Part shown: one piece after another, positions 1-49,903 of the stretch
Layout of the letters: every line of letters starts with the position of its first letter
Numbering within the stretch: the first letter of the stretch is position 1
Source of the DNA: an uncultured bacterium
GTDB lineage: Bacteria; UBP15; UBA6099; JAJRTR01
Assembly (NCBI GenBank): GCA_964595945.1
Contig: CAZQSL010000009.1
Coordinates: 1 to 49,903 of the forward strand
DNA length: 49,903 nt
Direction of reading: 5' to 3'
The notes under the pieces: generated by a model
Database searches by the model: none
What the model was told of the DNA's origin: nothing
What the model saw: only the letters and a program-made list of their open reading frames with translations
Translations under genes and position numbers: made by a program

Positions 1-1
1 G

Positions 2-1909
2 ACCATTCCGTTTTTCATCGGCCTTCACTCCGGTCTGGCATACGGCATTTTCTTTGATACGCCGTGGAAATCGTTTTTCGATCTCGGAGTGGCTGACAAA
101 GGCAGTTATGTATTTGGTGCAGAGGGCGGCGATATGAATTACTACATTGTCGCAGGCCCTGAAATGACCGACATCGTCACGCGATATTGCGATCTCACTG
201 GGCGCATGACAATGCCCCCACTCTGGACGCTTGGTTATCACCAGTCGCGCTGGAGCTACAAGACAGAGGAGAAAGTCCGCAAGCTCGCCGCGAGATTTCG
301 CGAGTATGATATCCCGCTCGACTGTATTCATCTCGATATCCACTATATGGATCAGTATAAAGTCTTTACGTGGGACCCAGAGCGTTTTCCCGCGCCGAAA
401 CAACTTGCCGACGATCTTCGCGCCGATGGCGTGCGTCTCGTTCCTATCCTTGACCCGGGCATCAAGACCGATCCTTCTTACGACGTTTTCCGTGAATGTA
501 TTGAAAATGATTATTTCATGCGACGCACCAATGGCAAAATCTTCTGGGGCATAGTGTGGCCAGGCAAGACGTTTTTCCCTGATTTTGCCCGTAAGGAAGT
601 CCGTGACTGGTGGGCCGGACACATCGCCGAATTCATGAAATACAACCAGGGCGGTCTGTGGCTCGACATGAATGACCCGTCGATCAATATCAAACCCCAT
701 CTCTACAAGATTTCCACTGATGATGTCGTGCAGGAAGAACCCGAAGGTGCGGTCCCTCACCTCAAGCTCCACAACGTCTATGGACATCTCGAAAATATCG
801 CCACCCATGAAGGCATGCTCCGCGCGCGCCCCGACGAACGCCCGTACATCGTGACGCGTTCGGCATACGCTGGCATCCAGAAATGGTCGACCATCTGGAC
901 TGGCGACAACTCTTCCACCTGGGAATGCCTTCAGGTCAGTATAGCCGAAATATGCAGTCTCGGTCTTTCCGGCGTTTCTTTTGTCGGTGCCGACATCGGC
1001 GGATTCACGCGCAACTGCACGCCTGAACTTTATGCCCGGTGGATACAGCTTGGCTGTTTCTATCCCTTCACGCGTACTCACACGATGTTGTGCAGCCGTC
1101 AGCAGCAGCCGTGGTCATTTGGCGCCAGGGTAACCGATATCGCCCGCGAATACATCAAACTTCGCTACCGGCTTATTCCCTACATTTACAATTCGTTCTA
1201 TGAAAGCACGCAATCCGGATTGCCTGTCATGCGTCCGCTTGTCCTCGAATGGCAGCATGACGACAAATGCGCTGTGCTCGAAGACCAGTTCCTCTTCGGG
1301 CCCTCTTTTATGATCGCACCCGTAGTAGTCAAAGGGCAGCGGGAAAAAGATGTCTATTTCCCTGCTGGCGAATGGATCGATTTCCGCACTGGAGAACGCA
1401 TTGCCGGACCGACAACCCGAAAAGTCGAAGCGCCACTTGACTTCATGCCCATATATGTCCGCTCCGGTCACATCATACCCATGTGGCCCGTAATGAAACA
1501 CACTGGCGAAAAAACGCCTGATCCGCTCATCCTCAACATCTACGCAGGAGCGCCAGCCTCGCTCGAACTTTACGAGGATGACGGCATTACATATCCTGTC
1601 GGGGGGCAAGCATCACTTACCGCCTTCACATACGAAGAAAACGCCGATGGTTTTGAATTTGCCGCAGGACCACGCGAAGCCGCTGGCGACAGAATCTACA
1701 GCCCCGCACGTAACAATATCAAGATCGTCATCAAAGGCGCCAAAATACCAACGTCGATCAAGATGGGAGCAAAAGCTGTCAAGAAAGCCCTCGCACCCGC
1801 CACTCAGGACAATCCCCTCGACGGCTGGCACTTTGATATATCTTCAGCAACTCTTACAATCGGCGCACCTGACAACGCGGCTGGTTTCAGGATAACGGTT
1901 GCCTACTGA
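2..1909 (+). CDS. Glycoside hydrolase family 31 alpha-glucosidase, 5'-truncated at the window edge
   Basis: The reading frame is open from nt 2. Motifs WTLGYHQSRWSY, DxIHLDIHYMD, FTWD and the nucleophile region GGLWLDMNDPS are typical of GH31. Confidence 0.85.
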   Translation, partial: TIPFFIGLHSGLAYGIFFDTPWKSFFDLGVADKGSYVFGAEGGDMNYYIVAGPEMTDIVTRYCDLTGRMTMPPLWTLGYHQSRWSYKTEEKVRKLAARFREYDIPLDCIHLDIHYMDQYKVFTWDPERFPAPKQLADDLRADGVRLVPILDPGIKTDPSYDVFRECIENDYFMRRTNGKIFWGIVWPGKTFFPDFARKEVRDWWAGHIAEFMKYNQGGLWLDMNDPSINIKPHLYKISTDDVVQEEPEGAVPHLKLHNVYGHLENIATHEGMLRARPDERPYIVTRSAYAGIQKWSTIWTGDNSSTWECLQVSIAEICSLGLSGVSFVGADIGGFTRNCTPELYARWIQLGCFYPFTRTHTMLCSRQQQPWSFGARVTDIAREYIKLRYRLIPYIYNSFYESTQSGLPVMRPLVLEWQHDDKCAVLEDQFLFGPSFMIAPVVVKGQREKDVYFPAGEWIDFRTGERIAGPTTRKVEAPLDFMPIYVRSGHIIPMWPVMKHTGEKTPDPLILNIYAGAPASLELYEDDGITYPVGGQASLTAFTYEENADGFEFAAGPREAAGDRIYSPARNNIKIVIKGAKIPTSIKMGAKAVKKALAPATQDNPLDGWHFDISSATLTIGAPDNAAGFRITVAY

Positions 1910-2038
1910 CAACAATGATATGAGTTCGGGGGACGCCTCGTTATTTGGCGTCCCTTTCCCTTATTCATCATCCAATTGCCGTCGGAGGCAGTCGATCGTT
2001 TATCACCATAAGGCCAAAATGATGGGAGACTTGTCTGG

Positions 2039-2899
2039 ATGAAATTAACGAAAAAACACATCCGTTCACTTGCCCTCGCAATACTTGTCATCGCCCTCGG
2101 CATACCATCATCAGCGGCGTCGAAACCGCCTGTCCCGACACTGCGTCCCAATACCGCCGTCATGCTCGTGGCCCACAGAGGCGTCAAGATGTACACGCCT
2201 GAAAATACCCTGCCAGCCATTCAGAAAGCAATTGATCTCGGATACAGCTATGTCGAACTCGATGTGCGATACTCCTCGGATGGCATTCCATATATCCTTC
2301 ACGACCCTAATCTGATGCGCACCACGGGACGCATGGCCAATGCCACCGGATTGACGATGGAACAACTGAAGAAATATGATGCCGGAGCAACATTCGCAAA
2401 AGAATTCAAGGGTACGCGTATACCGACCCTCGAAGAAGCGCTCCAGGTCATGCATGGCAAAATCAAGCTCTATCTTGACCAGAAAGAACTGCCGAACCGG
2501 GCGCTGATCGATCTGCTCTCCAGGTATGATTTTTATCCTGACAACATCGTGATCGTAGGCAGTGGCGAGTTTCAGCATGGATTCCTCGCACTCGAACCCG
2601 ATGCACCAGCAATGCCGGGGTTGTCTCGAACCGAAGATATCGAAACGGTACTCGCGAGGTTTCCCTCAGCGGTAGCATTCAATACGGATTGCGCCGACGT
2701 AACCCCTGAAATGGTCGATGCCGCCCACTCGCGTGGTGTAATGGTGTTTTCCAACGCCCTCGAAATCAGGGACCCGGAACAAGTACGCTCATGCCTTGCT
2801 AACGCAATCGATTCCGGAGTCGATGCTATCCAGTTCGACCGCTATGACATCGCACGGTCACTTGTCGACGAAATCATACTACACTCAACAAACCGGTAA
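2039..2899 (+). CDS. Glycerophosphodiester phosphodiesterase (GDPD family), secreted or lipoprotein-like
   Basis: N-terminal signal-like hydrophobic segment. GDPD motifs VAHRG, ENT, ELDV, and DG-PYILHD. RBS GGGAG lies upstream of the ATG. Confidence 0.85.
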   Translation: MKLTKKHIRSLALAILVIALGIPSSAASKPPVPTLRPNTAVMLVAHRGVKMYTPENTLPAIQKAIDLGYSYVELDVRYSSDGIPYILHDPNLMRTTGRMANATGLTMEQLKKYDAGATFAKEFKGTRIPTLEEALQVMHGKIKLYLDQKELPNRALIDLLSRYDFYPDNIVIVGSGEFQHGFLALEPDAPAMPGLSRTEDIETVLARFPSAVAFNTDCADVTPEMVDAAHSRGVMVFSNALEIRDPEQVRSCLANAIDSGVDAIQFDRYDIARSLVDEIILHSTNR

Positions 2900-3219
2900 T
2901 GATGTCTCTTAACCATTTTAGCTTATTGTGAAACAATATTGCATCTTGTTGCTTGTCGCACGTTTTTCGTTTTGCTTGCCAAATTGCATACTTCGTGTAT
3001 TGTCCTTTTCAAGCGTCAGGATTTCGGACAAATATCCAGAGCACTATGCTATCACCCCGAATTCTGCAATGGTATTCGGGAGCAGTACAATGTTCGCCAC
3101 TCATGTTGTCATGGCAGAATGATGTGTCGGAACTAATGATTTCTGCGCGGCATTTCAAATTGTCGGGGCAGTTACGCATCCGGTTTTGTGACGAACAGGT
3201 ATGGATATCTACGCTTGAT

Positions 3220-6200
3220 CTACGTGAGACGTGCTTCAGCGAAAGACATGTATTTCAAAAATTCGTCGATAAGCATGTCGGACGGCAGTCCACGGTGGGT
3301 GACTCTGGTACGATCCTGCATGTGATCCACTTCGAGCATTACGTTGGCTGGATATCCAGTGGATGAAAACCGCACACGTGAATCGTCGTCAGCAAACAGG
3401 ATATCCGTGTATTCGAGTTTGGGCATTGTTCTGATTTTGTTGATCCCGAAACTCACGGCGCGTGCCGAAATCTTCTGGCACTTGAACAGGCGCAGGAGCT
3501 GGGGGGGGAGTTCTCCGTAACGGTCACGCATTTCCGTGGCGATATCGTCTACATAGTCGTCATTTGTGCAAGCGGTGATGCGTTTGTAAAATGCCGTGCG
3601 GCGCGGAAGGTCTTCGATATAGTCGTCAGGGATATAAGCATCGGCGGCAAAGTCGATTTCGGCATTTTCCCTGATCCTAACGGGTTCGCCCTTGAACTGG
3701 CTGACTGTCTCGGCAAGCATCTGGCAATATAGATGAAATCCGACTTCAGCGATACAGCCGTGCTGTTCGGCTCCGAGTATGTTGCCGGCGCCCCGGATTT
3801 CGAGGTCTTTCATGGCGAGTTTGTAGCCCGAGCCGAGATCGGCGAAGTCTCTGATCGCAAAGAGCCGTTTCCGGGCTTTTTCAGTCAGTGATTCCATTGG
3901 GGCATGGAAAAAATAAGCGTATGCCTGGCGATATGAGCGGCCTACTCTTCCCCTGAGCTGGTAGAGCTGCGAAAGTCCGAAGTTTTCGGCATTGTTGACG
4001 ACAAGCGTGTTGACATTGGGTATGTCAATGCCATTTTCGATGATGGTGGTGCTGATGAGTATGTCGTAGTGATGCTCGGTGAAGTCGATCATTACCCTTT
4101 CAATTTCAGTTTCGGGCATTTGGCCGTGGCAAATAGCGATGCGGGCATGAGGGAATGTATTGAATAGAAAAATCCTGATATTTTCGAGTGACGCGATGTC
4201 ATTGTGGACAAAAAAAACTTGGCCTCTTCGAGACAATTCACGTTCGATGGCAAGATAAAGGGTGTGCGTATTCCATGCTTCGACGAAAGTGCGTACAGAG
4301 CGCCGGTCTTCCGGAGGTGTTTCGATCAGGCTCATGTCCCTGATGCCGGCCATTGCCATATTGAGTGTGCGCGGGATGGGAGTAGCCGTCAGAGTCAGCA
4401 CGTCGATATTGGTTTTCAGCATCTTCATAGCTTCCTTGTGTTTGACGCCGAATCGTTGTTCTTCGTCGACGATCAGCAACCCGAGCTGCTTGAAAACCAC
4501 ATCTTTCGACAGCAGCCGGTGCGTGCCGACAATGATGTCGAGATCGCCTGACGCGAGACGTTTGAGCGTGACGTTTTGCTCCTTGCGCGACCTGAATCTC
4601 GACACTACATCCACCGTGACCGGAAATCGGGCGAGACGTTCGGAAAAAGTCCTGTAGTGTTGGTGAGCAAGTACAGTTGTCGGGCATAGAATAGCGATCT
4701 GCTTATGGTCGAGCGCTGCCTTGAAGGCTGCACGTATCGCAACCTCTGTCTTGCCATATCCGACATCGCCGAAGACAAGTCTGTCCATCGGCTTCTCGCC
4801 TTCCATATCCGACTCGACATCGCGTATGGCATGGAGTTGATCCTCTGTTTCAGTGTACTGAAAGGAATCATAGAGTTCCTGCAGGAATACATTGCCGGAG
4901 GAAAACTGGAAGCCCCTGGCTTCGGCGCGTTCCTGATAGAGCAGGAGGAGTTTCGATGCGAGTTCTTCCACCTTTTTGCGAACACGCTGTTTGACACGGT
5001 TCCACTGTCCGGAGTGGAGGGGATATATGCGAGGCAGCGTACCTTCGCCACCGATGTATTTTTCTATGCGGTTCATCTGGTCGACAGGTACGAGCAGTGC
5101 ATCGCCGCGCCCGTATTTGATCTGGAAAAAATCCTTTTCGCAACCGTCAGCCGAATGCCGGCGGACAATGCCTTCATAGATGCCAACCCCATGGTCGGCA
5201 TGTACGACATACTCCCCCTGTGAGATATCTTCAGGCACGAGGATCGGCGCGCGATCCCGGCGGTCGCCAGCCGGTTTCCTGCGTTCGGGGGGACGGCTGA
5301 ACATCTCGGAGTCGGTGTATATCGCAAGCGGAATGTCACTGATGCTCACGCCACCTGTCATGTCGCCTTCAAATGATCTCACTCCGAAGATTTCCTGCTC
5401 TTCGAGAAAGCTGTCGAGCCGTTTGCGATATCGCGAGATGACGACGACTTCGCCTTTTGCGCAATCCGCACGCAGCTTTTCTGCAATTGCGTCGAGGCTC
5501 AGCGGCAGTGGAGGCAGCATGCTGGCCGGCAGGGAAACGGATTCGTCGGCATCATCCGGATTGTCGTGACTTATGAATGAGACTGTACGTACGGTTGTGT
5601 CCGGTGCTTCCGAGTAAATCATTTCCATGATTTTGTCTGGAGAAGGGAACTCGTTTTTCTGTAGCCATTCGAGCGTTTCGTTGCGGGATTTCACGAATTC
5701 ACCGGCACAGTATTCTGGGTCGACAGCTATCAGTGTTTTGAATATACCCGACGAAAGGATTGTGCTGTCAGCGCCGAACATTTGTGGATAGAGAATGCCG
5801 CCGTCAAACGATATCCCCTGCTCGGCAAGTGTACGGTGATCGTCCCGTAGCACTGACATGTCGCCTGCCGGCGCGCCCGAAACCGCCTCGAAGCATGGTG
5901 CGATGGTGATGTCCTTGACACGCCGGCTCGAACGTTGCGATTCGGGATCGAACACCCTCATTTCGTCGATGAGATTACCCGCGAATTCGACACGAACCGG
6001 GAAACTTGCCTGCGCCGGAAAAACATCTATCACGCCACCACGCACACAGAAGGAGCCTTCGTCTTCGACCGTCTTCAGACGCTGGTAGCCTGCGGCGGCA
6101 AGATGATCGATGAACTGCTTGACCGTGACGGGCGCATGCTCGTGAAACCGCCGGGCCACTTCAAGATAATCGGTGCGTGACATCGTGCGGCGCGCGACTG

Positions 6201-6597
6201 CGCCGGGTGTGGCAAGCACGAGCGGTATGGGAACTGCCGGTTGCCACGAATATACGGCAGACAAAGCGGACAGTCTGCGGCGACGGCGATCACGCATCGC
6301 CGGTGGCAGGTCTGATTCGTACAGATCGTAGTCAGGGAAGTTGAATATTTCGATTTTCGAACCAAGATTTTCGAGTCCAACAAGCCAGTTGAGCTCACGT
6401 TCGAAAAGTGCCACTCGATCATCGTCATGCAGCACAACTATGAGCGGCTCATGAGTTTCGAGCGCATACGCGAGCGTCATGAGATGGAGTGCAAGTCCCT
6501 GAACCCGATAGAATTTCAGCGGAATCTGCGAGCCTGTGGCGGTGAAGACCGCGTCGCTGAGACCCTGGCTATTTTTGATGATATCGATGAGAGGCAT
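3220..6597 (-). CDS. mfd: Transcription-repair coupling factor Mfd
   Basis: UvrB-homology N-domain, CarD-like domain, DEAD/helicase motifs (GDVGYGKTEVA, DEEQRFG, LTATPIPRT) and the TRCF C-domain. The ATG at 6597 fits the Mfd N-terminal alignment better than the upstream GTG at 6648. Confidence 0.88.
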   Translation of the reverse strand: MPLIDIIKNSQGLSDAVFTATGSQIPLKFYRVQGLALHLMTLAYALETHEPLIVVLHDDDRVALFERELNWLVGLENLGSKIEIFNFPDYDLYESDLPPAMRDRRRRRLSALSAVYSWQPAVPIPLVLATPGAVARRTMSRTDYLEVARRFHEHAPVTVKQFIDHLAAAGYQRLKTVEDEGSFCVRGGVIDVFPAQASFPVRVEFAGNLIDEMRVFDPESQRSSRRVKDITIAPCFEAVSGAPAGDMSVLRDDHRTLAEQGISFDGGILYPQMFGADSTILSSGIFKTLIAVDPEYCAGEFVKSRNETLEWLQKNEFPSPDKIMEMIYSEAPDTTVRTVSFISHDNPDDADESVSLPASMLPPLPLSLDAIAEKLRADCAKGEVVVISRYRKRLDSFLEEQEIFGVRSFEGDMTGGVSISDIPLAIYTDSEMFSRPPERRKPAGDRRDRAPILVPEDISQGEYVVHADHGVGIYEGIVRRHSADGCEKDFFQIKYGRGDALLVPVDQMNRIEKYIGGEGTLPRIYPLHSGQWNRVKQRVRKKVEELASKLLLLYQERAEARGFQFSSGNVFLQELYDSFQYTETEDQLHAIRDVESDMEGEKPMDRLVFGDVGYGKTEVAIRAAFKAALDHKQIAILCPTTVLAHQHYRTFSERLARFPVTVDVVSRFRSRKEQNVTLKRLASGDLDIIVGTHRLLSKDVVFKQLGLLIVDEEQRFGVKHKEAMKMLKTNIDVLTLTATPIPRTLNMAMAGIRDMSLIETPPEDRRSVRTFVEAWNTHTLYLAIERELSRRGQVFFVHNDIASLENIRIFLFNTFPHARIAICHGQMPETEIERVMIDFTEHHYDILISTTIIENGIDIPNVNTLVVNNAENFGLSQLYQLRGRVGRSYRQAYAYFFHAPMESLTEKARKRLFAIRDFADLGSGYKLAMKDLEIRGAGNILGAEQHGCIAEVGFHLYCQMLAETVSQFKGEPVRIRENAEIDFAADAYIPDDYIEDLPRRTAFYKRITACTNDDYVDDIATEMRDRYGELPPQLLRLFKCQKISARAVSFGINKIRTMPKLEYTDILFADDDSRVRFSSTGYPANVMLEVDHMQDRTRVTHRGLPSDMLIDEFLKYMSFAEARLT

Positions 6598-6987
6598 TGC
6601 AGTATCTCGGAGTCTTGCAGAAAGAACACCCGCCGCGAGTGGCGGCACTCATTCTGAGAAATTGAATTTGCCGTCCTATTGCGCGCGGCACTCTGTGAGA
6701 CCGGGCAACTGTTCTATCCGAACGGTGATTTTTCGGCGCATGGCCGAAGTGACAATTGTAGTTTGCATCAAGACTTTATCGCACGAAAGCGAGAGTTTTT
6801 CAACTGTTTGGTGTTATCTGCCACATTGGCATCACAAGGAAAAGCCATTGCTGGCAATCCAGCTCCGATGTATTCCCGCTTGTAGGTCGTACCGCAACTG
6901 TCGTATGCCTGTGGAGTTTTCGACCGAGACGCAAATGGCCGGGTTGTAACCCCGGCCATCAAATGTCATTTGATCATGTTACAAGCT

Positions 6988-8649
6988 TCATGCGACAGGC
7001 GGGACTTTGAGATCGCCGAAGCATGATGCGTCGAAGTCGGGGAACAGCCGGTTGCGAGCCATGCAGTCGCCGAGGAATATCCACTCGTTTTCGGGGACGG
7101 TGCGGCCTTCGCCGTAGTCACGTGCCATCTGGCAGAGACGTTTGAAATCGGAGAAGTGCTGGCCGACTCGGCGCTCGGCATGATCGCGCGTACTCCAGTT
7201 GGTAATCATGAATTTCCAGTCGGAGGCAGTGAGGACGAGGAATTCGCGGCATGCCTGCTGGATGATTTTTCTCAGTTCGGCATCGGCGTTTGTCCAGAAG
7301 TCGCGGCAGAGATAGCGTATTTCGCGTTCGGCCTCGTACTCGCGGTCGAGTACCCATGCGACTTCTTCGTTGATCCATGTGGAGGAGTCGTAGTTGGCGC
7401 CCCATGATGATTCGGGCAGGTAGACATCGCCACGCGTGGGCATGCGTTCGAGGTATTCCGAGCATGTTTCACTGCGGATTTCGGGATCGCTGTTTACCCA
7501 TTTGATGAGGTGGTAGATGAATTCGGGACCTTCGAACCACCAGTGGCCGTAGAGTTCGGTGTCATAGGCGGTCATAGCCATTGCGGCGGTGCCTGTCTGC
7601 TCGAAATGGGTTTTGAGGCTGCTTGCAATCAGCGATTTATAGTGGCCGGCGTGTTCGAGGAGTTTTCGATTGAATGCGTCATCGGGGTGATAGTATTCCT
7701 TGTAGGCCATGTCGGCCTTGTTGTGCGTGATCTTCCAGTAGCGGTGACGGCCTTCGGAATGACGTTTGTGGAAGTCGAGGTAAACGCCATCGCCCGGGTA
7801 TCCGATTTCGTGGCGCCAGACCTGAAGTGAGAGGGGGACATCGCGAGCGAGGACCGCTACATCGTTTCCGGCTTGCTGAGCGCCCTTTGCGTTGTATGCG
7901 AAAAACGGATCTTTCAGAAAATTGTATGGATAGGCTTTCATGAGCTGATGATTGTCGACGACGAAGTATTTTATGCCGGCTTCGCCGAGAAACTCTTCGA
8001 CGCCTTTTCGCGAATAGGGGATTTCTCCCTTGTGCCTGCCGACTGGGGGGCCCCATTTGCATGCGGGGCGGTATCCGCATTCGGGAAGCCAGATGCCGTT
8101 GGGCTTGCGTCCGAAGTGGATGTTGTGGGCGTGCGATGCGATTGCGACCTGAGCCTGAATGGATGTGTCTTCTGCGCAGGCGGGGAAATATGCGTGGGTT
8201 GCGCCGCATGTCATGATTTCGATCTGTCCGGCGTCCTGAAGTTTGCGGAATGATTCGATGATGTCTTTTTTGTGGACTTCGACGAAACGGCGTTCGGTTT
8301 CGGCGTAGAATCCTGCCCAGCGTTCGGCGAGATACTTCAGGTGGAGTTCGCCACGCGATTCGAATTCCTTCGCGTCGCGTTCGGCAGCCATAACTTTTTC
8401 GCGGCAGTATGTGATGAAGTGCTCTTTGAAGTGGTCGAGCTTGAGCTGTTCGACGAGCACCGGCGACATTGTGAAAGTGATGCCGGGCCGGATGCCTTCG
8501 TTGACGAGGCGCGACATGACATCGAGAAGCGGGATATAAGTTTCCGCCGCAGCTTCGTGCAGCCACTCCTCTTCGAGGCTCTCGTGATACATTACCCAGG
8601 GCAGGTGCGTATGCAGTACGAGCAGGTAGCTTCCATAAAAGTTGGCCAA
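6988..8649 (-). CDS. Glycoside hydrolase family 57 (alpha-1,4-glucan branching enzyme-like, DUF1957 C-terminal)
   Basis: N-terminal LVLHTHLPWV motif and GH57 architecture. TTG start preceded by GGGGAG RBS. Confidence 0.82.
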   Translation of the reverse strand: MANFYGSYLLVLHTHLPWVMYHESLEEEWLHEAAAETYIPLLDVMSRLVNEGIRPGITFTMSPVLVEQLKLDHFKEHFITYCREKVMAAERDAKEFESRGELHLKYLAERWAGFYAETERRFVEVHKKDIIESFRKLQDAGQIEIMTCGATHAYFPACAEDTSIQAQVAIASHAHNIHFGRKPNGIWLPECGYRPACKWGPPVGRHKGEIPYSRKGVEEFLGEAGIKYFVVDNHQLMKAYPYNFLKDPFFAYNAKGAQQAGNDVAVLARDVPLSLQVWRHEIGYPGDGVYLDFHKRHSEGRHRYWKITHNKADMAYKEYYHPDDAFNRKLLEHAGHYKSLIASSLKTHFEQTGTAAMAMTAYDTELYGHWWFEGPEFIYHLIKWVNSDPEIRSETCSEYLERMPTRGDVYLPESSWGANYDSSTWINEEVAWVLDREYEAEREIRYLCRDFWTNADAELRKIIQQACREFLVLTASDWKFMITNWSTRDHAERRVGQHFSDFKRLCQMARDYGEGRTVPENEWIFLGDCMARNRLFPDFDASCFGDLKVPPVA

Positions 8650-8808
8650 GGCTGTTTCTCCCCAATAGTTTTATTGTCTGACTGATTATACCCCACTATT
8701 GCCGCAAGTGTAACATTTGATTGCGATATCACGCGCAGGGCTGTAAATTTTTACATGGCGTATTACAATATAGTTTATATTGTGCAATGCACAGAAGGGG
8801 TTATTCAA

Positions 8809-10824
8809 ATGGATGGTATTTTTAAGGTAGCGTCACCGTTCGAACCAACAGGCGACCAGCCGGAAGCGATTGCGGGAGTTGTCGAAAGTGTCCGAGCCGG
8901 TAACAAGTTCACAACGCTCATCGGTGTCACAGGCTCGGGCAAAACCTACACGATGGCGAAGGTCATCGAACAGCTTCAGCGCCCCGCGCTCATCATCGCT
9001 CACAACAAAACTCTTGCCGCGCAACTCTGCAACGAATACAAAGAGTTCTTTCCGTCCAATCTCGTCGAATTTTTCGTGAGTTATTACGACTACTACCAGC
9101 CCGAAGCCTACATCCCTTACACCAACACATATATCGAAAAAGACGCGACGGTCAATCAGGAACTTGACCGCCTGCGCCACTCGGCCACGCAGGCAGTGCT
9201 GCTGCGCCGCGATGTTGTCGTTGTCGCAAGCGTATCTTCCATCTATGGGCTCGGTTCGCCCGATGACTACGAAAGTGTTTGTCTCAAACTCGATCGCGGC
9301 ATGGAAATCGATCGCGACGAACTCCTCCTGCGCCTCGCCGCCATGCAGTACAACCGCACCGAAGGCCCCCTCGAATGCGGCTTCTTCCGTGTCAGGGGCG
9401 GCACTCTCGAAATCATGCCCTCCGATCGCGTAACCGCTCTTCGCATCGACTTCTTCGGCGACGAAATCGAACGAATCCAGCAAACCGACCCCGCCACCGC
9501 CAACTCCATCGCCGTCTATGATTCCATCATGATTTTTCCCGCAACACACTATGTCCTGATGCCCGACCGCATGGCCGACATCGCGGAAAATATCGACGAA
9601 GAACTCCAGGACCGTTACACCGAACTCATGAACCTCGGGAAGGAAATGGAAGCCAAACGCCTGCTCGAACGCGTGCGCCGCGATGTCGAACTCATCCGCG
9701 AAATGGGGTTTTGCCCCGGAGTCGAAAATTACTCACGCCACTTCGACAATCGTTCCGCAGGCGAAGCCCCCTACACACTCATCGACTACTTTCCCGACGA
9801 CCTCGTCGTCATCATCGACGAATCCCATGTCAGCATCCCGCAGATACGCGCCATGTTCAACGGCGACCATTCACGCAAAAGCAGCCTCGTCGATTTCGGT
9901 TTCCGGCTCCCGTCAGCCTACGACAACCGGCCGCTCTCATTCGACGAATTTATCGACCGCGCTCCGCAGATCATTTTCGTCAGCGCCACACCCGGTCCTT
10001 ACGAATACGCTAACAGCCAGCGTATCGTAGAACAGATCATCCGTCCCACCGGCCTGCTCGACCCGCTCGTCGAAATCAGGCCCATCAAGGGCCAGATGGC
10101 CTCACTGTTAGGAGAAATCAATGCCGTCACCTCCCAAGGCGAACGTGTCCTCGTCACCACACTCACTAAAAAAATGGCCGAAGAACTCACTGAATACCTG
10201 CTCGAAAAAGGCGTGAAGGCCCGCTATATGCACTCCGACATCGAAACGCTCGACCGCATCCAGATCATCTACGACCTGCGCCGCGGCGCCTTCGACGTGC
10301 TCGTAGGCATCAATCTTCTGCGTGAAGGACTCGACATCCCCGAAGTCTCGCTCGTCGCTATCCTCGACGCCGACAAGGAAGGATTTCTGCGCTCCGCGAC
10401 CACGATGATCCAGACAATGGGCCGAGCCGCCCGGAATCTCAATGGCCGCGTCATCCTCTTTGCTGATCGAATCACAAACTCGATGAAAATAGCACTCGAT
10501 GAAACCTCACGACGACGCAGTATCCAGTCCGAACACAACCAGCTCTACGACATCACTCCACGCACTATAATCAAATCCGTACAGGAACGATTCGAAACGT
10601 CCACCTACCGTACAGTCGACAAATACTCCACCGCCGCTGCCGCCGAAGCCGATGTTGCTGTCAGCGGGATTGCCGAAACTTCACTCAAGGTCGCCGAACT
10701 CGAACGCCGTATGTGGGATGCTTCAAACAAACTTGATTTTGAAACCGCCGCTGCCATCCGAGACCAGATCGTGAAACTTTCCGGCGAACCTGCAAAAAAA
10801 CAAACGGGCAGAAACAAAGGATAG
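8809..10824 (+). CDS. uvrB: Excinuclease ABC subunit B
   Basis: TGDQPEAI, Walker A GVTGSGKT, helicase motifs and C-terminal UVR domain. AAGGGG RBS before the ATG at 8809. The ORF-track start at 8755 is an upstream in-frame extension. Confidence 0.9.
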   Translation: MDGIFKVASPFEPTGDQPEAIAGVVESVRAGNKFTTLIGVTGSGKTYTMAKVIEQLQRPALIIAHNKTLAAQLCNEYKEFFPSNLVEFFVSYYDYYQPEAYIPYTNTYIEKDATVNQELDRLRHSATQAVLLRRDVVVVASVSSIYGLGSPDDYESVCLKLDRGMEIDRDELLLRLAAMQYNRTEGPLECGFFRVRGGTLEIMPSDRVTALRIDFFGDEIERIQQTDPATANSIAVYDSIMIFPATHYVLMPDRMADIAENIDEELQDRYTELMNLGKEMEAKRLLERVRRDVELIREMGFCPGVENYSRHFDNRSAGEAPYTLIDYFPDDLVVIIDESHVSIPQIRAMFNGDHSRKSSLVDFGFRLPSAYDNRPLSFDEFIDRAPQIIFVSATPGPYEYANSQRIVEQIIRPTGLLDPLVEIRPIKGQMASLLGEINAVTSQGERVLVTTLTKKMAEELTEYLLEKGVKARYMHSDIETLDRIQIIYDLRRGAFDVLVGINLLREGLDIPEVSLVAILDADKEGFLRSATTMIQTMGRAARNLNGRVILFADRITNSMKIALDETSRRRSIQSEHNQLYDITPRTIIKSVQERFETSTYRTVDKYSTAAAAEADVAVSGIAETSLKVAELERRMWDASNKLDFETAAAIRDQIVKLSGEPAKKQTGRNKG

Positions 10825-11232
10825 GGACAAAATGTGGAATAGGTGGGCGATTGGATTGTTCCTTTGCTCGTGATCCGCTTTTTACGCAGTTATCTCACAA
10901 TCTATCCGTGCTCCCCCCCGGGCTTTGTACAATGCTGCTTTGGTCATCATCATTTATACACAACGCTATGAGTAATTGCGCATGTTATGGCATGATAAGT
11001 AGTCTTACAGGTGTAATACTACTTGTTTATGCGAAAAAAACATATTGCGTTGCGTATAGACATGCGTCTGTATCATCGTTGATCGCGCTACTGCCCGATT
11101 GCGTCGAAATATATACGTGCGGAAATTCTCTCAAGTAGCGTTCCCTGACAAGATCGCGGATACTGTCAGGCCGGTATACCCATGAGTTCTCCCGCGTGAT
11201 ATGATTAACCAATACTGAACTGGAGAACGGTC

Positions 11233-12279
11233 ATGACTGCCAATATGTGGAAAACCACGCGCGTTGCAATTGTCTTTCTGTGTATAATCCTGCCATTGAC
11301 TGCAGTAGCAATTGCTGAAGAGAGCTATCCATCGTATGACGAAATGACGCAAGAGACACTCGCGCTCGCTACGCGCTATCCGAGATACGCAACCATTTCG
11401 CGATACGGCACAAGTGTCGAGGGCCGGACTCTATACGCAGTGCGCATCGCGATGCCGGATGGCAAAAAACGCCCGGAAGCTTTCGTAGCGTCAACGATTC
11501 ACGGCAACGAGTGGATTGCGAACAGAATGGCGATGGCAGTCGCCGAGCGCCTTCTTTCGGGCATTGAAACTGATCCGTGGATTACTTCACTGATGGGCAA
11601 AACCGACATCTGGGTGCTGCCTTGCCTCAACCCCGACGGCTATGTCGCGACCGAACTTGAACGCGGCAAACTCGCACCCACTCGCAAGACGCGGCACAAT
11701 GCGCATGGTGTTGATCTCAACCGAAATTTCCCTCTGCCCGGCCCGCGCTCGATGAACATTGAAATGGCTGGCTCCACCGATCCGGACAGTGACTACTTCA
11801 TGGGCAATGAGCCTTACTCCGAACCCGAAACGCAGGCAATCCGCGATTTCGTAGCGGCCCACAGGTTTTATGCATCCATCGATATTCACAGCAACTGGGG
11901 AACGGTGTTCCCGGCTCGATGTCCCGACATGACATGCCAACGGCTTTACAAAGAAATGTTCAAACCTGCGCTCGCTCATCAGAAACGCATCTATGCACTC
12001 GGCATGGCTCCCGCGATGGATTCATTCACCGGTGAAATGGAAGATGCCATGTACTACGATTTCGGGATTCTCTCCGCCTGCTGGGAAGTCTCATTCCTCG
12101 CCGACGGCAAGGCCGATTTCGCCGCCACCAATGACTGGTTCAACCAGCTCAATCCCATTGCTATCACGCCATGGATCGACAATGACCGCGATTCCATAAT
12201 CCTTGCTATCGAAAAGGCGCTCGATCTTACAAAAGGCGAACCTGTTGGAATAGAACATCGCAAGTGGAAAGGCAAATAG
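11233..12279 (+). CDS. M14 zinc carboxypeptidase, secreted
   Basis: Signal peptide. Zn-binding HGNEW motif, NPDG, and DIHSN motifs of the peptidase M14 family. Confidence 0.8.
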   Translation: MTANMWKTTRVAIVFLCIILPLTAVAIAEESYPSYDEMTQETLALATRYPRYATISRYGTSVEGRTLYAVRIAMPDGKKRPEAFVASTIHGNEWIANRMAMAVAERLLSGIETDPWITSLMGKTDIWVLPCLNPDGYVATELERGKLAPTRKTRHNAHGVDLNRNFPLPGPRSMNIEMAGSTDPDSDYFMGNEPYSEPETQAIRDFVAAHRFYASIDIHSNWGTVFPARCPDMTCQRLYKEMFKPALAHQKRIYALGMAPAMDSFTGEMEDAMYYDFGILSACWEVSFLADGKADFAATNDWFNQLNPIAITPWIDNDRDSIILAIEKALDLTKGEPVGIEHRKWKGK

Positions 12280-12298
12280 CCACAGCAGTGATCTGTGG
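12280..12298. terminator. Small hairpin (6-bp stem CCACAG/CTGTGG) in the 26-bp gap between convergent genes
   Basis: Inverted repeat seen directly. No clear U-tract, so only a weak terminator candidate. Confidence 0.25.
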
Positions 12299-12305
12299 TC
12301 CTGGG

Positions 12306-13277
12306 TTAAATACTTAGCAGCTGTTTTTTTCCATGAGTCGAACGCCATTCGCCGGGCGGCATACCGCAAAATGATTTAAATGCTTTGCTTAAGCTCGCCT
12401 CCGAGTCGTATCCTGTGACCATGGCGATTTCCTTAGTAGCGATTCCCGTGTTTTCGAGATATTCAGCAGCGATGTTCATACGAAGGTTTTTGAGATAGCA
12501 CATGGGTGACATGCCGACCATGCTGCTGAATCTCGCAGCGAATGGAGAACGGGACATGCCGACGCATTCCGCCAGTTCTTCAACGGTCCACGCATGGGCA
12601 GGCCTGCCGTGAAGCGCTGCAAGAGCGGAGGCTATCCGGGTATCCTTAAGTGCGCCAAGCCAGCTCGCTGCTTCCTTTTCATTGGCGGAATCGAGCCATG
12701 TCCGCAGCACGTGTACGAAAAGTATTTCGGCCGCGCGCGCAAACACGAGCTTTGCCCCCGGCAGTTTCAGGCTGGACTCTTCGATGACAAAGGCAAGTAT
12801 CATATCCAATGTCTCGGGGGTTTCATTGAGTTTACATGTCAGCGTCATTACCGTGGGGAGCAGTGGCAATATGAGTTTTTCGCGCCCCGGACTGCATCTG
12901 AAAGATCCGGAGAGCATGTCGGTTTCCATTATTTCAGAGGTTCGGTTGTCATATACGCAGTAGGCCTGTCCCCGCGTCATCACGATCATTTCTCCCCTGT
13001 TAAGCATGCGTTCCTGCGATTCCGAAGCGAGTTTAATGCTACAGCCGCCACGCACTATGTAGTAGAAATGAATCATGTTGTCGGGCGGCATTTCAAGCGT
13101 CCACGGAGAGGACTGGCGCGTTCGCGCGAAATTATGGCCCTGAAGTCCCATGAAATGAAGTACGTCCGCAAGTACATCGGGCCTCTCTTCAGAAGGATTG
13201 GTGTTATGAATTAAAATTTCCATGTTGGGACTCCCGGACAAGTATTCAGGACTGTTGAGCATTGTTATGGTATCCAT
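12306..13277 (-). CDS. AraC family transcriptional regulator (N-terminal cupin-like sensor, C-terminal HTH)
   Basis: C-terminal AraC-type HTH (TVEELAECVGMSRSPFAARF...SKAFK). Transcribed divergently from the PLP-enzyme operon. Confidence 0.8.
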   Translation of the reverse strand: MDTITMLNSPEYLSGSPNMEILIHNTNPSEERPDVLADVLHFMGLQGHNFARTRQSSPWTLEMPPDNMIHFYYIVRGGCSIKLASESQERMLNRGEMIVMTRGQAYCVYDNRTSEIMETDMLSGSFRCSPGREKLILPLLPTVMTLTCKLNETPETLDMILAFVIEESSLKLPGAKLVFARAAEILFVHVLRTWLDSANEKEAASWLGALKDTRIASALAALHGRPAHAWTVEELAECVGMSRSPFAARFSSMVGMSPMCYLKNLRMNIAAEYLENTGIATKEIAMVTGYDSEASLSKAFKSFCGMPPGEWRSTHGKKQLLSI

Positions 13278-13445
13278 CTTACTATATTGTTGTTTTCAGG
13301 ACAAATGCAATTGCTTAAGTTTGCAGGACATCATTCTCGGGCGGTTAAAAATAGCGGGAATAGCGTCCATAGTTGGAATAATTGCGGATTCTGCAATTGT
13401 CTCAAATTCATCTATCGAAAATATCCATCTCGGGAGGCGCGAAAT

Positions 13446-14888
13446 ATGAAGACCATACCGGAAAAAGGTTTATGCAAAAATGATGTTCTCGGCGATCTTG
13501 AGTCATTCAGGGTAAAAGACCTTGACTGGCGTAGCGGGAAGGTATTCGGGTTCATTTACGATGTGGACGAAGAGCTGCGCGAGGTGGTCAAGGAATCATA
13601 CATGATGTACCTCGTGGAGAACGGGCTGGACCCCACGAGTTATCCGAGCATATTGAGGATGGAAAACGAGATAGTGGCAATGGTCGGCGGCGATCTCCTG
13701 CGGGGAGGCGACAAAGTAGTCGGGAATGTCACGTCAGGGGGCACGGAAAGCATCATGATGACAGTGCTTGCGGCCCGCAACCGCGCCCGGGCGCTGCACC
13801 CGGAAATTACTGCACCGGAAATCGTGATGCCATTCACCGCGCATGCGGCTTTTTACAAGGCGTCTCACTATCTCGGAGTCAAGATTGTGACAGTGCCGGT
13901 CAAGGATGATTCTTTCGAGGCGGACCCGGCCGCTATGCGTGAGGCGGTGAATGACAATACGATCCTGATCGTATGCTCCGCGCCCGGATATGCTCATGGT
14001 GTAATTGATCCGGTCAGAGAAATAGCGGCCATCGCTGTCGATAAAAACATCCTTTGCCATGTGGATTGCTGCGTAGGCGGTATACACCTTTCAATCATGC
14101 GCAGAATGGGTGAGCCGGTGCAGGATTTTGATTTTTCGGTGCCTGGCGTCACAAGCATCAGCGTAGACATGCACAAGTATGGCTATTCGGCGAAAAACTG
14201 CTCTCTGATCCTGTATCGCAGCCGTGACGTGCGGCGCTACCAGATTTTTGCATGCGCCAAGTGGCCTGGTTATACGATTGTCAATCCTGTCGCGAGCAGC
14301 AGCAGGACGGGCGGTCCGTTTGCCGCAGCGTGGGCAGTGCTGAATTTTCTCGGCGTCGATGGATACACGCGCATTGTCAGCGATGTAATGAAGGCCACCC
14401 GTCTCGTCATCGACGGCATCAACCGTATCCCAGGCCTGAAGATAAACGGAAATCCGCAGATGTGCATGTTCTCATTTATCTCCGAAGACCCGAAACTGAA
14501 CGTTTACCGCATCGCCGATGAAATGAAAATCAGAGGCTGGTACATTCAGCCCCAATTTGCACGAGGCAATTCACGATCGAGCATACATATTTCATTCACA
14601 TATATCAACGTCAGTCAGGCCGCAGATATGCTACGCGATCTCAAAGCGTCCGTCGAAACCATCCGCAGCCAGCCGGAAATGAAAATGGCCGACTTTTCAG
14701 CACTGGCATCCAGTCTTCAAGGGCTGGACGAGGAAGGGCTGCTTGACATGCTCGAAATGATCGGCGCAAGCGGCGGAAATATGCCCGACAGGATGGAGCC
14801 TGTAAACAGACTTCTTGAATCCCTGCCGGATGACCTTGAGGAATTTATTATTTCCTCGTTTTTCAACACGATGCAGAAAGCGCAATGA
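13446..14888 (+). CDS. PLP-dependent group II decarboxylase-fold enzyme, sphingosine-1-phosphate lyase-like
   Basis: TSGGTESI motif. PLP-lysine motif SVDMHKYGYSAKNCSLILYRS matches the SPL SADTHKYG-like signature. GGGAGG RBS before the ATG at 13446. The ORF-track start at 13287 is an upstream extension. Confidence 0.75.
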   Translation: MKTIPEKGLCKNDVLGDLESFRVKDLDWRSGKVFGFIYDVDEELREVVKESYMMYLVENGLDPTSYPSILRMENEIVAMVGGDLLRGGDKVVGNVTSGGTESIMMTVLAARNRARALHPEITAPEIVMPFTAHAAFYKASHYLGVKIVTVPVKDDSFEADPAAMREAVNDNTILIVCSAPGYAHGVIDPVREIAAIAVDKNILCHVDCCVGGIHLSIMRRMGEPVQDFDFSVPGVTSISVDMHKYGYSAKNCSLILYRSRDVRRYQIFACAKWPGYTIVNPVASSSRTGGPFAAAWAVLNFLGVDGYTRIVSDVMKATRLVIDGINRIPGLKINGNPQMCMFSFISEDPKLNVYRIADEMKIRGWYIQPQFARGNSRSSIHISFTYINVSQAADMLRDLKASVETIRSQPEMKMADFSALASSLQGLDEEGLLDMLEMIGASGGNMPDRMEPVNRLLESLPDDLEEFIISSFFNTMQKAQ

Positions 14889-14919
14889 CGGCATATACAC
14901 TTGAAAAGGGGAGAGGGGC

Positions 14920-15963
14920 ATGGCTGAAGAACGAACACTTTATCCTAATTGGCAATCGCTTTGCGAATCCGGCTACTTCAGGCAGCTACCTGACGGCAGG
15001 CTCGAACTCATTGCGCCCGACGTCGACGGAATTATTGATTTCCACACGCATCTGGGGTGGACTGTCCTGCTCGCAAAAAAAGTCGACCTGCTGAAAAGAC
15101 ACCCTGAAACACTGCATGATTTCAATCGCAAACTGAAGGTGGACCTCAGCGTTTACTCGGGTGTCAACTTCTACAACGAGCGCCCCAAATGGGGTAGCGA
15201 AGACTATGTGCCCGCTGCAATTTCTCCATTCACCAATGGCATTCACCATACGCACACGGTACCTAATATCGTCTGGGACATGGATCCACTGAAGATACGG
15301 AAATCCGTGATACTGTCGCTCGACATCAAACTCGGACCGATCCTTTCAGACAACAATTACAGATTCGGCGAAGCGATCAGAAAAGGCGCGCCTGACAGAC
15401 TTGTATTCTTCTGCACAGTACATCCCAGACACCCGCGCCGCGAAAAAGTCATCGAAGACTCCCTTGCGATGGGAGCTATGGGCATGAAAATCCACCCTGA
15501 GATGCTGCTCATGTCGATGCAGGCGCCTGAGATGATAAGCCTCTTGAAACTCTGGAACAAAATCTCGGGCGGGAAACCGGTACTGTTCCACAGCGGATTC
15601 AACGGCTTCGAGCCCAAAAAGGCTCGCGAACACGCCGCCATTGAAACCTATCACTCCGCAGTCGCAGCACTCGAAGGAGGCATCGCCGTACTCGGACACT
15701 CCGCCATGAATCAGTATCGCACAGCCATTGAAATATGCGAAAAATATCCTCACTGCCACCTCGAACTCAGCGGACAGCCCAAGTCACACCTTCGGGAAAT
15801 GCTCGACCGGCTTGGCCCGGATCGCCTGCTGTACGGATCCGACTGGCCCGTATATCCACAGGCCATCCCCATCACAAAAATACTTATGGCAACAGAAGAC
15901 TGTCGTGAATACCGCAAAAAACTCCTTTACGACAATGCCGCAAAACTGCTCTCGCTCACATAA
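14920..15963 (+). CDS. Amidohydrolase-2 family metal-dependent hydrolase (TIM barrel)
   Basis: DFHTHLGW start-of-barrel motif and C-terminal LYGSDWP motif. Strong RBS AAAGGGGAGAGGGG. Confidence 0.75.
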   Translation: MAEERTLYPNWQSLCESGYFRQLPDGRLELIAPDVDGIIDFHTHLGWTVLLAKKVDLLKRHPETLHDFNRKLKVDLSVYSGVNFYNERPKWGSEDYVPAAISPFTNGIHHTHTVPNIVWDMDPLKIRKSVILSLDIKLGPILSDNNYRFGEAIRKGAPDRLVFFCTVHPRHPRREKVIEDSLAMGAMGMKIHPEMLLMSMQAPEMISLLKLWNKISGGKPVLFHSGFNGFEPKKAREHAAIETYHSAVAALEGGIAVLGHSAMNQYRTAIEICEKYPHCHLELSGQPKSHLREMLDRLGPDRLLYGSDWPVYPQAIPITKILMATEDCREYRKKLLYDNAAKLLSLT

Positions 15964-16023
15964 AATATCTTGCTCTCCCACATGGAAACACCTGCAATCT
16001 GAGGCAATATACATGGAGTCGCT

Positions 16024-16899
16024 ATGGACGTGAAATACCTGATATTCATTGGCCTTGCCATGCTGACCCCTGCCATCGAAAACATTGGTCTGGGACTGCA
16101 AAAACTGGCCATAGATAAAATTCCGGCAGCAAATGGCCGCCTGAAAAAATCAGGTTGGACATTCGTGTGGATACTTGGCTTTGCACTGACGATTGTCGTC
16201 GCACTACTGATCTTCAAGACAATGTCACTTGGCAACGCATCAACAGTCGGCGCCTTCAGCGGATTCGGGCTGATCGTTCTTGCTCTGTTCTCACGATTTG
16301 TGCTGAAAGAAAAAATCCTTCCTCGTGAATTGATCGGGATTCTCATCATAATGTCAGGCACATCACTGATCGGGTATTTCAGTCACGGTCACCAGAATAC
16401 ATCGGTTGATTATGACAGTGAGAAACTCCTCATATTCATCCTTTGCCAAGCCTGCCTAATTGGTGCGGGATTTGCCGTGACCGTCAAGGCGCCTCGTCTT
16501 GCCGGAGTAATTCTGGGTATTATTGCGGGGAGCATAGCCGGATTATCGGTCACCACGCAGAAAATACTGTCGCACACATTTCTCGGGCTTTTCCGAGATC
16601 CGCTCCACGCCGACTATGCAGCAATCGCTCTGACTCCAGTCACATGGATTATGGTGCTGTACGGAATCGGAGGAGTCGTTTTGCTGCAATTCGCATATAA
16701 AAAAGGAAAAGCAGTGCAAGTAGTCCCTTCCCGCGCGACCGGTGCAATCCTGACACCCCTCATTGCGGGAGTCGCCTTGCTCAATGAATCAGTGCCGCCA
16801 CTCAGCCTTCTCGGCACATTGGTGATAATTGCCGGCATCATAGTTACCACCACAGCCAATCCAGCCAAAGCAGAGCATCATGGTGTCTCTATGAAATGA
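16024..16899 (+). CDS. Polytopic membrane protein, DMT superfamily (EamA/NIPA-like)
   Basis: About 9-10 hydrophobic helices. Duplicated EamA-like halves. Lies in the same operon as the PLP enzyme and amidohydrolase. Confidence 0.55.
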   Translation: MDVKYLIFIGLAMLTPAIENIGLGLQKLAIDKIPAANGRLKKSGWTFVWILGFALTIVVALLIFKTMSLGNASTVGAFSGFGLIVLALFSRFVLKEKILPRELIGILIIMSGTSLIGYFSHGHQNTSVDYDSEKLLIFILCQACLIGAGFAVTVKAPRLAGVILGIIAGSIAGLSVTTQKILSHTFLGLFRDPLHADYAAIALTPVTWIMVLYGIGGVVLLQFAYKKGKAVQVVPSRATGAILTPLIAGVALLNESVPPLSLLGTLVIIAGIIVTTTANPAKAEHHGVSMK

Positions 16900-16953
16900 T
16901 ACCGATGAGCGTTCATCGAAGTAACATGTATGGATATACGGTGAGGGTAAGAA

Positions 16954-19900
16954 TCATTCAGACGATACAAGCCATGTCTGGAAATGGTCGGGGTGAGTGA
17001 AATCCATGAAGAGCGAGACTTGCCGTTCGAGTTCAGGGAATAGTGCCGTTGCCTGTTCGATGTCGTTTTCTCGGGCGGCGATTTCGACGGCTGAGGCCGA
17101 GGCCCGAAGCTGTCTTGCGGCAACAATGGCGGCGTCGCCGTTGATTTTGTGCGAAACGGCCCTGATCGTATCGAAGTCTTTGGCTTCGATTCCCTGTATG
17201 ATGAGTTCGACATAGCCATCGATGCGCGAGCGAACACGTTCGACAAACTCGGAAGCATATTCCATGTCGTCATCATAGATAGTCTTGAATTCAGCGCGGT
17301 CGATGACATCGGCTCCTGGGGCCTGGTTTTCGCAGGATGGATGTGTGTTCTTTGGCTTGTTATCGTGTAGATGAATGGCGGAATGCATATTGCCGGACTC
17401 CATTGGAGTCTGTTTGATATATCGTTTGATCATGTTGGTCAGACTGTCAGGCAGGACAGGTTTGATGAGGTACTCGTCCATGCCCGATGCGAGCCCGCGA
17501 GCGCGGTCATCGGAGAAAGCGTAAGCGGAAAGGCCCACGATAGGTGTATGGCGACCGGTGGTGGTTTCCCAGTTGCGAATGCTTTGAGTCGCTTCGAAAC
17601 CATCGACGACCGGCATCTGGCAATCCATAAGTATGAGATCGTAACTGCCAGACATTGCCTTTTCGATCGCGATTGCGCCATTGTGCGCAATATCGCAGTC
17701 GGTTATACCGATGCGGTCGAGCATTTCCGTGATGACCATTTGATTGGTTTGATTGTCCTCGACGATGAGCAGGCGAGGGGAGCCATTGGCGAGAGTGAAC
17801 GATTCGAAGGAATCATCTTTGGAAGAATCGTTCATTATGCTGGCGGCAATTTCGAGGTTGACGGTAAACGAGAAAACCGCTCCGCCGTAGTCATTGTTTC
17901 CGGCACTGATCGAGCCGCCCATAGCTTCGACGATTTCGCGTGAGATGGAGAGGCCGAGGCCAGTGCCGCCGTTACTGTCGTGTAGTTGTGCGAATGGCTG
18001 GAAGAGTCCCTCGATGAGGTTATCGGGTATCCCGATGCCGGTGTCACTGACAGTGAAAGTCACGGGCGCATGCGAGTCGCCCGTGTCCTCGATCGCACAT
18101 GTGACGCTGATCGTTCCCCGTGAGGTGAATTTGATGGAATTGCCTACGAAGTTGACGAGCACCTGTCTGAGGCGCAGTCTGTCGGATTTTACACAAATGT
18201 ATTTGGAACCATGGAAAGTGGTTTTCAATACGAGTCCCTTTTCCTTTGCCTTGTGAGCCAGGAGACTGTCGATGTCAGTGAGGATTTCGTAGAGATTGAA
18301 AGTCTCGTTTGCGAGGGTGATGGCGCCGGCTTCGATGCGTGAAAAATCGAGGATGTCGGTAATGAGGCTCATCAGATGATCGGAGGCGGAAACGATGCTG
18401 TCAGTATACGATGCTGCTTTTTGTGGCAGTCCGAGGTCATTGAGCAGACGTCCGAATCCAACTATGGCGTTAAGCGGGGTGCGAAGCTCGTGGCTGATTT
18501 TTGACAGAAATACACTTTTGGCCCTGTTTGCGGATTCGGCTTTTTCCTTTTGGGTGATCAGTTCCGATTCGAGTTTCTTGAGACGGGTGATGTCGATTTG
18601 TGTGCCAGCCATACGGATTGGTTTGCCGTCGGGGTCGCGTTCGATGATTTTCCCACGGTTGAGCACCCATGAATATGATCCGTCGCAACTTTTCAGACGA
18701 TATTCTATTTCATACTTGCCGCTGACGCCTGTTATATAGTGTCTGAGTGTTTCAGCGACGTGCAGTTCGTCATCCGGATGGAGGAGTTCCTTCCAGACTG
18801 TGAGGGCAGAAATGCAGGGGTATGGCTCATAGCCGAGCATTGTCGCCCAACGGTCGTTGAGAGTTATTTCATCGGCGGGGATATTCCAGTCCCATATGCC
18901 GATGTCAGCGCCGAAGATCGCCATTTCAAGCCTTTCGCGGCTCTCCTGAAGCTGTTTTTCTGCAAGTTTTCTCTGTGTGATGTCTTCTGCGATGCCGGCA
19001 GTTCTGAGATTTTCGCCTTCCGTGCCAGCGACGACCCATGACTTGGTGCGTACCCATTTGATGGCTCCGCTTGGTGTGAAGATGCGGAACTCCTGATCGA
19101 AGACACCATTGTTTCTGAAGTCGTTATAATAAATCGTTTTCATCTTTTCGCGATCTTCTTCGACAATATAGTTGCCAAAAAGGGCCGGATTGTCATATAG
19201 TTCGTCGCGGGGGCGTTCCCATATCTGTTCATAGATTGGGCTGATATAGAGGACTTTATCGTTTGATCGAAGCCAGAAAATCTCGTTGACATTTTCTGCG
19301 ATCTGGCGGAATCTGTTTTCGCTTTCGCGAAAAGCGTCTTCCGCGAGTTTTCTGTCGTTGATATTTCTTTTGACCCCCTGAAATCCGATGTGTTTTCCGT
19401 TGGCGTCGAAAATAGGTTTTGTGATCACCTCCACCCAGCATAGGGAGCCATCCTTGCATGCGTGCTGGATCGTGAATTCACCGATTTGGCATTCCTCATA
19501 AACATCGATCGAGGCGAGCCTTGATTGTACTTCTTCGACTGCTTCCGGCGTGATGAATGCAAACAGGTTTTTCCCTATGAGATCATCGACTGTATATCCT
19601 GTCATCGCCTCTTCGGATTTGTTGACATAAGTAAAGTTGAGATCTCTGTCCATTTGCCAGACGACATCGATGATGTTTTCCGTGATGAAGCGGTATTTCG
19701 ATTCGCTTTCGAGTAATTGTTTCTCAGCGATTTTTCGCGAAGTGATATCTCTGATAATCGAGAGTGCTCCTATGTATTTTCCATCGCTGTCGAGGAGGGG
19801 AGTGAGATTGATTTCAGTCGGAAAAACAGTACCGTCCGCCTTGATGTGATCGATTTCCCTTACGACAGATACGGCATGCTCCCTTGCGGTCTGGTAGATT

Positions 19901-20835
19901 TCCGCTATTGCCGCCACACCTTCGGCAGTGACGAATTGTGAATAGTGAAGGCGTGTGACGTCAGTGCCCGGAGGGATGCCGCAGATTTTGTAAGCGACTG
20001 GCGAAGCGAACCTGATGAGGCCGTCCGGAGCTATCAGCACTATGGCATCGGGGGCGGCGTTGATGAGTGTCTGCGAGAGGATTTCAGCGTCTTTGCGTGC
20101 CGCATCAGCGTCGATAATGTCAGATATGTCCTGGATCGCGACAATAATCCCCCTGTTGACTTCGCGGCCCAATAGACATCCGGACATGAGGGCGGTGAAA
20201 ATCCTGCCATCCTTTGCCATAAATTCGATCTGTTTTTCTGAAATCACACCGGTTGTCTTCAATTCGTCGAGAAAAATAATGCGATTCTTTATGTCGAGAT
20301 ACATTTCCTGCGCTTTCGCCCTGGTAAGGTCCTCGGGGAGTTTCAGCAGGAGTCTGGCTTTTTTATTGGCAAATAAAATATGGCCGTCGAAATCCGTAAT
20401 TAAAATGGATACCGGGGCGAATTCCGCTATGATTTTGAATTTATCCCGGGAGACATCCTTGAAGGCACTGGTGTAGTGCGCTTCGTAAGACCTGTCTCGC
20501 ATTGTCACGGTGCACAGTCCGTCATCGGAAGGGATTGCGGTGCATTCGATCACGATCTGTTCGGCGAAAATGGTCTTTTCGATAATATCGCTCTGAGGGG
20601 TATTGGTCGAAAAAGCCGCATTTATCAGTTCCTCGACATTATCCACAATCGAGTCATGGAGCACGGTGTTGAGAGGCTTGTTCAGGCTGTCCGGGGGGAT
20701 TTGGAAGATGAAGCCATCTCTGGGGTTGTGACAAAACAGCAGTATACTCCCGGAGTCGACAATCAGCACCATATCCCTGATACCGTTCATCAGGGATGTC
20801 ATGATGGATTTTCCGTAATCTGTAATTGGACCCAT
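16954..20835 (-). CDS. Hybrid sensor histidine kinase with multiple PAS/PAC domains, HisKA, HATPase_c, receiver and C-terminal HPt domains
   Basis: At least five PAS-like repeats. H-box SHELRTPLN. HATPase G-boxes (DTGIGI, GGTGLGL). REC with LLIVEDN...D. HPt helix-bundle tail. Confidence 0.85.
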   Translation of the reverse strand: MGPITDYGKSIMTSLMNGIRDMVLIVDSGSILLFCHNPRDGFIFQIPPDSLNKPLNTVLHDSIVDNVEELINAAFSTNTPQSDIIEKTIFAEQIVIECTAIPSDDGLCTVTMRDRSYEAHYTSAFKDVSRDKFKIIAEFAPVSILITDFDGHILFANKKARLLLKLPEDLTRAKAQEMYLDIKNRIIFLDELKTTGVISEKQIEFMAKDGRIFTALMSGCLLGREVNRGIIVAIQDISDIIDADAARKDAEILSQTLINAAPDAIVLIAPDGLIRFASPVAYKICGIPPGTDVTRLHYSQFVTAEGVAAIAEIYQTAREHAVSVVREIDHIKADGTVFPTEINLTPLLDSDGKYIGALSIIRDITSRKIAEKQLLESESKYRFITENIIDVVWQMDRDLNFTYVNKSEEAMTGYTVDDLIGKNLFAFITPEAVEEVQSRLASIDVYEECQIGEFTIQHACKDGSLCWVEVITKPIFDANGKHIGFQGVKRNINDRKLAEDAFRESENRFRQIAENVNEIFWLRSNDKVLYISPIYEQIWERPRDELYDNPALFGNYIVEEDREKMKTIYYNDFRNNGVFDQEFRIFTPSGAIKWVRTKSWVVAGTEGENLRTAGIAEDITQRKLAEKQLQESRERLEMAIFGADIGIWDWNIPADEITLNDRWATMLGYEPYPCISALTVWKELLHPDDELHVAETLRHYITGVSGKYEIEYRLKSCDGSYSWVLNRGKIIERDPDGKPIRMAGTQIDITRLKKLESELITQKEKAESANRAKSVFLSKISHELRTPLNAIVGFGRLLNDLGLPQKAASYTDSIVSASDHLMSLITDILDFSRIEAGAITLANETFNLYEILTDIDSLLAHKAKEKGLVLKTTFHGSKYICVKSDRLRLRQVLVNFVGNSIKFTSRGTISVTCAIEDTGDSHAPVTFTVSDTGIGIPDNLIEGLFQPFAQLHDSNGGTGLGLSISREIVEAMGGSISAGNNDYGGAVFSFTVNLEIAASIMNDSSKDDSFESFTLANGSPRLLIVEDNQTNQMVITEMLDRIGITDCDIAHNGAIAIEKAMSGSYDLILMDCQMPVVDGFEATQSIRNWETTTGRHTPIVGLSAYAFSDDRARGLASGMDEYLIKPVLPDSLTNMIKRYIKQTPMESGNMHSAIHLHDNKPKNTHPSCENQAPGADVIDRAEFKTIYDDDMEYASEFVERVRSRIDGYVELIIQGIEAKDFDTIRAVSHKINGDAAIVAARQLRASASAVEIAARENDIEQATALFPELERQVSLFMDFTHPDHFQTWLVSSE

Positions 20836-20968
20836 AAGTGTTTTGTACCATTATTCACAAATGTCTTATATGGATTTTCCCCCATTTCTAACAATACAAA
20901 CAAATTTGGGCTCCAAATGTTTCTGGATAACGGTTGGGGCACGTGAATTCCCGACCTGATTCTTACAA

Positions 20969-20997
20969 TTGACCGCGAAGGGGAAATCAGGGATAAT
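20969..20997 (+). promoter_or_regulatory. Candidate sigma70 promoter of the BMC operon (TTGACC-17 nt-GATAAT)
   Basis: Seen in sequence, about 35 nt upstream of the eutN ATG. Spacing is exactly 17 nt. Confidence 0.4.
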
Positions 20998-21031
20998 AAG
21001 CAGATACATTTTATGGTGGGAGTGACGGCAC

Positions 21032-21319
21032 ATGGTACTCGGACGCGTCATAGGCACAGTAGTTGCAACACAAAAGAGTGATTCGCTAACGGGCAGAAAG
21101 CTGATGATGGTGCGCACACTCGATGTCGATCTCAAGCCGACGGAGGAGTATTTCGTTGCTGTGGATGCCGTGGGCTGCGGCAATGATGAAGTTGTGCTCT
21201 GCTCGAAGGGAAGCTCGGCGCGCCAGACTCCCCAGACAAAGAATACTCCCTCGGACATGGTTATTCTCGGCATCGTCGATTACGTTGATATCGATGGGCA
21301 GCAGATTTTCAAAAAGTGA
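21032..21319 (+). CDS. eutN: BMC vertex (pentamer) protein, EutN/CcmL/PduN family
   Basis: MVLGRVIGTVVATQK N-terminus and family length. GGGAG RBS. Confidence 0.9.
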   Translation: MVLGRVIGTVVATQKSDSLTGRKLMMVRTLDVDLKPTEEYFVAVDAVGCGNDEVVLCSKGSSARQTPQTKNTPSDMVILGIVDYVDIDGQQIFKK

Positions 21320-21422
21320 GTGCTGCCGCACAGTTTTCCATTCATGGTATGGCGGGATGGTGTTTTTTCAGTGTACATAATTATGGAATTAAAAAACATA
21401 TAAGGTTTATATGGAGGGTAAA

Positions 21423-21725
21423 ATGGAAAGCCGAATAGCACTTGGACTCATCGAAACCCGCGGACTCGTCGCCGCTATCGAAGCTGCTGACGCAATGGTC
21501 AAGGCAGCCAATGTCACTCTCGTCGGGAAAGAATACATCGGCGGAGGCTATGTCACCATCCTCATCAGAGGCGATGTAGGCGCTGTCAAGGCAGCCACGG
21601 ACGCAGGGGCTGCGGCAGTCGAAAAAATCGGTGAACTCGTCTCCGTACACGTCATTCCCAGACCGCACACCGATGTCGAACTTATCATACCCACCAAAGG
21701 CGTCGCTCCGAAAGCTACTAAATAA
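21423..21725 (+). CDS. eutM: BMC-H hexameric shell protein (EutM/PduA type)
   Basis: [27 protein letters not shown] canonical BMC domain. The upstream in-frame ATG GAGGG at 21411 more likely acts as the RBS. Confidence 0.9.
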
Positions 21726-21772
21726 GACTCCGGCGTTTCGGCTGACAATAGCGTTTCGCAATCATTCTTCGC

Positions 21773-21812
21773 GACGCACCGCGCCGTCTGCACACCGGCG
21801 GCGCGGTGCGTC
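21773..21812 (+). promoter_or_regulatory. Perfect 14-bp GC-rich inverted repeat (GACGCACCGCGCCG / CGGCGCGGTGCGTC, 12-nt loop) between the shell gene and eutB
   Basis: Seen directly. No downstream U-tract, so an intra-operon mRNA processing/stability or attenuator element is more likely than a terminator. Confidence 0.45.
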
Positions 21813-21826
21813 ATACGGGAGTTCTG

Positions 21827-23200
21827 ATGAAGCTTTCCACCACGATCAGAGGCCATTCTTATTCTTTCACCTCAGTTAAGGATGTCCTCGCAAAAGCTAA
21901 TGAGGAAAAATCCGGCGATACCCTCGCGAAGGTCGGCGCATTGTCCGATCTGGAGCGCATCGCCGCCAAACACGTACTTAGCGAACTCACTCTCGAAGAC
22001 CTTCGCAATAATCCCGTCGTACCCTATGAGGAAGACGAAGTGACGCGCGTCATCGACGACCAGGTCAACGAGACTATCTATGCTGACATCAAAAACTGGT
22101 CAGTCGGCGAGCTGCGCGAGTATATCCTCAAACCCACGACCACTAATCACCACATCCGCCGCATTTCCAACGGCCTGACATCCGAAATGGTTGCCGGGTG
22201 CGCGAAGCTTATGGGCGCTATGGACCTGATACTCGGCGCACAAAAGATCGAAGTGGTCGTTCACGCAAACAACACGATAGGACTTCCCGGCACACTTGGT
22301 TCGCGCCTCCAGCCCAATCATCCCACCGATGACATTGACGGCATACTTGCTTCGGCAAAGGAGGGGCTGGCCTACGGCTGCGGCGATGCGGTCATTGGCG
22401 TAAACCCTTGCATCGATTCACCCAAGAAGGTCACCGAAATCCTCAAGGCGCTCGAAGAAGTCCGCCTGAAGTGGGACATACCGACGCAGTTGTGCGTACT
22501 CGCTCACGTCACCACACAAATGGAAGCCATCAAACTCGGCGCGCCCACCGGCCTCACATTCCAGTCGCTCGCCGGCAGCGAAGCCGCCTGCAAGGCGTTC
22601 GGCATAAATGTCGCGATGCTCGACGAGGCATACGAACTTTCTAAAAAATACAACAATGCCGCCGGTCCCAATGTCATGTACTTCGAGACAGGGCAGGGGT
22701 CCGAACTATCCTCTAACGGACATCACGGCGCCGACCAGACAACACTCGAAGCCCGCTGCTACGGCCTCGCGAAACGCTATAGTCCTTTCATGGTCAATTC
22801 CGTCGTAGGATTCATCGGCCCAGAATATCTCTTCAATGGACGGCAGGTGATACGCGCCGGACTCGAAGATCATTTCATGGGCAAGCTCACCGGCATTTCG
22901 ATGGGCCTCGACTCCTGCTACACCAATCACATGGACACCGATCAATCCGACATAGAAAACCTCGCCGTGCTGCTGACCATGGCTGGCATCAATTTCTTCA
23001 TGTGCGTGCCGATGGGCGATGACATCATGCTCAACTACCAGCTCACATCGTTCCATGACATCGCCGCGCTACGTGAAATCTGTGGCAAACGTCCCGCGCC
23101 GGAATTCGAACAGTGGCTCGAAAAAATTGGTCTCATGGAAAACGGCCGCCTCACAAAGCTCGCGGGCGACGCATCTTTTTTTGACGGGGAGGCCCGATGA
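21827..23200 (+). CDS. eutB: Ethanolamine ammonia-lyase large subunit
   Basis: Full-length EutB similarity (MKLSTTIRG...). GGGAG RBS. The ORF-track GTG at 21806 is an upstream extension. Confidence 0.92.
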   Translation: MKLSTTIRGHSYSFTSVKDVLAKANEEKSGDTLAKVGALSDLERIAAKHVLSELTLEDLRNNPVVPYEEDEVTRVIDDQVNETIYADIKNWSVGELREYILKPTTTNHHIRRISNGLTSEMVAGCAKLMGAMDLILGAQKIEVVVHANNTIGLPGTLGSRLQPNHPTDDIDGILASAKEGLAYGCGDAVIGVNPCIDSPKKVTEILKALEEVRLKWDIPTQLCVLAHVTTQMEAIKLGAPTGLTFQSLAGSEAACKAFGINVAMLDEAYELSKKYNNAAGPNVMYFETGQGSELSSNGHHGADQTTLEARCYGLAKRYSPFMVNSVVGFIGPEYLFNGRQVIRAGLEDHFMGKLTGISMGLDSCYTNHMDTDQSDIENLAVLLTMAGINFFMCVPMGDDIMLNYQLTSFHDIAALREICGKRPAPEFEQWLEKIGLMENGRLTKLAGDASFFDGEAR

Positions 23201-24048
23201 GCCAGTCGGACGATCTCAGGAAACTCATAGCGGAAGTTGTCCGCGACGTGCTCGAAGAAACAGGGGCAACAGCTCAGGCCGAACCTGCCACAACATACGG
23301 CGCTGACGGTGACGATCTGCGGAACCGTGTGCTCATGCCATGTGAAAAGCAGCGCGCGGCTCTTGAAAAAATGCGCCAGTCAACCCCCGCCCGTATCGGC
23401 GTCTGGCGCGCGGGAGCACGCTATAAAACCGAATCCTACCTCAAGGCGCGAGCCGATCATGCCGTCGCACGTGATGCTGTCCTCATATCGCTCGATAAGG
23501 CGAAAATCGAACAGCTCGGCATCCTGTATGTCGATTCGGCCGCCGCTAACAAAACGGAATTTCTCATCAATCCCTCGCTTGGCCGCCGACTGTCCGATGT
23601 GTCCGCCGAATCCGTAAAGGCGAATTGCCCGTCGGAAACTGACGTTCAGATCGTCATCTGCGATGGCCTTTCATCGGCTGCCATCGAACTCAACATTGCT
23701 TCGTTCCTTCCGGCACTTATGAATAACCTTCAGGGCAAGGGCCTCAAACTCGGCAAACCAATCTATGTGAATAACGGACGCGTTGCCGTGCAGGATCAGA
23801 TCGGCGATATCCTTCGCCCACGTATCGCACTCAGCATCGTCGGCGAACGCCCCGGACTCGTGACTGCCGAATCGATGGGCTGTTACATTACTTACAATCC
23901 ATCATCCGAACGCGTCGAAGCCGAGCGCACCATGATTTCCAATATCCACAAAGGTGGACTGCATCCGCAGAAAGCAGCTGTGGAAATTGCAGAAAAGACA
24001 CGCAAAATTTTCGATCAGAAAGCCTCAGGAATGGGCTTCAAGGAGTAA
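23197..24048 (+). CDS. eutC: Ethanolamine ammonia-lyase small subunit with N-terminal amphipathic encapsulation-peptide-like helix
   Basis: ATGA overlap with eutB. VAVQDQIGDILRPRIALSIVGERPGL core. N-terminal DDLRKLIAEVVRDVLEE. Confidence 0.9.
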   Translation: MSQSDDLRKLIAEVVRDVLEETGATAQAEPATTYGADGDDLRNRVLMPCEKQRAALEKMRQSTPARIGVWRAGARYKTESYLKARADHAVARDAVLISLDKAKIEQLGILYVDSAAANKTEFLINPSLGRRLSDVSAESVKANCPSETDVQIVICDGLSSAAIELNIASFLPALMNNLQGKGLKLGKPIYVNNGRVAVQDQIGDILRPRIALSIVGERPGLVTAESMGCYITYNPSSERVEAERTMISNIHKGGLHPQKAAVEIAEKTRKIFDQKASGMGFKE

Positions 24049-24056
24049 TCACCAAG

Positions 24057-24710
24057 ATGCCTCTCGAACCAGTAAAACCAAAAGTCCTTGCCGCACGGAT
24101 TATTCCGCGCGTCAACGATTTCTATCATAAGCAACTTGATCTTCTGCCCGAAGAAGCGTGCATCGGCATGATTACGGCCACGTCCGACGATGCAACATAC
24201 GTATCGCTCGACCACGCGACTAAAGCCGCACAGGTGCGGGTCGTTTATGCCGAATCATTCTACGCTGGCGCGGGAGCGGCGTCCGGCCCACTGAGCGGCG
24301 AAGTCATCGGCATCATTTCAGGCACTGATCCGTCCGAGGTGAAAAGTGGCCTCGACGCGGCCATACAGTACCTTGAAGAAAGCGCGTGGTTCTACACCGG
24401 CGACGACGATGGACACCTCGTATTCTTTCCGCATGTCATTTCACGCGCTGGCGCATATCTGTCCGATCTCGCGCAGGTGCCTTTCGGCAGTCCTCTTTCA
24501 TATCTCATCGCGCCCCCTATCGAAGCCATGTACGCAATGGACCGTTCGCTCAAGGAAGCGGATGTGCAGATGCAGGTGTTCTGGGGTCCGCCGTCGCACA
24601 CCAACTTTGCTGGATGCCTGCTGACAGGTTCGCAAAGTGCGTGTCAGGAATCGGCAAAAGTGTTTTCAGATGCAATCATTGAAGTGGCAGCAAACCCGAT
24701 GCGATTCTGA
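24057..24710 (+). CDS. eutL: BMC-T tandem-domain shell protein EutL
   Basis: Length and sequence are typical of EutL. AGGAG RBS. Confidence 0.85.
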   Translation: MPLEPVKPKVLAARIIPRVNDFYHKQLDLLPEEACIGMITATSDDATYVSLDHATKAAQVRVVYAESFYAGAGAASGPLSGEVIGIISGTDPSEVKSGLDAAIQYLEESAWFYTGDDDGHLVFFPHVISRAGAYLSDLAQVPFGSPLSYLIAPPIEAMYAMDRSLKEADVQMQVFWGPPSHTNFAGCLLTGSQSACQESAKVFSDAIIEVAANPMRF

Positions 24711-24786
24711 TCTGTCGCAGACAAATGTATTTTTGGCCGGATTACCGAATCCCGGCGAAACAAAATAACGGTCAAGAGTGATCACA

Positions 24787-26229
24787 ATGGACAAAGACCT
24801 CGCAGGAATACAGGAAGCACGCGACAAGGTGGCGGCCGCGGTTGCCGCGCAAAAACTACTCGCCGAATTTTCCCAGGAGAAGATCGACCGAATTGTCGCC
24901 CGCATGTGTCAGGCAGGAGCACAGGCAGCCGAAAAGCTCGCGCGTATGGCTGTCGAAGAATCCGGCATGGGCAAAGTTGACGACAAAACCGCGAAAAACG
25001 AACTCGCCACCAGCGGGCTGTATGAATATATTAAGGATATGAAAACCGCAGGCATCGTCAGTGAAGACAAGACGCGAAAAATGTGGGAAGTGGCCGTACC
25101 GGTCGGCGTAGTCGCGGCGATCACGCCCACCACCAATCCAACGTCTACAACGATGCACAATGCGATAGTGGCGATGAAGGCCCGTTGCGCCTCGGTCATC
25201 AGCCCACATCCGCGCTCGAAGAACTGTTCTGCCGAAGCCATCGGCATACTGATGGCGGCGGCGCATTCAGCCGGCGCACCCGAAGGCTCGCTTAATTGTC
25301 TTACATCAGGCACGATGGGTGGCACGACTGAAATAATGAAGAACAGCGGCACGTCGGTCATCGTCGCCACCGGTGGTTCCGACATGGTTCGCGCGGCATA
25401 TTCATGCGGAAAACCGGCCTATGGCGTTGGCCCCGGCAATGTCCCCGCATTCATAGAACGAACCGCCGACATCGAAAAAGCGGTCCGCGATGTCCTGATT
25501 TCAAAATCATTCGATTATGGTGTGATATGCGCGTCCGAACAGGCCATTGTCACTGAAAGGCCAATTCGCGACAAGGTTATTGCGTCGCTTAAACGCAATG
25601 GAGCTTATGTGATGAACACCGATGAAATTGCTAAAATCAATAAAATCATACAGACTCCGGCAGGTGGCCTCAACGCTAAAATTGTCGGGCAGAGCGCCGA
25701 AAAGCTGGCTCAGATGGCAGGATTCAGCGTGCCGAAAAACACGCCCGCACTCGTCGGTGAAATCGACGGCGTTGGGAAAGCATATCCACTTTCCCGCGAA
25801 AAACTCGCCCCGATCCTCGCGCTCTATGTAGAAGACGGATGGGAAAGCGCGTGCGCGCGCTGCATGGAAATGCTCGAATATGGTGGTATTGGTCACACAC
25901 TCGGGCTCCATACGACGAACATTGACCTTGTCAAGGAATTCGCTCTCAAAAAACCTGTCGCACGTCTCATCGTAAATTCGCCGACAACACATGGCGCGGT
26001 TGGTCTTTCTACCGGACTTGCCCCGTCGTTTACACTCGGGTGCGGCGCGGTCGGCGGCACTATTACGACCGACAACATCACGCCCATGCACCTGATAAAT
26101 CTAAAACGTGTAGCGTTCGAACTGAAATCCTTCAACAAGCCCTCCGGCCCGGTCACTACTGATGATGGCGACCTCTCGGGCACAATCCGCAAAGTTGTTT
26201 CACGTCTCATGAAAGAGCAGGCAAAATGA
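24787..26229 (+). CDS. eutE: CoA-acylating acetaldehyde dehydrogenase EutE
   Basis: ALDH fold with catalytic Cys in GVICASEQ. The start could instead be the GTG at 24778. The C-terminal tail [29 protein letters not shown] resembles a linker plus encapsulation helix. Confidence 0.85.
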
Positions 26230-26990
26230 AGAGAGAAGTCCTGACTGAAATAAAACTTCGCGCCCTGAAAAAACAGGGCATTAATCAGGTGGCAATCACC
26301 GAAGGTACGCTTGTCACGCCATCAGCGCGCGACTTTGCCCGGCAGGCTGGCATAACTGTCACGGTCAACGAAGCATCTGTCGCCACGTCCGCGCCTTCGA
26401 AGACAGCCGGGAAATACACTCCGCCCGTAGCGCCAAAAGGCTCCTTCACTAACAGCTATACTGGCGAATCGCTCGATGCGAAACCCGAACATTTTACACA
26501 TCTGCAAGGCAATGTGCTTGTGCAGAAGAATCACCCGCGCATTGCATTCCGTGGCCAGATCGACAAAATTCAGGCCTACGTCGTCGAAGCTCAGATACTT
26601 GCGAAACAGGAGAAAATACCCGCTCTCGAATCAGACCTCGACGATGTGCTCAAGCTCCTGCGCGAGATTATGCGCGCCGAAGTACGCGACGTACCGCTTG
26701 CTGATGTTCCGGTTTTCGGTCTTACTGTCGAGCAACTCCGGGAGGCGTCACACAATCCAGCTAAATTTTTCAATACCGGCCATACGCTTGCCGATAAAAA
26801 TTCGAGCATGGCGGTCGCGCGTATCAACATCATGCGGACCATCGTCCGCGAGGCCGAAATCACCGCGCTTGACGCATTCGCGGGCGGTGTCACTCTCAAG
26901 CCCGAACGCAGTGATATTCTAACTGCCATGAACCGCCTTTCGAGCGCGTTTTACATCTTGATGTGCAAATATTCTGGAGGGTCGGAATGA
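26226..26990 (+). CDS. eutT: EutT-type ATP:cob(I)alamin adenosyltransferase
   Basis: ATGA overlap with eutE. N-terminal LTPSARDF motif and C-terminal ILTAMNRLSSAFYILM motif align to Salmonella EutT. Confidence 0.8.
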   Translation: MKREVLTEIKLRALKKQGINQVAITEGTLVTPSARDFARQAGITVTVNEASVATSAPSKTAGKYTPPVAPKGSFTNSYTGESLDAKPEHFTHLQGNVLVQKNHPRIAFRGQIDKIQAYVVEAQILAKQEKIPALESDLDDVLKLLREIMRAEVRDVPLADVPVFGLTVEQLREASHNPAKFFNTGHTLADKNSSMAVARINIMRTIVREAEITALDAFAGGVTLKPERSDILTAMNRLSSAFYILMCKYSGGSE

Positions 26991-27655
26991 GCGCACGCGA
27001 AGACCAGATCGCCGCGCGAATACTCGCGGAACTAAATAAGGATAAAACGCAGGCGGCGCCAGGCGCGCGATGCAAACTTGACCGCAAATCCATACCAGTC
27101 GGCATTTCCAACCGTCACCTGCACCTCTGCCGGGCCGATCTTGACGCGCTATTCGGTTCGGGGTATGAACTTTCGAAAAAGAATGACCTGTCGCAGAAAG
27201 GGGAATTCGCTTCGAACGAACTGGTCACGCTCACCGGCCCACGGGGCAGCATAGAAAAGGTTCGAGTGCTCGGCCCGCTTCGCCCGGAAACACAGATTGA
27301 AATTTCTCCGACTGATGCCCGCCGCCTCGGAGTGATGCCCCCAGTGCGTCTTTCCGGAGATACCAAAGGCACGCCTGGCCTCACTATCAAGGGGCCGGCT
27401 GGCGAAGTGAAAATGAATTCCGGGCTGATCATCGCCAAGCGTCATCTGCACGCCAATCCCGAACAGGCCAAAGTGCTCGGACTCCGCGATGGCGATGTCA
27501 TCAGCATAAGGGCGCTGACCGAACGGCCCACAATATTCGAAGGCGTGTCAGTCAGAGTGCGCCCGTCATTTGAAATCGAACTCCACATCGATGTGGACGA
27601 AGCCAACGCCGCGATGATAAATAACGGCGACTCAGTCGAAATTGTGAGGAAATAA
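26987..27655 (+). CDS. pduL: PduL-type phosphotransacylase (phosphate acetyl/propanoyl-transferase) with N-terminal encapsulation peptide
   Basis: ATGA overlap with eutT. GGAGG RBS. Duplicated PduL half-domains. Confidence 0.85.
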   Translation: MSAREDQIAARILAELNKDKTQAAPGARCKLDRKSIPVGISNRHLHLCRADLDALFGSGYELSKKNDLSQKGEFASNELVTLTGPRGSIEKVRVLGPLRPETQIEISPTDARRLGVMPPVRLSGDTKGTPGLTIKGPAGEVKMNSGLIIAKRHLHANPEQAKVLGLRDGDVISIRALTERPTIFEGVSVRVRPSFEIELHIDVDEANAAMINNGDSVEIVRK

Positions 27656-27957
27656 TGGCTAAATACAGATTCATAAAAACTCCGACCCGCAACACCATAG
27701 AAATCATCAAGCGCCGGCTCGTAAGCCGTGACCGTGCCGACGAACTCGACTGGACGGCAGTCGGCCTTGTGCAATGCAGTGTGGCCGACATCATCTACGC
27801 ATCCGATGTTGCCGAAAAAACTTCCGATATAATCGCGCTCGAACTCTCCGGCACATGCCCGCAGCACATCACCACTCTTGCGTTGTTCGGCGAAACGGCG
27901 GCGGTCGACGCGGCGCTCGAATCAGTCAAACGCGCTCTCGCCGAGACCGAATGCTGA
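27655..27957 (+). CDS. Circularly permuted BMC shell protein (EutS/PduU type)
   Basis: About 100 aa with a permuted BMC fold. TAATG overlap with pduL. Confidence 0.8.
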   Translation: MAKYRFIKTPTRNTIEIIKRRLVSRDRADELDWTAVGLVQCSVADIIYASDVAEKTSDIIALELSGTCPQHITTLALFGETAAVDAALESVKRALAETEC

Positions 27958-27995
27958 CACGGTGAAACATATATAAAGGATTAAGGTGGGAATCA

Positions 27996-29321
27996 TTGAA
28001 CCGCGATGAACTCGTAAAAATTGTCAGGGACGCTGGAATTGTTGGCTGCGGCGGCGCGGGGTTCCCAACGCACGTCAAGGTCAATGCCAGCGCCGAAGTG
28101 GTGATCGCTAACGGCGCATCGTGCGAACCGCTCCTGCATTCGGACATCCATCTACTCGAACACGAGGCCGGAGGCGTAGTGCGCGGACTGCGTTATGTGA
28201 TGGATGCCGTCGGCGCGAAACGCGGTGTCATTGCCATCAAAAAGAAACATCCAGAAGCCATTTCCGCGGTGGAGCGAGTACTCACAACCGGGATTGAAAT
28301 TTTTACGCTCGAAGATTTTTATCCCGCTGGCGATGAACAGGTTCTCGTATATGAAATCATGGGCAAAATTGTGCCTGAAGGGGGCATTCCGCTCAATGTC
28401 GGCGCGGTTGTGGACAACATCGAAACGCTGTTCAACATCACTCGCGCAGTCGATGGATTCCCCGTCACGCACAGGTGGCTGACGGTAGCGGGAGCAGTGA
28501 GGAAACCCCGCGTGATGCTCGCTCCCGTTGGTGCGCCACTTAGTGAAATACTCGCGCTCGCGGGCGGTGCCACTGTCACGAGTGCCGGCTATATCGAGGG
28601 CGGTCCGATGATGGGCAAAATCATTGACATCGAAACTGCCGTCGTCAAAAAGACCACCACCGGACTGCTTGTTTTTCCGGCTGATCATGTGATTTTTACA
28701 CGCCGCGAAATGTCAATCGAAGCGATCATCAGGCGCGGCATGTCTGCCTGCACGCAATGTACTTACTGTACGGACATGTGCCCGCGATACCTGATCGGCC
28801 ATCGACTGCGCCCCAATCTCACGATGCGCTCCGTCGCGTTCAGCCATTTCGATCCCGAAGGCCCGGCTTCCGATGCCCTTATTTGCTGTGAGTGTGGAGT
28901 CTGCGAAACGACTGCCTGCAATCTCGGCCTGTCGCCGATGCGCGTGAACATGATGCTGAAGAAAAGATATGCGGAAGAGGGCGTAAAATTCAAACGGACG
29001 GAAACGGCGCTCGAAGTCCATCCGTTCAGGTATGCACGGCTCACGCCGATCAAAAATATCATGCAGCGCGGCGACATGCTTGAATGGTACGGGCAGAAAT
29101 TATCAGATGTTACTGAGCTTTTCACGCAACGAGTGGAAGTGCCTCTTAGCCAGCACATAGGCGCTCCTTGTGAAGCTATCGTAGCTCCTGGAGCAAAGGT
29201 GAAGCTGTTCGAAATGATAGGCAAACCATCCGATGGAAAACTCGGCGCGCCGGTGCATTCACCGATAGACGGAACTGTAAAAGATATTACTGACGGAAGA
29301 ATAACAATTGAGGCGAAATGA
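27996..29321 (+). CDS. pduS: PduS-like cobalamin reductase (RnfC/NqrF-like flavin-NAD domain plus two 4Fe-4S clusters)
   Basis: N-terminal GIVGCGGAGFPTHVK motif. Cys clusters CTQCTYCTDMCP and CCECGVCETTAC. TTG start after AAGGTGGG RBS. Confidence 0.8.
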   Translation: MNRDELVKIVRDAGIVGCGGAGFPTHVKVNASAEVVIANGASCEPLLHSDIHLLEHEAGGVVRGLRYVMDAVGAKRGVIAIKKKHPEAISAVERVLTTGIEIFTLEDFYPAGDEQVLVYEIMGKIVPEGGIPLNVGAVVDNIETLFNITRAVDGFPVTHRWLTVAGAVRKPRVMLAPVGAPLSEILALAGGATVTSAGYIEGGPMMGKIIDIETAVVKKTTTGLLVFPADHVIFTRREMSIEAIIRRGMSACTQCTYCTDMCPRYLIGHRLRPNLTMRSVAFSHFDPEGPASDALICCECGVCETTACNLGLSPMRVNMMLKKRYAEEGVKFKRTETALEVHPFRYARLTPIKNIMQRGDMLEWYGQKLSDVTELFTQRVEVPLSQHIGAPCEAIVAPGAKVKLFEMIGKPSDGKLGAPVHSPIDGTVKDITDGRITIEAK

Positions 29322-29875
29322 TGCAGCGAACAATCGGAATGGTTGAATTTCTCAGCGTCGCTAAGGGCATCGAAGGTATCGACGTAATGCTCAAGGCGGC
29401 GGATGTGCAGCTACTTGCGGCAAAACCACTCTGTCCCGGCAAATACATGGTGATGGTAGGCGGCGACGCGGCAGAAGTGGACAGTTCCGTGCAGGCAGGC
29501 ATCAGACATGGCTCGCACTTCATCGTCGGTTACACCTGCATCAACAATGTCCATGAAATGGTGTTCCCTGCGATATGGGGCACTTCAAAATACGACTTGC
29601 GCGCGCTCGGTGTCGTAGAGACTTACAACGTCGTAACAGCAGTTCGCGCAGCCGACATCGCGGCGAAATCAGCCGACATCGAATTGATCGAGCTCCGGCT
29701 TTCGGTTGGCCTCGGCGGCAAGGCATTCATCACACTAACCGGATATGTAGACGCCGTACAGACAGCAGTGGATGCCGGGGCGGCGCTCGCCAACGCTACG
29801 GGCGAACTCGTCAGCAGCGTGGTTATCGCAGCTCCTCATCCTGATTTACACAGGGCGATCAGTACGCCCGTCTGA
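29318..29875 (+). CDS. pduT: BMC-T tandem shell protein, PduT-like
   Basis: 185 aa, two BMC domains. ATGA overlap with pduS. Confidence 0.8.
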   Translation: MMQRTIGMVEFLSVAKGIEGIDVMLKAADVQLLAAKPLCPGKYMVMVGGDAAEVDSSVQAGIRHGSHFIVGYTCINNVHEMVFPAIWGTSKYDLRALGVVETYNVVTAVRAADIAAKSADIELIELRLSVGLGGKAFITLTGYVDAVQTAVDAGAALANATGELVSSVVIAAPHPDLHRAISTPV

Positions 29876-30207
29876 TGAAAAATGACGACTCACACAGGTG
29901 CGATATGGGAAAACTTATTACGAAAAAAGAGATTGTAGAAGCAAACGCGAAACACTTTTCGGAACTCGAAGTGCCATGCGACGCCATCATCACCCCACTT
30001 GCGCAGGATGCCGCGAAACAATATGGCATCGAGATCGTAAAGTCGGGCGGCCCAAGCCGCGCGTGTGACGTACGCTCGCTTCAGGGCGGAGCGGTCGATG
30101 AGGCGGCCATCGAGAAAATCGCGCGCATGGCAATAAGCGACCTCGGTGATAAAGCCGACCTCGAAACGGTCATCCGCATTGTCGAAAAAGTCGTCAGGAA
30201 AATGTAG
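29875..30207 (+). CDS. Small BMC-operon protein homologous to the N-terminal domain of EutT (ITPLAQD motif) with an amphipathic C-terminal helix
   Basis: ATGA overlap with pduT; the start could instead be the ATG at 29905 after an AGGTG. Motif EVPCDAIITPLAQDAAKQYGIEIV parallels EutT QVAITEGTLVTPSARDFARQAGITVTV. The C-terminal DLETVIRIVEKVVRKM resembles the EutE tail [14 protein letters not shown]. Confidence 0.6.
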   Translation: MKNDDSHRCDMGKLITKKEIVEANAKHFSELEVPCDAIITPLAQDAAKQYGIEIVKSGGPSRACDVRSLQGGAVDEAAIEKIARMAISDLGDKADLETVIRIVEKVVRKM

Positions 30208-30309
30208 TTGCATGTCACAAATCTATCGACGGATCATGATCGTGTCATCGGATGACAAATGGACTACCCGTTTTTCCCGGGCGAAGTGTTCGGGGGCTTT
30301 GGGGTAATT

Positions 30310-30771
30310 TTATACGAAATAGTACCATTTGTTCATTGGGATTTCTTGTGGATGTATTTCATGGATCGTTCTGATAATTTGCTCCGAGTATTGAACTGCA
30401 ATGTCGGCATCTTCATCAAGCACTTTCATCACGACATCATTGTCGCCTGATGATCGATATCTGAAAAGCTTGGAGTGCATTTCCCCAAAATCCTGCTGGT
30501 ATCTTCCACTTTTCACAAGTTCACGGGGAACTGCTGATGCGACTTGCTGATGTTTCTTGAACATCGCGCCTTCCATTACAGCAAACAATGCACATACAGC
30601 ATAGAACGCAGCGTAGTAAGCCCGATTTGTCAGATCGAAGCCAGTCCTGACTTGCAGGCGATCATCGCGGTCAATTCGCAGGGCCGTCAGAAGATCACGC
30701 GCAAGGCATACTTCAAGATCGAGTTCACGAACGGCTCCATCATCAACTTTAGACCGGTTGGCGCTTACCAT
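30310..30771 (-). CDS. HEPN domain protein (solo, no MNT partner)
   Basis: RAYYAAFYAVCALFA helix. The C-terminal half matches the HEPN pattern. The ORF-track upstream start is a TTG; the ATG at 30771 is chosen. Confidence 0.55.
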   Translation of the reverse strand: MVSANRSKVDDGAVRELDLEVCLARDLLTALRIDRDDRLQVRTGFDLTNRAYYAAFYAVCALFAVMEGAMFKKHQQVASAVPRELVKSGRYQQDFGEMHSKLFRYRSSGDNDVVMKVLDEDADIAVQYSEQIIRTIHEIHPQEIPMNKWYYFV

Positions 30772-30838
30772 TACAAGCAGTTCGCAATTATTGCGACTGC
30801 CCAATGCGGCATATGGATTTCCACATGCCGCATTGGGC

Positions 30839-31699
30839 TTAAGGTGTAGGAAGGGTTCGTTTTTTGCGGGGATGTTTTTTGGAGGTTTCCCAGGGTCTTG
30901 TTAACATTCTGGCAATGGTGCCCAGGAAGAAGAGTATTCCGCCTGAAATAATGATATCGATGCCTGGATTTCGCACAACGCGCACCCAGGGTATCTGTTT
31001 TGCCGGAGCTTGTTTAGAGCCGGGTTTGAGGTGTGCGATGCCTGAGGTGTCGCGCCTCGAATTAAGCGAAAACAGGTAACCGCCAGAACGTACTGTCGTC
31101 TTGTATCCGATGGTGATATTCTTGCCGTTGAATGCTCCTCCGGCCAGTGTGAATGTGGCTTCGTCGACAGTCATGCCGGATTTAGGGTGCATATCATTTT
31201 TTATACCGGTGCATTTCATCGAGAAAGGTACTTTTTCGCTTTTGTATGTTATTCCGGGTTCTATATCGTATGCAACCTTGCATCCTGTCGACGAACTGAT
31301 GAGGTGGCCTGTAAGGATTGTGACGTAGGCGAGGTGCATCAATAAAACCGAAATCTTTGCGGCGATCTGACGATTGCCAGCCTTCTTTTTCATCATTGCC
31401 GTCAAGATGACAACGTCATTGATCAGACATGCTGTCAGATTGGCGCCAAGCGCTGCCGCGATGATGCACAATGCCGCGAGCCAGCCGCGGAGGAAGGCGC
31501 TTTCTGGAGTACCATACAGCATCCATTCAAAGAGTACCCGTTCGTTCATTTCGTTGATCTGTGGTATGAATTTCGGATAGACAAGCAGCAGCACGATCAT
31601 CCAAAAGGCTATCAGGAGAGAGAGCGCGCAAAAAAGATTGGTCGAACACAGTGTGTCCCACACGGTTTCGATAGCGCTTTTTTTCTTTTTGTCTGCCAT
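30839..31699 (-). CDS. Short ResB/CcsB-like cytochrome c biogenesis protein (system II)
   Basis: N-terminal WDTLCSTNLFCALSLLIAFWMIVLLLVYP resembles the ResB TM1. Conserved TM histidines (HLAYVTILTGH). C-terminal TM. The ATG at 31699 overlaps the ccsA end by 19 nt. Confidence 0.55.
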   Translation of the reverse strand: MADKKKKSAIETVWDTLCSTNLFCALSLLIAFWMIVLLLVYPKFIPQINEMNERVLFEWMLYGTPESAFLRGWLAALCIIAAALGANLTACLINDVVILTAMMKKKAGNRQIAAKISVLLMHLAYVTILTGHLISSSTGCKVAYDIEPGITYKSEKVPFSMKCTGIKNDMHPKSGMTVDEATFTLAGGAFNGKNITIGYKTTVRSGGYLFSLNSRRDTSGIAHLKPGSKQAPAKQIPWVRVVRNPGIDIIISGGILFFLGTIARMLTRPWETSKKHPRKKRTLPTP

Positions 31700-31716
31700 G
31701 CTTCTGATGACCGCCG

Positions 31717-32322
31717 TCAAAATGACATCATATATCCAAGATAAGCTGGTGTTACGATGAATTCGTAGTAGACAGTCCACAAAACAATGATCGAAAACCC
31801 GGCGGTGCCGAGCGCTGCCATCGTTTTTTCAGGCATTTTCACACTACCTGGCACGTGAAGAATGCTTGCATAGAAAATCCACACTACCGCGCTGAACACA
31901 TGACTCGATCCCCATACCCACAGATCACCCCACCCTCCGGTCAATGCCCATGCTGCTCCGAATGCCTGGCTTGCCGAATAGATCACAAAGCCGGCAAGCG
32001 CTGTTTTGTATATCATGCCGGTTGGCTTGCAACCGTCCGGAGATCCCTTGCGGGGATTTGCGAGATGTGATATCGAAAGACTGAAAAGGTATGCAAACAC
32101 GGCATAGGACAGTGATACGAGGTAGCCGAACATAACGGAATTGAAGCTGAACGCAAATGCCATTTCCGGCTGCAAACTGGTGTTTCCCGATGCAGTCAAT
32201 CTGAAAAGGGAAAAGAACAGAATGATTGCAAGAGATATTGCGGCAGGTGTTTTTGTCTGATTTCTATCCACGGCCAGGACGAGTACAATCGCGAGAAAAA
32301 AAGCCCGCGACAGAGAATTCAT
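31717..32322 (-). CDS. ccsA: CcsA/ResC-like cytochrome c-type biogenesis protein (WWD domain)
   Basis: Trp-rich segment WALTGGWGDLWVWGSS followed by the conserved ILH histidine. Confidence 0.6.
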   Translation of the reverse strand: MNSLSRAFFLAIVLVLAVDRNQTKTPAAISLAIILFFSLFRLTASGNTSLQPEMAFAFSFNSVMFGYLVSLSYAVFAYLFSLSISHLANPRKGSPDGCKPTGMIYKTALAGFVIYSASQAFGAAWALTGGWGDLWVWGSSHVFSAVVWIFYASILHVPGSVKMPEKTMAALGTAGFSIIVLWTVYYEFIVTPAYLGYMMSF

Positions 32323-32334
32323 CAATTCATAGTC

Positions 32335-32592
32335 TCACGGGAAATTGCGAGTAATGGCCATTGTCGCAAACATAAGGGTGTCAAGCGCTATCCCGCCGGC
32401 AGCGAATGCGCGCGCGTGTCTGTTTGCCTCTTTGTGATCGGTCTTGATGAGGCAAATAAACAGGCCGCACCCGTACAGTGCAACCGCTGTCCACATGAGT
32501 GCATATATCAGAAGCGAATAGTCCACGCAATCACCTGTCCCGTGACATAGCAAATGAATTCTACCCAACTCGTTATGAATGGTCAAGCGCAA
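32335..32592 (-). pseudogene. Two-TM membrane ORF in the same frame as ccsA, separated only by a TGA: possible disrupted N-terminal part of ccsA, or a separate small gene
   Basis: Same reading frame. A single stop codon lies 4 codons before the ccsA start. Confidence 0.3.
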
Positions 32593-32607
32593 CGAATATT
32601 CGCTGTG

Positions 32608-33519
32608 TCATTTTTCAGCCGGGTTAAACTCATCCCACCCGAAAAACTCGATGTAGCGGCTCCAGACCCCCGTGCAGACCGGATCGAACCGGCACCGTGA
32701 GCATTGATCGCGTTTTTCACGGCCTTCGAGTACTGGCTGAGAATAGTTTGCCGAGCGGTCGTCCTTGATCGAATATATCTCCATTGTGCCGATATTGGAA
32801 AGGATGGGCATCGCCGTGCATAGCGGTGTATCATTGAGGGAAATTTTTGAGAGCACTTCAGCAGGTATAGGCTTGATCGCGGATACAATCTCCGTATATG
32901 GCACGAGCAGACGGCTGTTGTCGGCTCGTCCTATCGGCATCAGGGGATTCAGGATAATTGTGTTTATGGGAAAAGCGGACAACTGGTGGCAGTCTGTCGC
33001 AAGGCCATCGATGTTGGGTCTGCACACGACACGGCTCACGTGGAGCTCGAAGTGGTATTTTGAACGTAGCGCGCAAAGGTTGCTGAATCCCGCGAAAGCC
33101 TGTATGAAACCGCCAGGCGAGCGAGTGAGTCGGTCGTGGAGTTCAGGGCGCAGGCTGTGGAGTGAAATCACTATTTCAGTCACTCCCGCGCCTGTGATAC
33201 GTTCGGCGAGATCGCGATAGAACAGCATGCGGCCATTAGTGACAATACTGACGGAGTGGTAGCCAATTTGGCGGGCGAGCGTTATATATTCCGGGAGTTT
33301 CGGATTGAGAGTTGGTTCGCCTGATGTGAAGACGACCTTGCCAAGTCCGATATTCGCTGCGAGTATGGAGCGTACGTTTTCATCTGTCACGAATACCTGT
33401 CTCGCCGCTCTGCCTTCGCGGTCGCCTTCGCAGCAAAAGATGCAGTTGTTGTTGCATGCGGTTCCTATCGCGATGTGAAGGGTGCGAAGTGGATTGTAGT
33501 CTGTCAGTGAGTCGTTCAT
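32608..33519 (-). CDS. Radical SAM enzyme with C-terminal SPASM/twitch-like Cys cluster
   Basis: CNNNCIFC (CxxxCxxC) motif. GEPTLNP motif. C-terminal CSRCRFDPVC (Cx2Cx5C). GAGGG RBS before the ATG at 33519. Confidence 0.8.
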   Translation of the reverse strand: MNDSLTDYNPLRTLHIAIGTACNNNCIFCCEGDREGRAARQVFVTDENVRSILAANIGLGKVVFTSGEPTLNPKLPEYITLARQIGYHSVSIVTNGRMLFYRDLAERITGAGVTEIVISLHSLRPELHDRLTRSPGGFIQAFAGFSNLCALRSKYHFELHVSRVVCRPNIDGLATDCHQLSAFPINTIILNPLMPIGRADNSRLLVPYTEIVSAIKPIPAEVLSKISLNDTPLCTAMPILSNIGTMEIYSIKDDRSANYSQPVLEGREKRDQCSRCRFDPVCTGVWSRYIEFFGWDEFNPAEK

Positions 33520-33532
33520 ATGCGCAACGCCC

Positions 33533-34801
33533 TCATTCGTGCGGCCCATATTCCGTAATATCCCTGATGACGTCAAGGAGTTGAGCTTTGTTACTGGCGT
33601 GCGGGCAGTTGTCTGCGCCGGCAATGACGTTTCCAATGGTTATCACTGCCGATCTGTCAGTCTTGATGGGAGCGATCGCTCCGGGTGACCGTATGTCAGT
33701 AACGCAAATGTTGTAATCGTTTGCGTCGTGCGTGGAAATGCTGTCTCTCTCTGCCGTGACATTGTTGATGCCGAAACTGCTGATGAAATCCCGATACTCC
33801 GAAAGGCTTCCGGGAGAGGCTTCGAAAAAAAGTATTTTTGGTGTGGTACGCCGCCGTGCTTTGCAGGTATCCCAGTGAAGAATGAATGGATTATATCCGG
33901 CCGTTGTATCCTCCGGGGTCAATGCCCTGACAATACTGCCTCCCCTGGATATGATAAGAGCGCCATCGCTTATCGTCAGTTTGTCGCCTTCAGAAATCAT
34001 TTCGCGCAGACGGCCACTGTCTTTGAGCGACGAGAGGTCAGCGGAAGTCACTTTCCCATAACGGATCGCGCGGCCATCCGATTCGCCGTCAAAGCCCATT
34101 ATCGCGCCGTGTTTCCAGTACAGGAGCGGAGCGCGTTTCGCCTCGGCGAGTGAAAGAGCAAATTGAGGCGCCTCGTTGAGGATGGATTTTTCGACGCGAC
34201 GTGCGAGTTCCAGTGATGCTTCGCAATTAAAGGAGCATGGGCTGTGGAGCACATAGGGAAACGGCATAAATCTGTTGAGCCGCGAATCCGGTATGCCGAA
34301 TGTGGAAAAATGTGGGAAGAGCATGTGCGCTGTCTGGTGGATAAGGTCAGGGAGGGCCTGATACGCTTCGATGCAGCACTTGGGATAGCCGAGAAGTGCG
34401 CCGATGCGGCCAGTGGCTTCCCGCCGCTTTGCGCCTGAAGAGTTTTTTTCCACATCGTCCCATCTGGCGGCTTCTTCGGCGAGGGCCTTGTCACGGCTGA
34501 TAAACATCCACACCATTGCGTCGCGCGCGGAAGAGGGACCGGTGATCAGTCCGTTATTACCGAAAGAATACGATGATGAAGGCGACACGACATGCAGTCC
34601 GCCGGCTCTCATCATGCGGGATATGCTCCGGCAAGTCTGCATCGTGATGTTGGACAGCCGCCATACGGGTTTCAGGCCTTGTTCAAACAGGATGAATTCC
34701 GCTGGTTCGATAACCGGGCGTCCATTTTTTCCGGTACGTGTGGCGATTTCGAGGATTTCCCCAAGCGCAAGATTCATACTCGCGTCCATCCACACCGGCA
34801 T
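33533..34801 (-). CDS. Uncharacterised 422-aa protein with conserved Cys motifs (GYPKCC ... CSFNC), coupled to the radical SAM gene
   Basis: Long ORF on the operon strand. No family recognised with confidence. Confidence 0.6.
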   Translation of the reverse strand: MPVWMDASMNLALGEILEIATRTGKNGRPVIEPAEFILFEQGLKPVWRLSNITMQTCRSISRMMRAGGLHVVSPSSSYSFGNNGLITGPSSARDAMVWMFISRDKALAEEAARWDDVEKNSSGAKRREATGRIGALLGYPKCCIEAYQALPDLIHQTAHMLFPHFSTFGIPDSRLNRFMPFPYVLHSPCSFNCEASLELARRVEKSILNEAPQFALSLAEAKRAPLLYWKHGAIMGFDGESDGRAIRYGKVTSADLSSLKDSGRLREMISEGDKLTISDGALIISRGGSIVRALTPEDTTAGYNPFILHWDTCKARRRTTPKILFFEASPGSLSEYRDFISSFGINNVTAERDSISTHDANDYNICVTDIRSPGAIAPIKTDRSAVITIGNVIAGADNCPHASNKAQLLDVIRDITEYGPHE

Positions 34802-34843
34802 AGGCCATTGCCACGAGATACGTATGTCTTCGGCGTCATGTTA

Positions 34844-36157
34844 TTATACATGGAAGTCAAGTTTGAAGACTCTGATGTTTTCAAAGTGTGAGAGGATACT
34901 CCTGAGATTGACCATGATGGACGATTTTTCAGCGCGGTCGATGGATATTGTCAGGAGGGCGGTTTCAATGCGGTGGATGGCGTCACGATATTGCTGCTCG
35001 GTTTCCAACTGAAGTTCTTTCAGCCCGAGAGCGCTTGCGCGAAAGTCGGGGAATTCGACTGAGAAAGCCGATTCCTGCCCGCTACCGATCAAAACCGTTC
35101 GTTGATTGGTTTCGTAGAGGTGCTCGCTGCGGGAGAAAAATCTGTCGAAAATAGATTCGCCGAGTATCGTCATGACTTCGTCCATGGGAGAGATGTCATA
35201 GTTGATATAACGGCCTCCAGTGGCGGTGGCGATCTGGTCGAACGCGCCATGCGGCAGGCGTGAGAGTTGGGCGTATGTACTGACAGGGTAGAGGACAGCG
35301 CCGGATTCCCGGAGCCTGGCGGCAGCGAGGTCACGGGTTTCGCCATAGTCGTCGGTTGTGTCGGATGCAGTAAACAGTACGACGGCTTTTGCCGCTGAGT
35401 CACGCCAGGCGTGATCGGATGAAGACTCGATTATAGCGTTGAGCGCATTTTTCGACATGCCGGCGAAGTATAGTGTCTCTATGTCTTCGATGAATTGAGC
35501 GGCGTCACGGCGTGCTTCTCCGACCGGCTGCGAGTCGTACTCGTAGGTTTGGAGCAAGTAGCGGACATCGAGGCCATGTCCGCTGAGTGTCTTGTGGAGT
35601 ATGTGAAAATGACGGACGAATTCTGTAACATCTTTTTTCATTTGCCTGCTGCGGTCTATTATGAAAAGCACATCGAGATCGCCGGATGCAGAGTCGGATT
35701 CCCGCTGAGGCATTATGCGTAATATTGGGGCGAGGAGCGGAACGGCTCTGTGTCGCGAAGTGACTGCGATAGCGTCGATACGGTCTGCGAGGGCGCGAAG
35801 TTCTTTTTTGATGGCATCCCTGCGCGAACTTGATATGGCAATGCCGTCGAGACTGTATTGCATACGGAGTATCAGATGGACAATCTCGTCGAGCGCCGAG
35901 TCGCGCACCGCGAAAATGTCGATGTCTTCATAGACGTTGCTCAGTACGTCTTCAGCCGCGTGAATCTCTTCGCGGAGTCCGGCGAGGTGCTCACGCCCGA
36001 GTTGCACTTCGATGGGCAAGCGGTCGCGCCGTCTGATATGGGGCAGCGGTTTTTCGGGACGGTCCGCACGCGTCCTTTTTCGTACCAATCTTTCGATGAT
36101 AGCGGGATTGACCACTATCGCCGGGAACTGGGTAGTTGTATGATTGCTTATCGGCAT
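34844..36157 (-). CDS. Cytoplasmic VWA-like domain protein (degenerate MIDAS DRSRQ)
   Basis: Long ORF with a VWA-like central segment (LFIIDRSRQM...LFTASDTTDD). Start ambiguous (ATG 36157 or GTG 36175). Confidence 0.5.
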   Translation of the reverse strand: MPISNHTTTQFPAIVVNPAIIERLVRKRTRADRPEKPLPHIRRRDRLPIEVQLGREHLAGLREEIHAAEDVLSNVYEDIDIFAVRDSALDEIVHLILRMQYSLDGIAISSSRRDAIKKELRALADRIDAIAVTSRHRAVPLLAPILRIMPQRESDSASGDLDVLFIIDRSRQMKKDVTEFVRHFHILHKTLSGHGLDVRYLLQTYEYDSQPVGEARRDAAQFIEDIETLYFAGMSKNALNAIIESSSDHAWRDSAAKAVVLFTASDTTDDYGETRDLAAARLRESGAVLYPVSTYAQLSRLPHGAFDQIATATGGRYINYDISPMDEVMTILGESIFDRFFSRSEHLYETNQRTVLIGSGQESAFSVEFPDFRASALGLKELQLETEQQYRDAIHRIETALLTISIDRAEKSSIMVNLRSILSHFENIRVFKLDFHV

Positions 36158-36279
36158 TCTGCTGAGTGCATCCACGGTTTGTTTTCTCGGTCGGTGTTGC
36201 CGGCTTATAATATGGAGCCGCTATTTATGTATTATATCATTTTACAATGCCTGATGCTCTTAATCAATGCAGTGTTGTT

Positions 36280-37389
36280 CTAAAGTGAAATCCTCCATGT
36301 GACAAACTGAAAAAAAACATATAGCTGCATGGCAAATGAAATGACGATGAGTGTAATGCCACTCCAGTTGCCGCCTTTGAGTGAAGCCAGTCCCATATAG
36401 ATCGGGAATGCCACAAGGACATATCTCGGCACACCATACAGCTTGGTCGCGCTCATGCTCACGAGGACAGTCGACAAGGCATATATGCCGGCTCCGCTTC
36501 CGAAGCCGGTCCACGCGACGACTGAAAGCACTATTGCCATGAGCGACACCGACACGTCGAATCTCGTCAAAAAATTCTGAGGCATGGTTATCTCGTAAGC
36601 CAGGGAGAAAAGGGGGGATGTCAGTCCGTGTCCCCAGTGTTTCTGAGCGGAAAAATATGCGGACGGATCGCCGGTCAGATGATATAGATATGCAAAATAT
36701 ATGAGGATGCCGGCTGGTACTGCCGCCAGCCAGAAAAAATCTGTCCTTGTCGATCGGAAATTCCATTTTCTGGCAGCAAGATACATCACGGCGAGTGCGG
36801 GCAGTAGCAGTACTCCTGACAGGCGGCAAGCCGATGCCGCCATCGCGCAAAGCGATGCTTTGGCTGTGCTGCCTTTCAGCATCGCTCTGTAGGAAAACAT
36901 TGCGAGCATTGTGAAAAGAGATTCGCTGTAGACTGCTGAAAAAATGAACGCTGTTGGAAACGCAGTCATAAATCCTACTGCGATGAGGGCCTTGTCATCT
37001 CCGTATCCGTGCAGCCTGACTATGTCGTGCAGCAAAAGCATCGATATCAGAAAACATATATTCGACACTATCAGTCCGGCGGACAGCAAGTTGCCCGTGA
37101 GTTTCGATATGGCCGCAATGGCGAGTGGGTAGAGTGGAAAAATAGTCACATTGGACTGTGAATCACCGCGATACGAATACCCCTCGCGTACAACCTGTGT
37201 GAACCATAATGCGTCCCAGCGGCGCCATGGTTCGAAAAATCTGTTTTCGATCTGTGTATAGCCATGCCACATCGCTGACTCCGCCGGAGGTCCGGAAGGA
37301 TGGTGGTCAGCGATCCACACGGCAAACCCAAAAATCACAACACGGGTCACTACGAAAGCTGTCAGGATGATTTTTAGACTGCGGGACAT
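36280..37389 (-). CDS. GT-C fold membrane glycosyltransferase, PIG-V/Gpi18-like mannosyltransferase family (DUF2029-like)
   Basis: WDALWFTQVVREGY motif and about 9 TM helices. The ATG overlaps the pilC stop (TAATG). Confidence 0.7.
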   Translation of the reverse strand: MSRSLKIILTAFVVTRVVIFGFAVWIADHHPSGPPAESAMWHGYTQIENRFFEPWRRWDALWFTQVVREGYSYRGDSQSNVTIFPLYPLAIAAISKLTGNLLSAGLIVSNICFLISMLLLHDIVRLHGYGDDKALIAVGFMTAFPTAFIFSAVYSESLFTMLAMFSYRAMLKGSTAKASLCAMAASACRLSGVLLLPALAVMYLAARKWNFRSTRTDFFWLAAVPAGILIYFAYLYHLTGDPSAYFSAQKHWGHGLTSPLFSLAYEITMPQNFLTRFDVSVSLMAIVLSVVAWTGFGSGAGIYALSTVLVSMSATKLYGVPRYVLVAFPIYMGLASLKGGNWSGITLIVISFAMQLYVFFQFVTWRISL

Positions 37390-38609
37390 TATTTTGGAGC
37401 CATGACAATGTTGAAGATCGGCAGATACATGGCGATCGCGATGAATCCGACAACGAGGGCGACAAAGATCGTCACGAGAGGCTCAATGTAGAGAAGCAGG
37501 CGTTTCGTGTAATATTCGATTTCCTTTTCGAGCGCCCCCGAACAGGTGCCGAGCAGGTCGGCCAGCCGGCCACTGTGCTCTCCCGCTGAGATCATATAGA
37601 CGACAAGTGGCGGGAAATACTGGGACAGTCTGAGTGCGGATGACATGTTGCCGCCTGTTTCTACGGTTTCGATCATCTTGTCGACGTCCAGTTCGATGAG
37701 ATGGTTGTCAAGCACTCCTTTTGCAGTGTCGAGGGCTGACAGCAGTGGTACGCCGCAATATATCATCGAACTCATCGTCCTTGTGAATCTCGAAACAAGG
37801 ATTCTCTTGTACAGTTGAGCGTAGATTGGTATTTTCAGATAAAGCCTGTTGGTTATGAGTTTGCCCTGTGCGGTGTATTTCAGAAAATACACGATCGCAA
37901 AAATACCCAAGACTATAGCTATGTCGAATTGCCATTCATGCGCGATAAAATTGCTTGTGTTTACCATTATCTGAGTGATTTTCGGGAGTTGGAACGACGA
38001 TCCCGGGCCACCTTGGGATTCGTAAAACTTAGAAATCTTCGGGATGGCGAAAACCATCAGGAATGCTACCGCAAAAGCCGCGATGGTAAGAACTATTTTG
38101 GGATAGATGAAAGCGCCTTTGAGCGAACGTCTGAGATCGTGGTCCTTTTCCATGTAAGTGCTGAGCCTGATGAGGACTTCGGCGAGGTTTCCCGCGGATT
38201 CGCCCGAACGTATCATGCTGATGAAATAGTGCTCGAAGACCTTCGGGTGTTTTTCGAAGGCTGATGACAGCGACATGCCGTGCTCGACATCTTCACGTAT
38301 TTTTTTGATGACTTTTTTCAGGGTAAAATTGCCGGTCTGCTCTTCAAGCGCGGCGAGTGCGTCGACTGCCGGGAGCCCGGCGTCGATAACTACGCTGAGC
38401 AGCTTTGCGAAAACTACTTTGTCCTCATTTGTGATACGTTGCGGGAGCAGTGGCGCATCTTCGGAAACTTCTGTCTGTTCCGTTACGGCGAGCACTACAT
38501 AGCCGAGTTTCTGCAGTCTGAAATAAACGGATTGCTCCGTGGCTCCATAGAGACTGCCACGATAGTTGCGGCCATGCGAATCTTTTGCGACGAAGGTGAA
38601 ATGAGGCAT
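37389..38609 (-). CDS. pilC: Type IV pilus assembly platform protein PilC (GspF family)
   Basis: Two GspF domains. N-terminal MPHFTFVAKDSHG. The ORF-track start at 38978 is an Arg-rich upstream extension that would overlap pilB. Confidence 0.85.
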   Translation of the reverse strand: MPHFTFVAKDSHGRNYRGSLYGATEQSVYFRLQKLGYVVLAVTEQTEVSEDAPLLPQRITNEDKVVFAKLLSVVIDAGLPAVDALAALEEQTGNFTLKKVIKKIREDVEHGMSLSSAFEKHPKVFEHYFISMIRSGESAGNLAEVLIRLSTYMEKDHDLRRSLKGAFIYPKIVLTIAAFAVAFLMVFAIPKISKFYESQGGPGSSFQLPKITQIMVNTSNFIAHEWQFDIAIVLGIFAIVYFLKYTAQGKLITNRLYLKIPIYAQLYKRILVSRFTRTMSSMIYCGVPLLSALDTAKGVLDNHLIELDVDKMIETVETGGNMSSALRLSQYFPPLVVYMISAGEHSGRLADLLGTCSGALEKEIEYYTKRLLLYIEPLVTIFVALVVGFIAIAMYLPIFNIVMAPK

Positions 38610-38644
38610 GTCGATGAAGTGGCGGAAAAGGCCGCCATGCGGCA

Positions 38645-40348
38645 TCAGTCGATGTTGATGAAGACCGCTCTTCGCACCTCCTCTATTGTCGTGACGCCTT
38701 CGACGACTTTTCTGAACGCCGAATGCCGCAGGGTGCTCATGCCTTCTTCGACCGCCGCGTGACGGATGTGCGAGGCGTTTTCGCCACGCAGTATCATCTG
38801 CTGCACAGTGCCGGTAACGGCCATGACTTCGAATATTCCGATACGTCCGTGATAGCCCGTAAATCCGCAATATTTGCATCCGGCACCCTTGTATATGACT
38901 ACTTTGCCGGTTTTTTCGCTTCGCACGCCGAATTCCTTGAAGAGTTCCTGCACGTCCATCTTGTGTGGTTCTTTGCAATACGGGCAGATGACTCTCACGA
39001 GCCTCTGCGCGATGACGCCAATGACAGAGGCGGAGATAAGATATTCCTTGATACCCATTTCCTGGAGTCTCGAAATCGCGCCGGGGGCATTGGATGTGTG
39101 AAGCGTGCTGAATACAAGGTGGCCGGTCAGCGATGACTGGGTGGCTATCATGGATGTTTCCGAATCTCGGATTTCACCTATCATTATGATATTGGGGTCT
39201 TGCCTGAGGATGCTGCGCAGGCCGGTGGCGAAAGTCGCGCCGGTTGCAGTGTTGACCTGCGACTGGTTGATGCCGGGGAGTTTGTATTCGACAGGGTCTT
39301 CGATGGTCACGATGTTGGCGGCAGTTTTATTGAGACGATTGAGCACCGAGTACAGGGTAGTAGTTTTGCCGCATCCGGTCGGCCCCGTGACAAGTACCAT
39401 GCCGTAAGGTTTTTCGATAAGTTCCTTCACGATGCGCAAGTCATGGGAGTTGAATCCGAGACGCTCTATGTCGATGAGCATCGTATCCTTGCTGAGCAGT
39501 CTCATGACGACTTTTTCGCCGTTGATCGTGAGGTAGGTGGCGACACGGATATCGTACTCGCGCCCGGCTTTGCGGATGGCCATGTGGCCGTCCTGTGGAG
39601 CGCGTTTTTCGGTGATGTCCATATTGGCGAGTATTTTCACCCTCGAAACGATGGAAGCTTCGATATGGCGCGGTATCTGCATGACATCGCGCAATACTCC
39701 GTCAACCCTGTAGCGGACGCGTAGCTGTGATTCCTGTGGTTCGAGATGGATGTCAGACGCGCGCTCGTTTATAGCGCCTTCGATGATATCGACCACGAGC
39801 CTTACAACAGGCGGATTGTCGACCGTGTCGACGATGTCGTCGATGACCAGTTCCCCGCTTTTGAGCGGGATGTGATCTTCGACGTGCATGTCGATGATCG
39901 TCTGTTTTGTGCGGTTAGTAGTGCTGAAGAAATGATTGATGGCAAGGCTGATTTCGCGCTCCGTGGCAAAATGGATTCTCACCCTGTATCCGGTTGTCAG
40001 TTCTATTTCGTCGATGACGGTAAGATTGGTTGGCGGATACATGGCAATACTGATCTGGTCCGTATCGAGTTTGAATGGAAAAACATTGTACTGCCGCAGA
40101 AGTTCTTCTGGAAGAAGGTTGGGTATCTGTGGCTCGATGTTTTCCTCTTTGAGCTCGATGCGTTCGATGCCGAGCTGCTCGCCAAGTACGTCGACATAGG
40201 TTTCCTGCGTGATCATCCCGAGGTCGATCAGAGCGCGCCCGAGCGCGGTCGCCCCCGTACTCCTCGTCTGGCGGCGTGCCTTTGCAAGCTGTTCTTCTGT
40301 AATTTCAGTCTTTGTCTTCAGTATTTCAACAAAGCGCGCGCGTCCCAT
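38645..40348 (-). CDS. pilB: Type IV pilus/T2SS assembly ATPase PilB (GspE family) with MshEN-like N-terminal domain
   Basis: GSPII_E N-domain. Walker A LVTGPTGCGKTTT. Tetracysteine motif CPYCK...CKYCGFTGY. GGAAGGGG RBS. Confidence 0.9.
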   Translation of the reverse strand: MGRARFVEILKTKTEITEEQLAKARRQTRSTGATALGRALIDLGMITQETYVDVLGEQLGIERIELKEENIEPQIPNLLPEELLRQYNVFPFKLDTDQISIAMYPPTNLTVIDEIELTTGYRVRIHFATEREISLAINHFFSTTNRTKQTIIDMHVEDHIPLKSGELVIDDIVDTVDNPPVVRLVVDIIEGAINERASDIHLEPQESQLRVRYRVDGVLRDVMQIPRHIEASIVSRVKILANMDITEKRAPQDGHMAIRKAGREYDIRVATYLTINGEKVVMRLLSKDTMLIDIERLGFNSHDLRIVKELIEKPYGMVLVTGPTGCGKTTTLYSVLNRLNKTAANIVTIEDPVEYKLPGINQSQVNTATGATFATGLRSILRQDPNIIMIGEIRDSETSMIATQSSLTGHLVFSTLHTSNAPGAISRLQEMGIKEYLISASVIGVIAQRLVRVICPYCKEPHKMDVQELFKEFGVRSEKTGKVVIYKGAGCKYCGFTGYHGRIGIFEVMAVTGTVQQMILRGENASHIRHAAVEEGMSTLRHSAFRKVVEGVTTIEEVRRAVFINID

Positions 40349-40603
40349 AGGACGTCCCCTTCCGCAGCATGACAGGCCAAAAGGCAGCCTTAGCTGTTCT
40401 TCTTGATCAACTTTATAATACTATCCACAAGTTTTCAAACAATTTTTCAGTATTTTTTCCTGTCTATAGAAAACCGACGGATGCCATTCATTGTTTCAAG
40501 TCAGTATGGACATTGTCCGCGCCAGTGCCGGTCAGGCCAAAAACGGCACTGAAGTCCGATCTTATGTCAAGCGCCCCAAGCGAGACGATGGAAATGGTAG
40601 CGA

Positions 40604-42034
40604 TCATTCTTCATCTTCATCGAAATCATCTTCAGGTGGGAGGGAACCGTCCTTTTTCATATCGAAGAGTCCATATTTTTTCATCTTGTTGTGAAGGCTT
40701 TTTCGGGAAATCTTCAGATTCTCGGCAGTTTTCTTCCGGCTCCAGTCAGTATGATCAAGAGCGTTGATGATGATCTGGCGTTCCGCGACAGCAGCGATGC
40801 TGTCGACTATTTCGAGCAGGGATCCCTCGGAAGGCATTTCAGTATCGGAGTCCGCCGGACGCAGGATGTTAGGTGGCAGGCAGTCGTTGGAGACAACATC
40901 GCCAGTTGAGAGCAGTACGGCGCGTTCGATGGTGTTTTCGAGTTCGCGCACATTGCCGGGCCACTGGTATGTGAGGAAAGCGCTGTAGACACTTTGGGAA
41001 ATGCCTCTGACAGAACGATTGTATTTCTTGTTGGATTTTTCGATAAAGTGCTCGACAAGAGGCATGATATCGCCCTTGCGGTTACGCAGTGCCGGCATGA
41101 ATACCGGCATGACGTTGAGCCTGAAGTAAAGGTCTTCCCGAAAGAGCTTTTCCCTGACTGCAACAGACAAATCCTTGTTGGTCGCGGCGATGATGCGGAT
41201 GTCGACCTTGATAGTCTGGTTGCCGCCGACGCGTTCGATTTCGCGCTCTTCGAGCACACGGAGTATTTTAGCCTGCATCGCGAGAGTCATGTCTCCGATT
41301 TCATCCAAAAAGATCGTGCCGCCCGAAGCTTGCTCGAATTTGCCGATCTTGCGTCCTACGGCGCCGGTGAAGGCGCCTTTTTCATAGCCGAAGAGTTCGC
41401 TTTCGAGGAGGTTTTCGGGGATAGCCGCGCAATTGACTTTTATAAAAGGCCCGTCTTTGCGGTTACTGTTGTGCTGAATGAGACTTGCAATGACCTCCTT
41501 GCCGGTGCCGCTTTCGCCATATATGATGACAGTGATATCGCTGTTCATAACCTTTGTAACGAGGGTGAAAACGTCCTGCATTTCAGTGCTTTGCCCAATG
41601 ACTTCCTTGAAATGATGTTTTTCACGGAGCTTGTCTTTCAGTTGTGATATTTCGTCTTCCAGTTTGCGTTTTTCGAGAGCGCGTTTGACCACCACTCTCA
41701 TTTCATTGAGATCGAACGGTTTGTTGAAATAGTCGTAAGCGCCGATACGCATGGCATCGAGAGCAACTTCGCGAGAACCGTAGGCGGTCATCATAATGAC
41801 CGGGATATCTGGGCGAAGGCGTGAAATTTCTTCGAGCGCCCTGATGCCGTCCATCTTCGGCATTCGCATGTCGAGCAGCACGCAGGCGAATTCACTGCTT
41901 TTAACCTTGTCGACAGCTTCTTCCCCATTTTCCACCGTTGTTATGGAGTAGCCCTGCGTCGAGAGAGCCTCCGTGAGAAACATACGCATGTTGGGTTCGT
42001 CGTCTGCGACAAGGATGTTGTACGTATCAGTCAT
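40604..42034 (-). CDS. Sigma-54-dependent NtrC-family response regulator (REC-AAA+-HTH), PilR-like
   Basis: REC domain. GESGTGKE Walker A, GAFTGA and ESELFGYEKGAFTGA motifs. C-terminal Fis-type HTH. Acidic tail. Confidence 0.9.
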   Translation of the reverse strand: MTDTYNILVADDEPNMRMFLTEALSTQGYSITTVENGEEAVDKVKSSEFACVLLDMRMPKMDGIRALEEISRLRPDIPVIMMTAYGSREVALDAMRIGAYDYFNKPFDLNEMRVVVKRALEKRKLEDEISQLKDKLREKHHFKEVIGQSTEMQDVFTLVTKVMNSDITVIIYGESGTGKEVIASLIQHNSNRKDGPFIKVNCAAIPENLLESELFGYEKGAFTGAVGRKIGKFEQASGGTIFLDEIGDMTLAMQAKILRVLEEREIERVGGNQTIKVDIRIIAATNKDLSVAVREKLFREDLYFRLNVMPVFMPALRNRKGDIMPLVEHFIEKSNKKYNRSVRGISQSVYSAFLTYQWPGNVRELENTIERAVLLSTGDVVSNDCLPPNILRPADSDTEMPSEGSLLEIVDSIAAVAERQIIINALDHTDWSRKKTAENLKISRKSLHNKMKKYGLFDMKKDGSLPPEDDFDEDEE

Positions 42035-42037
42035 GTT

Positions 42038-43549
42038 TCAAATATCTCCTGGCAATTCGTTTTTGTCCCTGACGGGTAGTGTCACGGAAAACACAGTCAG
42101 CACTCCCGGATCGCTTGTGACGGATATGCGTCCGCCCTGTGTTTCGATATTCTGCTTGGTGATGGCGAGGCCAAACCCCGCGCCGGTGTCTTTAGTGGTA
42201 AAAGCCGGGGTGAAAATGCGCGAGATGTTATCAGGTTTGATGCCGGGGCCAGAGTCGGTCACCGTGATGACGACAGAGCCCTTGTCACTGGCGCCGGAGT
42301 GAGGAGGGGTGAAATGTGACGCAACGCGTATTTCTCCGGAATAGTCGAGGGCCTGGGCGGCGTTGACGATGAGGTTGAGGATCGCTTGCATCAAGTTCTC
42401 CTCCTGGGTCAGGATGGCAGGCATATCAGGCTCGATATCTTCCATGATGGTGATATTTCTGTTTTTCATCTCGAAGCGTGCGAGACGCAGGATTTCGTTC
42501 ATAATCTCGTTGGCCGGTATCATGCGCCACTCTGATGCTGACGGCTGGATAAATCTGATCAGTCTGTCAAGCACATTGGATACCCGTTCGATGTCCCCCA
42601 TCATGATTTCCGAATAGTTGGCCAGTTGCAGATTTGACGCTGACTTGGTCCTCATATTTTCCACCGTCCGGCGGATTTCATTCAGCGGGGTCTGCACTTC
42701 GAGTCCGATATTGGTTGCAAGGCTGCCGAGCGATGTCAATCTGTCCACCACACGCATTCTTTCCTGTATGCGGCGCATGTGTGCGGCGTCGTCGAATGAT
42801 ACGATCAGGCCGATCAGGGTATTGTCGTGGTCGCGAAGAAAGGATGTGGAAATCGACACTGGCAGAGATTCTGCCATCACGTCGGTTTTGAGCCGCACTT
42901 CACGGCAAACGAAAGTCTTGCGTTCGTTGATAATGGCGCTCACCGTGTGGTGGAAATCCCTGTTGATGGGAATGTCGGGGATCAGATGCGAAAGTGGTTT
43001 GCCGATGTAATCGGCCGACTGGATGCCGAGAATGACTTCTGCGTCGCTGCTCATGGAAGTGATGATAGCGCCTTCGTCGATCGTCAGCACACCGCCCGAT
43101 ATGGTCTGGATGAGATATTGATTCATGGTGGTGATCATACTGTTGAATGCCTTGCCGACCATAGCGAGTTCGCCTTCACCCGCGAGCGGTATAGTGCGGG
43201 CGAGATCGCCGCTCGCGACGCTCGCGGTGCCGATCGTGATGCTGCGGAGCGGAGCCGTGATCGCAACCGAAAGAGCAAGGCCCGCTGTCATGGCAATCGC
43301 GCCTCCGAGCACTATCACTACGGTCGTGTGGCCTATCGTTTCCTGCACGTTCTGGCGGAATTCATTCATCGTGGAAGGAACACGCCTCTGAACGAGTTCA
43401 CGGTTGCCAATGTCTATCATGACAAGTCCGAGACCAAGCACTAGCAGCGTAGTCAGCACCGGGATAGCGATCATCAGGCGCAACCTGAAACTTTCCTTGA
43501 TTTGCAGTTGAGTATCGCTGTCGTTGTCAATCCTGTTGCGATCGTTCAT
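42038..43549 (-). CDS. Sensor histidine kinase (TM-HAMP-PAS-HisKA-HATPase), PilS/NtrB-like partner
   Basis: Stop lies 4 nt from the regulator start. H-box and G-boxes (DSGPGI, GAGFGL). Confidence 0.85.
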   Translation of the reverse strand: MNDRNRIDNDSDTQLQIKESFRLRLMIAIPVLTTLLVLGLGLVMIDIGNRELVQRRVPSTMNEFRQNVQETIGHTTVVIVLGGAIAMTAGLALSVAITAPLRSITIGTASVASGDLARTIPLAGEGELAMVGKAFNSMITTMNQYLIQTISGGVLTIDEGAIITSMSSDAEVILGIQSADYIGKPLSHLIPDIPINRDFHHTVSAIINERKTFVCREVRLKTDVMAESLPVSISTSFLRDHDNTLIGLIVSFDDAAHMRRIQERMRVVDRLTSLGSLATNIGLEVQTPLNEIRRTVENMRTKSASNLQLANYSEIMMGDIERVSNVLDRLIRFIQPSASEWRMIPANEIMNEILRLARFEMKNRNITIMEDIEPDMPAILTQEENLMQAILNLIVNAAQALDYSGEIRVASHFTPPHSGASDKGSVVITVTDSGPGIKPDNISRIFTPAFTTKDTGAGFGLAITKQNIETQGGRISVTSDPGVLTVFSVTLPVRDKNELPGDI

Positions 43550-43579
43550 ATATCTCCTGCCGCATGGATGCTCCGCGGC

Positions 43580-43978
43580 TTATCGTACCTTTAGGTTTCG
43601 CTTGACTTTGTCGAGCAGAATGTTCGGCGCAAACGGTTTGGACATAAAGTCGTTGGCGCCGAGCGTAAGCGCCTTCTGGATGTCACTTTTTTCCGATCGT
43701 GACGTGAGCATCATGATCGGGACAGTCTTGGTGCGTTTGTCATTGCGAAGCTTTGCGATCACCTCAAACCCGTCAGCGCCAGGCATCATTATATCGAGGA
43801 TCACAAGTTGCGGAGGTTTTTTACATGCCCGCTCTACGGCCTCGATGCCGTTTCGCGCACAATCCACGTCAAAACCCGCATGCTTGAGGCGCGCTTCGAG
43901 TATCGTAAGCATGTTTTCCTCATCGTCAACGATGAGTATCCGCTTTTTCAACAACATGGGCATTCGGTCATCCGGCAT
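43580..43978 (-). CDS. Single-domain CheY-like response regulator
   Basis: ILIVDDEENM...D...MPGADG...K receiver motifs. The start may be M6 or M8. Confidence 0.75.
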   Translation of the reverse strand: MPDDRMPMLLKKRILIVDDEENMLTILEARLKHAGFDVDCARNGIEAVERACKKPPQLVILDIMMPGADGFEVIAKLRNDKRTKTVPIMMLTSRSEKSDIQKALTLGANDFMSKPFAPNILLDKVKRNLKVR

Positions 43979-44016
43979 CGCATAGCGATGCTCTTAGGCC
44001 ATCACCACCCCGAAGT

Positions 44017-44032
44017 GTGTAAGTTCTTACAC
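44017..44032. promoter_or_regulatory. 16-bp perfect palindrome GTGTAAGTTCTTACAC in divergent promoter region
   Basis: Seen directly. Candidate operator. Confidence 0.35.
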
Positions 44033-44327
44033 TTTCATCGTAATAATACAGCCTTTTCTACCATTTTTCAAACAATCCAATACTCCGGCCAACCAATTTT
44101 TCAGCTTTGACCGGCAGGGCGATCTATATCCTTTTATATAGTGTCCGAAACGCGGTCATCTTTTTTGTTACACACCCCGATATAGTCAAACTATTTTCCA
44201 TGTCGCGAACACGTTATCCCCACGGCTGTCTAATTATCCAAAAGAGTTTTTTCGCATCAACCGTAACCTCTTTGTCAGATTTCACATATTGACGATGAAC
44301 GGGTAATAAATTCAGGAGGATCGATCT

Positions 44328-46574
44328 GTGAGACAGACAATCATTGGGCTAATAATTGTTTTGGCGGCAATAATTGCTCCGGCTGGAGCGCATGCCGCAG
44401 GGTTTATCGTACCGCTCCCCACCACTGATCCTGCTCCTGCTCCAAACCGGGTGAAATTCGACATCAGTTATCAGCACATCGCCGTTTCGATCACAGAGGC
44501 GGCGGCGCGCACAACCATCGAGCAGACAATCGTCAACCGAACGCTCCGGCCGGTAGAAGGATGGTATGTCTTTCCAGTCCCCGAGGGCGCGGCCGTCAGC
44601 AAATTTTCCCTTTTCGTCAACGATATGGAAATTGCCGGTGAAATCCTTGATCGTGATAAGGCCAGGAGTATCTATGAAGATATCGTGCGCCGCGCACAGG
44701 ATCCCGCACTGCTCGAGTTGGCCGGCAAAGGCATTTTTCGCGCACGCATATTTCCCATCGAAGCCGGGGGCTCCCGCAAAATCAAGCTTTCCTATGTTTC
44801 CACTCTCCCATCCACAGGCGGAGCATGGCACTACAACTGCCCCATCAAGTCTCCTCAGTACTCAGGCGGAGTTACTGAAACTGCCATCACGGTCAACCTG
44901 TCGTCAAAATTCCCCCTTCGCAATATCTACTCTCCCTCTCATATCATTCGCACAAGCCGGTCCGGCAAAAACTCCGCAACCATCTCGGTCACGGAAAAAG
45001 ACAATATGCCATCTGCCGATTTCGATCTGTTTTTCGACACGAGCCGCGAAGGCATGGGCCTCTCACTCCTGACATATTTCCCGCGCCGCGAAGACGGCTA
45101 CTTCATGTTACTCGCATCTCCAGGCCTGCGCGAAGACCCTGACACGATCACACCCAAAGATATTGTATTTGTCTTCGACCGCACGGGCAGCATGAGCGGC
45201 AGCAAAATGGAACAGGCAAGAAACGCTCTCGTCTACTGCCTCCGTTCACTCAACAAAAACGACAGATTCAACGTCATAACCTTCAATGAATCCCCCTCAC
45301 CCATATTCAATCAACTACGTATCGCGTCATCGTCAAACATCAGAGAAGCCGTCGAAGAAGTCTCGGACATGCAGGCCGCGGGTGGCACCAACATCAATGA
45401 CGCCCTCACCAGCGCATACAAAATGCTCGATCCGCAAAACAGGCGTCCCTCATATATCATATTTCTCACGGACGGACTCCCCACCGCCGGCATTACCAGC
45501 ATCGCCGACATCATATCCAATGTCACAAAAGCTGCCCGCAAAGTCAACGCAAGAATATTCACGTTCGGCGTAGGGTACGACGTCAACACGCTGCTCCTCG
45601 ATACCCTCACGGAACGCGTCGGCGGGTATGGCGCTTATGTCCGCCCGGAAGAAGATATCGAAGTGAAAGTCAGCGATCTGTTCCGCATGGTCAACAACCC
45701 TGTCCTGACCGGGCCGGAAATCGACTTCGGCGGACTCGCCCCTTACGACATCACTCCCGCAAAGTATCCTGACATCTACAGCGGCACCAACCTCATCATC
45801 ACGGGCCGGCTCAAACACAACATCCCTTCGACAATCATCATCGAAGGTGCCGAGACAGGCCACCAGCGCAAGTATCTGTACACCTATGCGCCCGAAGACT
45901 CCAGCGGCCAGTCGGACTTCATCCCCACCATCTGGGCCGCGCGGCGCATCGGCACTCTCATCAAGGAGATTCAGATCAACGGATCGAACACCGAGCTTGT
46001 CGAAGAAATCGTCCGCCTCAGCAAACGATATGGCATAGTCACCGAATACACATCGTTCCTCGCTCGCGAAGATGTCCGAATCGATACATACTCCATTCAG
46101 CAGATGACTGCAAGCGCGGACCGGACCATGAATGAAGCACAAAAGGAAAAATCTGGCAAGGCCTCGGTCAGCAGAAGCATCGCCAACAACGCAATGCAAA
46201 TGGCCGACAACACAGCCGCCATCGGCAAGGGCTATGGTGCCAGCCCAGACTCAGCGCAGCCATCTTCAGCTCCTGTGAAACCCGATGCTCATCCCGTCCC
46301 CGCATCACTTGTCATGGCCGGAGCCCGTGCTTTCAAGCATGCGGACAATCGCTGGATAGACACCAATGTCGATGCCTCCACCAGGATCATCGAAATCAAA
46401 TCCTTCAGTGACGCCATGTTGGAACTCATCACAAAACTACCCGAACTCCGCGAATGCGCAGCAATAGGCGACGACGTAACCATCCTTGTCATCCCCGGAT
46501 ACGCCGTCAGATTCCACGGCGCCGGCGCGACGAAACTCAACGGTGAAATATCCGATAGCCTTCAGTTGAAATGA
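44328..46574 (+). CDS. Secreted VIT domain plus von Willebrand factor A domain protein
   Basis: Signal peptide. VIT N-domain. VWA MIDAS DRTGSMSG. GTG start after AGGAGGA RBS. Confidence 0.8.
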   Translation: MRQTIIGLIIVLAAIIAPAGAHAAGFIVPLPTTDPAPAPNRVKFDISYQHIAVSITEAAARTTIEQTIVNRTLRPVEGWYVFPVPEGAAVSKFSLFVNDMEIAGEILDRDKARSIYEDIVRRAQDPALLELAGKGIFRARIFPIEAGGSRKIKLSYVSTLPSTGGAWHYNCPIKSPQYSGGVTETAITVNLSSKFPLRNIYSPSHIIRTSRSGKNSATISVTEKDNMPSADFDLFFDTSREGMGLSLLTYFPRREDGYFMLLASPGLREDPDTITPKDIVFVFDRTGSMSGSKMEQARNALVYCLRSLNKNDRFNVITFNESPSPIFNQLRIASSSNIREAVEEVSDMQAAGGTNINDALTSAYKMLDPQNRRPSYIIFLTDGLPTAGITSIADIISNVTKAARKVNARIFTFGVGYDVNTLLLDTLTERVGGYGAYVRPEEDIEVKVSDLFRMVNNPVLTGPEIDFGGLAPYDITPAKYPDIYSGTNLIITGRLKHNIPSTIIIEGAETGHQRKYLYTYAPEDSSGQSDFIPTIWAARRIGTLIKEIQINGSNTELVEEIVRLSKRYGIVTEYTSFLAREDVRIDTYSIQQMTASADRTMNEAQKEKSGKASVSRSIANNAMQMADNTAAIGKGYGASPDSAQPSSAPVKPDAHPVPASLVMAGARAFKHADNRWIDTNVDASTRIIEIKSFSDAMLELITKLPELRECAAIGDDVTILVIPGYAVRFHGAGATKLNGEISDSLQLK

Positions 46575-46700
46575 TCCTGACTGGGAGTATCCCTCGCGGA
46601 ACGAGTGAATATGTTGTACCGATTAGCATCCATTGAAGTACCATGAGTAGCGCGGCGGCGGGGTTCGTTATACCACGCCCAACATCAGAAACAAACGGCT

Positions 46701-46741
46701 GGTGTGATCCCCGTATTGCGGGGATCACACCAGAGATTTTT
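46701..46741 (+). terminator. Rho-independent terminator candidate (13-bp GC stem GGTGTGATCCCCG/CGGGGATCACACC, 5-nt loop, then AGAGATTTTT)
   Basis: Seen directly, downstream of the VIT-VWA gene in a convergent intergenic region. Confidence 0.5.
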
Positions 46742-46904
46742 CGCTTATACTTATTCCTTCCAAATTGTTACAGCAACAATGCGTATGAGTCCAAATGTGA
46801 GAAGAATGGCTTCGCTTAAGTTATTCGCAAAAGCTACGGGGAATTAAACAAAAGGATAGTGCCGGTGTGGAAGCCAAACACGGCAATTTCGTACAGTCAC
46901 GGGA

Positions 46905-47486
46905 TCAATCTCTGCGATTAAGCAAACCTGACGACAGCATGGAGTACATGATGTCGACGATCTGCTCTTTTTTCACCTTGCGTGGATTTTTGAAGTGTCG
47001 ACGGCTGAGTGTATCGAGTAATCCTACGATCGATACTGCGGCAAGGTGAAAGTCTATCTGCTTGATGTATCCCCTTCTGTATCCGTCGTCGAGCATGTCG
47101 GCCATGAAAAGCACGAATCTCTCTCGCACGGTTTCGATTTCTCCGAGGGTCTTGGGGTCGATGCCGTTTGACAACTCATTAGTAATGATTCGCGCAAGGT
47201 CTCCATACCTGAGGTATAGAGTGACACTCTCTTCGATTAAGACGCGGAAATGTTGCATGAATGGCAAATCAGAATCGAGGGCCGCACCCAATTTTGCGAT
47301 GATGCGTTCGAGCCCGTCGGTGACAGCCGCCGAAAAGAGCTCTGATTTGCTCGGATAGTAGAGATAAAGGGTGCCCTTGCCCACACCCGCGCGCCGTGCT
47401 ATTTCCTCGACGCGGGCCTGATGAAAACCCTGTTTCGAGAATTCTACAACAGCCGCGCGCAATATCTTGTCATTATGTTTTTTCAT
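46905..47486 (-). CDS. TetR family transcriptional regulator
   Basis: N-terminal TetR HTH (ILRAAVVEFSKQGFHQARVEEIARRAGVGKGTLYLYY). Confidence 0.85.
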   Translation of the reverse strand: MKKHNDKILRAAVVEFSKQGFHQARVEEIARRAGVGKGTLYLYYPSKSELFSAAVTDGLERIIAKLGAALDSDLPFMQHFRVLIEESVTLYLRYGDLARIITNELSNGIDPKTLGEIETVRERFVLFMADMLDDGYRRGYIKQIDFHLAAVSIVGLLDTLSRRHFKNPRKVKKEQIVDIMYSMLSSGLLNRRD

Positions 47487-47507
47487 GTGTTTTGTGTTTC
47501 AGGCAAC

Positions 47508-49112
47508 TTACTGGAGTTCCCTGTTCATGGCCCAGAACAATTTTTTGTTGTTTTTATATAGCTTTTTGAAAATGCCGAAGCCTCTGTCGTATATCGTGCG
47601 GTATTCGGCGCGAGGGATGTATGTGTTTCTGACCGGGACAAAATCACGGGCTTTTCCAAAAGAGGGAATAACGCCAAGCCCGACGCCACAAATCACGGCT
47701 GCGCCAACAGCGCCAGCGTCCTGGGGATTGTCGATTGTTTCGATTGTCCTACCGGTGACATCCGCCATGATCTGGCACCACACATCGGATTTTGCGCCAC
47801 CGCCGACAAAACGGACCGTTTCCCTGCGGGGTATCTTCTTTTCGATAGATTCGAGCATCCATCTTTTGTGATATGCAACGCCTTCGAGCACAGCGCGTAT
47901 CAACATCCTCTTGCCGGTTTTTAGTCCCACATTGAAAAACATGGCTCGCGCGAATGGATCTTCGGCCGGTGCGCGGTTTCCATGCAACCAGGGGGTGAAT
48001 ATCACTCCGCCCGCGCCGGGTGGCGTTTCTTCCACTACCTGATTGAGCAATGGATACAGAGAGCCAGGGTCTTCGATGTCGCCTCCGTGGGTCTTGAGGT
48101 ATACACCGATATCATCGAGTGCAAGATGGTCGCGCACCCATTGCAGGCATACCCCCGATGTTTCCTGTTCGGCGACATAGTTGTATCTGTCTGGCATAAC
48201 ACCGAGTATCGAAGCGATAAGGCAAGTAATATCCACCATGCGCTTGTCGACATTCGACACCACCCAGCCCGAAGTGCCGACATATATATGAGTGTCATAA
48301 AGGTTGGTGCAGCCGGCTCCGATGCAGATTGACGAAACATCGCCGCCGCCGCCGAATACAGGAGTGCCAGCCTTGAGGCCAAGTTCTGCGGCAGCCTTTT
48401 CACTGAGTCCCCCGACGGGGTCTGTCGATTGCACGATCGGCGGCAGGTGGTCGATATTCACATCGAACATCCTGCACATGCTTTTGCTCCACCCGAGATG
48501 CCCAGGCCGAGTGTCATACAGAAAGGTGATATTTGCCGAGTCCGGTGTCATGCAAAACTCACCGGTGCAGCGTAATAGCAGATATTCCTTTACATCGAGC
48601 CACTTGTGCATCTTTGTGAAAAGCTCAGGCTCGTTACGCCGCATCCAGTGATACTTCCACAAAGGGTCTTTTGCGGTTGCCGCCATACCGCCGGTAATAT
48701 AAAGAGACTTCAGCAACTTGCGCGCATTCATGTTCGCGATACGGATAGGGCCGTGATGAAGGTAATCGGAGATTTCCCTGGTCGAGCGTCCGTCCATGTA
48801 ACTCATCGGATTACGCAAAGCGCGTCCCTCTCTGTCGACGGCGATAAACCCCTGCATCTGGCAGCAGAAGGATACTCCACGGATAGCGGAAGGATCGGTT
48901 TTCACTCTGTCGAGTATCGTTGCCGTTGAGGCACACATGGCATTCCACCAGTCGTCAACGCACTGTTCGGCCCCCCCCCCGGGGATCATGTGAAGAGGAT
49001 ATCCGGCCTGCGCCGTGTCAATGATCTCGATGTGATCCGTAATGCTGTAGAGACACGTCTTGCATCCGGTAGTGCCTATGTCATAAGCGAGGATATACGA
49101 GGCATCGTTCAT
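47508..49112 (-). CDS. FGGY family carbohydrate kinase (xylulokinase/glycerol kinase-like)
   Basis: N-terminal YILAYDIGTTGCK motif. C-terminal GGGAKSDVWCQIMADV motif. The ORF-track start at 49181 is an upstream extension. Confidence 0.85.
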   Translation of the reverse strand: MNDASYILAYDIGTTGCKTCLYSITDHIEIIDTAQAGYPLHMIPGGGAEQCVDDWWNAMCASTATILDRVKTDPSAIRGVSFCCQMQGFIAVDREGRALRNPMSYMDGRSTREISDYLHHGPIRIANMNARKLLKSLYITGGMAATAKDPLWKYHWMRRNEPELFTKMHKWLDVKEYLLLRCTGEFCMTPDSANITFLYDTRPGHLGWSKSMCRMFDVNIDHLPPIVQSTDPVGGLSEKAAAELGLKAGTPVFGGGGDVSSICIGAGCTNLYDTHIYVGTSGWVVSNVDKRMVDITCLIASILGVMPDRYNYVAEQETSGVCLQWVRDHLALDDIGVYLKTHGGDIEDPGSLYPLLNQVVEETPPGAGGVIFTPWLHGNRAPAEDPFARAMFFNVGLKTGKRMLIRAVLEGVAYHKRWMLESIEKKIPRRETVRFVGGGAKSDVWCQIMADVTGRTIETIDNPQDAGAVGAAVICGVGLGVIPSFGKARDFVPVRNTYIPRAEYRTIYDRGFGIFKKLYKNNKKLFWAMNRELQ

Positions 49113-49203
49113 CTCTGAGCCTTTCGCCGCAATTTGTGTGCAAGAGTGAAGCAGCCGTCCCGGGCGCGCCTGTAGCCACACCCGGAACGACAGTTTATAT
49201 CAT

Positions 49204-49626
49204 TCAGCCTTCGATTTCTTCGCGCACTATTTCGATGACAGCACGCAGCCTGATGGCGTCTGGTTTCGCGCCTTCTATAGCGAGTTCCCCCGACATATAG
49301 GCAGCAGTGGCGTCCTTGTCGCCGATGAGTATGGCGGCTGTGTTTTTCCCTGTCGCCTTCAGCGTCACATCCGCGCCATCGGTCGAGCCAGTGCCTGTCG
49401 AAAACTTGCCGTCATCGACGACGAGCCAGATTGCTTCCGCCCCGTCTGTGGGTGTAATCTGAAACTTTCGCGACCAGCCTTCCACCTCATCCTGAATGTC
49501 ATCCGATTCGTTACTAATGGCACAAAAGAGCCCCATGAATTCGGGGAGATCGGCGACTTCAAATTCTCCCTCTTCGATTTTTTCAGCCATTTTTTTCCTG
49601 AGTTCTGCGTCTGCCATTGCCGGCAT
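49204..49626 (-). CDS. SCP2 sterol-carrier-like domain protein
   Basis: LKATGKNTAAILIGDKDATAAYMSGELAIEG is typical of SCP2. Confidence 0.7.
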   Translation of the reverse strand: MPAMADAELRKKMAEKIEEGEFEVADLPEFMGLFCAISNESDDIQDEVEGWSRKFQITPTDGAEAIWLVVDDGKFSTGTGSTDGADVTLKATGKNTAAILIGDKDATAAYMSGELAIEGAKPDAIRLRAVIEIVREEIEG

Positions 49627-49644
49627 CTCCTTTCGGTTTTGAGA

Positions 49645-49903
49645 TCAGGCGGTTTCGATGTTCGCAAACACGCGGTCGAATCCAGCCAGTGCTTTATCGA
49701 TAACGTCATCCGTATCTGCCATGCTTGTGTAGAGACGGCTGCCGGCAAGCGTGACAATGCCTTCAGCCATAAACGCGGCGCCCATTTCTTCCATCATGTG
49801 TTTTCTCGGCTTTGCCTCTTCGAGCGCATGGGGGTCCATAATGTCAAGGAGCTGCTGAGTGATAGTCGAACCGCCGGACACGACGCGTCGGTAGCGGATA
49901 TTG
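49645..49903 (-). CDS. hemL: Class-III aminotransferase, C-terminal fragment, glutamate-1-semialdehyde 2,1-aminomutase-like (gene runs off the window edge)
   Basis: The frame stays open to the window end. The C-terminus HMMEEMGAAFMAEGIVTLAGSRLYTSMADTDDVIDKALAGFDRVF aligns to the HemL tail. Confidence 0.55.
   Translation of the reverse strand, partial: NIRYRRVVSGGSTITQQLLDIMDPHALEEAKPRKHMMEEMGAAFMAEGIVTLAGSRLYTSMADTDDVIDKALAGFDRVFANIETA

Follow-up and report, generated by a model that had tools for sequence, protein, structure and literature searches.

A PIG-V-like GT-C glycosyltransferase gene overlapping pilC at the variable end of a control-and-motor module for type IV pili from an uncultured bacterium

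The pilin-glycosylating membrane enzymes TfpO/PilO and PglL transfer an oligosaccharide that has been assembled beforehand, and they carry a Wzy_C domain, which is O-antigen ligase-like. TfpO has been grouped with the PglL-type oligosaccharyltransferases; its gene adjoins pilA, while pglL is unlinked to pilE (10.1101/2020.04.19.049825). The only GT-C precedent for pilin modification is TfpW, the pilin arabinosyltransferase of Pseudomonas aeruginosa group IV, a 646-aa enzyme predicted to cross the membrane through 11 helices and bearing a large TPR domain on the periplasmic side, whose gene lies immediately downstream of pilA and for which the D-Araf donor genes are known (10.1101/2020.04.19.049825). 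Other GT-C enzymes relevant here are PIG-V/Gpi18 (GT76), the GPI and ALG mannosyltransferases, the mycobacterial PimE/GT87 polyprenyl-phosphate-mannose transferases, and ArnT. The pilus motor genes of Myxococcus and Geobacter stand in pilB-pilT-pilC-pilS-pilR-pilA clusters.

In the 49.9-kb stretch of DNA analysed here (the window), from an uncultured bacterial lineage, a gene for a GT-C enzyme directly follows pilB and pilC. The features of the locus, in the order of transcription, are:

43580-43978, minus strand: single-domain response regulator, first of a five-gene module (Response_reg, 107.6 bits)
42038-43549, minus strand: sensor histidine kinase (HAMP-PAS-HATPase; Pfam), analogous to PilS
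40604-42034, minus strand: sigma54-dependent response regulator (REC, Sigma54_activat, HTH_8; Pfam), analogous to PilR
40349-40603, minus strand: 255-bp intergenic region upstream of pilB, with a sigma70-like site at 40438-40410 (promoter scan)
38645-40348, minus strand: PilB-like extension ATPase, 567 aa (MshEN, 65.8 bits; T2SSE, 434 bits)
37389-38609, minus strand: PilC/GspF-like platform protein, 406 aa (two T2SSF stretches, 195 bits)
37387-37391, minus strand: TAATG junction of the pilC stop TAA and the GT-C start ATG (sequence)
36280-37389, minus strand: compact GT-C-fold glycosyltransferase, PIG-V-like (PF04188), 369 aa
36176-36279, minus strand: AT-rich 104-bp gap 3' of the GT-C stop, with a sigma70-like site at 36267-36239 (sequence, promoter scan)

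The identities proposed for pilB, pilC and the PIG-V-like GT-C gene in the initial annotation were right and have Pfam support. The pilB-pilC pair closes, at the 3' end, a module of five genes (response regulator, histidine kinase, sigma54 activator, PilB and PilC) that would serve as type IV pilus control and motor. As in Myxococcus and Geobacter, genes for a sensor kinase and a sigma54-dependent activator accompany those for PilB and PilC, and pilins follow in relatives; unlike in those clusters, the regulators precede pilB-pilC, pilT is missing, the kinase is of the HAMP-PAS type and, in the window, the GT-C gene stands in place of the pilins. PilB combines a T2SSE ATPase with an N-terminal MshEN/GSPII domain, and its translation contains Walker A (GPTGCGKTT), Walker B (DPNIIMIGEIRD) and tetracysteine (CPYC...CKYC) motifs. 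It scored 588.8 bits against the NCBIfam equivalog TIGR02538, under the cutoff of 675.65, and nearly the same against the GspE model (578 bits, cutoff 630.25); its assignment to a pilus was made because pilin arrays follow pilC in orthologous loci. PilC has the two T2SSF domains of a PilC/GspF platform protein and fell below all equivalog cutoffs (GspF, 315 bits; PilC models, 267-269 bits).

The pilC stop codon ends on the A at 37389, and the GT-C ATG begins on this same base (minus-strand sequence ...ccaaaaTAATGtcccgc...). No start lies further upstream in the GT-C ORF, and orthologues have N-termini that line up with this ATG. The TAATG overlap described in the initial annotation is real, and it is statistically unremarkable, since overlaps of 1 and 4 bases are common among co-directional bacterial genes. 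The overlap makes a single mRNA probable, so that the GT-C is likely co-transcribed with pilC and would be translated from the pilC message, probably via termination-reinitiation; no promoter was visible between the two genes. On the other side of the GT-C gene, the 104-bp gap is the likely boundary to the next transcription unit, with no terminator-like site found in it on the minus strand. As a counterpoint to the comparisons that follow, the overlap and the promoterless junction favour co-expression with the pilus motor, the usual hint of shared function.

The surroundings of pilC were compared in seven other contexts and the window, a small sample with several members on short contigs. The pilB-pilC pair is kept in all seven, and the complete order of response regulator, histidine kinase, sigma54 response regulator, PilB and PilC is found in four (L015/16, L017-19, a JGI contig and L024/25), the remaining three contexts beginning at pilB. 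Across L015-L019, identities were 62-67% for PilB, 64% for the sigma54 activator, 49-52% for the histidine kinase and 49-51% for PilC; response regulator orthologues (35-50% identity) occupy the same position there, and a response-regulator gene is also found there in L024. What follows pilC varies. Tandem short pilins, three to six genes directly after pilC, were found in four of the seven (L015/16, L020/21, L022 and L023), a convergent unrelated gene (TPP-enzyme or BNR) in two (L017-19 and the JGI contig) and a Gfo/Idh/MocA oxidoreductase in one (L024/25). None of the seven has a GT-C gene at this position, so the placement after pilC, called atypical in the initial annotation, is indeed seen in the window alone. 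The site 3' of pilC is a variable junction in this lineage, often taken by a pilin array, sometimes the end of the cluster, and here holding the GT-C gene.

The window contains no genes for pilins, PilMNOPQ, PilT or PilD across its 49.9 kb, which bears out the earlier report that the structural genes are absent nearby. A six-frame scan of the window for prepilin motifs gave nothing credible, and tblastn of the window with 15 pilins from the related loci gave a best E-value of 0.06. Nearly all window ORFs were scanned with Pfam, which identified GH31, GDPD, Mfd, GH57, UvrB, M14, AraC, decarboxylase, amidohydrolase and EamA proteins, together with a hybrid kinase, an ethanolamine microcompartment locus, a VIT-VWA protein, TetR and FGGY. 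With three to six pilins following pilC in four related loci and none in the window, the pilins must lie elsewhere, as had been proposed.

A search for GT-C loci run with the five closest sequences recovered no more than 3 loci from genomes and 5 from metagenomes; the lineage is thus rare. In all, 12 other homologue loci were compared with the window, again a small sample with several on short contigs. Neither pilB nor pilC was found in any of the 12, including those of all four orthologues (42-49% identity). An orthologue precedes dus, a tRNA-modification gene, in L001 and L005; another follows PBP1A (L002), and the fourth follows an unrelated membrane-protein gene (L004) in the MAG GCA_024278215.1. 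The orthologue in L001 overlaps dus by TGATG, and overlaps therefore imply no shared function in this family. Distant homologues lie beside DegT and GT2 genes (L011) or PBP1A, MscS and YkuD genes (L013), which are envelope and polysaccharide contexts. The sole pilus-type exception among the GT-C loci is a PilT-like ATPase in L005, 3 kb from the GT-C gene and on the opposite strand. In GCA_024278215.1, pilB-pilC-pilins are on contig 25 and the GT-C orthologue is on contig 13. The pilins are followed by the end of contig 25, and the start of contig 13 lies just ahead of the GT-C gene; the two contigs share no sequence overlap, adjacency through an assembly gap seems unlikely, and the gene upstream of this GT-C has a terminal transmembrane tail unlike PilC or a pilin.

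Of the 8 pilC contexts and 13 GT-C contexts, counting the window, only the window therefore has this GT-C gene next to pilC. The initial annotation had proposed a pilin-glycosylation system and named GT-C homologues lacking a pilus association as a finding that would speak against it. Such homologues were looked for and are present in the 12 other loci; likewise, all seven other pilB-pilC contexts lack the GT-C gene, and the proposal is largely unsupported. Because related genomes keep pilB-pilC and the GT-C gene apart, little ties this enzyme to pilus glycosylation, and the locus is a rather ordinary one. With a probability of roughly 0.6, the GT-C is a general envelope-glycoconjugate enzyme, an envelope glycosyltransferase at a variable operon end and no dedicated pilus component.

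The protein itself scored 32.2 bits against PF04188 (Mannosyl_trans2, PIG-V; Pfam cutoff 22.4), a match confined to positions 45-197 of the 443 in the model, roughly a third of it, and PF04188 is present in most homologues. A profile search of PDB sequences returned no match, and fold comparison was used instead; it places the protein as a multi-pass membrane protein with the GT-C fold, having ALG, PMT, STT3 and ArnT-type GT-C enzymes as structural neighbours at an identity of 9-14% to PIG-V/Gpi18 (GT76) and the GPI/ALG mannosyltransferases. The model is an all-helical membrane core with no soluble domain. W58-D59, part of an RWD motif, is invariant in an alignment of 23 homologues and is placed by the model after the first transmembrane helix (3-29), at the start of a loop helix (59-69), so that Asp59 provides the conserved acidic residue of the first extracytoplasmic loop that is characteristic of the superfamily. 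At 369 aa the enzyme resembles in size the glycolipid- and glycan-acting GT-Cs among the fold matches (ALG3, 385 residues; GPI-MT1, 407; PimE, 383), the protein-acting ones being larger (PglB, 707; AglB, 793; Pmt, 690-731). It differs from TfpO/PilO and PglL in that Wzy_C was not found in Pfam at E <= 0.01, and from PimE/GT87 and ArnT in lacking a significant GT87 match in Pfam and any phosphatidylinositol-mannoside or lipid A context around its gene. We know of no GPI-anchor pathway in bacteria, and the acceptor must therefore differ from that of PIG-V.

As an envelope glycosyltransferase, the GT-C would work on the outer side of the inner membrane and draw its sugar from a polyprenyl-phosphate carrier, with Asp59 in the first periplasmic loop acting as the catalytic base by analogy with solved GT-C enzymes, and the recipient would be an envelope glycolipid or glycan. 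We infer both the donor type and the acceptor type. Pfam scans of the window found no gene for making the donor, a GT2 of GtrB or Dpm1 type, and the three-component arrangement of the GtrA/GtrB/GtrC type, with a GT2 polyprenyl-phosphate sugar synthase and a small flippase beside the GT-C, is likewise absent from the window.

A different, and unlikely, explanation is that the GT-C glycosylates a pilin or another pilus component and is made together with PilB and PilC, moving sugars from a polyprenyl-phosphate donor onto prepilins or pilins that are still unassembled in the inner membrane, as TfpW does but from a PIG-V-like family. Until they are assembled, pilins sit in the inner membrane and expose their globular part to the periplasm, where they could be reached by a GT-C without a large soluble domain; the TAATG coupling to pilC, the GT-C fold and the intact loop-1 Asp fit such a role. 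Other glycan-related genes also occur near orthologous pilus clusters, in L024, with its sugar-type oxidoreductase gene after pilC, and in L022, where another GT-C (PMT_2-like, 24.8 bits, cutoff 26.1) and a Wzx-like flippase gene lie upstream of pilB, and glycan genes may recur near this cluster. TfpW is a precedent, being likewise a GT-C-superfamily membrane enzyme encoded in a pilus gene cluster and bearing an acidic motif in a periplasmic loop (10.1101/2020.04.19.049825). It differs from the window enzyme in size, domains and position: at 369 aa and of a different Pfam family, the latter has neither the TPR domain nor the length of about 646 aa, and its gene follows pilC, not a major pilin. 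Against a pilus role are also the confinement of the adjacency to the window, the separate contigs in GCA_024278215.1, the comparable overlap with dus, the missing pilin, the lack of a TPR or other acceptor-binding soluble domain (Pfam and model) and the absence of donor-synthesis genes nearby. Somewhat less likely still is the specific case of a dedicated pilin-modifying PIG-V-like GT-C, co-translated with PilB and PilC, that moved into the motor operon while the pilin genes were relocated; type IV pilin glycosylation would then have recruited a GT-C a second time, independently of TfpW and without its TPR domain. If the enzyme did modify pilins, it would represent a new and very small enzyme class in bacterial protein glycosylation and a simple glycoengineering tool.

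The genes 3' of the GT-C encode a flagellin-derived VWA protein, a DUF483 protein, an HxsC4-like radical SAM enzyme and CcsB-like membrane proteins; a word-index search with the flagellin-like VWA protein returned only its self-match. It is quite improbable that the GT-C works with these genes, glycosylating or helping to mature a product of their cluster. They share its strand at a spacing of 104 bp, with no terminator-like site between, and encode secreted or membrane proteins; however, homologues of these genes occur in no GT-C locus, absence of the cluster having already been seen in five loci, and a sigma70-like site lies within the gap. Flagellin-type proteins exit via the flagellar export channel, whereas GT-C enzymes act at the periplasmic face, which this route bypasses.

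The adjacency is known from one place only, a MAG contig with a single record, as would be expected if the pilC/GT-C junction were a chimeric fusion of two unrelated regions. Such an assembly artefact is hardly credible, given that neither ORF is broken and the two meet in an exact overlap of one base, and that the GT-C gene has a GC of 0.506 and a GC3 of 0.565, inside the range of the window's genes. A recent horizontal insertion of the GT-C gene was also considered and ruled out, its base composition being typical of the window.

The main value of the comparison with related genomes is cautionary, in that a stop-start overlap with a pilus gene is insufficient for inferring pilus function. 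The comparison also delineates, for an uncultured lineage, a module of pilus control and motor genes whose 3' junction is variable and usually holds tandem short pilins.

Several minor observations concern the regulation of the module and its proteins. Rfam searches of the window and of the surroundings of the locus returned no RNA, riboswitches included. The sigma54 promoter consensus matched the window 39 times, fewer than the shuffle mean of 52, and no convincing -24/-12 element was found upstream of pilB; sigma54-like promoters are present at the relatives' pilin genes in L015 and L020. Binding of c-di-GMP by the PilB N-domain, raised in the initial annotation, now appears a weak proposition. 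Strict and relaxed forms of the 24-residue MshEN motif have been described (PMC5013675), and neither was found in PilB. Residues 35-58 (ALGRALIDLGMITQETYVDVLGEQ) are the sole fitting copy, and only when position 1 (Arg in the motif, here Ala) is ignored; the first copy of the tandem motif is absent, the score against NF053729 is 31.1 bits, under the cutoff of 38, and the pattern in PilB orthologues is the same or worse. The NCBI call for PilC is 418 aa, and its ATG (alternative start 38645) overlaps the pilB stop as TGATG; PilC orthologues align from the 406-aa start, and they form a clade at 42-53% identity, the next homologues being at most 37% identical.

The initial annotation placed pilB, pilC and the gene of a PIG-V-like membrane glycosyltransferase (GT-C) next to one another; open reading frames and Pfam confirm this and put all three on the minus strand. 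Together with three regulatory genes upstream of pilB, they are arranged as follows.

36280-37389, minus strand: GT-C, 369 aa; PF04188 (PIG-V mannosyltransferase family), 32.2 bits
37389-38609, minus strand: PilC, 406 aa; T2SSF in two stretches, 195 bits (Pfam)
38645-40348, minus strand: PilB, 567 aa; T2SSE 434 bits, MshEN 65.8 bits (Pfam)
40604-42034, minus strand: sigma54-dependent response regulator (Pfam), upstream of pilB
42038-43549, minus strand: HAMP-PAS histidine kinase (Pfam), upstream of pilB
43580-43978, minus strand: single-domain response regulator, upstream of pilB

The reading we favor, with a probability of about 0.6, is that a pilus control-and-motor module would end here with a GT-C gene at a lineage-variable junction, and that the GT-C would be a general glycosyltransferase of the periplasmic face, with an envelope glycolipid or glycan as its acceptor. 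At the junction, which reads ccaaaaTAATGtcccgc on the minus strand, base 37389 belongs both to the stop codon of pilC and to the start codon of the GT-C gene; the overlap reported earlier is thus present in the sequence, and because of it pilC and the GT-C gene are likely co-transcribed. An assembly chimera is very unlikely to explain their adjacency, as the two reading frames meet in this one-base overlap and the composition of the GT-C gene is typical of the window. In the public annotation, pilC is 12 codons longer at its 5' end and begins with an ATG overlapping the stop of pilB (TGATG); orthologues favor the shorter, 406-aa form.

A 255-bp gap separates the three regulatory genes from pilB. 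No Pfam match to HisKA was found in the kinase at E <= 0.01, unlike its orthologues in the related loci L015-L019 and L024, in which HisKA is present. Clusters of pilB, pilC, pilS, pilR and pilA are known from Myxococcus and Geobacter; the content of the window locus is similar, but the gene order is different. Within the window, no convincing sigma54-like -24/-12 element was seen and no Rfam family was matched.

Relatives of PilC form a distinct clade at 42-53% identity, beyond which identity falls to <=37%, and seven other genomic contexts, all from this clade, were compared. The order response regulator, histidine kinase, sigma54 activator, PilB, PilC is kept in four of the seven (L015/16, L017-19, one JGI contig and L024/25), with identities in L015-L019 of 62-67% for PilB, 64% for the activator, 49-52% for the kinase and 49-51% for PilC. 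In L015/16, L020/21, L022 and L023, pilC is directly followed by three to six tandem, near-identical short pilins (114-148 aa) with a GFTLIE or GFTLLE prepilin motif, at these positions.

L015 11692-14579: pilin array
L020 5769-6964: pilin array
L022 9584-11656: pilin array
L023 9440-11453: pilin array

In both L015 and L020, a sigma54-like -24/-12 element lies ahead of the first pilin gene, which fits a PilR-like role of the activator. Elsewhere, the gene 3' of pilC is a convergent TPP-enzyme gene (L017-19), a convergent BNR gene (the JGI contig) or a Gfo/Idh/MocA oxidoreductase gene on the same strand (L024/25; L024 8468-9607). A GT-C gene follows pilC in none of the seven, and tblastn found none in the flanks of the six contexts with DNA sequence. 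Because the genes after pilC differ in this way, its 3' side is a variable junction, occupied by a GT-C gene in the window only, among the contexts compared. The pilB-pilC-GT-C arrangement is unique among them, and its components are of known kinds.

The exact GT-C sequence is recorded for this contig only; a protein search gave four orthologues at 43-49% identity (42-49% over the orthologous loci), after which identity falls to <=36%. In two metagenome-assembled genomes (MAGs), the orthologue is followed by dus, encoding tRNA-dihydrouridine synthase (L001 10001-12123, L005 7610-9840). It is divergent from a PHP-domain gene in L001/L003, where its stop overlaps the dus start (TGATG), while in L005 a GH39-like protein and, 3 kb away, a PilT-like ATPase are encoded upstream on the opposite strand. 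In L004 the orthologue lies 3' of an unrelated membrane-protein gene, with a stop-to-start spacing of one base, and in L002 it follows PBP1A. Distant homologues were found beside DegT and GT2 genes (L011), beside PBP1A, MscS, HAD and YkuD genes (L013), and amid unrelated genes (L014, L006-L010). A class A penicillin-binding protein gene adjoins GT-C in two distantly related loci (L002 7792-11039, L013 4951-9338), and an MscS channel is encoded on each of these contigs as well, which may hint at a role related to the cell wall. In MAG GCA_024278215.1, the GT-C orthologue is on contig 13 (L004) and pilB-pilC with five pilins on contig 25 (L022); the ends of the two contigs have no common sequence.

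An association of the GT-C with pilus genes was not borne out: homologues of PilB or PilC occur in none of the 12 other GT-C loci, a modest sample in which several loci are short, and this is the outcome that the initial annotation had itself named as refuting. It is unlikely that the GT-C glycosylates pilins, even though pilin glycosyltransferases unlinked to pilin genes exist (10.1101/2020.04.19.049825) and, in L022 and L024, glycan-related genes are close to the orthologous pilus cluster. L022 (798-4015, minus strand) encodes, upstream of pilB and on the other strand, a 587-aa PMT_2-like GT-C (24.8 bits; cutoff 26.1, narrowly missed) together with a Wzx-like flippase; these genes are a better candidate for pilus-linked glycosylation than the PIG-V-like enzyme.

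The window enzyme belongs to the GT-C superfamily and, weakly, to PF04188, its sole Pfam match (cutoff 22.4; about one third of the model covered). GT-C enzymes have their catalytic acid in the loop that follows transmembrane helix 1. In a confident AlphaFold2 model (mean pLDDT 92.1), for which 23 homologues were aligned, this loop contains Trp58-Asp59, which are invariant in the alignment of these homologues, as are Glu156, Arg189 and Arg322. The protein is membrane core throughout. It has no soluble domain, in contrast to PglB, AglB, STT3 and Pmt, the protein-modifying GT-C enzymes among the matches, and its size is similar to that of ALG3, GPI-MT1 and PimE, which act on lipid-linked glycans or glycolipids. 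These features are suggestive, not decisive, of a lipid-linked glycan or glycolipid acceptor. No donor-synthesis gene was found in the window. TfpW, a pilin-modifying GT-C enzyme, has 646 aa and a soluble TPR domain (10.1101/2020.04.19.049825); the window enzyme has no such domain, and a TfpW-type identity was rejected, as was one of the TfpO/PglL type (pilin O-oligosaccharyltransferases).

The reported absence of other pilus genes nearby holds for the window: Pfam scans of essentially every open reading frame found no pilin, PilD, PilMNOPQ or PilT, a six-frame scan for the prepilin motif gave nothing credible, and a tblastn search with 15 pilins of the related loci had a best E-value of 0.06. 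An MshEN-like, possibly c-di-GMP-binding motif had also been proposed for PilB. The MshEN receptor consists of two 24-residue motifs with a five-residue linker, for which a relaxed pattern is also given (PMC5013675). Neither the strict nor the relaxed pattern occurs in the window PilB, in which there is no first motif copy and residues 35-58 fit the motif only if the first position is ignored (Arg in the motif, Ala here); two orthologues fit equally or more poorly, and the NCBIfam motif model gave 31.1 bits (cutoff 38). The MshEN fold is present, but canonical c-di-GMP binding is not supported.

On the downstream side, the GT-C gene is followed by an AT-rich 104-bp gap with a sigma70-like site, and beyond it by genes for a 443-aa VWA protein, a DUF483 protein, an HxsC4-related radical SAM enzyme, a CcsB-like protein and further membrane proteins. 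A functional tie of the GT-C to this downstream cluster is very improbable, as the GT-C loci have no homologues of it. The genes at 30839-34801 (minus strand) encode the DUF483 protein, the radical SAM enzyme (218 bits to the rare HxsC4 type, under the cutoff of 500), an 85-aa open reading frame, the CcsB-like protein and a 313-aa membrane protein; no member has a homologue in any compared locus. The 443-aa protein (34844-36175, minus strand) is a degenerate flagellin whose variable region is replaced by a VWA domain. Pfam matched VWA alone, and NCBIfam gave a weak flagellin C-terminal match alone. A full HMMER search found about nine full-length relatives at 29-41% identity; more distant relatives have 470-500 aa, and all six scanned with Pfam are Flagellin_N-VWA-Flagellin_C. 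The 443-aa protein seems to have lost its N-terminal D0-like part. The gene at 44328-46574 (plus strand), divergent from the pilus module's response-regulator gene, encodes a 748-aa VIT-VWA protein similar to the 'marine proteobacterial sortase target' (278 bits, under the cutoff of 551.65). An ethanolamine-utilization microcompartment locus is found at 21806-30207 (plus strand), with EutB, EutC, BMC shell proteins, aldehyde dehydrogenase, cobalamin adenosyltransferase, phosphotransacylase and an RnfC/Nuo51-like flavoprotein.
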